From an uncultured Fibrobacterota bacterium (lineage in GTDB: Bacteria; Fibrobacterota; Chitinivibrionia; Chitinivibrionales; FEN-1185): 64,000 bases of DNA. The notes under the pieces were generated by a model, which saw only the letters and a list, made by a program, of their open reading frames with translations, did no database searches and was not told the DNA's origin. A program made the translations under genes and the position numbers. The stretch spans positions 64,001 through 128,000 of the forward strand of contig CAVWBU010000026.1 in assembly GCA_963753345.1 (NCBI GenBank). Direction: 5' to 3'. The stretch's first letter is position 1; each line of letters opens with the position of its first letter. Of this stretch, positions 1-64,000 are shown in pieces.

Positions 1-1207
1 TGGCGTTGTTGACGGCCAGCCCGGTGCCGATAAGCATCATGGCGGGGATGAGAAGAATTTTGCGCCGCACCTTGTTGCCCAAATAATGCTGGGAGATCAT
101 GTACATGCTGGCCGGGCCGCTGGTGGCGAGGATCATCGCGCTGATGACGCAGGCCAGAAGCACGGGGTGCATGTACACCTTGACAAAGAACAAAACCGGC
201 GTGGTGAGAAACGCGAGCATGAGCATGAGCGGGTGCACCGTGTAATGGGTCAGGTGAAGGACCGCTTGGAAGAACTTGAAGTACGAAAGTTTTTTTGCCC
301 GAAGCATGGGAATAATCTTAAGCGCGGTCTGGATGGAGCCTTTGGCCCACCTGAACTGCTGGTTCTTGAAAGCGTTGATGTCTTCGGGGAGTTCCGCGGG
401 AACCTCGAGGTCGGGCACGTATTCGGTCTCCCAGTCCTTCAGCTGCATCCGGTAGGACAGGTCCATGTCTTCGGTGAGTGTATCGTGGTGCCAGCCGCCG
501 CTCGATACAATAGCCTCGCGGCGGAACACACCCGCCGTGCCGTTGAAATTCATGAACAGCCCGTTCCAGCTCCTCGCGGCCTGCTCCACCATGAAATGAC
601 CGTCTATGCCCATTGCCTGGCCGCGCGTGATGAGAGAAGCCTTGCTGTTGAGGTGCGCCCAGCGTCCCTGGACAAGCCCGAGCTTGGGCCGGTTGATAAA
701 GAAGCAGATCGACTTCTTGAGAAAATCCGGATTGGGAACAAAGTCGGCGTCGAAGATCGCGACGAATTCGGCATTTGTCAACGTTAGGCCGTACTGCAGG
801 GCGCCGGCCTTGAAACCGATCCGGTTGGTGCGCCGCACCACGGAGACGTTGTGGCCTTTCGCCCGGAGGTCCGCGACCGTCCTGTCCACAAGTGCTCTTG
901 TTTCGTCCGTGCTGTCATCGAGGACCTGGATCTCGTGCTTGGAGCGGGGATAATCCATGGCTGCCGCGGCTTCTATGATCCGTTTCGCCACGGTCTTTTC
1001 GTTGTACATGGGAAGCTGGGTTACCACCAGCGGATATTGCTCTTCATCCGCAATGGTATCGAAATAGGTCATTCTTGCGCGCTGAAAGCTGAGCCGGGAG
1101 TTCCGTTTCTTGAGGTACAGGTATGTCAGGATGTAGCATTGCGCGCCGTAGGCGAGCAGTCCGAGGGAGCAGACAACGTACAGCGAACACACGATTGCTG
1201 GAATCAT
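1..1207 (-). CDS. GT2 glycosyltransferase (cellulose synthase/CslA-like, membrane-bound); runs off the left edge
   Basis: Manual minus-strand translation from ATG at 1207: MIPAIVCSLY..., with TQLPMYNE, QVLDDSTD, GFKAGAL, IFDADF, TLTEDMDLS and QQFRWAKG (D,D,D,QxxRW signature). Missing from the ORF track because no stop lies within the window. Confidence 0.9.
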   Translation of the reverse strand, partial: MIPAIVCSLYVVCSLGLLAYGAQCYILTYLYLKKRNSRLSFQRARMTYFDTIADEEQYPLVVTQLPMYNEKTVAKRIIEAAAAMDYPRSKHEIQVLDDSTDETRALVDRTVADLRAKGHNVSVVRRTNRIGFKAGALQYGLTLTNAEFVAIFDADFVPNPDFLKKSICFFINRPKLGLVQGRWAHLNSKASLITRGQAMGIDGHFMVEQAARSWNGLFMNFNGTAGVFRREAIVSSGGWHHDTLTEDMDLSYRMQLKDWETEYVPDLEVPAELPEDINAFKNQQFRWAKGSIQTALKIIPMLRAKKLSYFKFFQAVLHLTHYTVHPLMLMLAFLTTPVLFFVKVYMHPVLLACVISAMILATSGPASMYMISQHYLGNKVRRKILLIPAMMLIGTGLAVNNA

Positions 1208-1385
1208 AGAGTTCTACCTGCTTGGTGAATATGAATAATAGTAAGGTACCATCCGGCTGCGCTCACAGAGCACCAAGGATTTAAGACGGAATAATATAAT
1301 ATATTGATAATTAGGGCACCAAGACAGAATACACTCTAAAATAAATTCAAAGGACGGCGTGTACCAACGAAAAAATGAGGTATTC

Positions 1386-3437
1386 CTACCGGACGGTCTG
1401 GCTGGCCTTGCCGCCAAACAGGCCGTCGATTTCGTTCCGGATTTCACGGAACAGCCCTGCGTCGCGGAGCATGTCGGCCAGTCGCAGGTCCTCCCATCCG
1501 CTCTGGCGGAACCCGCTCACCTCGCCCGGACCGCGCATGAGCAGGTCCTGCTCGGCAATCTCGAACCCGTTGTGGTGGGAACAGAAATAGGAGAGGCGCG
1601 AATGAGCCGGAGAGCCTTCTGCCGCGTTTGCGAGAAGAAAGCAATAGGATTTCGCGTGAGACCTGCCCACCCTGCCGCGCAGCTGGTGCAGCTGGGACAG
1701 GCCGAACCGCTCCGCGTTTTCCACCACAAGTATTGTCGCGCCGGGAACGTCTATCCCCACTTCGACGATGGTGGTTGACACAAGCACCTTGACGTCTCCC
1801 GCGGCGAACCGGGCCATGGCCTTTTCCCGCTCGGCCGGGCTCATGGCGCCGTGGACCAGCGCCATTGCAACTTCGGAGAGCGGGCCGCTTTGCAGGGAAT
1901 CGAGGACTGCGTACACGTCCCGGAGCTCCGGGCCCTCGTCAGAACCGTCGCAGCTCTCTATGCGCGGGGCGACGCAGAACGCCTGGCCGCTTCGTTCCCG
2001 TATTTCGTTCAGGATGAACTTTTCCATATCGGAACGCCTGTTGTCCGGCACAAGATGGGTGCTCACGGGCAGCCGGCCGGCAGGCGCCGATTCTATCGAC
2101 ACCACGTCAAGGTCGCCGTACAGCGTCTTGGCGAGGGTCTGCGGGATGGGCGTGGCCGACATCACGAGCATGTCCGCGGCTGGGTCCTTTTCCGCGAGGC
2201 AAAGGCGCTGCTCGGCGCCGAACTTGTGCTGTTCGTCAATCACGATCATGCCGAGCTTTGAAAATTTCACCTGCGGCGACAGGAGCGCATGCGTTCCCAC
2301 AACGAACCGTATACTCCCGCCCGAAAGCCCGCTTCCGATGCGCCTGCGTTCATCCGGGGCCGTTTGGCCGAGAAAGATCTCCGGCCGAATGCCCACGCCC
2401 GCAAGCATGCCGGAAAGCGTTTCGTGCGTCTGGCGGGCGAGGATCTCGGTGGGCGTGAGCCACGCGACCTGCATGCCTTCGCTCAACGCAGGCAGGCACG
2501 CGAGGAACGCGACCACCGTCTTGCCTGACCCCACGTCGCCCTGCAGGAGACGGTGCATGCGGTGCGGGGACGCGGCGTCGGCGAGAAGCACGGCAAGCGC
2601 CTTTTCCTGGTCCTGGGTAAGCGAAAAGGGAAGGGCTGCAACCGCCTTTGCGAAAAGGGAACCCGGCCTCATGGACCGGCCGGGGAGCGCGAACGTGCGC
2701 TTGCTCCACCGCAGCGTTATAGCAAGGCGGTACAGCTCTTCGTACACCAGCCGGCCGCGGAACGCGTCGAGGTTCTGCGGGCTGGACGGCAGGTGCATCT
2801 CGCGGATGCATTTGTCAAGGGGCGGAAAGCCGCGCTTCTGCTCGATGACGCGCGGGAGCAGCTGGGGATAGTGCTGGACATTGGTAAGCGCCCACAGCTC
2901 GGCCTTCTGCATCACCTTCTGGTGAATGCCGGCCTCTTTCATGGCAAGGGTGAGGGAATACACCGGCATATACACGATGGCCGGCGCGGCCGCGTTTTCG
3001 CCCAGTCGCTCCACGGACGGATGGATCATCTGCACGCCGGTGTGAAACGAGACGGTGCCGGTGCACAGCACGCGCTGCCCGGTGCTCAGGGTCTTGCGCA
3101 GAAAGGGGATGCCGGCGAACCAGAGCGCCTCCATGCTGCCCGAGTTGTCGGTGAGGCGGATGCGCAGCCGGGGCCGGCGTCCGCGCTCGACCCGCGACAC
3201 GGTGATGACGGCGATGACATTGACAACAGAGCCGATTGCCTTGGCGCATTCGGCAACCGGCGTCACCACGGAGCGGTCGACGTAGCGCAGCGGGAAGCGG
3301 TTCAGAAGGTCGCCCAGCGTGAAGATGCCGGCGTCGTTGAGCGCCGCAACACGTTTTTCGCCCAGCCCGGCCACGGCGCTTACAGGCGAAAGAAAATCCA
3401 GGCGGGTGTCGATGGAGCGGGTCATGCGCATCTGCAA
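1386..3437 (-). CDS. recG: ATP-dependent DNA helicase RecG
   Basis: RLLQGDVGSGKT, DEQHKFG, SATPIP, QLHQLRGRVGR, DLLMRGPGE and an N-terminal wedge/OB region. The true start may be the ATG at 3431 or 3425. Confidence 0.95.
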   Translation of the reverse strand: MQMRMTRSIDTRLDFLSPVSAVAGLGEKRVAALNDAGIFTLGDLLNRFPLRYVDRSVVTPVAECAKAIGSVVNVIAVITVSRVERGRRPRLRIRLTDNSGSMEALWFAGIPFLRKTLSTGQRVLCTGTVSFHTGVQMIHPSVERLGENAAAPAIVYMPVYSLTLAMKEAGIHQKVMQKAELWALTNVQHYPQLLPRVIEQKRGFPPLDKCIREMHLPSSPQNLDAFRGRLVYEELYRLAITLRWSKRTFALPGRSMRPGSLFAKAVAALPFSLTQDQEKALAVLLADAASPHRMHRLLQGDVGSGKTVVAFLACLPALSEGMQVAWLTPTEILARQTHETLSGMLAGVGIRPEIFLGQTAPDERRRIGSGLSGGSIRFVVGTHALLSPQVKFSKLGMIVIDEQHKFGAEQRLCLAEKDPAADMLVMSATPIPQTLAKTLYGDLDVVSIESAPAGRLPVSTHLVPDNRRSDMEKFILNEIRERSGQAFCVAPRIESCDGSDEGPELRDVYAVLDSLQSGPLSEVAMALVHGAMSPAEREKAMARFAAGDVKVLVSTTIVEVGIDVPGATILVVENAERFGLSQLHQLRGRVGRSHAKSYCFLLANAAEGSPAHSRLSYFCSHHNGFEIAEQDLLMRGPGEVSGFRQSGWEDLRLADMLRDAGLFREIRNEIDGLFGGKASQTVR

Positions 3438-3519
3438 AAATAAATCGCCCCGGTAGACTAATTATACATAGTTGGGCGCGGTTTGCGAAAATATGGGGAA
3501 AGTATATTTATTCAGGATA

Positions 3520-6500
3520 ATGCAAGAATTCACCGCAAAGGCGCAAAGACCGCAAAGGAATACTACGTTTAAAACAGGATTCCTGTTACTCCTAGCAGCA
3601 AGCGCCGCATTGTGCGCAAGCGTGGACACGGTGATCATTGCCGACGGCGGCCCGGGCCCGTACAGGCTCGGCAGGTACTTTATCGACACGTCGTCGATAA
3701 AGTTGTCTTTGTCAAGCCCTCCCGTCAAGGACAGCGCCGGCCGGGTCCGCGCCGATTCGCTGTACGTTCCGTCGTACCGGTTCATCGACGAGGTTAACGC
3801 GCTCCTGTTCTCCGAGCCGCTTGCCAAAGGAAGCAGGCTGCGCGTGCGGTTCGCCACGTTCAACTTCGGCATGCCCCGCATCTATTCCCTGTTTGATAAG
3901 CGCTTCGCCGGTTCGCGCGACACGATGGTGATTATCCGCGACTCGCTGTTCAAGGTGAAGGCGAACGAATTCGCCGAGGAGAACGTGATGCTGAGCGGTT
4001 ACAAGAGCATCAACGTGTCGGTGGGAACCGGCGGCGCCATGAACCTGGAGCAGGCGCTCGACGTGAGCCTGTCCGGCGAAGTGGCGCCGCAGACCGTGCT
4101 GTCGGGGCACCTTACCGACCAGGGCACCACCATCGAGGGAACGCGCGAGCTGTCCGATTTCGACAGGATCTATGTCGCGCTTGACAATCCTCGGTATTCG
4201 CTCATGGTGGGCGACCAGTACGTTTACTGGCCGGTCGCGGGCGGCATCTTCTCCGGCGACCAGAAGAAGCTCACCGGCATTTCCGCGACCTACCGCGGAG
4301 GCTCTGCCTCGGCGAAAACGGGCCTGAACGGCATCGCGTCGTCGCGCATCGAGGTGAAGGCGTTCGGCGCCGTGGCCGGCGGCAAATACACCATCCAGAC
4401 CATCAAAGGCAGGGCAGCGCTCCAGGGCCCCTACTACCTTACGGGCGAGGGCGAGCAGGGCTTTATCCTGCCCATACGGAGTTCGGTTTCGCTTACGGTA
4501 AACGGGGAAAAACGCGCCGAAGGCGATGGCGCAGACTACACCGTGGACTACGAGCTGGGAACCATCACCTTTACGCCCAAGACCCTTATTCAGGACAACG
4601 ACATCATCCGCGTGGAATACCAGTACCGGCTTTTCGACTACCAGCGCACGCTCGTGGGCGCGAACGTGACCGCTGCGCTGCCCGATTCCTCGGTGAAGGT
4701 GGACGGCGGCATCTGGTACGAGGCCGACGACAAGAACCAGCCGCTCGACAATTCCATTTCCGCAAGCGACCTGGCGCTCATGGCGCAGTCGGGCGACTCG
4801 GCGCCGCAGCACCCGAGCGGCCGCGCCATTTTGGCCGTGGAAGTCCCGCAGGAGAGCCGCCTGCGGCCGCTGTACATGCTCAATCCGCAGGGCCGCTATG
4901 TCTTTACGCAATACAATCCCAACACGCCGGCGCTGGACACGGGGTTCTACGCGGTGTGGTTCCGGGAGGTGGGCCAGGGCAACGGCGCCTACACGGTGGA
5001 TCAGGATTCCACCGGCGCCCATCCCGAGCTGCACGCGCAGATTTACAAATTCGTGGGCCAGGGGCTGGGCACCGCCACCGATTCCACAGCCGTTCCCCTT
5101 CCGCAAGGAATCGTCAACGGAGAAATCCGCGTGGCGCTTGCGCCCCACAAATGGGTGTCGGCCGCGCTCGACGCCGCGGGCACCAACGTGGACAAGAACC
5201 TGGCGTCGACCAAGGACGACAACGACGACGCCGGCTCGGCGACCAACGCGCGGCTCCTGCTCGGCAGGCATTCGATTGACCAGCGCTCGCTCTGGCTTTC
5301 CGGCTACCACCTGTATGTGACGCCGAATTTCACGCGCGAGGTGGTGAGCACCTACGAAGGCGGCAGCGCGTGGGACGACACGAGCGCGGACATGCGGTCG
5401 GGCCTGCGCCAGGCGTGGCAGGGAAGCGCCGGAGGTACCGTTCTGCCCGGAACCTGGGCCGAAATATCGTACGGCCAGCTCAGGCACGACAACGAGCTCC
5501 ACACCGACCGGATTTCCGGGACCGCGCAGGCGACCGTGTTCAAATACTATTCGCTTGAGTACCAGGGCAGCCTGTTCCGCCATTTTTTGTGGGGCGAGAA
5601 CACGAGGCGCGACGACCTCGACGCCAGGTTCAAGCTCTTCTCCGTCGACTGCGACCTTGTAGGCCGCGATGAATGGCGCATGTTCCAGGCCTCCGGCAAC
5701 CGCGGCGATGCGGGCGCGGGCGCAAGCCTGTCGTGGGCCCCCTGGCTGCTCAAGGAGTCGGTGTTTTACGATCTTCACAGAAAGGGAGACGGCGGAGAGC
5801 TGGCCGCGCAGGACACGGGCAGGTCGCTCACGTGGGACCAGTCGTTTTCGCACTCGATCACGCCCGCGTGGAAAGTTGACGCGACAAGCCATTACCTCGA
5901 CCTTGACATTTTCGACAGCTCGCGCACCTCGGCCGTGCTGGTGACCGCGGCAAGCGACGTGTCGCTGCCCAAGAACGGCTTTTCATCGCACCAGGAATAC
6001 AGGATAAACGTGGAAAAAGCCTCCACTTACCAGACCGGGGCGGTGTATGCGGGGCCGGGCCGCGGGGACGCCGTGTGGAGCGATTCCCTCCACACCTATA
6101 TTCCCAAGCAGAACGGCGATTACCTCCTGCAGCAGCACGAGCTGTACGACTCGGCCGGCAACGAACGCGTACGCAAGACCCGGCTGCTGGTCAACTGGTC
6201 GTTCTCTCCCGTTAAGAAGCGGGGAACCGGAATCCTGCGCGACCTGTCGTGGCTCGGGTCGCTGTCCTGTGAGGAACACCTGTCGCTTGCGCATCCGCAG
6301 CCCGCCGCGTCCTGGGTGCCCGGCTACGTGTCGCTCTTTTCCAAGAACGGGCTCGGCGACACCGCGAGCCTCCGGTTTTCCGATTTGTCGTACCGCCAGA
6401 ACGTGGAATGGTCGCCCGACAGTCTCAAGGGCGTCCACGGCAAGCTGTACGCCGAGCCCTTCGCGAAAAAGCTGGTTGACTATTACGAAAGCGGCGTGGA

Positions 6501-7005
6501 CTGGGGAGCGGGCCTCGACCGGACGCGCGAGCCCTGGACCGTGGGCGCGGACGGCGCCATGCTTTCCGCGTGGCGGCACGGGCTGCTTGACTACAACGAA
6601 TACGCGCTTGCCGACCGGCACGCGGTCGTCACCGAAAAATACAGCATTATCAGGCCGCTTGCGCTGTATGTAAAGGAGGCGGGCGGCTGGGCCCAGCAGA
6701 CCGGCATTGCGGCCGCGCAGGGATGGTACTACCGGGTTGTCCCGGGCGTGCAGTGGCAGGTGTTCGGCAAGGGTACGGTGGATGTTTCCTACACGTATTC
6801 GTCTGTGGGCATCAACGGCATTGTGGACCCGCGCATCGCGCAGGGATTTACAAGCGGGATCAGCCACACCATCGAGGCGACCGGCCACGTGGACTTCGCC
6901 TCGCATTTCAGCCTCGACCTCAGGTACCACGGGGAGCTGGGAAGGAACTATTACAATTCGACGGGCCTGCATGTGCTGTCAATGCAAATGAAAGCTTACT
7001 TGTAA
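3520..7005 (+). CDS. Large putative outer-membrane beta-barrel protein with SprA-like motifs
   Basis: Signal peptide (FLLLLAASAALCA), DYTVDYELGTITF motif, amphipathic strands, C-terminal MKAYL. Start chosen at ATG 3520 within ORF 3472..7005. Confidence 0.6.
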   Translation: MQEFTAKAQRPQRNTTFKTGFLLLLAASAALCASVDTVIIADGGPGPYRLGRYFIDTSSIKLSLSSPPVKDSAGRVRADSLYVPSYRFIDEVNALLFSEPLAKGSRLRVRFATFNFGMPRIYSLFDKRFAGSRDTMVIIRDSLFKVKANEFAEENVMLSGYKSINVSVGTGGAMNLEQALDVSLSGEVAPQTVLSGHLTDQGTTIEGTRELSDFDRIYVALDNPRYSLMVGDQYVYWPVAGGIFSGDQKKLTGISATYRGGSASAKTGLNGIASSRIEVKAFGAVAGGKYTIQTIKGRAALQGPYYLTGEGEQGFILPIRSSVSLTVNGEKRAEGDGADYTVDYELGTITFTPKTLIQDNDIIRVEYQYRLFDYQRTLVGANVTAALPDSSVKVDGGIWYEADDKNQPLDNSISASDLALMAQSGDSAPQHPSGRAILAVEVPQESRLRPLYMLNPQGRYVFTQYNPNTPALDTGFYAVWFREVGQGNGAYTVDQDSTGAHPELHAQIYKFVGQGLGTATDSTAVPLPQGIVNGEIRVALAPHKWVSAALDAAGTNVDKNLASTKDDNDDAGSATNARLLLGRHSIDQRSLWLSGYHLYVTPNFTREVVSTYEGGSAWDDTSADMRSGLRQAWQGSAGGTVLPGTWAEISYGQLRHDNELHTDRISGTAQATVFKYYSLEYQGSLFRHFLWGENTRRDDLDARFKLFSVDCDLVGRDEWRMFQASGNRGDAGAGASLSWAPWLLKESVFYDLHRKGDGGELAAQDTGRSLTWDQSFSHSITPAWKVDATSHYLDLDIFDSSRTSAVLVTAASDVSLPKNGFSSHQEYRINVEKASTYQTGAVYAGPGRGDAVWSDSLHTYIPKQNGDYLLQQHELYDSAGNERVRKTRLLVNWSFSPVKKRGTGILRDLSWLGSLSCEEHLSLAHPQPAASWVPGYVSLFSKNGLGDTASLRFSDLSYRQNVEWSPDSLKGVHGKLYAEPFAKKLVDYYESGVDWGAGLDRTREPWTVGADGAMLSAWRHGLLDYNEYALADRHAVVTEKYSIIRPLALYVKEAGGWAQQTGIAAAQGWYYRVVPGVQWQVFGKGTVDVSYTYSSVGINGIVDPRIAQGFTSGISHTIEATGHVDFASHFSLDLRYHGELGRNYYNSTGLHVLSMQMKAYL

Positions 7006-7032
7006 TTGTCAAGATTGGAAGAAAGAGGGTTC

Positions 7033-7120
7033 TTGGTGGGGGAAGCGTCCCCCTCGCTCCGGCCTCCTCGGCCTTCGGCCTGCGGTGTCCTGCGCTACCC
7101 CCTCGTGGGTAGCCCCCAAC
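7033..7120. repeat. Palindromic intergenic repeat, family B, copy 1
   Basis: GTGGGGGAAG-CGTCCCCCTCGCT...CGCTACCCCCTCGTGGGTAGCCCCC matches 40658-40805. Confidence 0.7.
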
Positions 7121-7290
7121 AAAGTTGATTTGCAAGAAAGAAACCTCGGCTGCGGGGGCACAGAGAAAAGTAGTTGAGGAGTTGAGGAGTTGGACTCCAA
7201 GAAGAAACCTCTACTGATATTCTGCGGATACCGATTGGCGCGAGAAGAAGTGATTGACTGAATAGAATTCCGTTGCCGCACGCCAGGCAG

Positions 7291-7333
7291 GACCGGAGGG
7301 AGGGCCGCCGACGCGAAGCGGCGGGGCGCCCAA
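7291..7333. repeat. Intergenic repeat, family C (GACCGGAGsGAGGGCCG-hairpin-CGCCCAA)
   Basis: Similar to 63138-63207 and, more loosely, 36773-36824. Confidence 0.6.
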
Positions 7334-7372
7334 CTCTTCTTATTCTTGTGAATTTGATAGCCTCTTTAGCAA

Positions 7373-7400
7373 TTGCCCTTACTCTCAAACCCGATATATT
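7373..7400 (+). promoter_or_regulatory. Putative sigma70 promoter for tRNA-Lys
   Basis: TTGCCC-16 nt-TATATT about 35 nt upstream of the tRNA. Confidence 0.4.
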
Positions 7401-7434
7401 TTATAGCGCTTTTGCAATTCGACCGCACGCACAT

Positions 7435-7506
7435 GGGCTAGTAACTCAGCGGTAGAGTATCGCCCTTTTAAGGCGAGAGTCGTGGGTTCAAATCCCGCCT
7501 AGCTCA
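7435..7506 (+). tRNA. tRNA-Lys(UUU); CCA not encoded
   Basis: Acceptor stem GGGCTAG/CTAGCTC, D arm ACTCAGCGGTAGAGT, anticodon arm TCGCC-CTTTTAA-GGCGA, T arm GTGGGTTCAAATCCCGC. Confidence 0.95.
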
Positions 7507-7512
7507 TTTATC

Positions 7513-7558
7513 AAAAAGCCCTTTTCTCCAGCAAATTTGTAGGGAGAAGGGCTTTTTT
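7513..7558 (+). terminator. Intrinsic terminator after the tRNA (possibly bidirectional)
   Basis: AAAAAGCCCTTTTCTCC...GGAGAAGGGCTTTTTT hairpin with a T tract. Confidence 0.8.
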
Positions 7559-7798
7559 CGTTTCTCGCCACATTTCACGAAATATTGCGAACATTGATAT
7601 ACTGGACCAATGGAATTACACAACCATCTTCACCAAGATACCCGCGGGTGGTATAGCGGACGACGGCGGCTCCAAATTGGCAGACCAAAAACTACCAAGA
7701 AGTATCACGGCTCGGCGCAGGGGTGGTGAAACTGGTCGCGGGTTTTCAATGGATGATTGGGGTACCAGACCCAATGAATCACCCATAATTTTTGCTAT

Positions 7799-8128
7799 TT
7801 ACGGGTTCCCGATTTTCTCCAACAGGATTCCGTGATACGGTTTTTGCCCGGCTGAAATCCGTTTCCCCCTTACGTCATAATAAATCCCGTCTTCTCTCAT
7901 CTGTTTGCCGTCCAGAATAATCACCGCATGCCGGTTAATAGGCGCAAGCGGCGTTCGTGCCACAGCCGGGGTTCTCAGAAAACCGGGCCCCGGACCCGCA
8001 CGACAGGGCGTACCGGAGCTTGGCGCGATTTTTGGGCCCTTTCCGTGCGTGTAAATATATTGTCCGTTACATGAACGTATAACGGATAATGGCCTCATTC
8101 CCACCGTTTTCCGGTTAAGAACGGACAT
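7799..8128 (-). pseudogene. Probable remnant of a secreted protein (C-terminal sorting-domain fragment)
   Basis: Ends in YYDVRGKRISAGQKPYHGILLEK, resembling the C-terminal tails of neighbouring secreted proteins. No signal peptide or catalytic domain. Confidence 0.35.
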
Positions 8129-8203
8129 GGGGGTTTATATTACCTTCAAGCAGCCGAAATCGCGAAACAATCTTTTGTCGTCAATTTAAAGAAGGAGAGG
8201 TGT

Positions 8204-9199
8204 ATGAAGAAATTTTTCTCTGCTGTAGCTCTGTTGTCTTTTTTCTTTGCTGCGATCTCCGTTTCTGCTCAAACAGTGCCGCCCACGGCATGGCCTCATG
8301 GCGGCAAGTACGGTTTTGGCACCCGATATTACTACCTGCATAACTACACGGCAAAAGACCTGATTGTCAAATTTACCGGGGCTATTGGGTCTCCGGTAAA
8401 AGACACTTTCATGTTGAATGCGGGAAAAGACACAATATGGAATGTCTCGAACAATTGGGGGGCTGCGAGGGTCTGGGCATATTGGGATCCTAAGTTTTAT
8501 AATGGGCCTTATACTCTCGCCGAGATCACACAGCGGGGATATCAGGGTTCCGATTGGTACGATGTAAGCCTGGTTGACGGGTATAACCTGCCCATGATAT
8601 ATAAACCAGTGCCCGGCACATACATCGATAGTACTCCGTTGAACCAAGGTTGGGCTCCCCAACAAATGTGCGGGACGGCTGGTTGTCTTACTGACATGTA
8701 TCGAGCATGCCCGAAGGCAGATTTAATACTGAATGCAGCTGGAGACACAGAGGCTTGTGCTTGCCAAGACGATTCCACTTGCCGCAAAATGAAAAAGACC
8801 GCCTGTCCGCTCGCCTATAGTTATTCCGTTGACGACTTCACAAGTATAATGCGGTGCCCATCGCCAACGTTACCCGATACTATAGGGCCCGACTATATTC
8901 TCGACTTCGGCTTTCCTCCCACAGAGTCGGTCAGCAGGGAACCGACAATCAACTACAGTTTCGTTGATGCCTTGGCAGTGACTATGACAAGACGCGGCGA
9001 ATTGAAATACACGTATAACGGCGCCTCCACAAGCGCCCGGCTAGCACTGTATTCCTGCAATGGAAAATTGGTGGCCGAGGCCGCCCTCACTGGATCTTAC
9101 GGGACCATTCATGTGCCTGCTCTGGCACGAGGATTATATTTTGTGGCGCTTTCAACCGGCGAATTCGTAACAACGGCGCGGATGTTGGTTGTCAGATGA
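8204..9199 (+). CDS. Secreted thaumatin-like protein (TLP/GH152-like) with T9SS-type C-terminal domain
   Basis: Signal peptide; TLAEIT...DWYDVSLVDGYNLPM and CPLAYSYSVDD thaumatin motifs; Cys-rich; tail LYSCNGKLV...GLYFV...VVR. Confidence 0.85.
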   Translation: MKKFFSAVALLSFFFAAISVSAQTVPPTAWPHGGKYGFGTRYYYLHNYTAKDLIVKFTGAIGSPVKDTFMLNAGKDTIWNVSNNWGAARVWAYWDPKFYNGPYTLAEITQRGYQGSDWYDVSLVDGYNLPMIYKPVPGTYIDSTPLNQGWAPQQMCGTAGCLTDMYRACPKADLILNAAGDTEACACQDDSTCRKMKKTACPLAYSYSVDDFTSIMRCPSPTLPDTIGPDYILDFGFPPTESVSREPTINYSFVDALAVTMTRRGELKYTYNGASTSARLALYSCNGKLVAEAALTGSYGTIHVPALARGLYFVALSTGEFVTTARMLVVR

Positions 9200-9224
9200 A
9201 ATTGTTCGGTAACGTAACCAATGA

Positions 9225-19600: not shown

Positions 19601-20126
19601 CGTCGGGTTCGAATTGTACTGCCGGCTGCTCGAGGAGGCGGTCAAGGAACTGCGCGGCGAAAAACCCGAGCCCGCGCAGGACAGGGAGATCATGCTCGAC
19701 ATCCCTCTCGAAGCGTACATTCCCAACGAATATGTGGAAGACGGGGCTGCGCGGATCTCGGTGTACCAGGAACTGTCGGGCGCTGCCTCCACGGCCGACG
19801 TTGATGAGGCGGAGCGCAGCCTTGCGGACCGGTTCGGCCCCATGCCCCAAAGCGTGCTGTCGCTCCTGGCGCTCTTGAGGATCAGGGTCCTGGCGCGGAG
19901 CCTCGGCTGTGTCAAGGTGAGCGTGTCGCCCGACGGGCGCCTCGCGCTGTCGTTCGCGGGCGACGACGCGCAGGTGCGCGAGGCGATAGGCCGCATCGTT
20001 TCGAAATCGCAGCGCAAATTCGACATTGTCAACGGCACGCCCGCAATGCTCCGGACGCAGCTTGAAGCGAAATCGATGGACGACATGGCGCGCCAGACGG
20101 AAGATCTGCTCGCCGTGCCGGCGTGA
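16698..20126 (+). CDS. mfd: Transcription-repair coupling factor
   Basis: UvrB-like N-terminus, RID (VVHVDHGIG), CGDVGFGKTEVA, DEEQRFGV, DLEIRGAGNILG, TRCF C-terminal domain. Confidence 0.97.
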   Translation: MPIEPLSKLWSRGTFPGLSEWLSRRPQSSLFTGCAGSSDAFLIAGLFSASGRTVLVLVESGKQAEVLSAECASLLGEDSVSLFPSRDAVPYNMKSPFGPVVESRYTVLSALLDGKKAVYIAPHAALLQKVPPPRELFNRIIRLNAGRDISIPTLSSWLADNGFRRETMVADVGTFCIRGGIVDIYPFMTDGPVRVEFFGDVIESIREFDVFSQKTSRSRESVEIFPMKEHCLGPEPVERGLAAMQEYVAGRRDLEGGLSKLSHQWKTLLDHDGIEWFLHWFGLAEASLLDYLPSDAIAVWDDLLPPERRLDECVQNYDRHLERVPAAFSAFVSPPEKLLVPVKEAVDSLSLFTRVFVGTADVAGVDWTTACSMSEQPAFPQAVEPLAADLAAHNAAGDETIMVCGSEGHAGRLLELIGESCPFVKVCVGYLHHGFVDKTNKRLYYSDLQIFNRPPTRQIVHKKVRHGQPLPSYDALSPGDYVVHVDHGIGRFLGIEHITAGGAGRDCMLIAYQSGARLSVPVEDFHKVQKYIGKESVIPALSRLGSESWERLKARTRESLRAMAGELIELYAKRRHYEGISFSKDTLWQKEFEDSFVYELTPDQARAIAEVKKDMESARPMDRLVCGDVGFGKTEVAMRAAFKAVMDGYQVAFLAPTTILTAQHYATFLERMADFPVRIAMLSRFLSAKEQKEVVARVKDGTVDILVGTHRILSQDIAFKNLGLLVIDEEQRFGVRSKERLKQFRYKVDVLSMTATPIPRTLHLSLIGARDLSIINTPPRNRLPIETHVLEHHEEIFKTAIENELDRGGQTYVVHNRIQTLGSIRDTVEVLVPRARVACAHGQMHESELARIMKEFVAGRFDVLVSTVIIENGLDIPNVNTIIVNRADTLGLSQLYQLRGRVGRSSEQAFAYFLTPSFREASEPSLRRLRALEQYTDLGSGFQIAMRDLEIRGAGNILGVHQHGFIAAVGFELYCRLLEEAVKELRGEKPEPAQDREIMLDIPLEAYIPNEYVEDGAARISVYQELSGAASTADVDEAERSLADRFGPMPQSVLSLLALLRIRVLARSLGCVKVSVSPDGRLALSFAGDDAQVREAIGRIVSKSQRKFDIVNGTPAMLRTQLEAKSMDDMARQTEDLLAVPA

Positions 20127-20169
20127 GCGCGTGGCATTCGACGGCACCATCATATATTTTTTTTCGGAT

Positions 20170-21078
20170 ATGAACATACCAAAGTGTGCCGCCGTCGGAC
20201 TTCTGGCCGCCTGCGCCCTTGCCGGGTGTGCAAACCGTCCCAAGGGGCCGGTGGTGGCGCGCGTAGGCGAGTCGGTGCTCACGCTTGACGAACTCTACAA
20301 GAGCATTCCCCCCGAATACAGCGAGTACATCACGCGGGAACAGGTCGTCGGCTACGTGAAGCAATGGATCGACAACAAAGTTCTGTACGACGAGGCCCTG
20401 CGGCTCAAGATAGACAAAGAGGAACCAATCCGCGAGCGGCTCAGGCGCATGAAGCAGGACCTTTTGTGCGCCGAAATGGTCAGCCGCAGCGCGGCCTCCC
20501 CGCAGGCGGCGAAGGTCGGCGACGAGGCGATCGCGGCCTATTACAACGACAACAAGGGGAAGTTTGTCCGCGAAACGAACGTCGCAAAGTTCCTCCAGAT
20601 CGTGTGCGGCGACGCGAACACCGCCGCAAAGGTCCGTTCGCTCGCGACGGCCGACAATTTTCAAAGCCTCGCCGCCCAGTACTCGAAGGTTCCCTTGCCC
20701 GATGCGAAGTCCTTACCGTATGTCAAGTTCAGCGACATCCCGGCGGAGCTTGCCCAGGAGATCGTTGCCGCGAAAATCAACGGCACCACCGGCGTCGTAC
20801 GGACCGACGCGGGCTTCTGCGTCGCGCGCGTGCTCGACAAGCAGCCCAAGGGCACACCGTGCGAGCTTCCGGAGGTGAGGGACGACATCGCCGCCATCCT
20901 TGCCGCGCGCGCGCAGAACGCGGCGGTCGAGCGCCTTATTTCGTCCCTGCGGACAAGAATGAGGGTTGAGACGAACCTCGACCTGATCACCGAGCAGCAC
21001 GCATCGCCGCAGGAAGGCGGCGTGCAGAAAACCCCGCCAGTGCCGCCGGATTCTTCAACAAAAGAAAGCCAGGAATAA
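20170..21078 (+). CDS. PpiC-type peptidyl-prolyl isomerase-like lipoprotein
   Basis: Lipobox LAGC; VVARVGESVLT; FQSLAAQYS; lies in the mfd-surA operon. Confidence 0.75.
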   Translation: MNIPKCAAVGLLAACALAGCANRPKGPVVARVGESVLTLDELYKSIPPEYSEYITREQVVGYVKQWIDNKVLYDEALRLKIDKEEPIRERLRRMKQDLLCAEMVSRSAASPQAAKVGDEAIAAYYNDNKGKFVRETNVAKFLQIVCGDANTAAKVRSLATADNFQSLAAQYSKVPLPDAKSLPYVKFSDIPAELAQEIVAAKINGTTGVVRTDAGFCVARVLDKQPKGTPCELPEVRDDIAAILAARAQNAAVERLISSLRTRMRVETNLDLITEQHASPQEGGVQKTPPVPPDSSTKESQE

Positions 21079-21082
21079 CAGC

Positions 21083-22372
21083 GTGACCCTGCCAAGGACC
21101 ATGATAAGCCTGCTGTTGGCCGCATTCGCCGCGGCGCCCTTTGCCGCGGAACGATTCGACGGCGTCGTCGCCGTCGTCGGAGATTCCGTGATCCTGCAGT
21201 CGGAACTCGACGCCTACATCATGATGCGCCAGACAAGCCAGGGCGCCAAGCCCGACACCGCGCAATTCCGCTCGCTGCGCAAACAGTTTGTGGGCGACCT
21301 GGTGGACGGGAAGGTGCTTGTCGTTCATGCCGCGAAGGATTCCAATATCGTCGTAAAGGAAAGCGAGGTGGACCAGGCCGTGGCCGGACACGTTGCACAG
21401 ATCCTTTCGCAGAACGGCATGACCATGGACGCTCTCGAAAAGGAGCTGCGCGACAAATACGGCATGGGGCTGTCCAAGTTCAAGACGCAACTGAGGTCCC
21501 AGATCCAGGAGCAATTGATAAAGCAGAAGGTGTCGCAGCAGTACGTGGGGCAGGTCTCGGTGAGCAAAAACGACGTGGAAAACTTTTACCGCGAGTTCAA
21601 GGACAGCCTTCCCACCATCGGCGAGAGCGTTCTGCTGTCCAAGATCGTGCTCAAGCTCACCACGCCCGATTCGCTGCGCCAGGCCGCCTTTTCAAAGGCG
21701 AAGAGCATCAAGCGCCGCCTTGACGAAGGCGCGGATTTCGTCGCCGTCGCCAAGCAGTTCTCCGAAGACCCGAACGCCGAAAACGGCGGCGATCTCGGGT
21801 TTGTCGGCAAGGGAACGCTCTCCGAGCTGAAGTTCGAGGAGGCGGTCTTTTCCCTCAACGTGGGACAGACGAGCGACATCATCGAGTCTCGTCTCGGATT
21901 CCACATTGTTAACATTATTGCGAAAAAGGACCAGATGGTGCACGTGCGGCAGATTTTCGTGAGCCTTACGCCGCCCGAGGCCGCGGTGAAGCGGTCCATG
22001 GCGCTCCTCGATTCGGTGCGCGCGTCCGCGAAGACCCAGGCCGATTTCACCGACGCGGTGCGCCGGCTCTCCACCGACCCGCAGACGCGTGCGCATAACG
22101 GCCGCGTGGGTTGGGTGCCGCTGTTCAGCCTTACCGAGGCCGCCCGCGCCGCGATCGACAGCCTGCCCGTGGGCGGCATTGCAGCACCCCTCCGCGAAGG
22201 CAACGAAGTTTCCCTGTACCGGCTTGACGACCGGATGAAGAACCGGCCGCTCACCATGGAGGACGATTACGACCTTCTTTCCGAAAAGGCAAAAGAGATC
22301 GTGGCGCAGAAGAAACTGATCGACCTCGTCAAGAAATGGCGTCGCGAGATTTACGTTGACATAAGGTTGTAG
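21083..22372 (+). CDS. surA: SurA-like chaperone/PPIase
   Basis: DGVVAVVGDSVILQSE N-terminal domain and two parvulin domains (FVAVAKQFSEDP...GGDLG; GFHIV). Confidence 0.85.
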   Translation: MTLPRTMISLLLAAFAAAPFAAERFDGVVAVVGDSVILQSELDAYIMMRQTSQGAKPDTAQFRSLRKQFVGDLVDGKVLVVHAAKDSNIVVKESEVDQAVAGHVAQILSQNGMTMDALEKELRDKYGMGLSKFKTQLRSQIQEQLIKQKVSQQYVGQVSVSKNDVENFYREFKDSLPTIGESVLLSKIVLKLTTPDSLRQAAFSKAKSIKRRLDEGADFVAVAKQFSEDPNAENGGDLGFVGKGTLSELKFEEAVFSLNVGQTSDIIESRLGFHIVNIIAKKDQMVHVRQIFVSLTPPEAAVKRSMALLDSVRASAKTQADFTDAVRRLSTDPQTRAHNGRVGWVPLFSLTEAARAAIDSLPVGGIAAPLREGNEVSLYRLDDRMKNRPLTMEDDYDLLSEKAKEIVAQKKLIDLVKKWRREIYVDIRL

Positions 22373-22377
22373 CTCCC

Positions 22378-23178
22378 GTGAACTACGGCGCCCTTGCTCC
22401 TCTCTACGACAGGCTCATGGCGCATGTCGGGTACCACCGCTGGCACACGCTCATCGAGGACGTTATCCGGCGGTACGGGCGGTCAAGCCGGCCGTCCATC
22501 CTCGAAATCGGCGCCGGCACAGGCCTCCTCGGCGAGCGGATGCGCAAGGCCGGCCTGCGGTACGTCGGTTCGGACCTTTCGTATGCCATGTGCCTCCAGG
22601 CGCGGCCGCGGCTCGGCGGCGCCGTCTGCGCGGACGGCAGGCGCCTTCCGTTCAAGGACTCGCGGCCGTTCGACCTTGTTCTGTTTCTGTACGACGGCAT
22701 CAACTACCTCATGGACCGGGACTCCTACGAGCAGTTGTTCGGCGAGGTGCACGCCAGGCTGGCGGACGGCGGGCTGTTCCTGTTCGACATCACCACGGTG
22801 TTCAATTCCGTCAACAATTTCAGGGAGTATGTGGACGCCGACGATTTCGGCGACTGTTTCTATTACCGGCACAGCTACTACCATTCGGTCCAGGGAATGC
22901 AATACAACGATTTCACCATTTTCAGCCGGTGCGACGGACAGGCTGGGTCCGACGGTGCGCAGGGTTTTGTCGCGCCGCTGGACGATGGCCGGTCCGGTTT
23001 GTTCGCAAAGAGCATGGAACACCACGAACAGAAGGTCTTTCCGGTGAGCGTGGTCCGCGGCTTCGTACCCGATTCCCTGTTCGAGGTGCTGGGCGTCTGG
23101 GACGATTTTTCCTTCAGGAAGTACACCCCGCATTCCGAGCGCGTGCACTTTCTCTTGAGGAAGAAGGATGCGCGATGA
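22378..23178 (+). CDS. Class I SAM-dependent methyltransferase
   Basis: ILEIGAGTG, GSDLS, YDGINYL, GGLFLFD. Confidence 0.9.
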   Translation: MNYGALAPLYDRLMAHVGYHRWHTLIEDVIRRYGRSSRPSILEIGAGTGLLGERMRKAGLRYVGSDLSYAMCLQARPRLGGAVCADGRRLPFKDSRPFDLVLFLYDGINYLMDRDSYEQLFGEVHARLADGGLFLFDITTVFNSVNNFREYVDADDFGDCFYYRHSYYHSVQGMQYNDFTIFSRCDGQAGSDGAQGFVAPLDDGRSGLFAKSMEHHEQKVFPVSVVRGFVPDSLFEVLGVWDDFSFRKYTPHSERVHFLLRKKDAR

Positions 23179-23873
23179 TCCAGTTCTCCCACGTGACCAA
23201 GGTGTACGCCGGGTCGTTCGAGGCCCTTGCGGATGTTTCGGTGTTTATTGATAAAGGCGAATTCGTCTTTCTCACCGGGGCGAGCGGCGCGGGCAAGACC
23301 ACGCTGCTCAAGCACATTTACATGGAAGAATTCCCCACCAAGGGCCAGGTGTTCGTGGGCGGGTACGACTCCACCTACATGAAAAGCCGCGACATCCCGC
23401 ACTTGCGGCGCAAGCTGGGCATCGTGTTCCAGGACTTTCGGCTGCTTACCGACCGCGACGTGTTCGAGAACGTGGCGTTCGCCATGCGTGCCACGGGCCG
23501 GAAGGAGCGCGCGGTGAAACGGAAGGTCTTCGAGGTGCTCGCGCTCACGGGCCTGTCGCACAAGTGCACGTATTTTCCGCTCCAGCTTTCCGGGGGAGAA
23601 CAGCAGCGGGTGTGCATCGCACGGGCGATTGTCAACGACCCCTGGATCCTCCTTGCCGACGAGCCCACGGGCAACCTCGACATTGCCGTTTCCAAGGAGA
23701 TCATGCTGCTGTTCCAGCAGATCAACAGCTGGGGAACAACCGTGATCATGGCGACGCACGACGAATTTCTCAAGCGGCAGTACCATTACCGGGAGCTTGT
23801 GCTCGACCGGGGCGCGCTGGTCCGCGGGGGCGACACAACGGTAAGGCCCAAGATCGGGAGGACGTTCGCATGA
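23175..23873 (+). CDS. ftsE: Cell division ABC ATPase FtsE
   Basis: [53 protein letters not shown] at 23175. Confidence 0.9.
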
Positions 23874-24817
23874 TCCTCGTCACCGGCGCGGCAGGCTTCA
23901 TCGGCTTTCACGTGTGCAGGCGGCTCCTCGCGGAAGGCAACGACGTGCTCGGCGTCGATAATGTCAACGATTACTACGACCCGTCGCTCAAGGAGGCGCG
24001 CCTCAAACAGCTTGAGGCGTACAAAGGGTTTCATTTTCAAAGAATGGACATCTGTGATTACGAGGGGCTTGTCTCCCTTGTAAAGAAATACCCGGTGTCG
24101 AAGATCTGCCATCTTGCCGCGCAGGCGGGGGTGCGGTATTCCATCACCAATCCGTTCGCCTATCAGAAGGCGAACAATGAGGGATTCCTCAGCATCATCG
24201 AGATCGCACGCCATGCAGAGGTGAAAAACTTTGTGTACGCGTCATCCTCCTCGGTGTACGGCGGAAACACCAAGCTGCCGTTTTCAGAAGCGGACCGGGT
24301 CGACAGCCCCATTTCGCTGTATGCCGCCACCAAGCGCTCCAACGAGCTCACGGCTCACTGCTACAGCCACCTGTACGGCGTGCCGTGTTCGGGCCTGAGG
24401 TTCTTCACGGTGTACGGGCCGTGGGGAAGGCCCGACATGGCCCTGTTCGTCTTTACAAAGGCGATTATCGAGGGACGGCCCATCGACGTGTTCAACGAAG
24501 GAAGAATGAAGAGGAACTTCACCTATGTCGACGATATCGTCGACGGCGTTCTGCTCGCCTTGGCTCATCCCGTTCCGTATGAGGTTTACAATATCGGAAA
24601 CAGCAGAGCCGAGAATCTCATGGATTTCATCGCGGCAATCGAGAAGAAGGTGGGGAAGAAGGCCGTTGTCAGGCTCAAGCCCATGCAGCCGGGCGACGTG
24701 CCGGCAACGGTGGCCGACATTGAGAAATTATCAAGATTGGGGTATTGCCCGAAAACGAATATTAATGAGGGGATCGAGAATTTTGTGGAATGGTATCGGC
24801 AGTATTACCGAGTGTGA
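23870..24817 (+). CDS. NAD-dependent epimerase (UDP-glucuronate 4-epimerase-like)
   Basis: [42 protein letters not shown]. Confidence 0.92.
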   Translation: MILVTGAAGFIGFHVCRRLLAEGNDVLGVDNVNDYYDPSLKEARLKQLEAYKGFHFQRMDICDYEGLVSLVKKYPVSKICHLAAQAGVRYSITNPFAYQKANNEGFLSIIEIARHAEVKNFVYASSSSVYGGNTKLPFSEADRVDSPISLYAATKRSNELTAHCYSHLYGVPCSGLRFFTVYGPWGRPDMALFVFTKAIIEGRPIDVFNEGRMKRNFTYVDDIVDGVLLALAHPVPYEVYNIGNSRAENLMDFIAAIEKKVGKKAVVRLKPMQPGDVPATVADIEKLSRLGYCPKTNINEGIENFVEWYRQYYRV

Positions 24818-24925
24818 CCGCAGCGGCGGCCGGAAAAGTCCGTGATTTCAGGTGTGCCTTATTGTAAATTATATATTGACAAGAACCTCACCGGCGCTGC
24901 CGAGCCCGAATTTTCGCAGTCTATC

Positions 24926-27391
24926 ATGCAAAGGCCGAACACGATGACGTCTATGGTAAAAATCGCTCCGATGCTTGCCCTGCTTTGTGCCGTGGCCGCA
25001 TTTGGCCAGTTCAGTTCCAGCGACAGCTTGCTTGCAAGGCAGTACATGGAGCAGAGGGGACTGACCGCAACCGACCTGAAAAACCATGCAAGAAGCTATG
25101 AGACGCACGACACGCTTTTTAAGGCGCAGAATCCCGCCGATTCGGCCGACAGCGCTCTGGCAGCCCGCCTCAGGGCAGACACGATCCGCCAGGCGTCGAT
25201 CTACGAGAACATCATCAAAAACAGGACCATCGATCCCGATTCCCTCCTCCGCACGCTCACCATTTTCGGCCAGGATGCGTTTGCCGGCGTAAAGCCTTCC
25301 ACGTTCGCGCCCGCGGACTACGCGGCCACGCCTGCCGATTACGTGGTGGGCAGCGGGGACGAGATCGTCGTGTTTTTGTGGGGCAGGATCAATGAGGGGG
25401 AATACCGTCTCAAGGTCGACAAGGAAGGAAGAATCAACATCCCGCACATCGGCCCGGTTTCGGTGGCGGGCCTGCCGTTCAGCGTATTGCAGGAGAACAT
25501 CCTGAACCGCGTGCAGAGCATCGAAGGCGTGCAGGCAACGGTTTCCATGGGGGAATTGCGCTCCATAGGCGTTTTTATCATGGGCGAGGTGAAATCGCCC
25601 GGCTATTACACGGTGAGCGGGCTTTCCAACGTCACCAACGCGCTGTTCGCCGCCGGCGGGCCCACGCGCCGGGGATCGCTCCGCAACGTTCAGCTCAAGC
25701 GCCACGGCGGGGTGATCGCCACGGTTGATTTTTACGATTTCCTTCTGTCGGGCAGGGACAACGCGAACATACGGCTCAAATCGGGCGACGTCATCCTCGT
25801 GCCGATTGTCAAGAAAATGGTCGCCGTTGCAGGAAACGTCCGGCGCAGCGCTTTGTACGAAATCAAGCCGAATACATCGCTCAAGGAAGCGCTCGGCCTT
25901 GCCGGCGGCGTTTCACCGGCCGCGTGGGGCAGCAGGATTCAGATAGAACGGTTCAAGGACAACGCGATGCAGGTGGTGCTCGACCTCGCATCCGAACCAG
26001 GGCAGGCCATTCCGGAATTCGAGGTCCAGGACGGCGACATCATCAAGGTTTTTCCCATTGTCGAAAAGAACAAGAATGCGGTGTATCTTTCCGGGAATGT
26101 CATGCGGCCCGGGAAATACGAGTACAAGCCGGGCATGCGGCTCGCCGACATTCTTCCGGATTTCAACGCCCTTCTTCCCGAGACGTACCTCGATTATGCC
26201 ATTGTGCTCAGGCAGGAGCCGCCCACCTTTGTAAACCGTCTCGTGCCGTTCAACCTCAGGGCAGGGCTTTCGGATCATTCTTCGCCGGACAATATTCCGC
26301 TTCTGCCCCGCGACGAAGTGATCGTTTACTCCCGGGACTACTTTGAGCCGGACAGGACCGTCTCGATCGACGGTGCGGTAACGAACCCGGGCAAGGATAC
26401 GCTTCTCGAGAACATGAGGGTCCGCGACCTCATCATCAAGGCGGGCGGGTTGACCGAGCAGGCAAGTCCCCAGTACGGAGAAATCTACCGTCGGACCTAT
26501 GATGGTGAAATCGTTTCCACCGAAAAAATCAATTTCTGTGTGAGCTGCGCGCTTGCCAACGATTCTTCAAACAATATGGTGCTCAAGAAATTCGACAGGG
26601 TTTACATCCGCACCAAAAAGGGCTGGCAGGACGAGCGGCGGATTGTTTTAAAGGGCGAATTCGTGTTTCCGGGAGAATATGTCATTCTGGAAAAAGAGAC
26701 CCTTGGGCACATCATCGAAAGGGCGGGAGGATTTACCTCCGAAGCATACCTTCCCGCGTCGATGGTCTGCCGTGTGTCGGTGAAAAACCTTGAGAAGAAA
26801 AGAAACGACGAATACGTGAGCGGGCTTCAAAATGATGCGGTCAAGCTTTCCACCGACCTTGTGTCAAAGGGCGCGACTTCGGCTGATGCGCAGGCGCTTC
26901 TGCAGCAACAAATGCTGCTGCTGTCGAAACTGCGGTCCAAGGAATCAACAGGGCGGATCGTCATCGACCTTACCAATCCTGCGGCGTACGGGAATTTCAA
27001 TCTCGAGGACGGCGACAGTATTTTCGTTCCAAAGCTTGCGGGGACCGTTTCGGTGATCGGCGAGGTATACAATCCGGCGACATTCAGGTTCGACAACGCA
27101 AATACAAGAGCGAAGTACTATGTTGAAATGGCAGGAGGCTTCAAGGAAAACGCGGCGCAGAAAAATGTTTACGTATTCAAGGCAAACGGCAGCATTGTCA
27201 CCAACAGGAATATCAATATCATGGAATACAGCCTAGCGCCAGGGGACGTCGTGGTTGTCCCGCAGAAGATCGAGTACCAGAATAACTTCAAGGTCTTCAT
27301 GGAAACCATCACCGCGATTTTCCAGATCGCAACCATTCTGACCGCTATTGCCACCCTCATCATAGCTATTGATGCCGTAAACAAACCGTAG
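24926..27391 (+). CDS. Polysaccharide export protein with multiple SLBB domains (KpsD/Wza-like)
   Basis: DYVVGSGDEI Poly_export motif, repeated SLBB units, signal peptide, C-terminal hydrophobic helix. The start may be 24953. Confidence 0.88.
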   Translation: MQRPNTMTSMVKIAPMLALLCAVAAFGQFSSSDSLLARQYMEQRGLTATDLKNHARSYETHDTLFKAQNPADSADSALAARLRADTIRQASIYENIIKNRTIDPDSLLRTLTIFGQDAFAGVKPSTFAPADYAATPADYVVGSGDEIVVFLWGRINEGEYRLKVDKEGRINIPHIGPVSVAGLPFSVLQENILNRVQSIEGVQATVSMGELRSIGVFIMGEVKSPGYYTVSGLSNVTNALFAAGGPTRRGSLRNVQLKRHGGVIATVDFYDFLLSGRDNANIRLKSGDVILVPIVKKMVAVAGNVRRSALYEIKPNTSLKEALGLAGGVSPAAWGSRIQIERFKDNAMQVVLDLASEPGQAIPEFEVQDGDIIKVFPIVEKNKNAVYLSGNVMRPGKYEYKPGMRLADILPDFNALLPETYLDYAIVLRQEPPTFVNRLVPFNLRAGLSDHSSPDNIPLLPRDEVIVYSRDYFEPDRTVSIDGAVTNPGKDTLLENMRVRDLIIKAGGLTEQASPQYGEIYRRTYDGEIVSTEKINFCVSCALANDSSNNMVLKKFDRVYIRTKKGWQDERRIVLKGEFVFPGEYVILEKETLGHIIERAGGFTSEAYLPASMVCRVSVKNLEKKRNDEYVSGLQNDAVKLSTDLVSKGATSADAQALLQQQMLLLSKLRSKESTGRIVIDLTNPAAYGNFNLEDGDSIFVPKLAGTVSVIGEVYNPATFRFDNANTRAKYYVEMAGGFKENAAQKNVYVFKANGSIVTNRNINIMEYSLAPGDVVVVPQKIEYQNNFKVFMETITAIFQIATILTAIATLIIAIDAVNKP

Positions 27392-27494
27392 CCAAGTAGC
27401 GTTGAGCAAGGCACCGGGACCGGGTTTCAATTAGATAGAGCGTTTCTCCGCAGGGAGAAGCGCCCTTTTCGTTTGCAGACGCACATCGCCGTCA

Positions 27495-30058
<2,564 letters not shown>

Positions 30059-30059
<1 letters not shown>

Positions 30060-30862
30060 TACGTCTGTTCTCCTTGGCGTCGTGTGCCGCTCTCTTCGAG
30101 GCCGGCAAGAAGGGGCAGCGCCCATTCCGCGGTCGCGTCGAAGGAAAGCGGCGTCACGGTGATGTATCTGTTGAGAAGCGCCCGTGAGTCGAATGTGTCA
30201 AGCGCTTCAATGTCCTTCTTGTCGCCGTACACGACATAGCCCTCCGGCATCCCCTCTGTCTCCACGCGGCGGTACCGGTCGTCGAAAAACGCCATGCTCT
30301 GCCGCGTCACCTTCACCCCCCGGCATGCAGCGGGCGCGCACTCGGGGAAGTTAACATTGTAGAACGTACAGCGGCCGTTTTGCCCGGGGCCGGTCTTCAG
30401 AATGCGGTTGAGAATGTCAAGCGCCGTCCGTGAATAGGCGTCGGCAAATTCCGCGGCCTGCGCGCACACCGAAAACGCGATGCTCGGCACGCGCCAGAAC
30501 GCACCCTCGCGGGCGGCAGCTACGGTGCCGGAGTAATACCCGGAGATGCCGGAGTTCTCGCCGATGTTCATTCCTGCGACAACGGCGTCGGGCCGGTGCG
30601 GCAGAAGGTGGCTTATGGCGAATTTCACGCAGTCGGACGGCGTGCCTTCTATGCAATAGCCGTTCATGCCGGCGTCCTGCGGCAGTGCGGCATAGCGCAG
30701 GGGTTTGTTGAACGTGAATGCATGGCCGATGCCGCTCTGCTCCCGCGCGGGCGCCGCCACGATGATGTCGTATTCCGCGGCAAGTGCCGAGTGGAGGCTC
30801 TTAAGGCCGGGCGCAGCGCAGCCGTCATCATTTGTCAATAATATCGTGGGTCGTTGTTTCAT
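30059..30862 (-). CDS. surE: 5'/3'-nucleotidase SurE
   Basis: ILLTNDDG, QSGIG, GTPSDCV, YSGTVAAAREG. Confidence 0.95.
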
Positions 30863-30956
30863 GAGTTTATTGTTTGGCGAATTTTCCGAGTCAAGGCGGT
30901 TCTAATCTTTGTATCTTTATGCTTTCAACTCTCAAACTTCAACTTTCAACTTGTTT

Positions 30957-33209
<2,253 letters not shown>

Positions 33210-33213
<4 letters not shown>

Positions 33214-34307
33214 AGTGCGCTCACCGCTCCTTCCCGCACCACGAAACGGGGCAGCGCGAAAACGCCGTTGTCGCGGTCCGACGGGGACGTCACCAGAAGC
33301 TGGCCCCGGTGTTCGAGAAGCGGAACAACACGGGAGGACCGGGCGGAATCGAGGTAGCTCACCGCGTCGTCGAAGAGGAATATCATCGAGTCTTTTCCGT
33401 AGCGTTCGCTCATGAGCACCGACGCCATGCGGAGCGACAAGGCCACCGTCGTGGACTGCCCGAGCGAGGCAAACGACCGGGCGTCGCAGTTGTTGACAAG
33501 AAGAATGATATCGTCGCGGTGCGGTCCCGCCGAGGAGAACCCGGCGAGAACGTCCCTGCTTCGCCCGCTTCTCAGGCTGTTGCAAAAGGCGTTCTCCCAG
33601 TCTTCCGGGGAACCGGCCTCGCAGCGCACCGAAGGCTTGTACTCCATCGAGGCGGTCTCCCCATTGCCGCTGATGTCGGCGTACAACGAAGCGAAGACGG
33701 GGGCCATGGCTGCGCACAGCGCGCTGCGTTTGTGGAACACGGACGCGCCATGGCGGGCCATCGCGTCTTCGTATACGTCAAGTTGAGCGTCGCCGATCTT
33801 CCTGGCAAGCAGACTGTTCCGCTGTGCAAGGCTCTTCTTGTACGAAATAAGCGAGGCAAGATACGGGGGATCGATCTGGCTGATGAAGATGTCGAGGAAA
33901 TTCCTGCGGTCCCGGGGTGCCCCCTGGACAAGCGCCAAATCTTCGGGGCCGAACGACACTGCCATGCCGTGTCCGAGCCATTGCGAGAACGACGCAATCG
34001 GCCTTCCGTCCGCCTTCATCGACACTTTCTGCTCGCGGTTGAACCCGATAGAGACCGGCACGTTTTTCCCGCTCTCGCTGTTCGAAAATACGCCTTCGGC
34101 ATAGCAGTAATCGGACGAAAATCCGATAAGTTCGTTTCTTGTCGCGCCCCGCTGAGAGCGTGCGGTGCACAGGAGAAAAATCGCTTCGAGAAGGTTTGTT
34201 TTTCCGCTGCCGTTGGACCCGGTCAAAAGCATCCCTCTCTCCGGAATGTCCAGCGATAAGTCTTTGTAGTTTCGAAAGTTATCAAGACTGATCCGCGACA
34301 GAAACAT
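33210..34307 (-). CDS. recF: DNA replication/repair protein RecF
   Basis: NFRNY, GSNGSGKTNLLEA, GPHRDD, SLGQ. Confidence 0.95.
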
Positions 34308-34566
34308 ACCCGTTAAATATATATTATAGATAATTCATATATATATACTTTCTCCGAGTTTCTGAAGCAGTTATCAGTCGCTTTTTGTAAATCAACAAGC
34401 TGGAATCGGAAGCGGCGCGACATGGCTCGGTTTAAGGGTTCCGGGCGGCCCCGTGGATGCCGAGATTGCACAAAATCCGGCACGTGGGATTTTTTTTGCT
34501 TGACTCCGTGAAGGCCTATGATTTTTATTTAAAGGGTAGCAGGAATCGCTTTCCGGCTGTTGATGC

Positions 34567-34608
34567 AAATTCCCGCTCCCCTCGAGGGGACGGGGATTTT
34601 TTTATTTT
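34567..34608 (+). terminator. Intrinsic terminator within the greA leader
   Basis: AAATTCCCGCTCCCCTCGAGGGGACGGGGATTTTTTTATTTT, downstream of a TTGACT -35-like element at 34500. Confidence 0.7.
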
Positions 34609-34629
34609 GTGCAGCACGAACAGAAATTG

Positions 34630-34774
34630 GCGGGAAGCCTGCGGCGTCTTCTCGAAGAGATACCACGGCCTATGGCCGTCCCCTGTCGGGGACTTTACCC
34701 CTCTGCGGGTCCCTCTTCAGGGATGCCCGAAGGGGCATACTTCCAAGGGTCGTGGTTCTTTACTGTCCTCCCGC
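34630..34774 (+). other. Structured element (long closing stem with four internal hairpins) upstream of greA
   Basis: Stems GCGGGA/TCCCGC and ACCACGGCC/GGTCGTGGT enclose the hairpins GTCCCC-GGGGAC, ACCC-GGGT, CCCT-AGGG and ATGCCC-GGGCAT. Confidence 0.6.
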
Positions 34775-34792
34775 TTCATTTCGGAGGTATCT

Positions 34793-35278
34793 ATGGATGA
34801 CGGACTCATTTACCTGAGCAAGGAAACTTTTGACAAGCTGCAGGAGCAGCTCACGACGCTCAAGACCACGCGCCGCAAGGAAATTTCGGTGCAGCTCCAC
34901 GACGCGCGGGCGAACGGCGACCTCGGCGAGAACGCCGAGTACGAGGTCGCCAAGGAGGAGCAGACGTTCAACGAGATCCGCATCCGCGAGCTCGAAGACA
35001 AGCTGGCGCGCTCACGCATCATCAGGGAAGAGGACCTGCCGCAGGGGAAGGCGGTGCTCGGCACCACGGTGCGGCTCCGCGACCTTGACACATCGGAGGA
35101 AATAGAGTACATGCTGGTATCGGAGGTGGAGGCGGATTTTGCGCAGGACAAGATATCGGTGTCGTCGCCCGTGGCTAAGGGACTTCTGGGGCACAAGGAG
35201 GGGGATGCCGTTGAGATCAAAGTGCCGAAGGGAATACTGAAGTACAAGATACTGAAGATTGAGCGGACAGCGAAGTAG
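34793..35278 (+). CDS. greA: Transcription elongation factor GreA
   Basis: ARANGDLGENAEYEVAKEEQ, ISVSSPVAKGLLG; GGAGG RBS. Confidence 0.97.
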   Translation: MDDGLIYLSKETFDKLQEQLTTLKTTRRKEISVQLHDARANGDLGENAEYEVAKEEQTFNEIRIRELEDKLARSRIIREEDLPQGKAVLGTTVRLRDLDTSEEIEYMLVSEVEADFAQDKISVSSPVAKGLLGHKEGDAVEIKVPKGILKYKILKIERTAK

Positions 35279-35302
35279 AAAAAGAAATAATCAAGCAAGA
35301 TA

Positions 35303-35381
35303 TGGAAAGGGCTCTGCCCTTTAGATCCCGCTTGGAAAATGCTTATTATAGCCCCCTCCAACCTCCCCCGAGGGGAGGCTT
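35303..35381 (+). repeat. Intergenic repeat, family D, copy 1
   Basis: GGAAAATGCTTATTATAGCCCCCTCCAACCTCCCCCGAGGGGAGGCTT, similar to 59755-59839. Confidence 0.75.
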
Positions 35382-35409
35382 GACAACAGCGAAGTCGACA
35401 AGTTGATGT

Positions 35410-36544
35410 TCACATCAGTCTTCTTGATGCCTCATCCCCGATCATCATTCCTTTCTCCGTCAACGCCCAATGTGTTCCCTTATGCGTGATGAGTCTATCG
35501 TTCAATAATGCATCCAGAGCTTGTTGCCTGATTCCGGAATAAAACGATTCTCCGGTCGTATCAAAAACCAATTTCTCATCCAATCCATCCGTGGTTCGTA
35601 GTTGCAGGAAAATCATCTCGGATATCAATGTTGTTTTATCTATTGTTTCTTCGAAGTCAACCGCTCTTTTCCCGTCATTGATCAACGATACATATCGTTT
35701 GACGTCGCCAACATTCGCCCACCGCTTCGGATGAACATACGAATGAGCTGCGGGTCCCAATCCGATGTACGGCGAATGGTTCCAGTACGCTTCGTTGTGC
35801 CTGCATCGAAATCCCGCCTTTGCGAAATTCGAGACCTCATACCTTTCAAATCCGTGTTCCCGGGAGGTGCTGAAAAGTGTTTTAGCCATTTCGACAACTT
35901 CGTCCTCGTCCGGCAGCGGCAGATGCTTTGCCTTCCCGAACGGCGTGTCCTTGCAGATTGTCAATTCGTATGCGGAAAGGTGACGGATGATGTGGGCAGA
36001 AAGCAAAGCATCAAGAGAGTGTCTGAATGATTCGATGGTCTGATGAGGCAGGCCGTACATCAGGTCCGCGCCGATTGATTTGAAAGCCGGCAAGGGCCGG
36101 AGATTCGAGCGCCTTCCACGCCTGTTCTGCAGAGTGGGGTCTGCCGAGGTATCGCAGTTCATCATTGTTGAGGGACTGTATCCCGAATGTCAATCTCGTG
36201 ACGCCCATTGCTCGCCAGAAATCCGCCTTCTCTTCAGTGAATGAATCCGGGTTGCACTCGATTGTCCATTCAACGTCATCGGCAAGGTTCAAATGATTCA
36301 TCAATGATGATTGCAATGCCAGCCATTGTGAGATTGACAAGATCGACGGCGTGCCGCCGCCGAAAAAGATGGTCTTGATGACAGGGTCTTTGAGCCCGAG
36401 TTCATTCTTGACAAGAAACCATTCCTTTGCAAGCGAGGAAATAAAACTGTCGGCAGTTGATTCTTCATAGGGAATAGAATAGAAATCACAATATTCGCAC
36501 TTCTTGACACAGAATGGAACGTGAATGTAGAGTGAGAGGTCCAT
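35410..36544 (-). CDS. hemW: Radical SAM heme chaperone HemW (HemN-like), interrupted by a +1 frameshift at about 36084
   Basis: SLYIHVPFCVKKCEYCDF and FGGGTPS in ORF 36011..36556; ADLMYGLP, YEVSNFA and HNEAYW in ORF 35410..36165. Removing one T from GGCTTTCAAA fuses them. Confidence 0.85.
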
Positions 36545-36729
36545 TATTTTTGGCAACGATTCCAGGAAATCAGCTTTGAGAAAATATAGATGAAGGAATA
36601 GAGGGGGTGCGGTCGTGTGAAAAACAGAGATAGCGCTATGGGTTTACATAGGCGGAAAAGTACTGATTATATGAGAATGAAGGGGGTGGTTTCTTGCGCC
36701 AGGGGCAACGGAGGGTGTGCTAGAGCACA

Positions 36730-36824
36730 TTGCCGGCCGACCCGGCCGTTAGGCAAAGGGCGGTCCGGCAACGAGGCGAATAGCCGAGCCCGGAGGAGAA
36801 CCGGTGCCTAAAGCAGGCGCCCAA
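36730..36824. repeat. Intergenic palindromic repeat related to family C
   Basis: GAGGCGAATAGCCGAGCCCGGAG...GGCGCCCAA resembles 63097-63207 without the insert. Confidence 0.5.
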
Positions 36825-36866
36825 CTTCGAGATTAATTTACCAGAAAAGAGCAGAAAAATTACAAA

Positions 36867-39248
36867 TCATCCACACTTCGAATACCCGCACGTCTTGCAC
36901 ACCGCGCATCCTTCCTCGTGGACAAGGATGGTGCCGCATTGCGGGCATTGCGGACAGAAGCCCAGGTCGAGGCCCGTGTACTTGATCTTTGCGGTCTCAC
37001 CGCCGGCGCTGTCGCTCTTGCCTTCGAAATCCGCAATACCCTGCTCAAGCACATGGCCGATCGCGTCCGCGCACGAAAGGATCATCTCGCCTTCCATCCA
37101 GGTGGGGATGGGGCAGCGGATGCCGCGCAATTGCTCCGCAATGGATTTCGGGTCCACGCCGGCGCGAAGGGCCAGGGAGATGAGACGCGAGACCGCCTCG
37201 GAGTTGGACGCAGGGCAGCCGCCGGATTTCCCCATCTGGGTGAAGATCTCGCACAGGCCCACGCCGTCTGCGTTGACATTTACATACAGGTTGCCGCATC
37301 CGGTCTTGGTCTTGTAGGTGCGTCCGTGCGTTACCGCGGGCCGCGGGCGCGGGTGGATGGATCCCGGGGCCGCAACCGAGGCGTCGATCTGGACTGCGCC
37401 CTTCTTTGCCGATGTTCCGGAGGTTATCACCTGGTTCTTGCGCGTGCCGTCGCGGTACACGGTGACGCCCTTGCACCCGAGTTCGTATGCGTAAAGAAAA
37501 ACCTCCTCGACGTCCTTGGCGGTGGCATCGTGCTTGAAGTTGACGGTTTTCGACACGGCGTTGTCGGTGTACTTCTGGAACGCGGCCTGGATGCTGATGT
37601 GCCAGCGCGGCTCGATGTCGTGCGCGGTGACGAAAATGTCGCGGATGCGTTTGGGGATGCCGTAGATCTTGCCCAGAGAGCCGGAGAAAGCCACCATCTT
37701 CATGAGTTCGTCGGAGTAGAATCCTTCGTCCTGGGCGACGCGCTTGAACTCGGGATGAACTTCGAGCAAATGCTGGCCGTCGAGCACGTTCTTTTCGTAG
37801 ACAATGGCGAACAGCGGCTCGATGCCGCTCGATGCGCCGGCGATCATGCTGATGGTGCCGGTGGGTGCTATGGTGGTTACCGTCGCGTTGCGCACCTTGA
37901 GCCCGCCCTCACGGTCGTATATGGAGCCCTTGAAATTGGGAAACACACCGCGTTCCTGCGCCAGAAACGCGCTCACACGGCGCCCTTCCTCGTTGATGAA
38001 CTTCATTACCTGTTCGGCCATGTTGGCCGCGGCGGGAGAATTGTACGGAATGCCGAGCTCGATGAGCAGGTCGGCGAATCCCATTACACCGAGGCCGATC
38101 TTGCGGTTGCCTTTTGTCATTTTATCGATCTGCGGCAGCGGATACGAATTCACCTCGATGACGTTGTCGAGGAACCGCACCGCGGTGCGGATCGTGTTGC
38201 CGAGCTTGAGAAAGTTTATTTCTTTTTTTCCGTTGGTTTCGGTGATCATGTGCGCAAGGTTGATGGAGCCGAGGTTGCACGATTCGTACGGGAGCAGCGG
38301 CTGTTCGCCGCAGGGATTGGTGCTTTCTATTTCGCCCAGCTGCGGCGTGGGATTGTCGGCGTTGATCTTGTCGAGGAACACGATGCCCGGCTCGCCGTTT
38401 TTCCAGGAAAGTTCCACGATGCGCTTGAACACCTGCGATGCCTTGAGCTTTCCCACCGGCTCGCCGCTGCGCGGGTTCTTAAGGTCGTATTCGCCGTCGC
38501 GCTTGAGCGCCTCCATGAATTCCTTGGTGATGCCGACGGAGATGTTGAAATTCGCAAGCACGCCGTCCTGTTCCTTTATCTCGATGAAGTCCATGATCTC
38601 CGGATGGGTGCAGTTGAGGATCCCCATGTTGGCCCCGCGCCGCGTGCCGCCCTGCTTCACGGTCTCGGTTGCGATGTCGAACACGCGCATGAACGACAGC
38701 GGCCCGCTCGACACGCCCTTGGTGGATTTCACCATGTCGTTCTTGGGGCGGATGTGGGAAAACGAGAATCCGGTGCCGCCGCCGCTCTTGTGGATGAGCG
38801 CGGTGTTCTTGACGGATTCGAATATCTCGTCCATGGAATCGCCCACGGGCAGCACGAAGCACGCGGAAAGCTGCTGCAGCTCCCGGCCAGCGTTCATGAG
38901 CGTGGGGGAGTTGGGAAGAAAATCGAGGTCGGTCATGGTGTTGTAGAATTTTTCAGTCCAGATGTCGGTGCTTGCGTCGGCGCTGAACTTTTTCTCCGCC
39001 GAGGCGATGTTCTCCGCGATGCGGAAGAACATTTCCTCCGGCGTCTCGGTCACCGTGCCGTTATCGTCCTTGCGCAGATACCGCTTTTCGAGCACCACCC
39101 GCGAATTGTCGGACAGCTTCACTTTTTTCTTGAGCAGGCGGTCTTTAAGGGATTCACCTTTCTCTTCGGCCTCTGCGGCCGCGTTCGGACGAACCACGGC
39201 CGACTTCACTGTCTTGTTCGCGGTACCAAGGGACATTTCTGATGACAT
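36867..39248 (-). CDS. nrdJ: Class II (adenosylcobalamin-dependent) ribonucleotide reductase with C-terminal TSCPD/Zn-ribbon region
   Basis: FLPNSPTLMNAG, SACFV, RRGANM, TNPCGEQ, TIAPTGTIS, KGVTVYRDG; terminal CPQC...CKTCGYSKC; no nrdB nearby. Confidence 0.92.
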   Translation of the reverse strand: MSSEMSLGTANKTVKSAVVRPNAAAEAEEKGESLKDRLLKKKVKLSDNSRVVLEKRYLRKDDNGTVTETPEEMFFRIAENIASAEKKFSADASTDIWTEKFYNTMTDLDFLPNSPTLMNAGRELQQLSACFVLPVGDSMDEIFESVKNTALIHKSGGGTGFSFSHIRPKNDMVKSTKGVSSGPLSFMRVFDIATETVKQGGTRRGANMGILNCTHPEIMDFIEIKEQDGVLANFNISVGITKEFMEALKRDGEYDLKNPRSGEPVGKLKASQVFKRIVELSWKNGEPGIVFLDKINADNPTPQLGEIESTNPCGEQPLLPYESCNLGSINLAHMITETNGKKEINFLKLGNTIRTAVRFLDNVIEVNSYPLPQIDKMTKGNRKIGLGVMGFADLLIELGIPYNSPAAANMAEQVMKFINEEGRRVSAFLAQERGVFPNFKGSIYDREGGLKVRNATVTTIAPTGTISMIAGASSGIEPLFAIVYEKNVLDGQHLLEVHPEFKRVAQDEGFYSDELMKMVAFSGSLGKIYGIPKRIRDIFVTAHDIEPRWHISIQAAFQKYTDNAVSKTVNFKHDATAKDVEEVFLYAYELGCKGVTVYRDGTRKNQVITSGTSAKKGAVQIDASVAAPGSIHPRPRPAVTHGRTYKTKTGCGNLYVNVNADGVGLCEIFTQMGKSGGCPASNSEAVSRLISLALRAGVDPKSIAEQLRGIRCPIPTWMEGEMILSCADAIGHVLEQGIADFEGKSDSAGGETAKIKYTGLDLGFCPQCPQCGTILVHEEGCAVCKTCGYSKCG

Positions 39249-39380
39249 TTAGTCCTGCTCCTTCACATTGGGAATTTTTCTTCCGCCTGCATCTGTTCAA
39301 TGGAATACGATTAGTAAGAGGGCGTGTTTCTAAAAATATGAACGGAAAGGCTTCGGGTCAAGCCAAAAAAGATTAATACA

Positions 39381-39428
39381 CCACAATATATGGTATAGAC
39401 TTTGCTGTCACCCACAAAGATATTGTGG
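39381..39428. promoter_or_regulatory. Tandem NrdR boxes upstream of nrdJ
   Basis: CCACAATATATGGTAT (39381-39396) and CACAAAGATATTGTGG (39413-39428), 32 bp apart, compared with the consensus acaCwAtATaTwGtgt. Confidence 0.8.
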
Positions 39429-39545
39429 TATGGGCAGACGGGCCTCATGGCCGGGAAAAAAAGCAGGCCGACAATCAGCTGCCATAACCGCCCAATGTTG
39501 TATTTTATCACCCTGCCTGATTTTTACCAAAGAGGAGAAACGCCC

Positions 39546-40644
39546 ATGTCCGAAAAACTCGAGAAGAGCACCCTTGTGGATCTTTCCGGCCGCGTCGACA
39601 ACCTCCGGAGGTATCTTTGACGTCGACGAAAAACGGAAATCTCTGGCCGAATGCGAGCTTGACACATCAAAAGAAGGTTTCTGGACCGACAACGAAAAGG
39701 CCCAGGCAACCCTCAAGAAGATAAAGACCCTCAAAGACGTCATCACGCTGTGGGACAAGACCAAGAAGGACAGCGACGACATCCTCGAACTGTTTTCGCT
39801 TTCCAAAGACGACAACGATCCGTCGGTGACCGCGGAGCTGCTGGAGCACGCCAAGGCGCTTGAAAAGGAAGTCTCGCATTTAGAGTTCGTACGGAAGCTC
39901 TCCGGCGAAGACGACGACAAGCCCGCCATCCTCACGGTGCACAGCGGCGCCGGCGGCACCGAGAGCTGCGACTGGTGCGACATGCTGTTCCGCATGTACT
40001 GCAGGTGGATGGAGAAAAAGGGCTATTCGTACACGGTCCTCGACAGCCAGCCCGGGGAAGGCGCGGGCCTCAAGAGCGTCACCGCACAGGTGAACGGCGA
40101 CTATGCGTTCGGCCATCTCAAGGCCGAAAGCGGGGTGCACCGGCTCGTGCGCATATCGCCGTTCGACGCGAACGCCCGCAGGCACACGTCGTTCGCCTCG
40201 GTGTATTCGTATCCGATCATCGAAAATGCCGACGACTTCGAGCTTGACGAAAAGGACATCCGTATCGACACCTACCGGTCCAGCGGCGCCGGCGGCCAGC
40301 ACGTGAACAAGACCGACTCCGCCGTGCGCATGACGCACCTCCCCACCAACATCGTGGTCGCATGCCAGAACGAGCGCTCGCAACTTAAAAACAGGGACGT
40401 TGCAATGAAGGTCCTCAAGTCGCGCGTGAGGCAGTTCTACAAGGAACAGGACGAGAAAAAACGCACCGACAAGCTTGCGGTGAAGAAAAAGATCGAGTGG
40501 GGCAGCCAGATACGCTCGTACGTTCTGCACCCTTACAACCTGGTAAAGGACCACCGCACCGACGTGGAGACCTCGAACGCGCAGGGTGTGCTGGACGGGG
40601 ATATCGATATGTTTATCGAGGCCTATTTGTTAAATTTTCAATAA
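39546..40644 (+). CDS. prfB: Peptide chain release factor 2 with programmed +1 frameshift
   Basis: MSEKLEK...RRYL then CTT TGA C (39615-39621), preceded by an internal SD GGAGGT; SPF and GGQ motifs in the +1 frame. Confidence 0.97.
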
Positions 40645-40657
40645 TGATAATAATACC

Positions 40658-40805
40658 TTTCCAAGTGGGGGAGGTATACCCCGTCGGGTACTTCCAAGGG
40701 TCGTCCCCCTCGCTGCGTCCCGGCGCGCTTGTCAAGAACTTTTCCACAATCAACAAACCGCGCGCCGGTACTCCGCTTCCCCCTCCTGGGTGGCCCCCTT
40801 GGAAA
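40658..40805. repeat. Palindromic repeat, family B, copy 2, carrying an inserted module A
   Basis: Terminal inverted repeat TTTCCAAG..GGGGG/CCCCCTTGGAAA; matches 7033-7120 plus the insert TACCCCGTCGGGTACTTCCAAGGGT. Confidence 0.7.
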
Positions 40806-40925
40806 TGCAGTTACAAGCGCGGGACGTTGTTGCGGGGGCACCCATAAGCGGCGGTTGTTTGGAGAAATCAAACGCTAAAGTGACATTGTCAATATTTCAG
40901 ATAAAAACAATGCGGGAGAAAAATC

Positions 40926-41684
40926 ATGTCAATATCCCGGGACAAAATCGTCAATTATTTGAATACCTTCCTTCAGATCGACAAAATCAAAGACTCCTCC
41001 TGCAACGGTCTGCAAGTTGAGGGCGTCAAGAATGTCGGGCGCGTCGGCCTGGCGGTCGACGCGTGCATGGCGGCGTACAAAAAGGCCGCTGCGAAAAGGT
41101 GCCAGATGCTCGTCGTGCACCACGGCATCATCTGGAACGGCCTCACCAGCATCAGGAGCGCGGTGCGCGAGCAGGTTCGTTTCCTCTTGGACCACGGGAT
41201 CAACCTCTACGCTGCGCACCTGCCGCTCGACATGCATCCCGATGTCGGCAACAATGCCATGCTCGCGCGCGCACTCGGGCTCTCTTCCGTAAAGCCGTTC
41301 GGCGAATACAAGGGCAACCTTATCGGATGTCAAGGAGTACTGCCCTCGCCGATGACCGTCGGGGACGTTGGCCGGGCGTGCAGGAAGGTCGTCGGCGGAA
41401 CATTCACCATGCTGCCCTTCGGGAAAAGGAAATGCCGGGCCGTCGCCATCGTCTCGGGCGGCGGGAGCGATGCCATCCCCGAGGCAATTGACAAAGGGAT
41501 AGACTGCTTCGTCACCGGTGAGCCCGCACATTCGAACCATCACGCGGCTTTGGAATCTCGGCTCAACGTGCTGTACCTCGGACACTATCACTCCGAGACA
41601 CTCGGGGTGAAGGCTCTCGGCGCAACCCTGAAGGGAAAGTTCGGGGTGGAGACGGTGTTTATCGGGGAGCCGACGCTGGTGTGA
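40926..41684 (+). CDS. Nif3-like dinuclear metal protein (YbgI family)
   Basis: NGLQVEG, LVVHHG, YAAHLPLD.HP..GNN, GHYHSE. Confidence 0.95.
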   Translation: MSISRDKIVNYLNTFLQIDKIKDSSCNGLQVEGVKNVGRVGLAVDACMAAYKKAAAKRCQMLVVHHGIIWNGLTSIRSAVREQVRFLLDHGINLYAAHLPLDMHPDVGNNAMLARALGLSSVKPFGEYKGNLIGCQGVLPSPMTVGDVGRACRKVVGGTFTMLPFGKRKCRAVAIVSGGGSDAIPEAIDKGIDCFVTGEPAHSNHHAALESRLNVLYLGHYHSETLGVKALGATLKGKFGVETVFIGEPTLV

Positions 41685-41799
41685 AAAAGCTCATCTGCAA
41701 AGGAACCATCCGATTCTGCGGTTTGTTGTTTGGCAATGATTTCATTGCCGTATCAGGCGTGGTAGTGCTTTTTTTCCTCCTCTAATCCATTTCTGGATA

Positions 41800-42204
41800 T
41801 TATTCCGGCATCAACATGGTTACATTGAGATGCACAAAGAAAGAATCTGCAATAGTATTATCATAATTTGAATAATTCATTTTGATTTCCGTATTTCCAG
41901 CACTTACCAACCAAAGGAATATATTATCTGTTCCACCACTTCCTGGCGTAACCGGCTGATTCTCCTGGTAATTTCTCTTGATTTCTTTTACCATTGATGT
42001 GTCTATCTTTACAATTTGCCAAGAATAACCTGTAGTTTGATTACTCGATAATGAAATAACAAGCGTATCAAATGTATTCAAATTTATAGTTGAATTATCC
42101 GATTCTGCTCCAATTCGAACGGATTTATAAAAACTAACATTGTTGTTGCAACAAATAAGCATAGAAATTGTTATAAGAAACATGAAGACACATTTAGCTT
42201 GCAT
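41800..42204 (-). CDS. Protease inhibitor I42 (chagasin-like) lipoprotein
   Basis: LSSNQTTGYSW and PGSGG motifs; Cys after a hydrophobic signal; markedly AT-rich. Confidence 0.8.
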   Translation of the reverse strand: MQAKCVFMFLITISMLICCNNNVSFYKSVRIGAESDNSTINLNTFDTLVISLSSNQTTGYSWQIVKIDTSMVKEIKRNYQENQPVTPGSGGTDNIFLWLVSAGNTEIKMNYSNYDNTIADSFFVHLNVTMLMPE

Positions 42205-42388
42205 GATTTGTCCTCCTTTTTCGCGCACTAACGTGAACAAGGTCAAGGCAAAATAGTAGCCCTCCCGTACACCTCGCTCCCGCTTCCGCCTGATGCCGGC
42301 CGGGCAATTTTAAGTTCCGTAAAGTAAAGCATTGACGATTGGGCGGTTGTGCCGTTCGCACCGTCCCGGCTAGAATCATCAATCACCC

Positions 42389-42859
42389 TCACATGCATCC
42401 GGCCTTTTCGTACTCGCTCACAATCGTGTAGCCCGAGGCGGCGCTGCGCTTGGCCAAAGCGCGCCTGTCAAGCGCCACCACGAGGTACTTGGTGTTTGCG
42501 TATTCGCAGGTGTACTTTGGATATTGGGTAACCGTGATGCCGGTGATTATTGCGGAGTCGTAGTCGGGGTGGGAAATTCTTGCCTGGTATATTGCCGGGC
42601 CGCCGGAAAAGCCGTAGGTGGAATCTGCGTCCAGCCAGAATGGATAGGGCTGAGCGCAGGTGTCGCAGGCGACAAGGGTGTCCCCCTTGTTATCCGTGAC
42701 TTTTATCGTTGCATGGACTATTGCCTGACCGCTTGATGCGTCCTGCAATCTGATTTTGAGCGCGGCGGACGTACATTCGGGGCAGATATAGCCTTTGGGC
42801 AAGAGGTCGCAGCCAAAGAGCATAAACAACATTAAGGGAAACAGCGAAATGATCTTCAT
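42389..42859 (-). CDS. Lipoprotein with carboxypeptidase-regulatory-like Ig domain
   Basis: Lipobox LFGC; DASSGQAIVHATIKV...YQARISHPDY. Confidence 0.65.
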   Translation of the reverse strand: MKIISLFPLMLFMLFGCDLLPKGYICPECTSAALKIRLQDASSGQAIVHATIKVTDNKGDTLVACDTCAQPYPFWLDADSTYGFSGGPAIYQARISHPDYDSAIITGITVTQYPKYTCEYANTKYLVVALDRRALAKRSAASGYTIVSEYEKAGCM

Positions 42860-42892
42860 GGGGCGCCTCCCTGGAAATATTGCTTTCCGGCA

Positions 42893-43636
42893 TCACTCTT
42901 TGAACTGCTTCAGACAATAAGATTCCCGCAGCTTCCCGCTCGAATAGTTGAGGTAGCCCACGCACCCAATGGCGGGATTGTAGTAGTAATAGCTCTCGTA
43001 GTTTGCTCCTGTCTCTTTGTAAAGGTAGCACTCCACAAAGCTGCCCGCGGTCATGGTCTGCGGGTCGGCGACAAAGAAGGCCGCGTGCGTGGACAGGATT
43101 TCCATGGTAACGGCAAACACCGGGTCGCCCGCGCTGTCCGGGTTGAACTGCCACGTTCTGCCGCTGTCGGCCGGGTAGGCGAGCCAGAGTTTTTCGGACG
43201 AAAACAGGTGCGGTTCGTTGTCGCGGTACCATCCGACCACGTATAATCCACGCTTGTCAAGCGAATAGTTCCCCCGGTGCGCCACGAGCGCGCCGCTGTC
43301 GCGGTTGTCCCATTCGTACTTGTAAACGTATGCCGCGAAGGTGTCGCCATAATTCTGCCAGGTGAGGGTCACCAGCTGCGTATCGTCGACCAGCCCGTAG
43401 CCGCTGGGAAGCGCAAGCGCCAGTTCGATTCTGCTTGGAGTAATCTTGTTGCCCAGCGAGTCGTATGCCGTCAATGAATACGTCCACGAGTTTCCGATTG
43501 CAAGCGGCAGGATGCTCGGCGTCGCGGGGAACGGAGGGTTCTGGGGCGTCCCGCTGGAGGTCGGGGCACGCAGGGCCGTGCAGCCCGCCAGAACCAGCAG
43601 GCTCGCCAGCAGAACAGTTACGCAAAGGGACCGCAT
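42893..43636 (-). CDS. Hypothetical lipoprotein
   Basis: Lipobox LAGC; LPLAIGNSWTY...YYYNPAIGCV. Confidence 0.7.
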   Translation of the reverse strand: MRSLCVTVLLASLLVLAGCTALRAPTSSGTPQNPPFPATPSILPLAIGNSWTYSLTAYDSLGNKITPSRIELALALPSGYGLVDDTQLVTLTWQNYGDTFAAYVYKYEWDNRDSGALVAHRGNYSLDKRGLYVVGWYRDNEPHLFSSEKLWLAYPADSGRTWQFNPDSAGDPVFAVTMEILSTHAAFFVADPQTMTAGSFVECYLYKETGANYESYYYYNPAIGCVGYLNYSSGKLRESYCLKQFKE

Positions 43637-43638
43637 CG

Positions 43639-45405
43639 CTAGTCCTCCTGCCGGGTAAACGACAGATGAAAATTGACAAATACGCTTCCGTCGAATCCGC
43701 CGAAGCTGCACGAAAGGGGCGGCGCCGCCGGCGTTGCCGGCAGGGGCAGCGATCCGGAATAGCCGTTGTCGAACTGGACGGGACGGTACTGCCAGCGATA
43801 CCGTATTTTTGCCCCGATGTCAAGGAACCTGAATACCGGCCAGGTGTAGCCGAGCGCCGCGTAGGGGACCGCCGCCGTCGCGGAGCGGGTCTCGGCGCCC
43901 GAGGTTTCCGCGTTGTACAGTGAATCGTAGAACACCGATGAAACATTGAGCTCCGGTTCGTATACGGCGACGCCGATGTGGACGGATGAGTTTCTCATGA
44001 ACCTGTTCTGAAACCGGTAGCCTGCTCCCAGGTCGATGATCTTCACGGTGAGCGTCTGTTGCACATGCAACCTGCAGCCGTAGGTTGCATTGTCCGGCTG
44101 GTTGAACCGTGTGCCGTCGTAATCGGCGGCGGAGGCCTGCGTGAATCCGCCGAACCCGAGGTGCGCTTCAAACCGCTGCCGCACGATCACCTCGCCCGAG
44201 ATTAGAGGCATCGCCTGGTACTTTTTGTACGAAAAGGTCGGGCTCATGGAATACGCGGTGAATCCCGCGAACCGCTGGGACAAACCGGAAGACAGGCCCG
44301 AAAGATCGTACACGCCCCATCCGCCCGAAATGCTTATGCCGGCCTGCGCGCTCCGCGCGCCGCGGCGGGGCTGTTCTCCCTTGGCAATCGACGGCGAAGA
44401 CTTGACGGCGTGAAAATCGTTCCGGTGCAGGGTGACCACGGATTTTTCCGCAACCGTGGCCTGGGCCTGAAAGCGCAGGCCGCCCTGCGCGCTGATCACA
44501 TTGTACGTTCCCTGTCCGAGCGCTATCATGACCGCGGCGGAGGGCTTTTTTGTCAAGTCGGCGACCACCGCGCCCTTGTCGCTGAGAATGGTGATGTCCC
44601 CCTCGACGTCGCCCGCAAGCATGATGCCCCGGGTGCGGATATTGAGGTCCGCGAGCACGATGTCGCCCTCGCCCTGGATGCGGAACTGGTACGAGGGATG
44701 CTGGACGCCGCCCGCGCTTCCCGCCGTGCTCGAAATGGTGCGGTTGTACGCGTACTGGTACGCTTCGCTCAGGGTGATGCGGCCGTCGCCGGCCATGTCG
44801 GCGCTGCCGCGCAGCGCGTTAACAAAGTGGAACGTGAACACCGAATTGCCCAAAAGGTCCGATTCCTGCGCGTTTTCGTTGATGGAGCTCGAGCACAAGA
44901 TCACCTGGCCCTTGGTCTTGCCGTCGTCGCGGAACAAAAAAGGCTCGTCGAGCGTGCCGCCTTTGATGCGCGTGAAGCTGCCGCTCTGGCACGCGTCAAA
45001 CACCCCGATGCGGACGTCCGCGGGAAACGACGTGAGCATTTCCTTAAGCTTTGCAAGCGGGAAATCGCCGGCGCCCATCTTGAGCGATGACGCGTCGGCA
45101 TGGCCCGAGTAATAGAACAGGAACAGGTTGTTCCCCGACCCCGAAAGGCCGCCCCCCAGATCGGCCAGGGCCTTTTCCAGGTCGGCAGGCGACTGGTCGT
45201 ACAGCACCGCAACGTGCTGCGGCGAAAAGCCGCAGAAATCGGTGAGGATGTTCTGCAGGGCGCTGCAGTCGTTCCGGACATATTTGAGCGCGGCGTATGA
45301 GGGACCCGCAGCAGTACTGTTGCCTACGAGCAGGGCGTACCGCTCCGCGACCACGCCGTGAACCGCGGCCAGAAGAACAAGGAGTATAAGCAGCCGTTTC
45401 GGCAT
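43639..45405 (-). CDS. Exported caspase-family (peptidase C14) protein with C-terminal outer-membrane barrel-like domain
   Basis: Signal peptide; RYALLVGN, FYYSGHA (His) and FDACQSG (Cys) dyad; ADMAGDGRITLSEAY; C-terminal amphipathic strands. Confidence 0.88.
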   Translation of the reverse strand: MPKRLLILLVLLAAVHGVVAERYALLVGNSTAAGPSYAALKYVRNDCSALQNILTDFCGFSPQHVAVLYDQSPADLEKALADLGGGLSGSGNNLFLFYYSGHADASSLKMGAGDFPLAKLKEMLTSFPADVRIGVFDACQSGSFTRIKGGTLDEPFLFRDDGKTKGQVILCSSSINENAQESDLLGNSVFTFHFVNALRGSADMAGDGRITLSEAYQYAYNRTISSTAGSAGGVQHPSYQFRIQGEGDIVLADLNIRTRGIMLAGDVEGDITILSDKGAVVADLTKKPSAAVMIALGQGTYNVISAQGGLRFQAQATVAEKSVVTLHRNDFHAVKSSPSIAKGEQPRRGARSAQAGISISGGWGVYDLSGLSSGLSQRFAGFTAYSMSPTFSYKKYQAMPLISGEVIVRQRFEAHLGFGGFTQASAADYDGTRFNQPDNATYGCRLHVQQTLTVKIIDLGAGYRFQNRFMRNSSVHIGVAVYEPELNVSSVFYDSLYNAETSGAETRSATAAVPYAALGYTWPVFRFLDIGAKIRYRWQYRPVQFDNGYSGSLPLPATPAAPPLSCSFGGFDGSVFVNFHLSFTRQED

Positions 45406-46157
45406 CAGGGGGTTCCTTGCTTTATGGTAAGCAGGTGCGGCACAGTCACGAATCCGCCCCCGAGGCGCAGCGTGTCGGGCAGGCTGCTCTTGTCAAGGGA
45501 CGAGCCGATGCGCCGCCGCACGTCGGAAAGCGAAAACCGCCGGTCCGAGAACACGCCCGCGAACAGCTCGGGCCCGGTGTAGTTGTCAAGCGCGATTGAA
45601 TTCGGAAGCGGGATGTCGCGGCCCTTGTCCAGTACCATTGAGGAATCGCCGGACGGCGGGAAATAGGTGGTGACGCCGCCGGCAGTGTCGATGCCCACGA
45701 GCGCGAAATGGTTGTCCGCGCCGCAGGAATAGACAAACTGGATCTTCTCTCCGGTAAAGTATTCCCGTCCGGCGCGTTTTTCGATGTCGCCGTGCCGGTC
45801 TTTGACAAGAATCGTGAGTGAGGTGTCGCCCTTGATGCGGGTCCCGGGTTCCTCCCTTGTGGCCAGGTAGAGAGAGCCCGCGCCCACGAGCAGGACGAGC
45901 GACGCAGCGAGCGCGCACACGGAACGTCGTTGGAAAAACAGGATGCGCTGCGCCGGTTTCCGGTCGTGCAGGGACGCGGCTGCTTCGAACGGGTGCGTGG
46001 CGAGAAAAGCCGCCTTTTCCGCTTCGATCGAGGCAAGATACGACCGGCACTTCCCGCATGACCCGATATGGCGCGTGATCGCCCTTTTCTTTGCGTCGCC
46101 TGTGTCCCCCGTGAAATACGAGAGAAGGTCTATTTTGTTAAACTGATGCTTTTCCAT
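45405..46157 (-). CDS. Zinc-binding anti-sigma factor (zf-HC2) with TM helix and DUF4384-like extracytoplasmic domain
   Basis: HIGSCGKC (HxxxCxxC), TM segment VCALAASLVLLVGAG, RIKG, GEKIQFVY, SIALDNYTGPE. Confidence 0.8.
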   Translation of the reverse strand: MEKHQFNKIDLLSYFTGDTGDAKKRAITRHIGSCGKCRSYLASIEAEKAAFLATHPFEAAASLHDRKPAQRILFFQRRSVCALAASLVLLVGAGSLYLATREEPGTRIKGDTSLTILVKDRHGDIEKRAGREYFTGEKIQFVYSCGADNHFALVGIDTAGGVTTYFPPSGDSSMVLDKGRDIPLPNSIALDNYTGPELFAGVFSDRRFSLSDVRRRIGSSLDKSSLPDTLRLGGGFVTVPHLLTIKQGTP

Positions 46158-46158
46158 G

Positions 46159-46656
46159 CTAAATGCCAAGCCTCTTTTTGACGGCCGGGAGGCCGTCCCT
46201 GAATCTCTTGAGGTTTCTGCGGATGGTCGCGGGCGACTGACCCGTTATCTTCCGGATCTCCTCCTGGCCGAATTCCTCGACATACGTGTAGTACACCGCA
46301 TCTCTCACCCTCTCGTTCTGGTCCGCGAAAATCAGCCGGATCAGGTCCTTTTCGTCAAGCCGTTTGCCCTCGTCAAGCCGCGCCGCCGTCTCGTCCGGAT
46401 CGATCCCGTCTGCAAACTTCCTGCTGTCCCTGAGCAAGTTGAAACAGTGCCGTTTCGCGGCGATAAAAATCCACGGGACGGTCCGTTCCTTGTTGCGGAT
46501 GGAGCCGTAGCACTCCAGCAGTTTCAGAAACACGGCCTGCAGGGCGTCCTTGGCGTCGTCATCGGAGCCCAGGATGCGACGGCAGGTGCGATAGATCAGA
46601 AACCCGTATTTTTCGTACAATTCCTTTGCCGCAACCGGGCCTTGGTCCAGAGCCAT
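46159..46656 (-). CDS. ECF RNA polymerase sigma factor
   Basis: LYEKYGFLIYRTCRRILGSDDDAKDALQAVFLK, WIFIAAKRHCFN, region-4 HTH. Confidence 0.9.
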   Translation of the reverse strand: MALDQGPVAAKELYEKYGFLIYRTCRRILGSDDDAKDALQAVFLKLLECYGSIRNKERTVPWIFIAAKRHCFNLLRDSRKFADGIDPDETAARLDEGKRLDEKDLIRLIFADQNERVRDAVYYTYVEEFGQEEIRKITGQSPATIRRNLKRFRDGLPAVKKRLGI

Positions 46657-46789
46657 ACGTTTACGCCATCCACGTTGATAAGACACGCCAGGAAGGATCA
46701 ATCGCTCACGCGATGTGCCGACAGAACCGGCACCAACAAAACGGGCGGGTGAATACCCGCCCGTGCAACAGACGACTGCAAGGGGAGTG

Positions 46790-47671
46790 TTACTTCTTTT
46801 TGAAGCTTCCCTTGAGAAAATCAAACGTGATGTACCTGTCTTTTTTGCCGCTTGTTATCGTCGAATCGTACGGGTGCTTCTCGGTTTTCACCCATTCCTT
46901 CTTCTTCCCGCTTTCCTTGAGGTTCATGTAGATCTGCTTGTCGCATTTTTCCCGCTTTACAAATATCAAAATGGTGTCGCCCACAAGGTCGTAGGTTCCC
47001 CACGACTCGAATTTCCAGTCTTCCTTGAGGCTCGGGTTGGTAAGGCCGGTCCGCTCCTCGACAATGTTCACCTTGCCATCCGTGCCGAAGGAAAAAGACT
47101 TCTTCTCCACCGCATTGGCGCCGTCCTGTTTGATGGCCTGCGACCCCGACCACGTTCCGACAAGCTTGGGGCGCAGTTCCTTGGCGAGCTGATTGCTCTT
47201 TTCGAGGCTCATGAAAATGGTGTCGGCCTCCATGGCCTTGGCCTTTGCCTCGGGCCACTTGTTCATCTTGATAAATGAGTCAACCACGGAAAGCAGGCTG
47301 TCGGCTTCCCTGAGGATCGTGCCGGAGAAATTGAGCTTTTTGTCCCCCAGGGACTTCCGCAGCGACTCCACGGCCGGTTTGACCTGCGCGGTCGTGGCAC
47401 CGTAGCCCGCTTCGGCCTTGGCGAGGATGGCCATGGCCGAGTCGTAACTTGCTTTTGCGCCGATGCCGTTGCCGAGTTTTTTATCAGTGCGGGCCTGGAC
47501 AACAAGCACCTGCGCCTCGGAGAGAAGCGAGTCCGGGACCCCGCCCTGACGCAGCGTTTCCATGCGCTGTTCGGCGTCTTTCAGTTTCTTCTCGCTCACG
47601 CAGCCGGCGACCATGAACAGCGCGACGCCGCCGACCAGTGCAACAGAAAGGGTCTTGCCCAAGATTTTCAT
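46790..47671 (-). CDS. Hypothetical lipoprotein (helical N-terminus, lipocalin-like C-terminus)
   Basis: Lipobox VAGC; LVGTWSG...GTYDLVGDTI. Confidence 0.65.
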   Translation of the reverse strand: MKILGKTLSVALVGGVALFMVAGCVSEKKLKDAEQRMETLRQGGVPDSLLSEAQVLVVQARTDKKLGNGIGAKASYDSAMAILAKAEAGYGATTAQVKPAVESLRKSLGDKKLNFSGTILREADSLLSVVDSFIKMNKWPEAKAKAMEADTIFMSLEKSNQLAKELRPKLVGTWSGSQAIKQDGANAVEKKSFSFGTDGKVNIVEERTGLTNPSLKEDWKFESWGTYDLVGDTILIFVKREKCDKQIYMNLKESGKKKEWVKTEKHPYDSTITSGKKDRYITFDFLKGSFKKK

Positions 47672-48016
47672 ACGGAGCCCTCCGGTAAAGGTTTTTCCTT
47701 TGTGATGCATACCATAGGTAAACTAATGCTCTTCTTGCGGGGATGTCAAGGGAATAGAAGCGGGGGGTGATTGGAGGAGTTATATTTCGACCAACGAATG
47801 CGCTTGAGCGGGCCTTGCGGCATGGAACCGAGGACAATGCGCCTGGAAGAGGACGGACAGATTTCGCCGGTTACCGGCGCGCACTGCTCGGTTTTCACCC
47901 AGAAAACACTTTGTTCACAAACACATTGAAAAATGGAAATTTCCATATATATTATCCTTATATACGCCGCGTGTATCAGCCAAAAGGCTTAGGCGTGTCG
48001 CCGAAATGGGGGATTT

Positions 48017-49231
48017 ATGCATAAATTGTTGCTGATTCTCATTGCTTCGATGGCGGTGTCATCTCAGGCTGCGAATCCGTACTTTATAAGTGATAGCGGT
48101 ATTTGTGCTGGAGCGTTGACCGCTAAGACATACAATGAGAAGATATCTCTTAGATATGACACTGTTTCAAGAGAAAGCACAATGGTGTGCAGTAATGTTT
48201 GCAAATGGCAGTATGTTTATAAAATAGATTCAATCTACAGTATATCTTACTTGACCGAGTACACCGCAGTTGAAAAAGTGTACTTTTCATTCTTTGACTC
48301 ACTCAACAGAGAATTCAAATTTACCATAAATGTTCCGCAAGCTACGGTTGATAGTATCTGGGGTGATACAATGTCCCTGCCCGGCTACAACAAGGTATTG
48401 TATGCGAAGATAGATGTTCCATCCGGCAACGCTGACGGGTTGTACGTAAGTTCTTATACTTTAATCGGGACCTTGAAGCAGAATTCGAATGTCAGCTTTT
48501 CTGCTGAAATCAGACCATGGACGTCAAATTGCGATTGTCCTCAACCTTGTGGTTGCAGAGATAGTACTTTGCCTCCGCAAGGCGAATGGCACTGGCTTTA
48601 CACTACCTGGACCGAAATTCAAAGTGGCGGCCATTCTTACTCCTCTGGATATTTAGATCCATCTTCTGTCGGACATAATTATTACTATGTGCTTAAAAAA
48701 GATTCGGTATATGGTTATCAGGATGCCGTTGAGCAGTTTGCTGACACTATCGGCAATGTGAACTTGTGCTACGAGTCTTTTTCTACACCCCACGCATTCT
48801 GTTCTTCGGATACAAGTGCGAAAGGCGGTTATTACTATTCTTTCATTGGTGATAAAATATTGTGCTTAGAGTATTCGGTCTGCGGCCAAGAATGCATGAG
48901 CATGACTAACTACGCATCTTATTTTCTGGCCAATAGTGCTTCTGTCGATCCCAAGGATACGCCACTGCCCAGTATGTTTAGCAAGTTTAGTGTCAAACAG
49001 TTGTCGAACAGGAATGTCCAGGTGGTATTAAACCTTTCAAAAGCTTCGGTTGTAAGCCTGATGCTATATTCCGTCTCCGGAAAACTCGTTTCAAATCTCT
49101 TCAAGCAACATCAATCGTCAGGGAACTATACGTATGTTCTCAAAATGCCGGTACTGCATGCAGGTTGCTACTTGCTTGTCCTGAAGAAGGGCGATCAAGT
49201 TGAAAGTGCTAAATTCAATTATATTCGCTAA
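48017..49231 (+). CDS. Cys-rich secreted protein with T9SS-type CTD
   Basis: Signal peptide; CDCPQPCGC; tail LYSVSGKLVS...AGCYLLVL; AT-rich. Confidence 0.7.
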   Translation: MHKLLLILIASMAVSSQAANPYFISDSGICAGALTAKTYNEKISLRYDTVSRESTMVCSNVCKWQYVYKIDSIYSISYLTEYTAVEKVYFSFFDSLNREFKFTINVPQATVDSIWGDTMSLPGYNKVLYAKIDVPSGNADGLYVSSYTLIGTLKQNSNVSFSAEIRPWTSNCDCPQPCGCRDSTLPPQGEWHWLYTTWTEIQSGGHSYSSGYLDPSSVGHNYYYVLKKDSVYGYQDAVEQFADTIGNVNLCYESFSTPHAFCSSDTSAKGGYYYSFIGDKILCLEYSVCGQECMSMTNYASYFLANSASVDPKDTPLPSMFSKFSVKQLSNRNVQVVLNLSKASVVSLMLYSVSGKLVSNLFKQHQSSGNYTYVLKMPVLHAGCYLLVLKKGDQVESAKFNYIR

Positions 49232-49282
49232 AACCCGAATTTGGAATTCTTACCTTTGGACAAGGACTTGTAAATACCTCTC

Positions 49283-50182
49283 ATGTCAATACCACACAAG
49301 TCTCTCGAATGTGACCAAACATTCACGTCCAGAATCGTTTTCATATTCACCTGCGTAAGCCTTTTATTGCTTTTTTCAACTTGCTCCCCCAAAATTCCGC
49401 CCTATCCCTATCATCTTGTCAACCATTCCTGGGTATACTGCATAAAGCAGCACAACGATTCCCTCTATTTCTCCACCTCGGAGGAAGGCATTTTCCGTTT
49501 TCACCCTGACAATCCAAACGCAATCACCAGGGTGGGCAGATGCAGGACCTTGCCGTTCCGCTCAATCGTCTTCCCGCCCGACGGCAGGCTCCTCGCGTCG
49601 TCGTATTACAGCGGCGTGTTTGCGGCGGGCAGGGACACGCTGTTTCCCGTAAAGAACGCTTCGTACCCGGCTTGGTCCATGAAGCTTGACAAACGCGGCG
49701 CATTCTGGCTCGCCGGGACGCGCGGCGTGATGCGGCAGGCGGGCGACACCGTCGTCATGTTCAAGGACGTGACCGACGCGCACGACGTGGCGTTGTTCGG
49801 CAACGCGGTGGCGGTGGCGCACCGGCGCGGCATCACGCTGTACGACAGGGAAAGCGGCGCGCTTTCGGCGGAGTACTGCAAGGGGACGATATGCTGGACG
49901 CTTGCGGTGTTCGATTCGGTGCTGGTGGCCGGAGGGAGCAATGTCTGCGCCGTCATCGGCGCGGGCAAATGCCGCCTCATCCGCGTGCCGCCGCAGGGCA
50001 ACATGCCCTGGTCAATCGAGAAGGATTCCCTGGGCGCGATCTTCATGGGCACGCAGAAGGGGCTCTTTCGCGCGGGGCCGAACGACAGCGTGGCGCGCTG
50101 CGTGGGCCTGGAAGGCAGGTGCGTCAAGTCGGTGCTGTTCGACAGGGCGGGAAGGTTGTGGGTAGGAACGTTTTATCGTTGA
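49283..50182 (+). CDS. Beta-propeller (two-component-regulator-propeller-like) putative lipoprotein
   Basis: Repeats such as DKRGAFWLAG, DSLGAIFMGT and DRAGRLWVGT. Confidence 0.65.
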   Translation: MSIPHKSLECDQTFTSRIVFIFTCVSLLLLFSTCSPKIPPYPYHLVNHSWVYCIKQHNDSLYFSTSEEGIFRFHPDNPNAITRVGRCRTLPFRSIVFPPDGRLLASSYYSGVFAAGRDTLFPVKNASYPAWSMKLDKRGAFWLAGTRGVMRQAGDTVVMFKDVTDAHDVALFGNAVAVAHRRGITLYDRESGALSAEYCKGTICWTLAVFDSVLVAGGSNVCAVIGAGKCRLIRVPPQGNMPWSIEKDSLGAIFMGTQKGLFRAGPNDSVARCVGLEGRCVKSVLFDRAGRLWVGTFYR

Positions 50183-50709
50183 CGGGCGCGACGGCCGCGA
50201 AACGACCGGTACCGCGAAAGCGCGGCGCGCGTCGACAAGAAACCGACGGCCGCCAGGTCGATAGCGCCGGGCTTCACAACCCGGATACCGGCGATTTCGT
50301 CGTTTGACGCAGCGGCAGAGAAGTCGGGCGTGGTGCAGGTGAAGACCGTGTCGGTGGTGAAGTAGGTGACGCCCCGATAGCGGTAGGTGTTCGGAAACGA
50401 GCCGAAATAGGCGATGTCTGCTATGTCAAGATTGATCTCTTCCTTCACCTCGCGCGCGAGCGCGTCTTCGAGCGATTCCCCGTAATTGCAGAACCCGCCG
50501 GGAAGATCGAGCATCCCCTTCTTGGGCGCGTTCTTTCGCACGGTGAGCACGATGCCCTTGTTCACGGCGATAATGGCCGCCGTGCACGACGCGCAGTTGT
50601 GGAAATACACGTACCCGCAGCGTGCGCACCGCATGGCGTTTTCATCAAACGCCTCAACGGATTGTTTCCCGCAGCGCGGGCAATAGGAAAAGCCGGTATG
50701 GGAAAGCAT
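50173..50709 (-). CDS. NUDIX hydrolase with Zn ribbon
   Basis: CPRCG...CARCG; LPGGFCNYGESLEDALAREVKEE Nudix box. Confidence 0.9.
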   Translation of the reverse strand: MLSHTGFSYCPRCGKQSVEAFDENAMRCARCGYVYFHNCASCTAAIIAVNKGIVLTVRKNAPKKGMLDLPGGFCNYGESLEDALAREVKEEINLDIADIAYFGSFPNTYRYRGVTYFTTDTVFTCTTPDFSAAASNDEIAGIRVVKPGAIDLAAVGFLSTRAALSRYRSFRGRRARQR

Positions 50710-50716
50710 GGAGGGA

Positions 50717-51313
50717 CTACCTGAGCGGGATGCGGGCGCCACGGGTGTCGAAGAACTCCGTCATCCTGCCCGATGGGTTGCTTTTTGTAAAGACGATCCC
50801 GTTTTTCGAAAGGTTGCGCGTCACAAGGGAGGAGGCGCAGACCTGGGGTCGGCTGCCCGGTAAAGGCGATGCCACGCCTGATCCCGCGATCATGGAATAT
50901 GCGGGCAGATCAGAAAGCGGCCTGAGATTTGAACTCGGTTGGGTGGGGCCGGTCCATCCGCCGAACCCGTTGACAAGCGAGTACACGACAGGATACCCGA
51001 GGCTGTCGAGAAACGAAGCGGCGGCCGGGCTTCTGTGGCCGCTGGCGCAATACAGCACCACCGCAGCCGTCTTCGGCAGGAGTGCATACTGGGCGCGCAG
51101 CACGCCGCTGTTCCAGGGCATGTTGTAGGGCCGGCATGCCGCGGTCCCGATAACGGCGGCCAGTTCCGATGTTTCTCGTACGTCAACAAGGATGAAGCTG
51201 CGGGGAGGTCCGCCGGCGATCCATGCGGCAAGCGTGTCCGCATTGAGGGAATCCACGGATGCGCTTGACGAGACGCACAGACCGGCGACAAACAGAAATA
51301 AGAGCCGATGCAT
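50717..51313 (-). CDS. Secreted rhodanese-like protein with short C-terminal sorting-like tail
   Basis: Signal peptide; LVDVRE, LYCASGHRS, NGFGGW; ends in FFDTRGARI. Confidence 0.8.
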   Translation of the reverse strand: MHRLLFLFVAGLCVSSSASVDSLNADTLAAWIAGGPPRSFILVDVRETSELAAVIGTAACRPYNMPWNSGVLRAQYALLPKTAAVVLYCASGHRSPAAASFLDSLGYPVVYSLVNGFGGWTGPTQPSSNLRPLSDLPAYSMIAGSGVASPLPGSRPQVCASSLVTRNLSKNGIVFTKSNPSGRMTEFFDTRGARIPLR

Positions 51314-51416
51314 GTTTGTCTCCCGGTATTCGCACAGGGACGGTTTCCTGCGGGTTCCGTCACATAATATATTTGGATGTGCCAAAATACATCAGAGCCC
51401 CCGGAGCAGATAAAGA

Positions 51417-52265
51417 ATGTCCACGTTGACGTGTGAAATAGTGATTCCCAGTTACAATCGCGGAGCCACGCTAGTCGCCACGGTTGCCAGGATCCGGCAG
51501 TTGTATCCCGTGGCCGATATCTGTCTCGGACTTCAGGGCGAATCGGCCGAGCAGGAGCTGCCGTCTCAGATTGCGTCCGACCCGCACCTGCGCGTCGAGA
51601 GAATGGCCAGTCCGAGTTCAACCGTCACCATGACGACGTGCATCCGGAGGTCGAAGGCGGACATCATTCTCATTCTCGACGACGACGCAACCCCCTGTCA
51701 CGGGTGGCTCGAGGCGCACCTGGCCGCGTTCGAAAGCGACGCCGGCCTTGCCTACACCGGCGGCAGGGAAGTCCGATTGTCAAAAGGGATACCGGCGTTT
51801 TCCGTCGGGGTGAGGATCATCGTGGAAGCGGTGTTCGGACTGTTTATGCCGGCGAACAGGAAGATCAACGGCCGCATCGTCGGATGGTTCAACTGGCTCG
51901 GCCTGTTTTTCGGGAATTTCGACCAGCCGGGCGTTGCGGTCGTCAACAATCCGCGCGGTTGCAACATGGCGGTCCGCAAAGGGTCGTTTCTCGCGGCGGG
52001 CGGATTCTGTCCCGACATCATCGGCAACGGCTATCTGTTCGAAGTGGAATTCGGGCTCAGGCTTGCGCGGCAGGGGAAGCTCGGCAGATATCTGGGCAAC
52101 GCCATCGTGATCCACCAGGAATCACCCACGGGCGGCAGCCGGGCAGCAACCCGCATGAAATGGTTCTGCGCCTTTGTGCACAACCACAAGCAGGTGATGA
52201 AGATCGTCGGCCCGCAGGGATGGATCGGATCGCTGCCGAGGCTTGTCAAGCGGCTTCTGTTCTGA
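51417..52265 (+). CDS. GT2 glycosyltransferase
   Basis: IVIPSYNR, ILDDD, GCNMAVRK. Confidence 0.88.
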   Translation: MSTLTCEIVIPSYNRGATLVATVARIRQLYPVADICLGLQGESAEQELPSQIASDPHLRVERMASPSSTVTMTTCIRRSKADIILILDDDATPCHGWLEAHLAAFESDAGLAYTGGREVRLSKGIPAFSVGVRIIVEAVFGLFMPANRKINGRIVGWFNWLGLFFGNFDQPGVAVVNNPRGCNMAVRKGSFLAAGGFCPDIIGNGYLFEVEFGLRLARQGKLGRYLGNAIVIHQESPTGGSRAATRMKWFCAFVHNHKQVMKIVGPQGWIGSLPRLVKRLLF

Positions 52266-52286
52266 CAAGGGGCGGCCGCGCATCGG

Positions 52287-52601
52287 TCAGGCGCCTGCGG
52301 AGTCCTTTTCGTCGAGCGTGTCAACAACCGAGAAGAATTGCGTCAGCTTGGTGCTCCTCAGCATTTCCCTCAGAAAAGCGTCCGGGCGGTAGAGAAGGAG
52401 GGTCTTTCCCGTTGTGTTGGCCTTGCGTTGATAGTTGATAAGGAACTTAAGGCCGTAGGAATCGCAGAGCTTGACATTTTCAAGATCGAACACGATGGCC
52501 TGCGCGTCGGGGTTCTCAAACAGCTTGTCGACGATGACGCCGAGGGCGTCGGCATTGCCCAGGAATATCTTCTCGCCGAACCTGTAGACAAGCCTTGCCA
52601 T
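52287..52601 (-). CDS. STAS-domain (anti-anti-sigma-like) protein
   Basis: IVFDLENVKLCDSYGL with the conserved phosphorylatable Ser. Confidence 0.85.
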   Translation of the reverse strand: MARLVYRFGEKIFLGNADALGVIVDKLFENPDAQAIVFDLENVKLCDSYGLKFLINYQRKANTTGKTLLLYRPDAFLREMLRSTKLTQFFSVVDTLDEKDSAGA

Positions 52602-52657
52602 ACTCTTCTCCGGAGCGCGTCACCCGGCTGGCGTTCGCCGTCCGGGGTGCACGAGCG

Positions 52658-55600
52658 TCAGTATACGTCGAGATATGCCTCGCCGGTGATCCCCGAAGCG
52701 CGACCGTTCATCCTGATCACATTATCCATGGTGTTCACGACGGTCACCGCAAGTTCGTTCCGCTTCGACGAGCACGCCTCGGTGATGTCCATCTCGATGG
52801 GCTGCCACACAAACGACCCGAGTATCACGCCGTTGAGCGACACCGAAACGGGGCCCGACACCTGGGAAAACTTGAGCACGAGCCTGTTGTAGTCGCTCGG
52901 GATTTCGAAGACCTGACGATACGTCCCGCTCCCGCTCAGATAGGGATAGCCGTACTTTGTCCACGAGTCGTGGCCCGCCATGGTTTCCTGTGTGTCAATC
53001 ACCCAGCCGCTCGATCCCTTGGCGATGTTGAACGCGCCCGCGATAAGGGGCGGATACGTGATGGCCGCCGGGTCGAACACAAACCCGAGCGTCCGGATGG
53101 AAATCCGGTTGAGGCCCTTCCGCAGGTACTCCTTGATGGTGAAACAGGGCGCGCTTGCGCAATAGAAATCGAGGCAGGGCTTGCAGGCATGCTGCGCGGA
53201 AACGGACGCAGACGGCGCGTACCCCGGCAGCGGCGGCACGGAGGGGGCGGGAGCAGGGAACAGCGACAGGATGCCCGCGGCGTCCTGGAAGCACGTCTCG
53301 TTGATGCGCGTGCCGTTGATATTCACTTCGAGCGCCTTCTCGCTAATTGACAGATCGGAAGTCGCGCCGGTCATGCCGCAGAGGGACATGATGCACACCG
53401 GCGGCAGTTCCTTCACTTCGAAATAGGCCTCGTAGAAATGCGAGTACCCGCCCGATTCCCTCGACAGCCCGATGCGCGTGCTCCATGAGGCCAGCGGCAT
53501 CGGATTGAGCGAAGCGGCCGCAAACTGCCACTGGTCCTTGAGAACGATCCGGTAGTTGCGCTGAACCGTGCCGATCGCGTTGATGGCCGGCCGCTTGCCT
53601 TTTGCGACCGGCGACACGTTCATTTTCTGGGCCGAAGCCGCGATGAAGTAGGTCTGCCGCGGCGAGAAATTGAGATTGATCCTGCACAGGTCGTCTTTTC
53701 TCTGTATGTCCAGGATTTCGTGGGTTTCGCCCGAAGCGCAGTCGATCCAGTAGAAGTGTCTCTCCTCGGGCACTTCGACGGCGGCGAAATAATCCTGCGC
53801 GTCCGATTTGTTCTGCAGCACGTACACGGTCTGGGCCGCCGCGCTTCCGCAGCCCGCCACTATGTCGGGGCATTTTTTGCCCTGAACGGTGACCGAAACG
53901 GCGGAGGTGACATGCGCAAGCATGCTTTCGAGGTCCTTGGCCGGCGATACGAACACCCTGCCCGATCTTGAACGCAGGATCCTGTTGACGCGCGCGGTGA
54001 ACGACGGCGTCATGCCGTCGTCAACGGTTCCCTGCGGCGCCTCCTCGATGAAAACGATGGTCGATTTTTTGGAGGCCATCCGTTCCAGATAGACAAAGAG
54101 GTTCTTTGAAACGAGCCTCGAATAGGGAATGATAACCGCCTGGTAATTGCCCTTCCGCACCTTGCTCGGCGAATTGAACTCGCCGTTTGAAAACAGCGAG
54201 CACGACAGGAGCTGGTCTTCACTCACGATGTCGAAGTCGAGGTTGAGGCGCGCAAGCTCGTCCATGGTCTTGTGAAGCGCGAGCATTCCTTTGCGCACCG
54301 GATCGTCGTTACTGGGAAGGTAGTCCGCCACAAGGGACTCGGTCGGCATGAGGATGGCCACCTGCCGGGAAAGCTGGAGAGGCGCAATCAGTTTCTTCAC
54401 GCGCGCCGCGTACTCGGTGAGGGCCTGTGCATGGTGGGCGCCCGGCGTGTACCGCGACAGGTTATAGGGCGTCGAGATGCAGCTGCGGTGGTCCACCGAG
54501 AAAAAGCATCCGTCAAGTAGTATCCGGGAAGGCCCGGCGAGAGCGGCTTGGTCAATTTCGCTTCTCAGGTTCTGGAACGTAGCGGCGTTTCCCTGGCGCG
54601 ACCTTCCGATGACGGTGATGGTCTCCCGTTTGAACTCCCTTGCGTTGGCGTCCGCCATCGCCCGGACGGTTCCGGCGTTCTCCTCGCTTCCTTCCTGGTT
54701 TTGAATGCCCACGGCGGTGAAATTCTGATCGGGTATCACGAGACAGTCGCGGAGCATGTTCGCGGATTTCTGCACCGGCCGTTCGGGACACAGCACCCAG
54801 TGGGAAAGGCGGTACTTCTTGCACCATCTGTCAAGGACAAGCGTGAAGCGTTCGTGAAGCGACTGCACCATGAACGAATAGACATGGGGCCGGTTTCGGG
54901 CCTCACGCGCTTCACAGGTGAAGAACAGGCTTGGAAGAAGCGGGACAAGATTTTTCTTGTACTTTGACCGGTATTTCACGACGAGATCGTCGTCCCACGG
55001 GATCGCATTGTCTGCCGGCAGGCACGCCGGAACTTCGCTGATGAATCCTTCGAAGGTCGTCGGCATATATCGGGAGAATTTGCGTTTGAATGATTCCCAC
55101 ACCTTGTCGGTGTACAGGCGCGCGGTCTGCTCCCGGAAGACGTTGGGAGCGTAGTGTCCGAGGGGATCCATCGCGTATTTTTTTCTGAAGATCATCACCT
55201 GCCACTGGCCCGCGGGCGCTCTCCATGAAAGCATATTCGTGTCGGAGGGAATGGCAAATGTTTTTGTTCTGGAGGATATGAGCCTTTCGTTTTCGACTTT
55301 GGCGATCTGGACGATTGCCGTTGAGGGATCGGCAATTTTTTTCTCGTACAGAGTTTTACTGGGGATGATCTCGATATGCTCGAGCACAAGGCATTGAGAA
55401 CGGATGTGCCTGTTGACCTGGGCAAGACGGTCGAGGGCGTCATGTGAGGGCACCGAGAAATCTTCGGCGAAGCGTATCCCTATCTTGGCTTTTTGCGCAA
55501 TCTGAAGCGCGCCGTTGAAGAGATCGAAGAATTCCTCGGAAAGGAAGGATGGAGTCATATCTCTTCCGGCCTTGATGGCCACGCCGCCGAAACCTTTTTC

Positions 55601-55771
55601 AATAAGGAAATTGAGCTGTTTGGCGACCTCTTCCCGGGTTATGCAGAGGTTCCAGATCCACATTGCCCAAGGTTTAAGTTCCCGGGGAAAGCTTACTGCC
55701 TGAGGGGCAGGCTTTTGAGCCGGATGATGGGGATGTGCTGTCTTTGGGTGATGTCTTGCCGTCTTACTCAA
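52658..55771 (-). CDS. GH106-like glycoside hydrolase homologue, cytoplasmic, with degenerate motifs
   Basis: WAMWIWN...GFGGV...FLSEEFF barrel start; VAILMP/DFDIVSED domain; C-terminal GYPYLSGSGTY...NELAVTVVNT sugar-binding domain; no signal peptide. Confidence 0.7.
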   Translation of the reverse strand: MSKTARHHPKTAHPHHPAQKPAPQAVSFPRELKPWAMWIWNLCITREEVAKQLNFLIEKGFGGVAIKAGRDMTPSFLSEEFFDLFNGALQIAQKAKIGIRFAEDFSVPSHDALDRLAQVNRHIRSQCLVLEHIEIIPSKTLYEKKIADPSTAIVQIAKVENERLISSRTKTFAIPSDTNMLSWRAPAGQWQVMIFRKKYAMDPLGHYAPNVFREQTARLYTDKVWESFKRKFSRYMPTTFEGFISEVPACLPADNAIPWDDDLVVKYRSKYKKNLVPLLPSLFFTCEAREARNRPHVYSFMVQSLHERFTLVLDRWCKKYRLSHWVLCPERPVQKSANMLRDCLVIPDQNFTAVGIQNQEGSEENAGTVRAMADANAREFKRETITVIGRSRQGNAATFQNLRSEIDQAALAGPSRILLDGCFFSVDHRSCISTPYNLSRYTPGAHHAQALTEYAARVKKLIAPLQLSRQVAILMPTESLVADYLPSNDDPVRKGMLALHKTMDELARLNLDFDIVSEDQLLSCSLFSNGEFNSPSKVRKGNYQAVIIPYSRLVSKNLFVYLERMASKKSTIVFIEEAPQGTVDDGMTPSFTARVNRILRSRSGRVFVSPAKDLESMLAHVTSAVSVTVQGKKCPDIVAGCGSAAAQTVYVLQNKSDAQDYFAAVEVPEERHFYWIDCASGETHEILDIQRKDDLCRINLNFSPRQTYFIAASAQKMNVSPVAKGKRPAINAIGTVQRNYRIVLKDQWQFAAASLNPMPLASWSTRIGLSRESGGYSHFYEAYFEVKELPPVCIMSLCGMTGATSDLSISEKALEVNINGTRINETCFQDAAGILSLFPAPAPSVPPLPGYAPSASVSAQHACKPCLDFYCASAPCFTIKEYLRKGLNRISIRTLGFVFDPAAITYPPLIAGAFNIAKGSSGWVIDTQETMAGHDSWTKYGYPYLSGSGTYRQVFEIPSDYNRLVLKFSQVSGPVSVSLNGVILGSFVWQPIEMDITEACSSKRNELAVTVVNTMDNVIRMNGRASGITGEAYLDVY

Positions 55772-56102
55772 AGGATTCCTCTTCTGAAGGAGGTGATTTC
55801 CGTCATGGAATATGAATGGCTTTTCAATATATATATAAGCATTTCATCCGTCAAGCAAATACTCGCTATTTAAATGACGCTTAAGTGTTGCAACTTACTG
55901 ATTTAATGGCAGATGAAGAGGAAAAACAAATCATGAATTAATTAAGCTTTCGGTGTCTATTCTGGAAGAAGGTGTTAGCAAGTTTGAGAAAATTGAAGAA
56001 TCTGTGATCGCGGTGTTTCATTACGAAACGCAGGCTTGCCGATGACACTCTTTGGCAGGCTTCGGGGATGAAAATCTTTGATGCAGATGATTTGAAGATC
56101 TT

Positions 56103-57563
56103 TCAGTCCTCTGCATTCTCACAGCTGCGGGCATCAGACAAATCGCAGGAATCTGTTTGTTCTAAATTGCGGAAAAGGAGGGATTTCTTAAGGGCTTCGT
56201 TCTTATCGAAATCCGGATCCGGTTCAAGCTCGGCTCTTTCATCATCCTCGGGTAAATCATTATTGAAATCCGGCAATGGCGAATCTGGTGATGCCTCCAG
56301 GTCCGGATCAAAAGCTTCGGGCCCGCACATCCATCCGCTCGCGCCGTATCCCGAATCGGTGGCATAGTTGTCCGCTGCAAGGGACGCGAAATTCACGCGG
56401 GCTTCGACGACTCCCTCGCATCCTTTGCCCGCGGCCCTGGCATTGTCCGCGATCAGGTGTCCGGCAATGCTGGCGTGCGGCCTGTTGCACCTGCATGGAT
56501 CCCCGTCGCCGAAGAAGAGATTGGACTTGACAATTGCAGAAGTCGCCGGTTCGATGCCGATCCCTGCGCAGACCCCGGGGTTGTTCCTGGACCAGCCGGC
56601 GCAGGTATTGTTTTCCACCATGATATTCTGCGTCGCTGCGCCTTCGCCGCCTTTTTTTTCCATGATCAGGATCGATTCGGCGCAGCATCGTATGATGCAG
56701 TTGTTCGAAACCGTGTGGCCCCTGCCCGCAACCCGGATTCCCAGGCCGCAGTCCACGATCCGGTTGTCGCCTATGATGCTGCCTTCGCCGGCCGCAACGG
56801 ATATTGCGTGCCCGGGGCAGTTGGTGACCACATTGCCTTTCACCAGCGTGTCGCCGCATTTCACCATGATTCCTTCGGTAGCGCAGTTGTCAATCACATT
56901 GTACTCGATGCGGTGACCATGCTGGTTCGCCGCATCGTCCTGCGTGCCCGCGAGGATGCCGTAATCGTAATTGGCGAACCGGTTCCTGCGCGCAATAATG
57001 TTGGTTATCAGCCTGCCTTCATGCAGGTCGCCTTCGGAAATCATGAGGCCCACGCTCATGGCGCCGGGGTCTTTTCCCCGCCCGCTGGAAATTGCGGAAC
57101 GTGCGAAATCGCAGGACTCGACGATGTTGCATGCCCCGCCCGAGCCGCCGAAAAACAGCGTGCAGGAGGCCGCGCGCTGTCGGCCGCAGTTTTCGAACCT
57201 GACGTGTTCGAACCTGTTCCGCTCGCACGTTCCCATCACGGAGATCGCACCCTGCGGTGCGTCCCTGAAGGTGAGGCCCGAGACAATCAGATCGCTCACG
57301 TCGTATAAATACCAGCAGCCGCCGAGGATGACCGCCTTGGTTTCCTCTGCGGACGCGATGCGGATAGGCAGATCGATGGAACCGGAGCACTGGATGGTTG
57401 CGTCGCCCGGATAGGTTCCTTCCGTAAGGACAATGGTGAACCCGGGCCGCGCTCTCGACAGGGCGTCGTGTATCCGGCCGAACGGCTCTTCAAAGCTTCC
57501 GTTGCCTGCTGTTTTGCCGCGCGGGGCAACCCACAGGATGTTGGGATCGTTCGGGGAGTACAT
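56103..57563 (-). CDS. Right-handed beta-helix protein (PL6/chondroitinase B-like), cytoplasmic, Cys-rich, acidic tail
   Basis: GNGSFEEPF, PGFTIVLTEGTY, EGIMVKCGDTLVKGN, GIRVAGRGHTVSNN; no signal peptide. Confidence 0.7.
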   Translation of the reverse strand: MYSPNDPNILWVAPRGKTAGNGSFEEPFGRIHDALSRARPGFTIVLTEGTYPGDATIQCSGSIDLPIRIASAEETKAVILGGCWYLYDVSDLIVSGLTFRDAPQGAISVMGTCERNRFEHVRFENCGRQRAASCTLFFGGSGGACNIVESCDFARSAISSGRGKDPGAMSVGLMISEGDLHEGRLITNIIARRNRFANYDYGILAGTQDDAANQHGHRIEYNVIDNCATEGIMVKCGDTLVKGNVVTNCPGHAISVAAGEGSIIGDNRIVDCGLGIRVAGRGHTVSNNCIIRCCAESILIMEKKGGEGAATQNIMVENNTCAGWSRNNPGVCAGIGIEPATSAIVKSNLFFGDGDPCRCNRPHASIAGHLIADNARAAGKGCEGVVEARVNFASLAADNYATDSGYGASGWMCGPEAFDPDLEASPDSPLPDFNNDLPEDDERAELEPDPDFDKNEALKKSLLFRNLEQTDSCDLSDARSCENAED

Positions 57564-57598
57564 AGTCGGCAGGGCGGTACAGAGTGAAAGGGGCTGTA

Positions 57599-57982
57599 CT
57601 ATTTCCCGCGCTCCTTATCGCTCTCTTTCTTGTCTTCCTTGTCTTTTCCCATGAACTGCGAGACTTTCTTGATGAGTTCGGGCGCCAGCGCGAGGATCTT
57701 TGCGAGTCCCGGATCCGATTTGGAAACCGGATGCACCTCCACCTTGTCGTTGACGATGGTGATGAACGCAACGGGCGTGATGTTGATCCCGCCGCCCGTG
57801 CCCGCGCCGGATCCCGCCTTGTTCTCGCCGCCGGCGCCGCCCGCGGCGAAGCCGACCGAAATCCTCGATACGGGAATGAGGGTGACCTCTCCGGCGCGGA
57901 TCGGCTCGCCGATCACGGTTTCCGTTTTGGCAATGTACTGGATCTGGTCCATTGCGGTTTTTATGACGTCGGTGAGGTTCAT
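57599..57982 (-). CDS. GerW/YtfJ family protein
   Basis: TVIGEPI..GEVTLIPVSRISVGFAAGG...GGGINITPVAF. Confidence 0.9.
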   Translation of the reverse strand: MNLTDVIKTAMDQIQYIAKTETVIGEPIRAGEVTLIPVSRISVGFAAGGAGGENKAGSGAGTGGGINITPVAFITIVNDKVEVHPVSKSDPGLAKILALAPELIKKVSQFMGKDKEDKKESDKERGK

Positions 57983-58019
57983 GAGTGCGCTCCTTGAGGC
58001 TTTTATCTATTTTAAAACT

Positions 58020-58883
58020 ATGTGTTGCGCAGCGCCCGCAAAACAAAAACAAACGGCCGCGATACAGGGTGTGTTCCTCGGTTGCTTTCTTGCAATTTCC
58101 GCCTGCGGCCAGACCGATTCCGGGGTGCGCATCAGCGAACTCTTCCCCCGCGCCCAGGCCGATTGCCCGGAGTGGCTCGAACTGGCCAACACCTCAAACG
58201 CGCCTGTCAACCTGCGGAACTGGAAATACGGGCATCCGGACGACACCTGCCTCATTTCAGCGGTAGATTTTGTGATTCCGGCCGGCGGATTTGCCGTACT
58301 CACCAAAGACAAGACGCTCTTTTCCTCGAAATATCCGGCGGTGGCTCTGGTCGTTCAGCCGGTGCGATGGAAAACCATGGACAATTATCACGATACGCTT
58401 CTTGTATGGGACAGTTCGGGCGTTCTTCGTGAAAATGCGGGCTGGGACTATCGCTGGTTTGATTCGTGGACAAATCAGTCCCTCTCACGTGTTTCGTTTT
58501 CGATAAGCGGCCTCGCGAAGCAGGCATGGGTCGTTGCGGCCACGCCATCGCCCGGCCAGCCGAATGCCGAAGCGCTGTGGAGGGCCGGCGGCGCCTCGCT
58601 TGACATAGGGCCCATCCCCTTCACGCCGAACAACGACGGCAGAGACGACTATCTGTCAATACGCGTGTCGTTGCCTGCTTCGGCCACGGCGGTGGTGAGC
58701 ATATATGGGTTTGACGGAAGGAAATACCTCGACCTGCCCCAGCCGCCGTCACCCCAGTACCTCTGGAACGGCACCCTCGCCTCCGGCGGCCCCGCGCCTG
58801 TGGGCCCTTTCTTTGTTGTTGCCGAAATAACGTGCAACGGGACAAATCAGGTGCTTCGGAAGAAAGGCGTGCTGTGGAGATGA
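58020..58883 (+). CDS. Lamin-tail-domain protein with type-B (CHU_C/gliding)-like CTD
   Basis: RISEL...EWLELAN...NLRNW; TPSPGQPN; PFTPNNDGRDD...IYGFDGR...WNG. Confidence 0.75.
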   Translation: MCCAAPAKQKQTAAIQGVFLGCFLAISACGQTDSGVRISELFPRAQADCPEWLELANTSNAPVNLRNWKYGHPDDTCLISAVDFVIPAGGFAVLTKDKTLFSSKYPAVALVVQPVRWKTMDNYHDTLLVWDSSGVLRENAGWDYRWFDSWTNQSLSRVSFSISGLAKQAWVVAATPSPGQPNAEALWRAGGASLDIGPIPFTPNNDGRDDYLSIRVSLPASATAVVSIYGFDGRKYLDLPQPPSPQYLWNGTLASGGPAPVGPFFVVAEITCNGTNQVLRKKGVLWR

Positions 58884-59731
58884 TGTTTCGTTCCGCCTGC
58901 GCCGCCGCAGCAGTCCTTGGCATCTTTCTGCCAGCCTTCCCGGCAACCCGCGAGCCGTTTCCCCTCGGATACTCCATGGCAAACGCAGGTACTATTCTGC
59001 AGCAGAAGGGGATTTCGGGACGCGAGGGCTTTACTCCTGCGTGCTTCTACGCCGATTCGTTCCGCTACGGCGTTTCTCTGGCCGGGGTGGATTACTTCGA
59101 CCCCATGGATAATTTGGAATCCTCGCGCATCTATCAGGTCGCCGTAGGCGGCTTCTATTCCCTCCGCGGGTGCACGGCCAAGCTTTCCGTTGAGCATTTC
59201 GACGCGCTTGGCGTGTATTTCGAGCAGGAGGGCGCGCTGTCGCTGGGCACAACGCTTGTCCCCTTTGTCAATCCTTCCGTGGAATTGTGTGGCTACCGCG
59301 CGGGCCTGTACCGTGGAGACGACCCCGCCCAGACCCACGCCGACCTGGGGATTTCGGCCATGGCGCCCTTCCGCCTTGCCGCGGTGTCGTTCGGGTGCTC
59401 CCACATTCCGGTCAAGAAAGCGGGCATCGACGGCTTTTACTCGCCGCTGACCCTGCATGCGGGCGTGCACTCGACCGCCAATGCGTTCGGCAGCCAGGGC
59501 ATTGTGTGCGAGGCCGACAACGACGGCGGGTGGAAATTCCGTCTGTCAATAGGCGAGGAGTACTGGCTGTTCCGCGCATTCGCGATCTCGGCGGCGTTCA
59601 CCACCAATCCGGTGATCGTGAGCTTCGGCGTCACGGTCGCGTGGAAGGCCGCTGTGGTGAGCGCGGGGTTTGTGGACCATCCAGTGCTGGGATGGAGTAA
59701 GGGGCTGGCGGTGGATTGGGCGGGGAAATAA
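58880..59731 (+). CDS. Putative outer-membrane beta-barrel (PorV/PorP/PorQ-like)
   Basis: Signal peptide; amphipathic strands; DHPVLGWS near the C-terminus; coupled to the CTD-bearing gene. Confidence 0.55.
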   Translation: MMFRSACAAAAVLGIFLPAFPATREPFPLGYSMANAGTILQQKGISGREGFTPACFYADSFRYGVSLAGVDYFDPMDNLESSRIYQVAVGGFYSLRGCTAKLSVEHFDALGVYFEQEGALSLGTTLVPFVNPSVELCGYRAGLYRGDDPAQTHADLGISAMAPFRLAAVSFGCSHIPVKKAGIDGFYSPLTLHAGVHSTANAFGSQGIVCEADNDGGWKFRLSIGEEYWLFRAFAISAAFTTNPVIVSFGVTVAWKAAVVSAGFVDHPVLGWSKGLAVDWAGK

Positions 59732-59754
59732 AAATCAAATTCAAATTAAAAATC

Positions 59755-59839
59755 TGGAAGGGCCTCGCCGGCCCTTATACCCGGCAAGGAAAATGCTTAT
59801 TGTAGCCCGCCCTCCAAACCTCCCCCGCCGGGGAGGCTT
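59755..59839 (+). repeat. Intergenic repeat, family D, copy 2
   Basis: GGAAAATGCTTATTGTAGCCCGCCCTCCAAACCTCCCCCGCCGGGGAGGCTT. Confidence 0.75.
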
Positions 59840-60040
59840 TTGAAAGTAACTATGTCGTGTTTGGAAAATCGAATGAAAATCAAACCAATTCAAATGATGA
59901 ACCTGATTGTATTACCTTCACTATGTTCCGGAGAAAAACATATACGACTACTACCACATTTGGACCGCGACTTTGACTGCATACACATGACAGGAGCGGA
60001 GGCCTTGCCAATCCATTTCTCGGTTGCTATAGGGAAAAGA

Positions 60041-60067
60041 TGGACTCCCGCTTTCGCGGGAGTGACA
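60041..60067. repeat. REP-like palindrome (GTCA-CTCCCGCGAAAGCGGGAGTCCA type)
   Basis: TGGACTCCCGCTTTCGCGGGAGTGACA. Confidence 0.6.
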
Positions 60068-60108
60068 TGAAAAGAAAGCTTCATGAATAAAGAGAGGTTC
60101 CTTGAAAG

Positions 60109-60136
60109 AAAAGGCCCGGAGATTCCGGGCCTTTTT
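60109..60136. terminator. Bidirectional intrinsic terminator
   Basis: AAAAGGCCCGGA-GAT-TCCGGGCCTTTTT. Confidence 0.8.
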
Positions 60137-60160
60137 CATTACTGCGTTTCAACAGTACCT

Positions 60161-61820
60161 TCACTTCACCACGACAAGCCGCCGCGCGATTGTCTGCTCG
60201 CCGTCTCGGGCGACAACCAGGAAGATCCTCACCGAAAGCCGTTCTTCTTGGGGCGGCTTCCAGGTCATTTCATTTTGCAAAGAGATTGAACCTGCGCAAC
60301 GTCCCTCCAGGTCATACAGCGACACGACAACCGGCCTGCTGCATTCAAATCGTATCGTCCCGCCTGCTGCAAACACGGAGAACCGCGGCAAACTTGCTTT
60401 TCGGGAAGGCCCGTACGAACCCGGCAGCGAAACGGACGAAGACGCCACCACGCAGGAACCGAGCGTGAGCCAGCCGGCCGTGTCCTGGGCCCAGGAACTG
60501 TTGGAAAAGCAGAGCGTCTTGCCGTTGGTCAAGGGATTGACCGCGCGCATAAGAACGGTATAGTTCCCGGCCGCCAGGCCGTGCGGATACTGCGCTAACG
60601 AAAAGGCGACGTCGGTGTTTCTGTCAATCACCGAGGTAAGCTTCCAGGCCGTGGGCCAGATGGCGGTAAGATGCCTGCCGCTGTCGAGCATGGCGATCTG
60701 CACCGGCCAGTCGTAGTAGAACGGTGCGACCCCGCGGTTTTGGATTTTAATCGAAACCAGCAGGGAATCCGACCGGACCGTGTCCGGAAGGTTTACCGAC
60801 GAAACAAACAGGTCGTACCCCATCCGCATGCTGCCTGCAAGAGCGCGGGTGTGCTCGGTACCGCTGTTGCCCGGTTCGAAAAGCGCGTGAGCGATCATCC
60901 AGCTTGCATGCGTTGTGTCCACCGCGGCGTTGAAGCACTGCGGGCTTCCGTCGCCGCCGGTCACGCATTGGTCGGCGCTTTGCCATGTTGTCAATTGAAT
61001 CTCCGGCCGGAGCTCGCCGCCGATCGCCTCGTTCCGCCACTTGTCCTGGCAGCCCGCAGCCACGATTGAGGGCCAGAAGAACCAGGATGTGGCGCCGTAG
61101 GTTTCGTAATTGAAAGAGTCGTCGTGGTAGCCGATCGACCGGGCGGCGGGGTTGGTTCCCTTGGGGAGACGCATCAGGATCTTTGTGTTTGTAAAGGACG
61201 AGTCAAAAGCGCCCAGGACCTCGTCCTGCGTTGCCGTCGTCGGCATCCAGGTGTCGCAATTGCAGCTTGGACGGTACGTGTGCCATTCGCCCCAGAATCC
61301 GATCAGGCCCACCGTGATGAACCCGATGCGCGGGTCGCCGTCGTAGCGCTTCCCAAGGGCCACGATCAAATTATGCATGGCGCGCCGCAGGTCCGCATTA
61401 TCGTAGTCGGGCGAGAAACTCGTGGTATTGCCATAGTCGGTGTAGCTGTTTTTCGGCACGCCGGACAGAAATGCCGGCACGCCGTAAGGCTCCGTCGGAT
61501 AGTCGGCGTAAATCCGGAAGACCAGGTGATGGCCGCGTCCCGCGACCTCATTCAGAAGGTTGTCCAGAGGAGCCCAGGTGAAGGTGGTCATAATCTGTTT
61601 GTAAATCCTTCCAGGCCAGGTATTGCCATTCCATGCTGTACGGAAACGTTGTGAAACTGCCGTGATAGGGCATGAAACCCTTGAGCGGGTTGTCAACGGG
61701 TCCTGCTTTGTAGGTCTGGGAAATCCAGGCCGCGGAGGATTGTATCGGACTCGTGATCAAGAGGAACAGGCACAGCAGGAAAATTGCCGCGAGGCTTTGT
61801 GTGATTTCCCGATTATGCAT
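60161..61820 (-). CDS. Secreted DUF4832/GH42-like TIM-barrel glycoside hydrolase with CTD, +1 frameshift at about 61587
   Basis: Signal peptide and DNPLKGF in ORF 61548..61886; YDGDPRI, GFWGEWH, IGGE, NRGVAPFY and the CTD LYDLEGR in ORF 60161..61696. Deleting one C from GACCACC gives DYDTFTWAPLD. Confidence 0.8.
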
Positions 61821-62716
61821 AACAGCCTCCGGTAATAATCGTGGCACGGTTCCCGGTCGAAACTTTTTTCGCAAATCCGGAGTCATTCACAATACAAGCG
61901 TCTCGAACTTTTTTCGCCGGCGCGTACCAGAAGTAGCTGCACCCCGCGCTTTCCGACGTGACGGTCACGAGAATTCGTCCCTTGAAGCGCGCAAGGTATC
62001 GCTTGATCTCTTTCTTCCCGTTATACAGCTTCTTGATATCCGGCGAAACCAGGCGCAGCGACGCCTTGAACGGGGACAGCCTGATCGCCGTTGTGACGTT
62101 GTTGTAGACGTCGAACAGCGGCAAATCCCTGTCGGGTGCGAATGATGCCCGGCTTTCCTTGTCGTATATCGTGTCGTTTCCGCTGATAATGACATGGCGA
62201 ATAAGCACTCTGTTTTCCGCCTGCATGATGGTCGTGACGCATTTATCCTTTTTCCCGTCGCCGGTGTAATCGATCCGGTCGACTATCGTGGTGTCAAACG
62301 CCGCATCCGACCTGGAAAATGCCTTCACGGAATCGTAATGCTGCCGGTCCGTTGCCGTCATCTTCTGCAGATAAGTTTCGTACGCCTGGATGGAACTGAC
62401 GACTTCGCGTTCCGTCTTCGAGAGGGACGCCTCGTTGAACGCGGGGGAGGGATGGTACCATTCGCATTTGACGGAAGTGCTCCTGCAAATCTTTCGACTC
62501 GAAGATTCTCCCGTGCCGCGCATAGATTTCGTTGCGAAGAAGCCTGAGTTCGCCAAGGGCCGAGTCGGAGAAGAAGGCGGCTTCAATCCGTTTTTCGAAT
62601 GTTGCTTTATTAAGCGCAGGCGGCCCGGGAGGCACAGGTTCCTCGCGGGAGCAGGAAAAACCTATGATTACAAGCGGAAGCACTAACAGGTATATCGGAT
62701 GATTTTTCAATTTCAT
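61813..62716 (-). CDS. YARHG-domain lipoprotein, frameshifted at about 62473 and possibly 61910
   Basis: Lipobox GFSC and LRNEIYARHGRIF in ORF 62294..62716; continues as CEWYHP in ORF 61813..62586. Confidence 0.75.
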
Positions 62717-62842
62717 TTTTATTCTGTCCGATCTTCATAATAATACAACGAGCCTGATGAGGAATCAAATTTCTGGAGCTTGGATGATGGGACGTTCATG
62801 GAAATGCATCAGGCATTTAGCTTCTGTTCGTATTCGTATGAC

Positions 62843-62878
62843 CTCACCCCCGACCCCTCTCCGCCAGGAGAGGGGAGA
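62843..62878. repeat. REP-like hairpin (CTCACCCC..CCCCTCTCC..GGAGAGGGGAG)
   Basis: Stem CCCCTCTCC/GGAGAGGGG. Confidence 0.55.
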
Positions 62879-62984
62879 AATCCCGCATATTGTCAAGTGG
62901 TAGAGGGCTCGCGGCAGGGAACAGTAATCCGCGCGTTAGGCCGGAACGGCGGGCGCGCTGGAGCGCGATGCTGCCCGGACTTTT

Positions 62985-63085
62985 AATTGTAGATTTTAGA
63001 TTGATGATTGTAGATTGAAAAAATATTCTGGTTGGTCTTCGCATTTCGCATTTCAAATCTACATTCTACAATCTACATTCTAAAA
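62985..63085. repeat. Degenerate heptamer tandem repeats in inverted arrangement
   Basis: TTGTAGA/TTTTAGA/TTGATGA units, then TCTACAT/TCTACAA/TCTAAAA. Similar short tandem repeats occur at about 7170-7195 and 30920-30952. Confidence 0.6.
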
Positions 63086-63090
63086 TTAAA

Positions 63091-63207
63091 TGGCCCGAGG
63101 CGAAAGCCGACGACCCTTGGAAGCACCCGAAGGGGTGGACCGGAGCGAGGGCCGACCCTGTTTTAGGGGCGAAAAATTTTTCGCCCCTAAAACAGGGGAA
63201 CGCCCAA
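63091..63207. repeat. Composite repeat: family C + module A + perfect 42-bp REP-like palindrome
   Basis: ACGACCCTTGGAAG at 63110-63123; CCCTGTTTTAGGGGCGAAAAA|TTTTTCGCCCCTAAAACAGGG at 63156-63197. Confidence 0.8.
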
Positions 63208-63247
63208 GTTATCTTCTTGAATTATTTGATGAAAAAAAATGAAGGAA

Positions 63248-64000
63248 TTAGACGCGGTACACCTTCAGCCGCTGGCTCCTTGACGAATGCTTGAGCCTCC
63301 GCAGCGCTTTTTCCTTTATCTGCCGCGCGCGTTCGCGGGTGAGGTTGAACCGCTGGCCTATCTCCTCGAGCGTGTGGGCGGTCTCCTCGCCGATGCCGAA
63401 GTAGAGCTTGATGACCTCTTTTTCGCGGCAGGTGAGCGTATCGAGGGTCTGATTGATTTCCTCGTGGAGCGAAATCTCCATGACGCCGTCGTCGGGCAGT
63501 TCCTGGTCCTCGTCCTGGAGCAGGTCGAGGAGTTTGGAGTCTTCGCCCTGCTGCAGCGGGGCGTCGAGCGACATATGGGAATTGCCTATCTTGATGGTTT
63601 CCTGGACTTCTTCTTCGTCAAGCTTTAGCTCGCGCGCGATTTCCTCGATGTTCGGGATGCGGCGGTATTTCTGTTCGAGCTTGCTCTGCGCCTTGCCGAT
63701 TTTGTGGATGGTGCCCACGCGGTTGAGCGGCAGCTTGATGATGCGCGACTGCTCGGCCAGCGCCTGGAGGATGGCCTGGCGGATCCACCACACCGCGTAG
63801 GAAATGAACTTGAAGTTCTTTTTCTCGTCGAAGCGCCGGGCGGCGCGGATGAGGCCGAGGTTTCCCTCGTTGATAAGATCGGAAAGCGGCAGCCCCTGGT
63901 TCTGGTAGTTGCGCGCGACCGACACCACGAACCTGAGGTTGGCCTTCACCAGTTTTTCTAGGGCCTTCCGGTCGCCCTTGCGGATGCGCACCGCGGTCTG
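63248..64000 (-). CDS. rpoD: RNA polymerase sigma factor, RpoD/SigA family; N-terminus lies beyond the right edge
   Basis: [49 protein letters not shown]. Confidence 0.92.

Follow-up and report, generated by a model that had tools for sequence, protein, structure and literature searches.

A conserved sigma factor, anti-sigma factor and caspase trio in a Fibrobacterota bacterium suggests an envelope signalling module controlled by proteolysis

Introduction

The closest precedents for the locus analysed here are DdvA and the Craspase pair Csx29/Csx30. DdvA is described as a transmembrane anti-sigma factor with a periplasmic caspase-like CHAT domain, and self-cleavage of DdvA is proposed to precede the action of RseP (PMC11506125). 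Csx30 is described as a sigma inhibitor that is cut by the caspase-like Csx29 (PMC10028731), and a preprint describes one group of Csx30 proteins that end in a DUF4384 domain. Furthermore, DUF4384 has been reported fused to 23 cyanobacterial orthocaspases (PMC8283722). These fusions, together with Csx30, link DUF4384 to caspase-type proteases elsewhere; the domain is found on Ser/Thr kinases too, and thus may be a general sensor domain.

In a 64-kb stretch of DNA from a Fibrobacterota (Chitinivibrionales) bacterium, hereafter the window, we analysed an operon that encodes an ECF sigma factor, an anti-sigma factor and an exported caspase-family protease. The best explanation of the locus is a three-part envelope signalling module of sigma factor, anti-sigma factor and caspase, together with a lineage-specific lipoprotein partner. 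The conserved trio suggests that the protease activates the sigma factor by cleaving its membrane-bound inhibitor, and we put at about 0.5 the probability that the envelope-anchored caspase makes the site-1 cut in the anti-sigma factor.

Results and Discussion

An earlier note on this DNA had listed five tightly coupled genes followed by an I42 inhibitor gene, and all six were confirmed on the minus strand within 41800..46656, in the order sigma factor, anti-sigma factor, caspase, lipoprotein 1, lipoprotein 2 and I42 (Table 1). The sigma and anti-sigma genes meet at TAG-c-ATG, the anti-sigma and caspase genes overlap by 1 nt (TGATG), and lipoprotein 1 starts 2 nt past the caspase stop (TAG-cg-ATG). 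Tight coupling thus holds for the first four genes but not for lipoprotein 2 and I42, which follow after gaps of 33 nt and 184 nt, respectively. The 5′ boundary of the operon is a terminator-like hairpin that belongs to the upstream lipoprotein gene (47710..46790).

Table 1. Positions in the window of the operon's genes, protein domains and sequence motifs
Feature	Position	Strand	Basis or remark
Terminator-like hairpin	46741..46764	-	10-pair stem, 8 GC pairs, then T-run
Candidate ECF-type promoter, TGAGCGAT-N13-CGTGTC	46682..46708	-	3′ end 25 nt upstream of sigma ATG
ECF (group IV) sigma factor, 165 aa	46159..46656	-	Pfam and TIGR02937 matches
Single-pass anti-sigma factor, 250 aa	45405..46157	-	helical cytoplasmic anti-sigma domain, membrane helix, linker, periplasmic DUF4384-like beta-sandwich
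Zinc-type anti-sigma motif H30-x3-C34-x2-C37 (HxxxCxxC)	46047..46070	-	read from sequence
Anti-sigma transmembrane helix, residues 77-100	45858..45929	-	AF2 helix; hydropathy maximum 80-98
R107-I-K109-G110, candidate site-1 cleavage motif	45828..45839	-	flexible juxtamembrane linker
Periplasmic Ig-like beta-sandwich, DUF4384-like, residues 113-246	45420..45821	-	profile score, AF2
Exported caspase-family protease, 588 aa	43639..45405	-	signal peptide, caspase domain, Ig-like domain, hinge, C-terminal beta domain
Caspase (Peptidase_C14) domain, residues 21-222	44740..45345	-	Pfam
Catalytic H102	45100-45102	-	invariant dyad
Catalytic C139, within D137-A-C139-Q-S-G	44989-44991	-	invariant dyad
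Post-catalytic-Cys loop, residues 146-165, candidate autoprocessing loop	44911..44970	-	edges R146-I-K148-G149-G150 and K163-T-K165-G166
Middle Ig-like beta-sandwich, residues 236-334	44404..44700	-	AF2 strands
Flexible hinge, residues 337-351	44353..44397	-	contains invariant K342-G343 (44377-44382); pLDDT <50
C-terminal all-beta domain, residues 353-583	43657..44349	-	protein-atlas features, AF2
Lipoprotein 1, 247 aa, orphan family, LAGC lipobox	42893..43636	-	lipobox Cys invariant
Lipoprotein 2, 156 aa, Cys-rich, LFGC lipobox	42389..42859	-	weak CarboxypepD_reg match, E=0.007
Chagasin-family (I42) inhibitor gene	41800..42204	-	Inhibitor_I42, 52.3 bits (cut-off 27.2)

Counted from caspase to anti-sigma factor, the anti-sigma family adjoins the caspase in 38/38 related loci (L001-L038), which range over Fibrobacterota, Treponema/Spirochaetota, Gammaproteobacteria and Myxococcota. 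A same-strand anti-sigma gene lies directly upstream of the caspase in 35 of the 38 (E<=1e-53), and three Myxococcota loci have the gene order caspase-X-sigma-anti-sigma. An ECF sigma gene is adjacent in 36/38 loci, both misses being contig starts or ends. The three genes form a unit that is conserved in several phyla. Neighbourhood conservation had been named beforehand in the earlier note as a point on which its reading could be refuted; the trio being retained, this first test fails to refute it.

The sigma factor matched Sigma70_r2 (E=2.3e-10) and r4_2 (E=4.5e-4) in Pfam and scored 62.8 bits against the ECF model TIGR02937 (cut-off 42.9). The promoter pattern upstream of it has a single match in the window, with 0.11 expected and at least one match in 11 of 100 shuffles. 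Among 19 Fibrobacterota loci, the exact TGAGCGA box was found upstream of the sigma gene in 14 and both boxes in 10. This conserved ECF-type promoter fits autoregulation, and would be the promoter through which the sigma factor drives its own gene. Targets of ECF sigma factors often sit in their own operon, and the caspase, downstream in the same autoregulated operon, might accordingly be an output: the sigma and anti-sigma factors would answer envelope stress via another protease, with the caspase and lipoprotein 1 as up-regulated effectors, for example in envelope protein degradation or cell death. We regard this as possible though unlikely. It leaves unexplained both the invariant Lys-Gly of the anti-sigma linker, which matches motifs in the protease loops, and the recurrent association of DUF4384 with caspases (fusions, Csx30); survival of the trio through the gene-order change in Myxococcota also speaks against it.

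The features ascribed to the anti-sigma factor in the earlier note, namely HxxxCxxC, one transmembrane helix and a DUF4384-like outer domain, were borne out. HxxxCxxC occurs in 67 of 151 family members and so is not universal, while hydropathy and the AF2 model agree on one membrane helix. The protein scored 23.2-24.6 bits against DUF4384, under the Pfam cut-off of 27, and "DUF4384-like" is therefore the correct wording. As for the linker motif, in the window protein and 150 representatives (the family has 8645 representatives) the Lys is conserved in 151/151, the Gly in 150/151 and the Arg in 127/151. K109 and G110 are conserved in 26/26 sequences of a smaller set, and are two of just four invariant columns in alignment A5 (148 sequences, 24% mean column identity). 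The Lys-Gly pair lies 9-38 residues past the membrane helix (median 16, n=151 family members), 11 residues outside it in the window protein, and the AF2 model leaves the linker that carries it, which runs from the helix to the first strand, without structure. K109-G110 matches the basic-x-Lys-Gly motifs in the flexible loops of the protease described below, making it a concrete candidate cleavage site, and this sharing of a motif strengthens the idea of cleavage. The pair could instead serve structure or binding, or be cut by a different protease.

Gene adjacency and the conserved motifs fit other control directions equally well. The periplasmic domain might bind a ligand, or bind the caspase as receptor, pseudosubstrate or inhibitor, so that the anti-sigma factor regulates the caspase or both independently read one ligand. 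The presence of DUF4384 on Ser/Thr kinases and orthocaspases is as expected of a sensor module, two invariant residues (D191 and E197) lie inside the sandwich, and its weak best fold matches are lipid-binding Ig-like sandwiches such as RhoGDI, NPC2 and UNC119 (E ~2e-3 to 1e-2). However, the sandwich gave zero matches to PDB folds at E<=1e-3, and the most conserved element of the protein is the flexible linker outside it, as would be expected of a cleavage site more than of a ligand pocket. We consider such reversed control or ligand sensing distinctly unlikely.

The signal peptide of the caspase was called by eye alone, and its caspase domain scored 43.8 bits against Peptidase_C14 (cut-off 21.4). 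The His/Cys dyad is intact, as had been claimed, with H102, C139 and also D137 invariant in 62/62 aligned sequences. Metacaspases were the best sequence relatives in the PDB (7qp0, E=1.1e-7; DACQSG aligns with DSCHSG), and the best fold matches were the MALT1 paracaspase and metacaspases. With this sequence and fold, the enzyme type fits Lys/Arg specificity, which is predicted from family resemblance and from S1-pocket residues described in the literature; orthocaspases are reported to cut after basic residues (PMC6426788). In the loop past the catalytic Cys, K148, G149, G150 and G166 are conserved in 62/62 sequences and R146 in 59/62, R-x-K-G-[GA] is present in 25/25 cross-phylum sequences, and residues 146-162 have pLDDT <50 in the AF2 model, consistent with putative autoprocessing at this loop. 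The anti-sigma and caspase motifs do not co-vary: in three loci anti-sigma position 107 is Q, yet the caspase retains R146. Foldseek matched the middle Ig-like sandwich best to MALT1 caspase-Ig3 constructs, and homology between it and the anti-sigma sandwich is absent (hhalign probability 2%). In the hinge that follows, K342 and G343 are conserved in 62/62 sequences despite variable neighbours, and [KR]-G is kept in 24/25 cross-phylum sequences, the sole exception (L037) being a broken sequence. K342-G343 is thus a candidate site for release of the protease module from its anchor.

Pfam and PDB sequence searches gave zero matches for the C-terminal domain. Its protein-atlas features assigned it at 0.96 to OMP beta-barrel clusters, the closest being small OMP_b-brl/OmpA_like barrels of 205-225 aa, and the AF2 model has 9-10 long strands with pLDDT 90-98. 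Judged by these features and strands, it is probably an outer-membrane beta-barrel anchor. The barrel proposed in the earlier note is thus most likely in this lineage but does not extend to the system as a whole: the caspases of Treponema and Gammaproteobacteria end in LA_2272-type repeats, labelled surface repeats by NCBIfam, and homology to the present domain was not found in the C-termini of Treponema, gammaproteobacterial or myxobacterial versions. The domain order of signal peptide, passenger (caspase and Ig), linker and C-terminal barrel is similar to that of classical autotransporters. A type V-like caspase would be displayed on the surface or released at K342-G343, away from the periplasmic anti-sigma domain, and both the invariant Lys-Gly in the pre-barrel hinge and the surface-repeat label would suit it. 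Yet the C-terminal domain has no autotransporter family match even at E<=5, its nearest atlas clusters are the small barrels named above, the AF2 model shows a disordered segment and no linker helix ahead of the first strand, and the conserved partner domain is periplasmic, which together make autotransport very unlikely.

The analysis establishes gene content, trio conservation, conserved motifs, predicted folds and the predicted flexibility of the motif loops, and we infer all proteolytic steps, the signalling direction, the cue and the regulon of a module in which the caspase would be the site-1 protease. At rest, the cytoplasmic helical domain of the anti-sigma factor would hold the ECF sigma factor at the inner membrane, with the Ig-like DUF4384-type domain in the periplasm. 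The caspase would be exported by its signal peptide and anchored at the outer envelope through its C-terminus, probably by an outer-membrane beta-barrel here and by LA_2272-type repeats in other phyla. Upon an envelope cue, the metacaspase/paracaspase-type enzyme, expected to cut after Lys or Arg, would mature through cuts that it makes in its own flexible loop (R146-x-K148|G, K163-x-K165|G), and would probably also detach from its anchor at the K342|G343 hinge. The more specific surface cue proposed in the earlier note gained no support. The mature caspase would then cut the anti-sigma factor at K109|G110, leaving a short stub as a substrate for site-2 (RseP-type) and cytoplasmic proteases, and the freed sigma factor would act on its own promoter and a regulon.

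The earlier note had doubted a link between I42 and the caspase, and rightly so, as I42 was found in 0/41 related loci and its composition is foreign (GC 0.32, GC3 0.29, compared with a GC3 of 0.70-0.80 in the operon); its lipobox, LICC, is atypical. Membership of I42 and lipoprotein 2 in the system, where I42 would restrain the caspase, would agree with both genes lying immediately downstream on the same strand and with a terminator prediction on that strand that is empty between the two genes. This is highly improbable, however. Both genes are missing from 41/41 related loci, and in the closest one (L001, caspase 77% identical) NIF3, RF2 and RNR directly follow lipoprotein 1. Moreover, the known targets of chagasin-family inhibitors are papain-like enzymes of clan CA rather than enzymes of clan CD. 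We judged the I42 gene to be unrelated to the caspase system. Of the two lipoproteins that had been placed in the system, lipoprotein 2 (0/41 loci; GC3 0.70, native-like) is a lineage-specific add-on outside its conserved part, whereas lipoprotein 1 stands, with conservation confined to Fibrobacterota: it occurs in 17/18 of the Fibrobacterota-type loci that have enough downstream sequence, and the related loci of other phyla lack it. Pfam and PDB searches with lipoprotein 1 gave no match, and the protein atlas offered a weak lead to a DUF3108-like protein.

Conservation of the trio and of its accessory genes

The genes of the operon, together with its candidate promoter, are listed in the table below. 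Translational coupling links the first four genes through the junctions TAG-c-ATG, TGATG and TAG-cg-ATG, and gaps of 33 nt and 184 nt precede the lipoprotein 2 and I42 genes, respectively; the signal peptide and lipoboxes were called by eye. The neighboring genes belong to the core chromosome (gyrA, gyrB, recF, ribonucleotide reductase, RF2, mfd, recG, and surA), and PADLOC defense-system models gave only two chance-level matches at the locus (E=0.005 and E=0.0014), both to unrelated models. Source names of homologues assign the window to Fibrobacterota/Chitinivibrionales. Upstream of the operon lies a lipoprotein gene (46790-47710, minus strand, 306 aa) that has no family match and is syntenic only in the two nearest relatives of the locus, L001 (80% identity) and L002 (51%).

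Features of the operon region in window coordinates
Feature	Coordinates	Strand	Product	Remark
Terminator-like hairpin	46764..46741	-		End of the upstream lipoprotein gene
Candidate promoter TGAGCGAT-N13-CGTGTC	46708..46682	-		3′ end 25 nt ahead of the sigma start codon (ATG)
Sigma factor	46656..46159	-	165 aa	
Anti-sigma factor	46157..45405	-	250 aa	
Caspase	45405..43639	-	588 aa	
Lipoprotein 1	43636..42893	-	247 aa	No Pfam or NCBIfam family match
Lipoprotein 2	42859..42389	-	156 aa	Weak CarboxypepD_reg match
I42 inhibitor	42204..41800	-	134 aa	Inhibitor_I42, 52.3 bits vs cut-off 27.2

A scan of one genome per species yielded 41 related loci (L001-L041), and gene content in them was counted by tblastn with the window proteins and by profile searches on six-frame fragments. 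Among the candidates scored, 258 caspase relatives were found at E<=0.001, and the 120 of them listed were mostly 560-600 aa long. A member of the anti-sigma family adjoins the caspase gene in all 38 loci L001-L038, and in 35 of these it lies directly upstream on the same strand; three Myxococcota loci have the gene order caspase-X-sigma-anti-sigma. A sigma gene is adjacent in 36 of the 38 loci, the two exceptions (L029 and L034) being contigs that start at the anti-sigma gene. The remaining loci, L039-L041, carry only distant caspases in another gene context. The trio is also present in cultured isolates that are non-pathogenic, e.g., Treponema bryantii (L030 and L032). The earlier note had made its reading depend on conservation of the trio, which these counts across phyla show. 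Between caspase and sigma, the Myxococcota loci encode a protein of about 290 aa that is Cys-rich, exported and without a Pfam match (L036, 11593-12474, plus strand); it occupies the position of lipoprotein 1 in Fibrobacterota.

Lipoprotein 1, for which neither a family nor a PDB sequence match was found, occurs in 17 loci, all of the Fibrobacterota type, that is, in 17 of the 18 with downstream room; in the exception, L019, the downstream ORF was not recognized. Lipoprotein 2 and the I42 gene were each found in 0 of the 41 loci. In the closest locus, L001, whose caspase is 77% identical, the genes for NIF3, RF2 and ribonucleotide reductase directly follow lipoprotein 1, whereas in the window they come after I42 instead. 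Furthermore, the I42 gene has a GC content of 0.32 and a GC3 of only 0.29, compared with a GC3 of 0.70-0.80 in the operon genes. We therefore conclude that the conserved system consists of the trio, joined in Fibrobacterota by lipoprotein 1. Because of their absence from the 41 loci, the L001 gene order lacking both and the low GC3 of I42, lipoprotein 2 appears to be a lineage-specific add-on, and I42 a foreign and seemingly recent insertion between lipoprotein 2 and NIF3. The earlier note had counted both lipoproteins into the system, which holds for the first and not for the second; its doubt about a link between I42 and the caspase was well placed, and the lack of co-conservation together with the foreign composition makes it very unlikely that I42 is a system member. 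No papain-like peptidase gene that could be an I42 target was seen in the window.

A metacaspase-like core with invariant Lys-Gly motifs

The caspase belongs to Peptidase C14 (clan CD), where its 43.8 bits exceed the cut-off of 21.4, and reached 78.4 bits with the NCBIfam EACC1-type caspase model, under its cut-off of 140. The catalytic residues H102 and C139 are invariant in 62 of 62 aligned sequences and retained in 25 of 25 cross-phylum sequences. An AF2 model built from 62 sequences (mean pLDDT 83.1) comprises a signal-peptide helix, a caspase fold at residues 22-227, with C139 ending strand 131-139, a beta-sandwich at 236-334, and a C-terminal all-beta domain at 353-582 with 9-10 long strands (pLDDT 90-98). 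Values below 50 were confined to the internal segments 146-162, 337-351 and 550-559 and to the last residues, 585-588. A Foldseek search returned caspase-Ig3 constructs of the MALT1 paracaspase first (E=2.3e-9), followed by metacaspases and caspases, and the sole PDB sequence relatives were metacaspases (E=1.1e-7), in which DSCHSG aligned to the DACQSG of the query. The middle sandwich showed no homology to the sandwich of the anti-sigma factor (hhalign probability 2%), and the caspase segment at about 44371-44740 of the window, searched in frame, matched no Pfam family.

The D137-x-C139 pair is invariant in the caspase alignment. In metacaspases, orthocaspases and paracaspases the S1 pocket is acidic, with an Asp at the second position ahead of the catalytic Cys among its residues, and cleavage occurs after Arg or Lys; by analogy, the P1 preference of this caspase is likely for a basic residue. 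The first low-confidence segment opens with R146-I-K148-G149-G150, of which the K and both G residues are conserved in 62/62 sequences and the R in 59/62. Just past this segment the loop closes at K163-T-K165-G166, with G166 again in 62/62. A third motif, K342-G343, stands in the hinge segment and is conserved in all 62 sequences amid variable neighbors. Across phyla, R-x-K-G-[GA] was found in 25/25 caspases and a hinge [KR]-G in 24/25. Inter-subunit processing of caspases takes place in the loop after the catalytic Cys.

An interchangeable C-terminal anchor

By protein-atlas features, residues 346-588 resembled OMP beta-barrel clusters of 205-225 aa with a score of 0.96, one of these clusters being 94% PF13505, and one caspase homologue bears the source name "opacity protein-like surface antigen." The last strand carries alternating hydrophobic residues in the sequence (V575, V577, F579, L581, and F583). 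A crude strand-amphipathicity scan gave a weak signal, flagging three strands only, and neither Pfam nor PDB contained a sequence match for the anchor. From the atlas features and the modeled fold, the C-terminal domain of the Fibrobacterota caspases is probably an outer-membrane beta-barrel anchor.

A caspase displayed on the cell surface in the manner of an autotransporter would also end in a barrel-like domain; we regard this as very improbable. No autotransporter family was matched at E<=5, and residues 337-351, preceding the first anchor strand, are disordered rather than helical, which speaks against a classical type Va autotransporter.

The caspases of Treponema, Gammaproteobacteria and L023 are 730-774 aa long and carry LA_2272-type surface repeats past the [KR]-G hinge; against a cut-off of 25 bits, L028 (37.1), L030 (30.5) and L023 (27.0) scored above and L024 and L021 below. 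Treponema and gammaproteobacterial caspases share homologous C-termini (probability 99.8%), whereas the Fibrobacterota anchor showed no homology to Treponema, gammaproteobacterial or myxobacterial C-termini (probability <1%). Thus, the conserved core is a signal peptide, a caspase domain, an Ig-like domain and the hinge, and the anchor is interchangeable, because the C-termini of Fibrobacterota and of the other phyla are not homologous. Lipoprotein 1 co-occurs with the barrel-type anchor only, which suggests that the two may work together.

The anti-sigma factor and its Lys-Gly linker

The anti-sigma factor has the features of ZAS class I, namely H30-x3-C34-x2-C37, through which it is predicted to bind zinc, N-terminal helices, and a start 1 nt after the sigma stop. 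The HxxxCxxC motif is present in 67 of 151 family members and missing from the Treponema and gammaproteobacterial orthologues. The window protein fell short of Pfam zf-HC2, as did the best orthologue with 21.5 against a cut-off of 22.2. The three best PDB matches of the anti-sigma profile, weak at E 0.14-0.24, were all anti-sigma domains (RslA, DdvA, and RsiW). The AF2 model, built from 148 sequences with a mean pLDDT of 88.8, has N-terminal helices at 8-16, 21-33 and 35-54, a membrane helix at 77-100, an unstructured linker at 101-112 (block pLDDT 64) and a beta-sandwich at 113-246.

The outer domain scored 23.2-24.6 bits for DUF4384 (PF14326), under the Pfam gathering cut-off of 27; Treponema orthologues scored 21-24 bits, and PF14326 is precomputed on three related cluster representatives. 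No PDB fold matched the sandwich at E<=1e-3, and its best matches were Ig-like lipid-binding sandwiches, e.g., RhoGDI (1.7e-3). DUF4384 is also found on Ser/Thr kinases, in keeping with the domain being a general sensor; that it plays this part, or regulates the caspase, seems to us unlikely here. With 8645 representatives at E<=0.001, of which 5528 remain at E<=1e-10, the family is a large one; the best 150 of the 8645 are 175-323 aa long. No fusion of anti-sigma and caspase was found among proteins of 439-2000 aa, which is weak evidence, and a tblastn search of plasmids with a gammaproteobacterial anti-sigma factor gave no match.

The most conserved feature of the anti-sigma factor is the linker pair K109-G110, which lies outside any domain. 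This pair was present in 26/26 sequences of one set, and across 151 anti-sigmas K109 was retained in 151, G110 in 150 and R107 in 127. Among 148 sequences there are only four invariant columns, K109, G110, D191 and E197. K109 stands 9-38 residues past the membrane helix (median 16), and 11 residues past it in the window protein. The Lys-Gly pair is retained in Myxococcota, as NRIKGG, LDAKGG and SRAKGG. In the window, the anti-sigma linker reads T-R-I-K-G-D, and the caspase loop reads T-R-I-K-G-G. The two other invariant residues, D191 and E197 (window 45567-45587, minus strand), are acidic residues of the sandwich within the motif LDxxxGxE.

The sigma factor and its candidate promoter

The sigma factor belongs to the ECF type (group IV), with matches to Sigma70_r2 (E=2.3e-10) and r4_2 (E=4.5e-4) and none to r3, and it scored 62.8 bits with TIGR02937 (cut-off 42.9). 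No named ECF subgroup of NCBIfam reached its cut-off, the best being NF058625 with 51.9 bits against 130.

The two-box motif listed in the table has its sole match in the window at the operon, against 0.11 expected. Of the 19 Fibrobacterota loci, 14 have the first box in exact form 5′ of sigma and 10 have both boxes; the motif is absent from the three Fibrobacter-type loci and from L016. Treponema-type loci have another ECF-like motif, G[GT]AACA ... [CT]GTTA, which was recognized by eye in 10 of 13 upstream regions. Both motifs would fit positive autoregulation of the sigma factor. Neither regulon members nor further promoter copies were found in the window. Extra motif matches in L001 and L016 were dropped; the one in L001 lies in a coding-like stretch without a conserved counterpart in the window. 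In L018 (~900-1000) and L020 (~2000-2100), short tandem repeats (ACGATT, ACGAGC, and TTCAGA[AG]) lie directly upstream of the TGAGCGA box, and length variation of these repeats before the promoter might tune expression.

With the caspase gene behind such a promoter, it is also conceivable that the caspase is an output of the sigma factor and not its trigger, a reading to which we give a minor share of the probability, somewhat more than to the sensor role of DUF4384.

A proposed route from caspase to sigma factor

Our main reading is that the envelope-anchored caspase acts as the site-1 protease of the anti-sigma factor, making the first, periplasmic cut; we put its probability at about 0.5. 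Under this proposal, the caspase would mature itself within its own R-x-K-G loops and would then probably be freed from the anchor at the K342-G343 hinge. Release at the hinge is proposed because the anchor linker of about 15 residues would be too short, geometrically, to bring the protease to its target, only 11 residues away from the inner membrane. The freed caspase would cut the anti-sigma factor between K109 and G110, leaving a short stub that could be handed to an RseP-type protease. Support for the site-1 role comes from DUF4384-orthocaspase fusions, from the presence of DUF4384 in Csx30 and from the precedent of DdvA.

More tentatively, and with distinctly lower confidence than the site-1 role, the system may represent a widespread, undescribed periplasmic "caspase switch" for ECF sigma factors, with family clusters in the thousands that are spread over four phyla or more, combining self-release with an anti-sigma cut at a matching Lys-Gly. 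A metacaspase-like protease would be parked at the outer envelope via interchangeable anchors; an envelope cue would elicit self-release at the invariant Lys-Gly hinge; and a cut beside the inner membrane, at the matching Lys-Gly of the anti-sigma factor, would start intramembrane proteolysis.

Bacterial caspase homologues are abundant, yet to our knowledge a substrate or a physiological role has been established for few of them; likewise, we know of no site-1 protease for many ECF sigma/anti-sigma pairs. The operon offers a compact pairing in which a single protease with its catalytic Cys faces a single candidate substrate, with one scissile bond predicted (K109|G110) and one candidate promoter. 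If the proposal is true, a clan CD cysteine protease would be added to the known site-1 enzymes, and DUF4384 would gain a function as a caspase-addressed domain of sigma inhibitors. Evolution would also link envelope signaling with the sigma inhibitors under caspase control in Craspase and DdvA, and the present system would be the free-standing envelope counterpart of these two.

Comparison with known systems

In Myxococcus xanthus, a periplasmic caspase-like domain of DdvA is proposed to make the first cut before RseP (PMC11506125). As in the window, an ECF sigma (DdvS) is held there by a zinc-type single-pass anti-sigma factor, and the cut is proposed to fall in a flexible linker close to the membrane; the N-terminal domain of DdvA (8rlz_A) was weakly matched by our anti-sigma profile (E=0.24). 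The DdvA protease, however, is a fused TPR-CHAT, whereas the protease here is separate, of the Peptidase_C14 metacaspase/paracaspase type and probably anchored in the outer envelope. Similarly, the outer anti-sigma domain is a DUF4384-like sandwich of about 135 aa, compared with a region of about 900 aa in DdvA, and no defense island lies near the operon. A DdvA-type anti-sigma factor was ruled out, since the 250-aa protein has no protease domain.

Craspase is a type III-E CRISPR system with Csx29, Csx30, Csx31 and CASP-sigma/RpoE, in which caspase-like Csx29 cuts the sigma inhibitor Csx30 (PMC10028731), and in one group of Csx30 proteins the C-terminal domain belongs to DUF4384 (10.1101/2022.08.17.504292), to which the outer domain of the present anti-sigma factor bears a sub-threshold resemblance. 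Common to both systems is a caspase-like protease that cuts an ECF sigma inhibitor and relieves inhibition, which for the present system is proposed. Craspase, however, is cytoplasmic, RNA-guided and CRISPR-linked and uses a CHAT protease, whereas here the setting is the envelope, the anti-sigma factor is a membrane protein, and no CRISPR genes are present. Fusions to DUF4384 also occur in 23 cyanobacterial orthocaspases (PMC8283722, Table 1; see also PMC7475262). The proposed logic follows the regulated proteolysis of other anti-sigma factors, with an enzyme class and a partner domain resembling those of DdvA and Craspase. The system belongs to neither; it lacks a CHAT domain, a fusion and CRISPR genes, and its setting is the envelope.

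In the RseA/DegS/RseP (sigma-E) and RsiW/PrsW pathways of regulated intramembrane proteolysis, as in the proposed route, a single-pass anti-sigma factor is first cut by a site-1 enzyme on its periplasmic side, and the short stub is left to a site-2 protease. Their site-1 enzyme is the serine protease DegS or a PrsW-type protease, in contrast to the proposed clan CD cysteine protease from the operon itself, and no counterpart of the RseB partner of the RseA pathway is present here. The proposed chain of outer-membrane protein, inner-membrane sigma regulator and ECF sigma is reminiscent of FecA/FecR/FecI trans-envelope signaling, but the outer component here bears a protease. FecR/FecA-type signaling was rejected, as the operon proteins have neither a FecR domain nor a TonB-dependent transducer (Pfam and NCBIfam). 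With MALT1, metacaspases and orthocaspases, the caspase shares the His/Cys dyad and the Asp two residues before the Cys, and the order of caspase and Ig-like domain is as in MALT1; unlike them, it is exported and has a probable C-terminal envelope anchor. ECF54 sigmas likewise have protease genes alongside (CHAT, subtilase or carboxypeptidase), which are proposed to control the sigma, and they are described as having no anti-sigma factor (PMC8999054), whereas a clear one is present here. The full-text literature search found no account of a free-standing C14 caspase with a DUF4384 anti-sigma factor and an ECF sigma; supplementary tables of ECF classifications, possibly listing such a context, lay outside that search.

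Other features of the window

Two very long ORFs, 3472-7005 (plus strand, 1177 aa) and 52658-55771 (minus strand, 1037 aa), had no Pfam match at E<=1e-4. The product of a low-GC gene (0.42) at 48017-49231 (plus strand) carries a C-terminal sorting domain of the T9SS type (TIGR04183, 28.3 bits vs cut-off 23), and the ORF next to it (49283-50182, plus strand) carries WD40/Reg_prop repeats. Two genes for PIN-domain proteins lie close together, a PIN_10/PIN pair formed by 15280-15681 (plus strand) and 15779-16183 (minus strand), and are probably toxin-antitoxin modules. A thaumatin-family protein (8204-9199, plus strand) is encoded beside a GH64 beta-1,3-glucanase (9225-10871, minus strand), a pair that suggests an attack on fungal or laminarin-type glucans. 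Finally, the RF2 gene (39430-40644, plus strand) contains CTTTGAC at 39615-39621, with TGA in the upstream frame and GAC in frame with the long ORF, which we take to be the well-known site of programmed +1 frameshifting in prfB.
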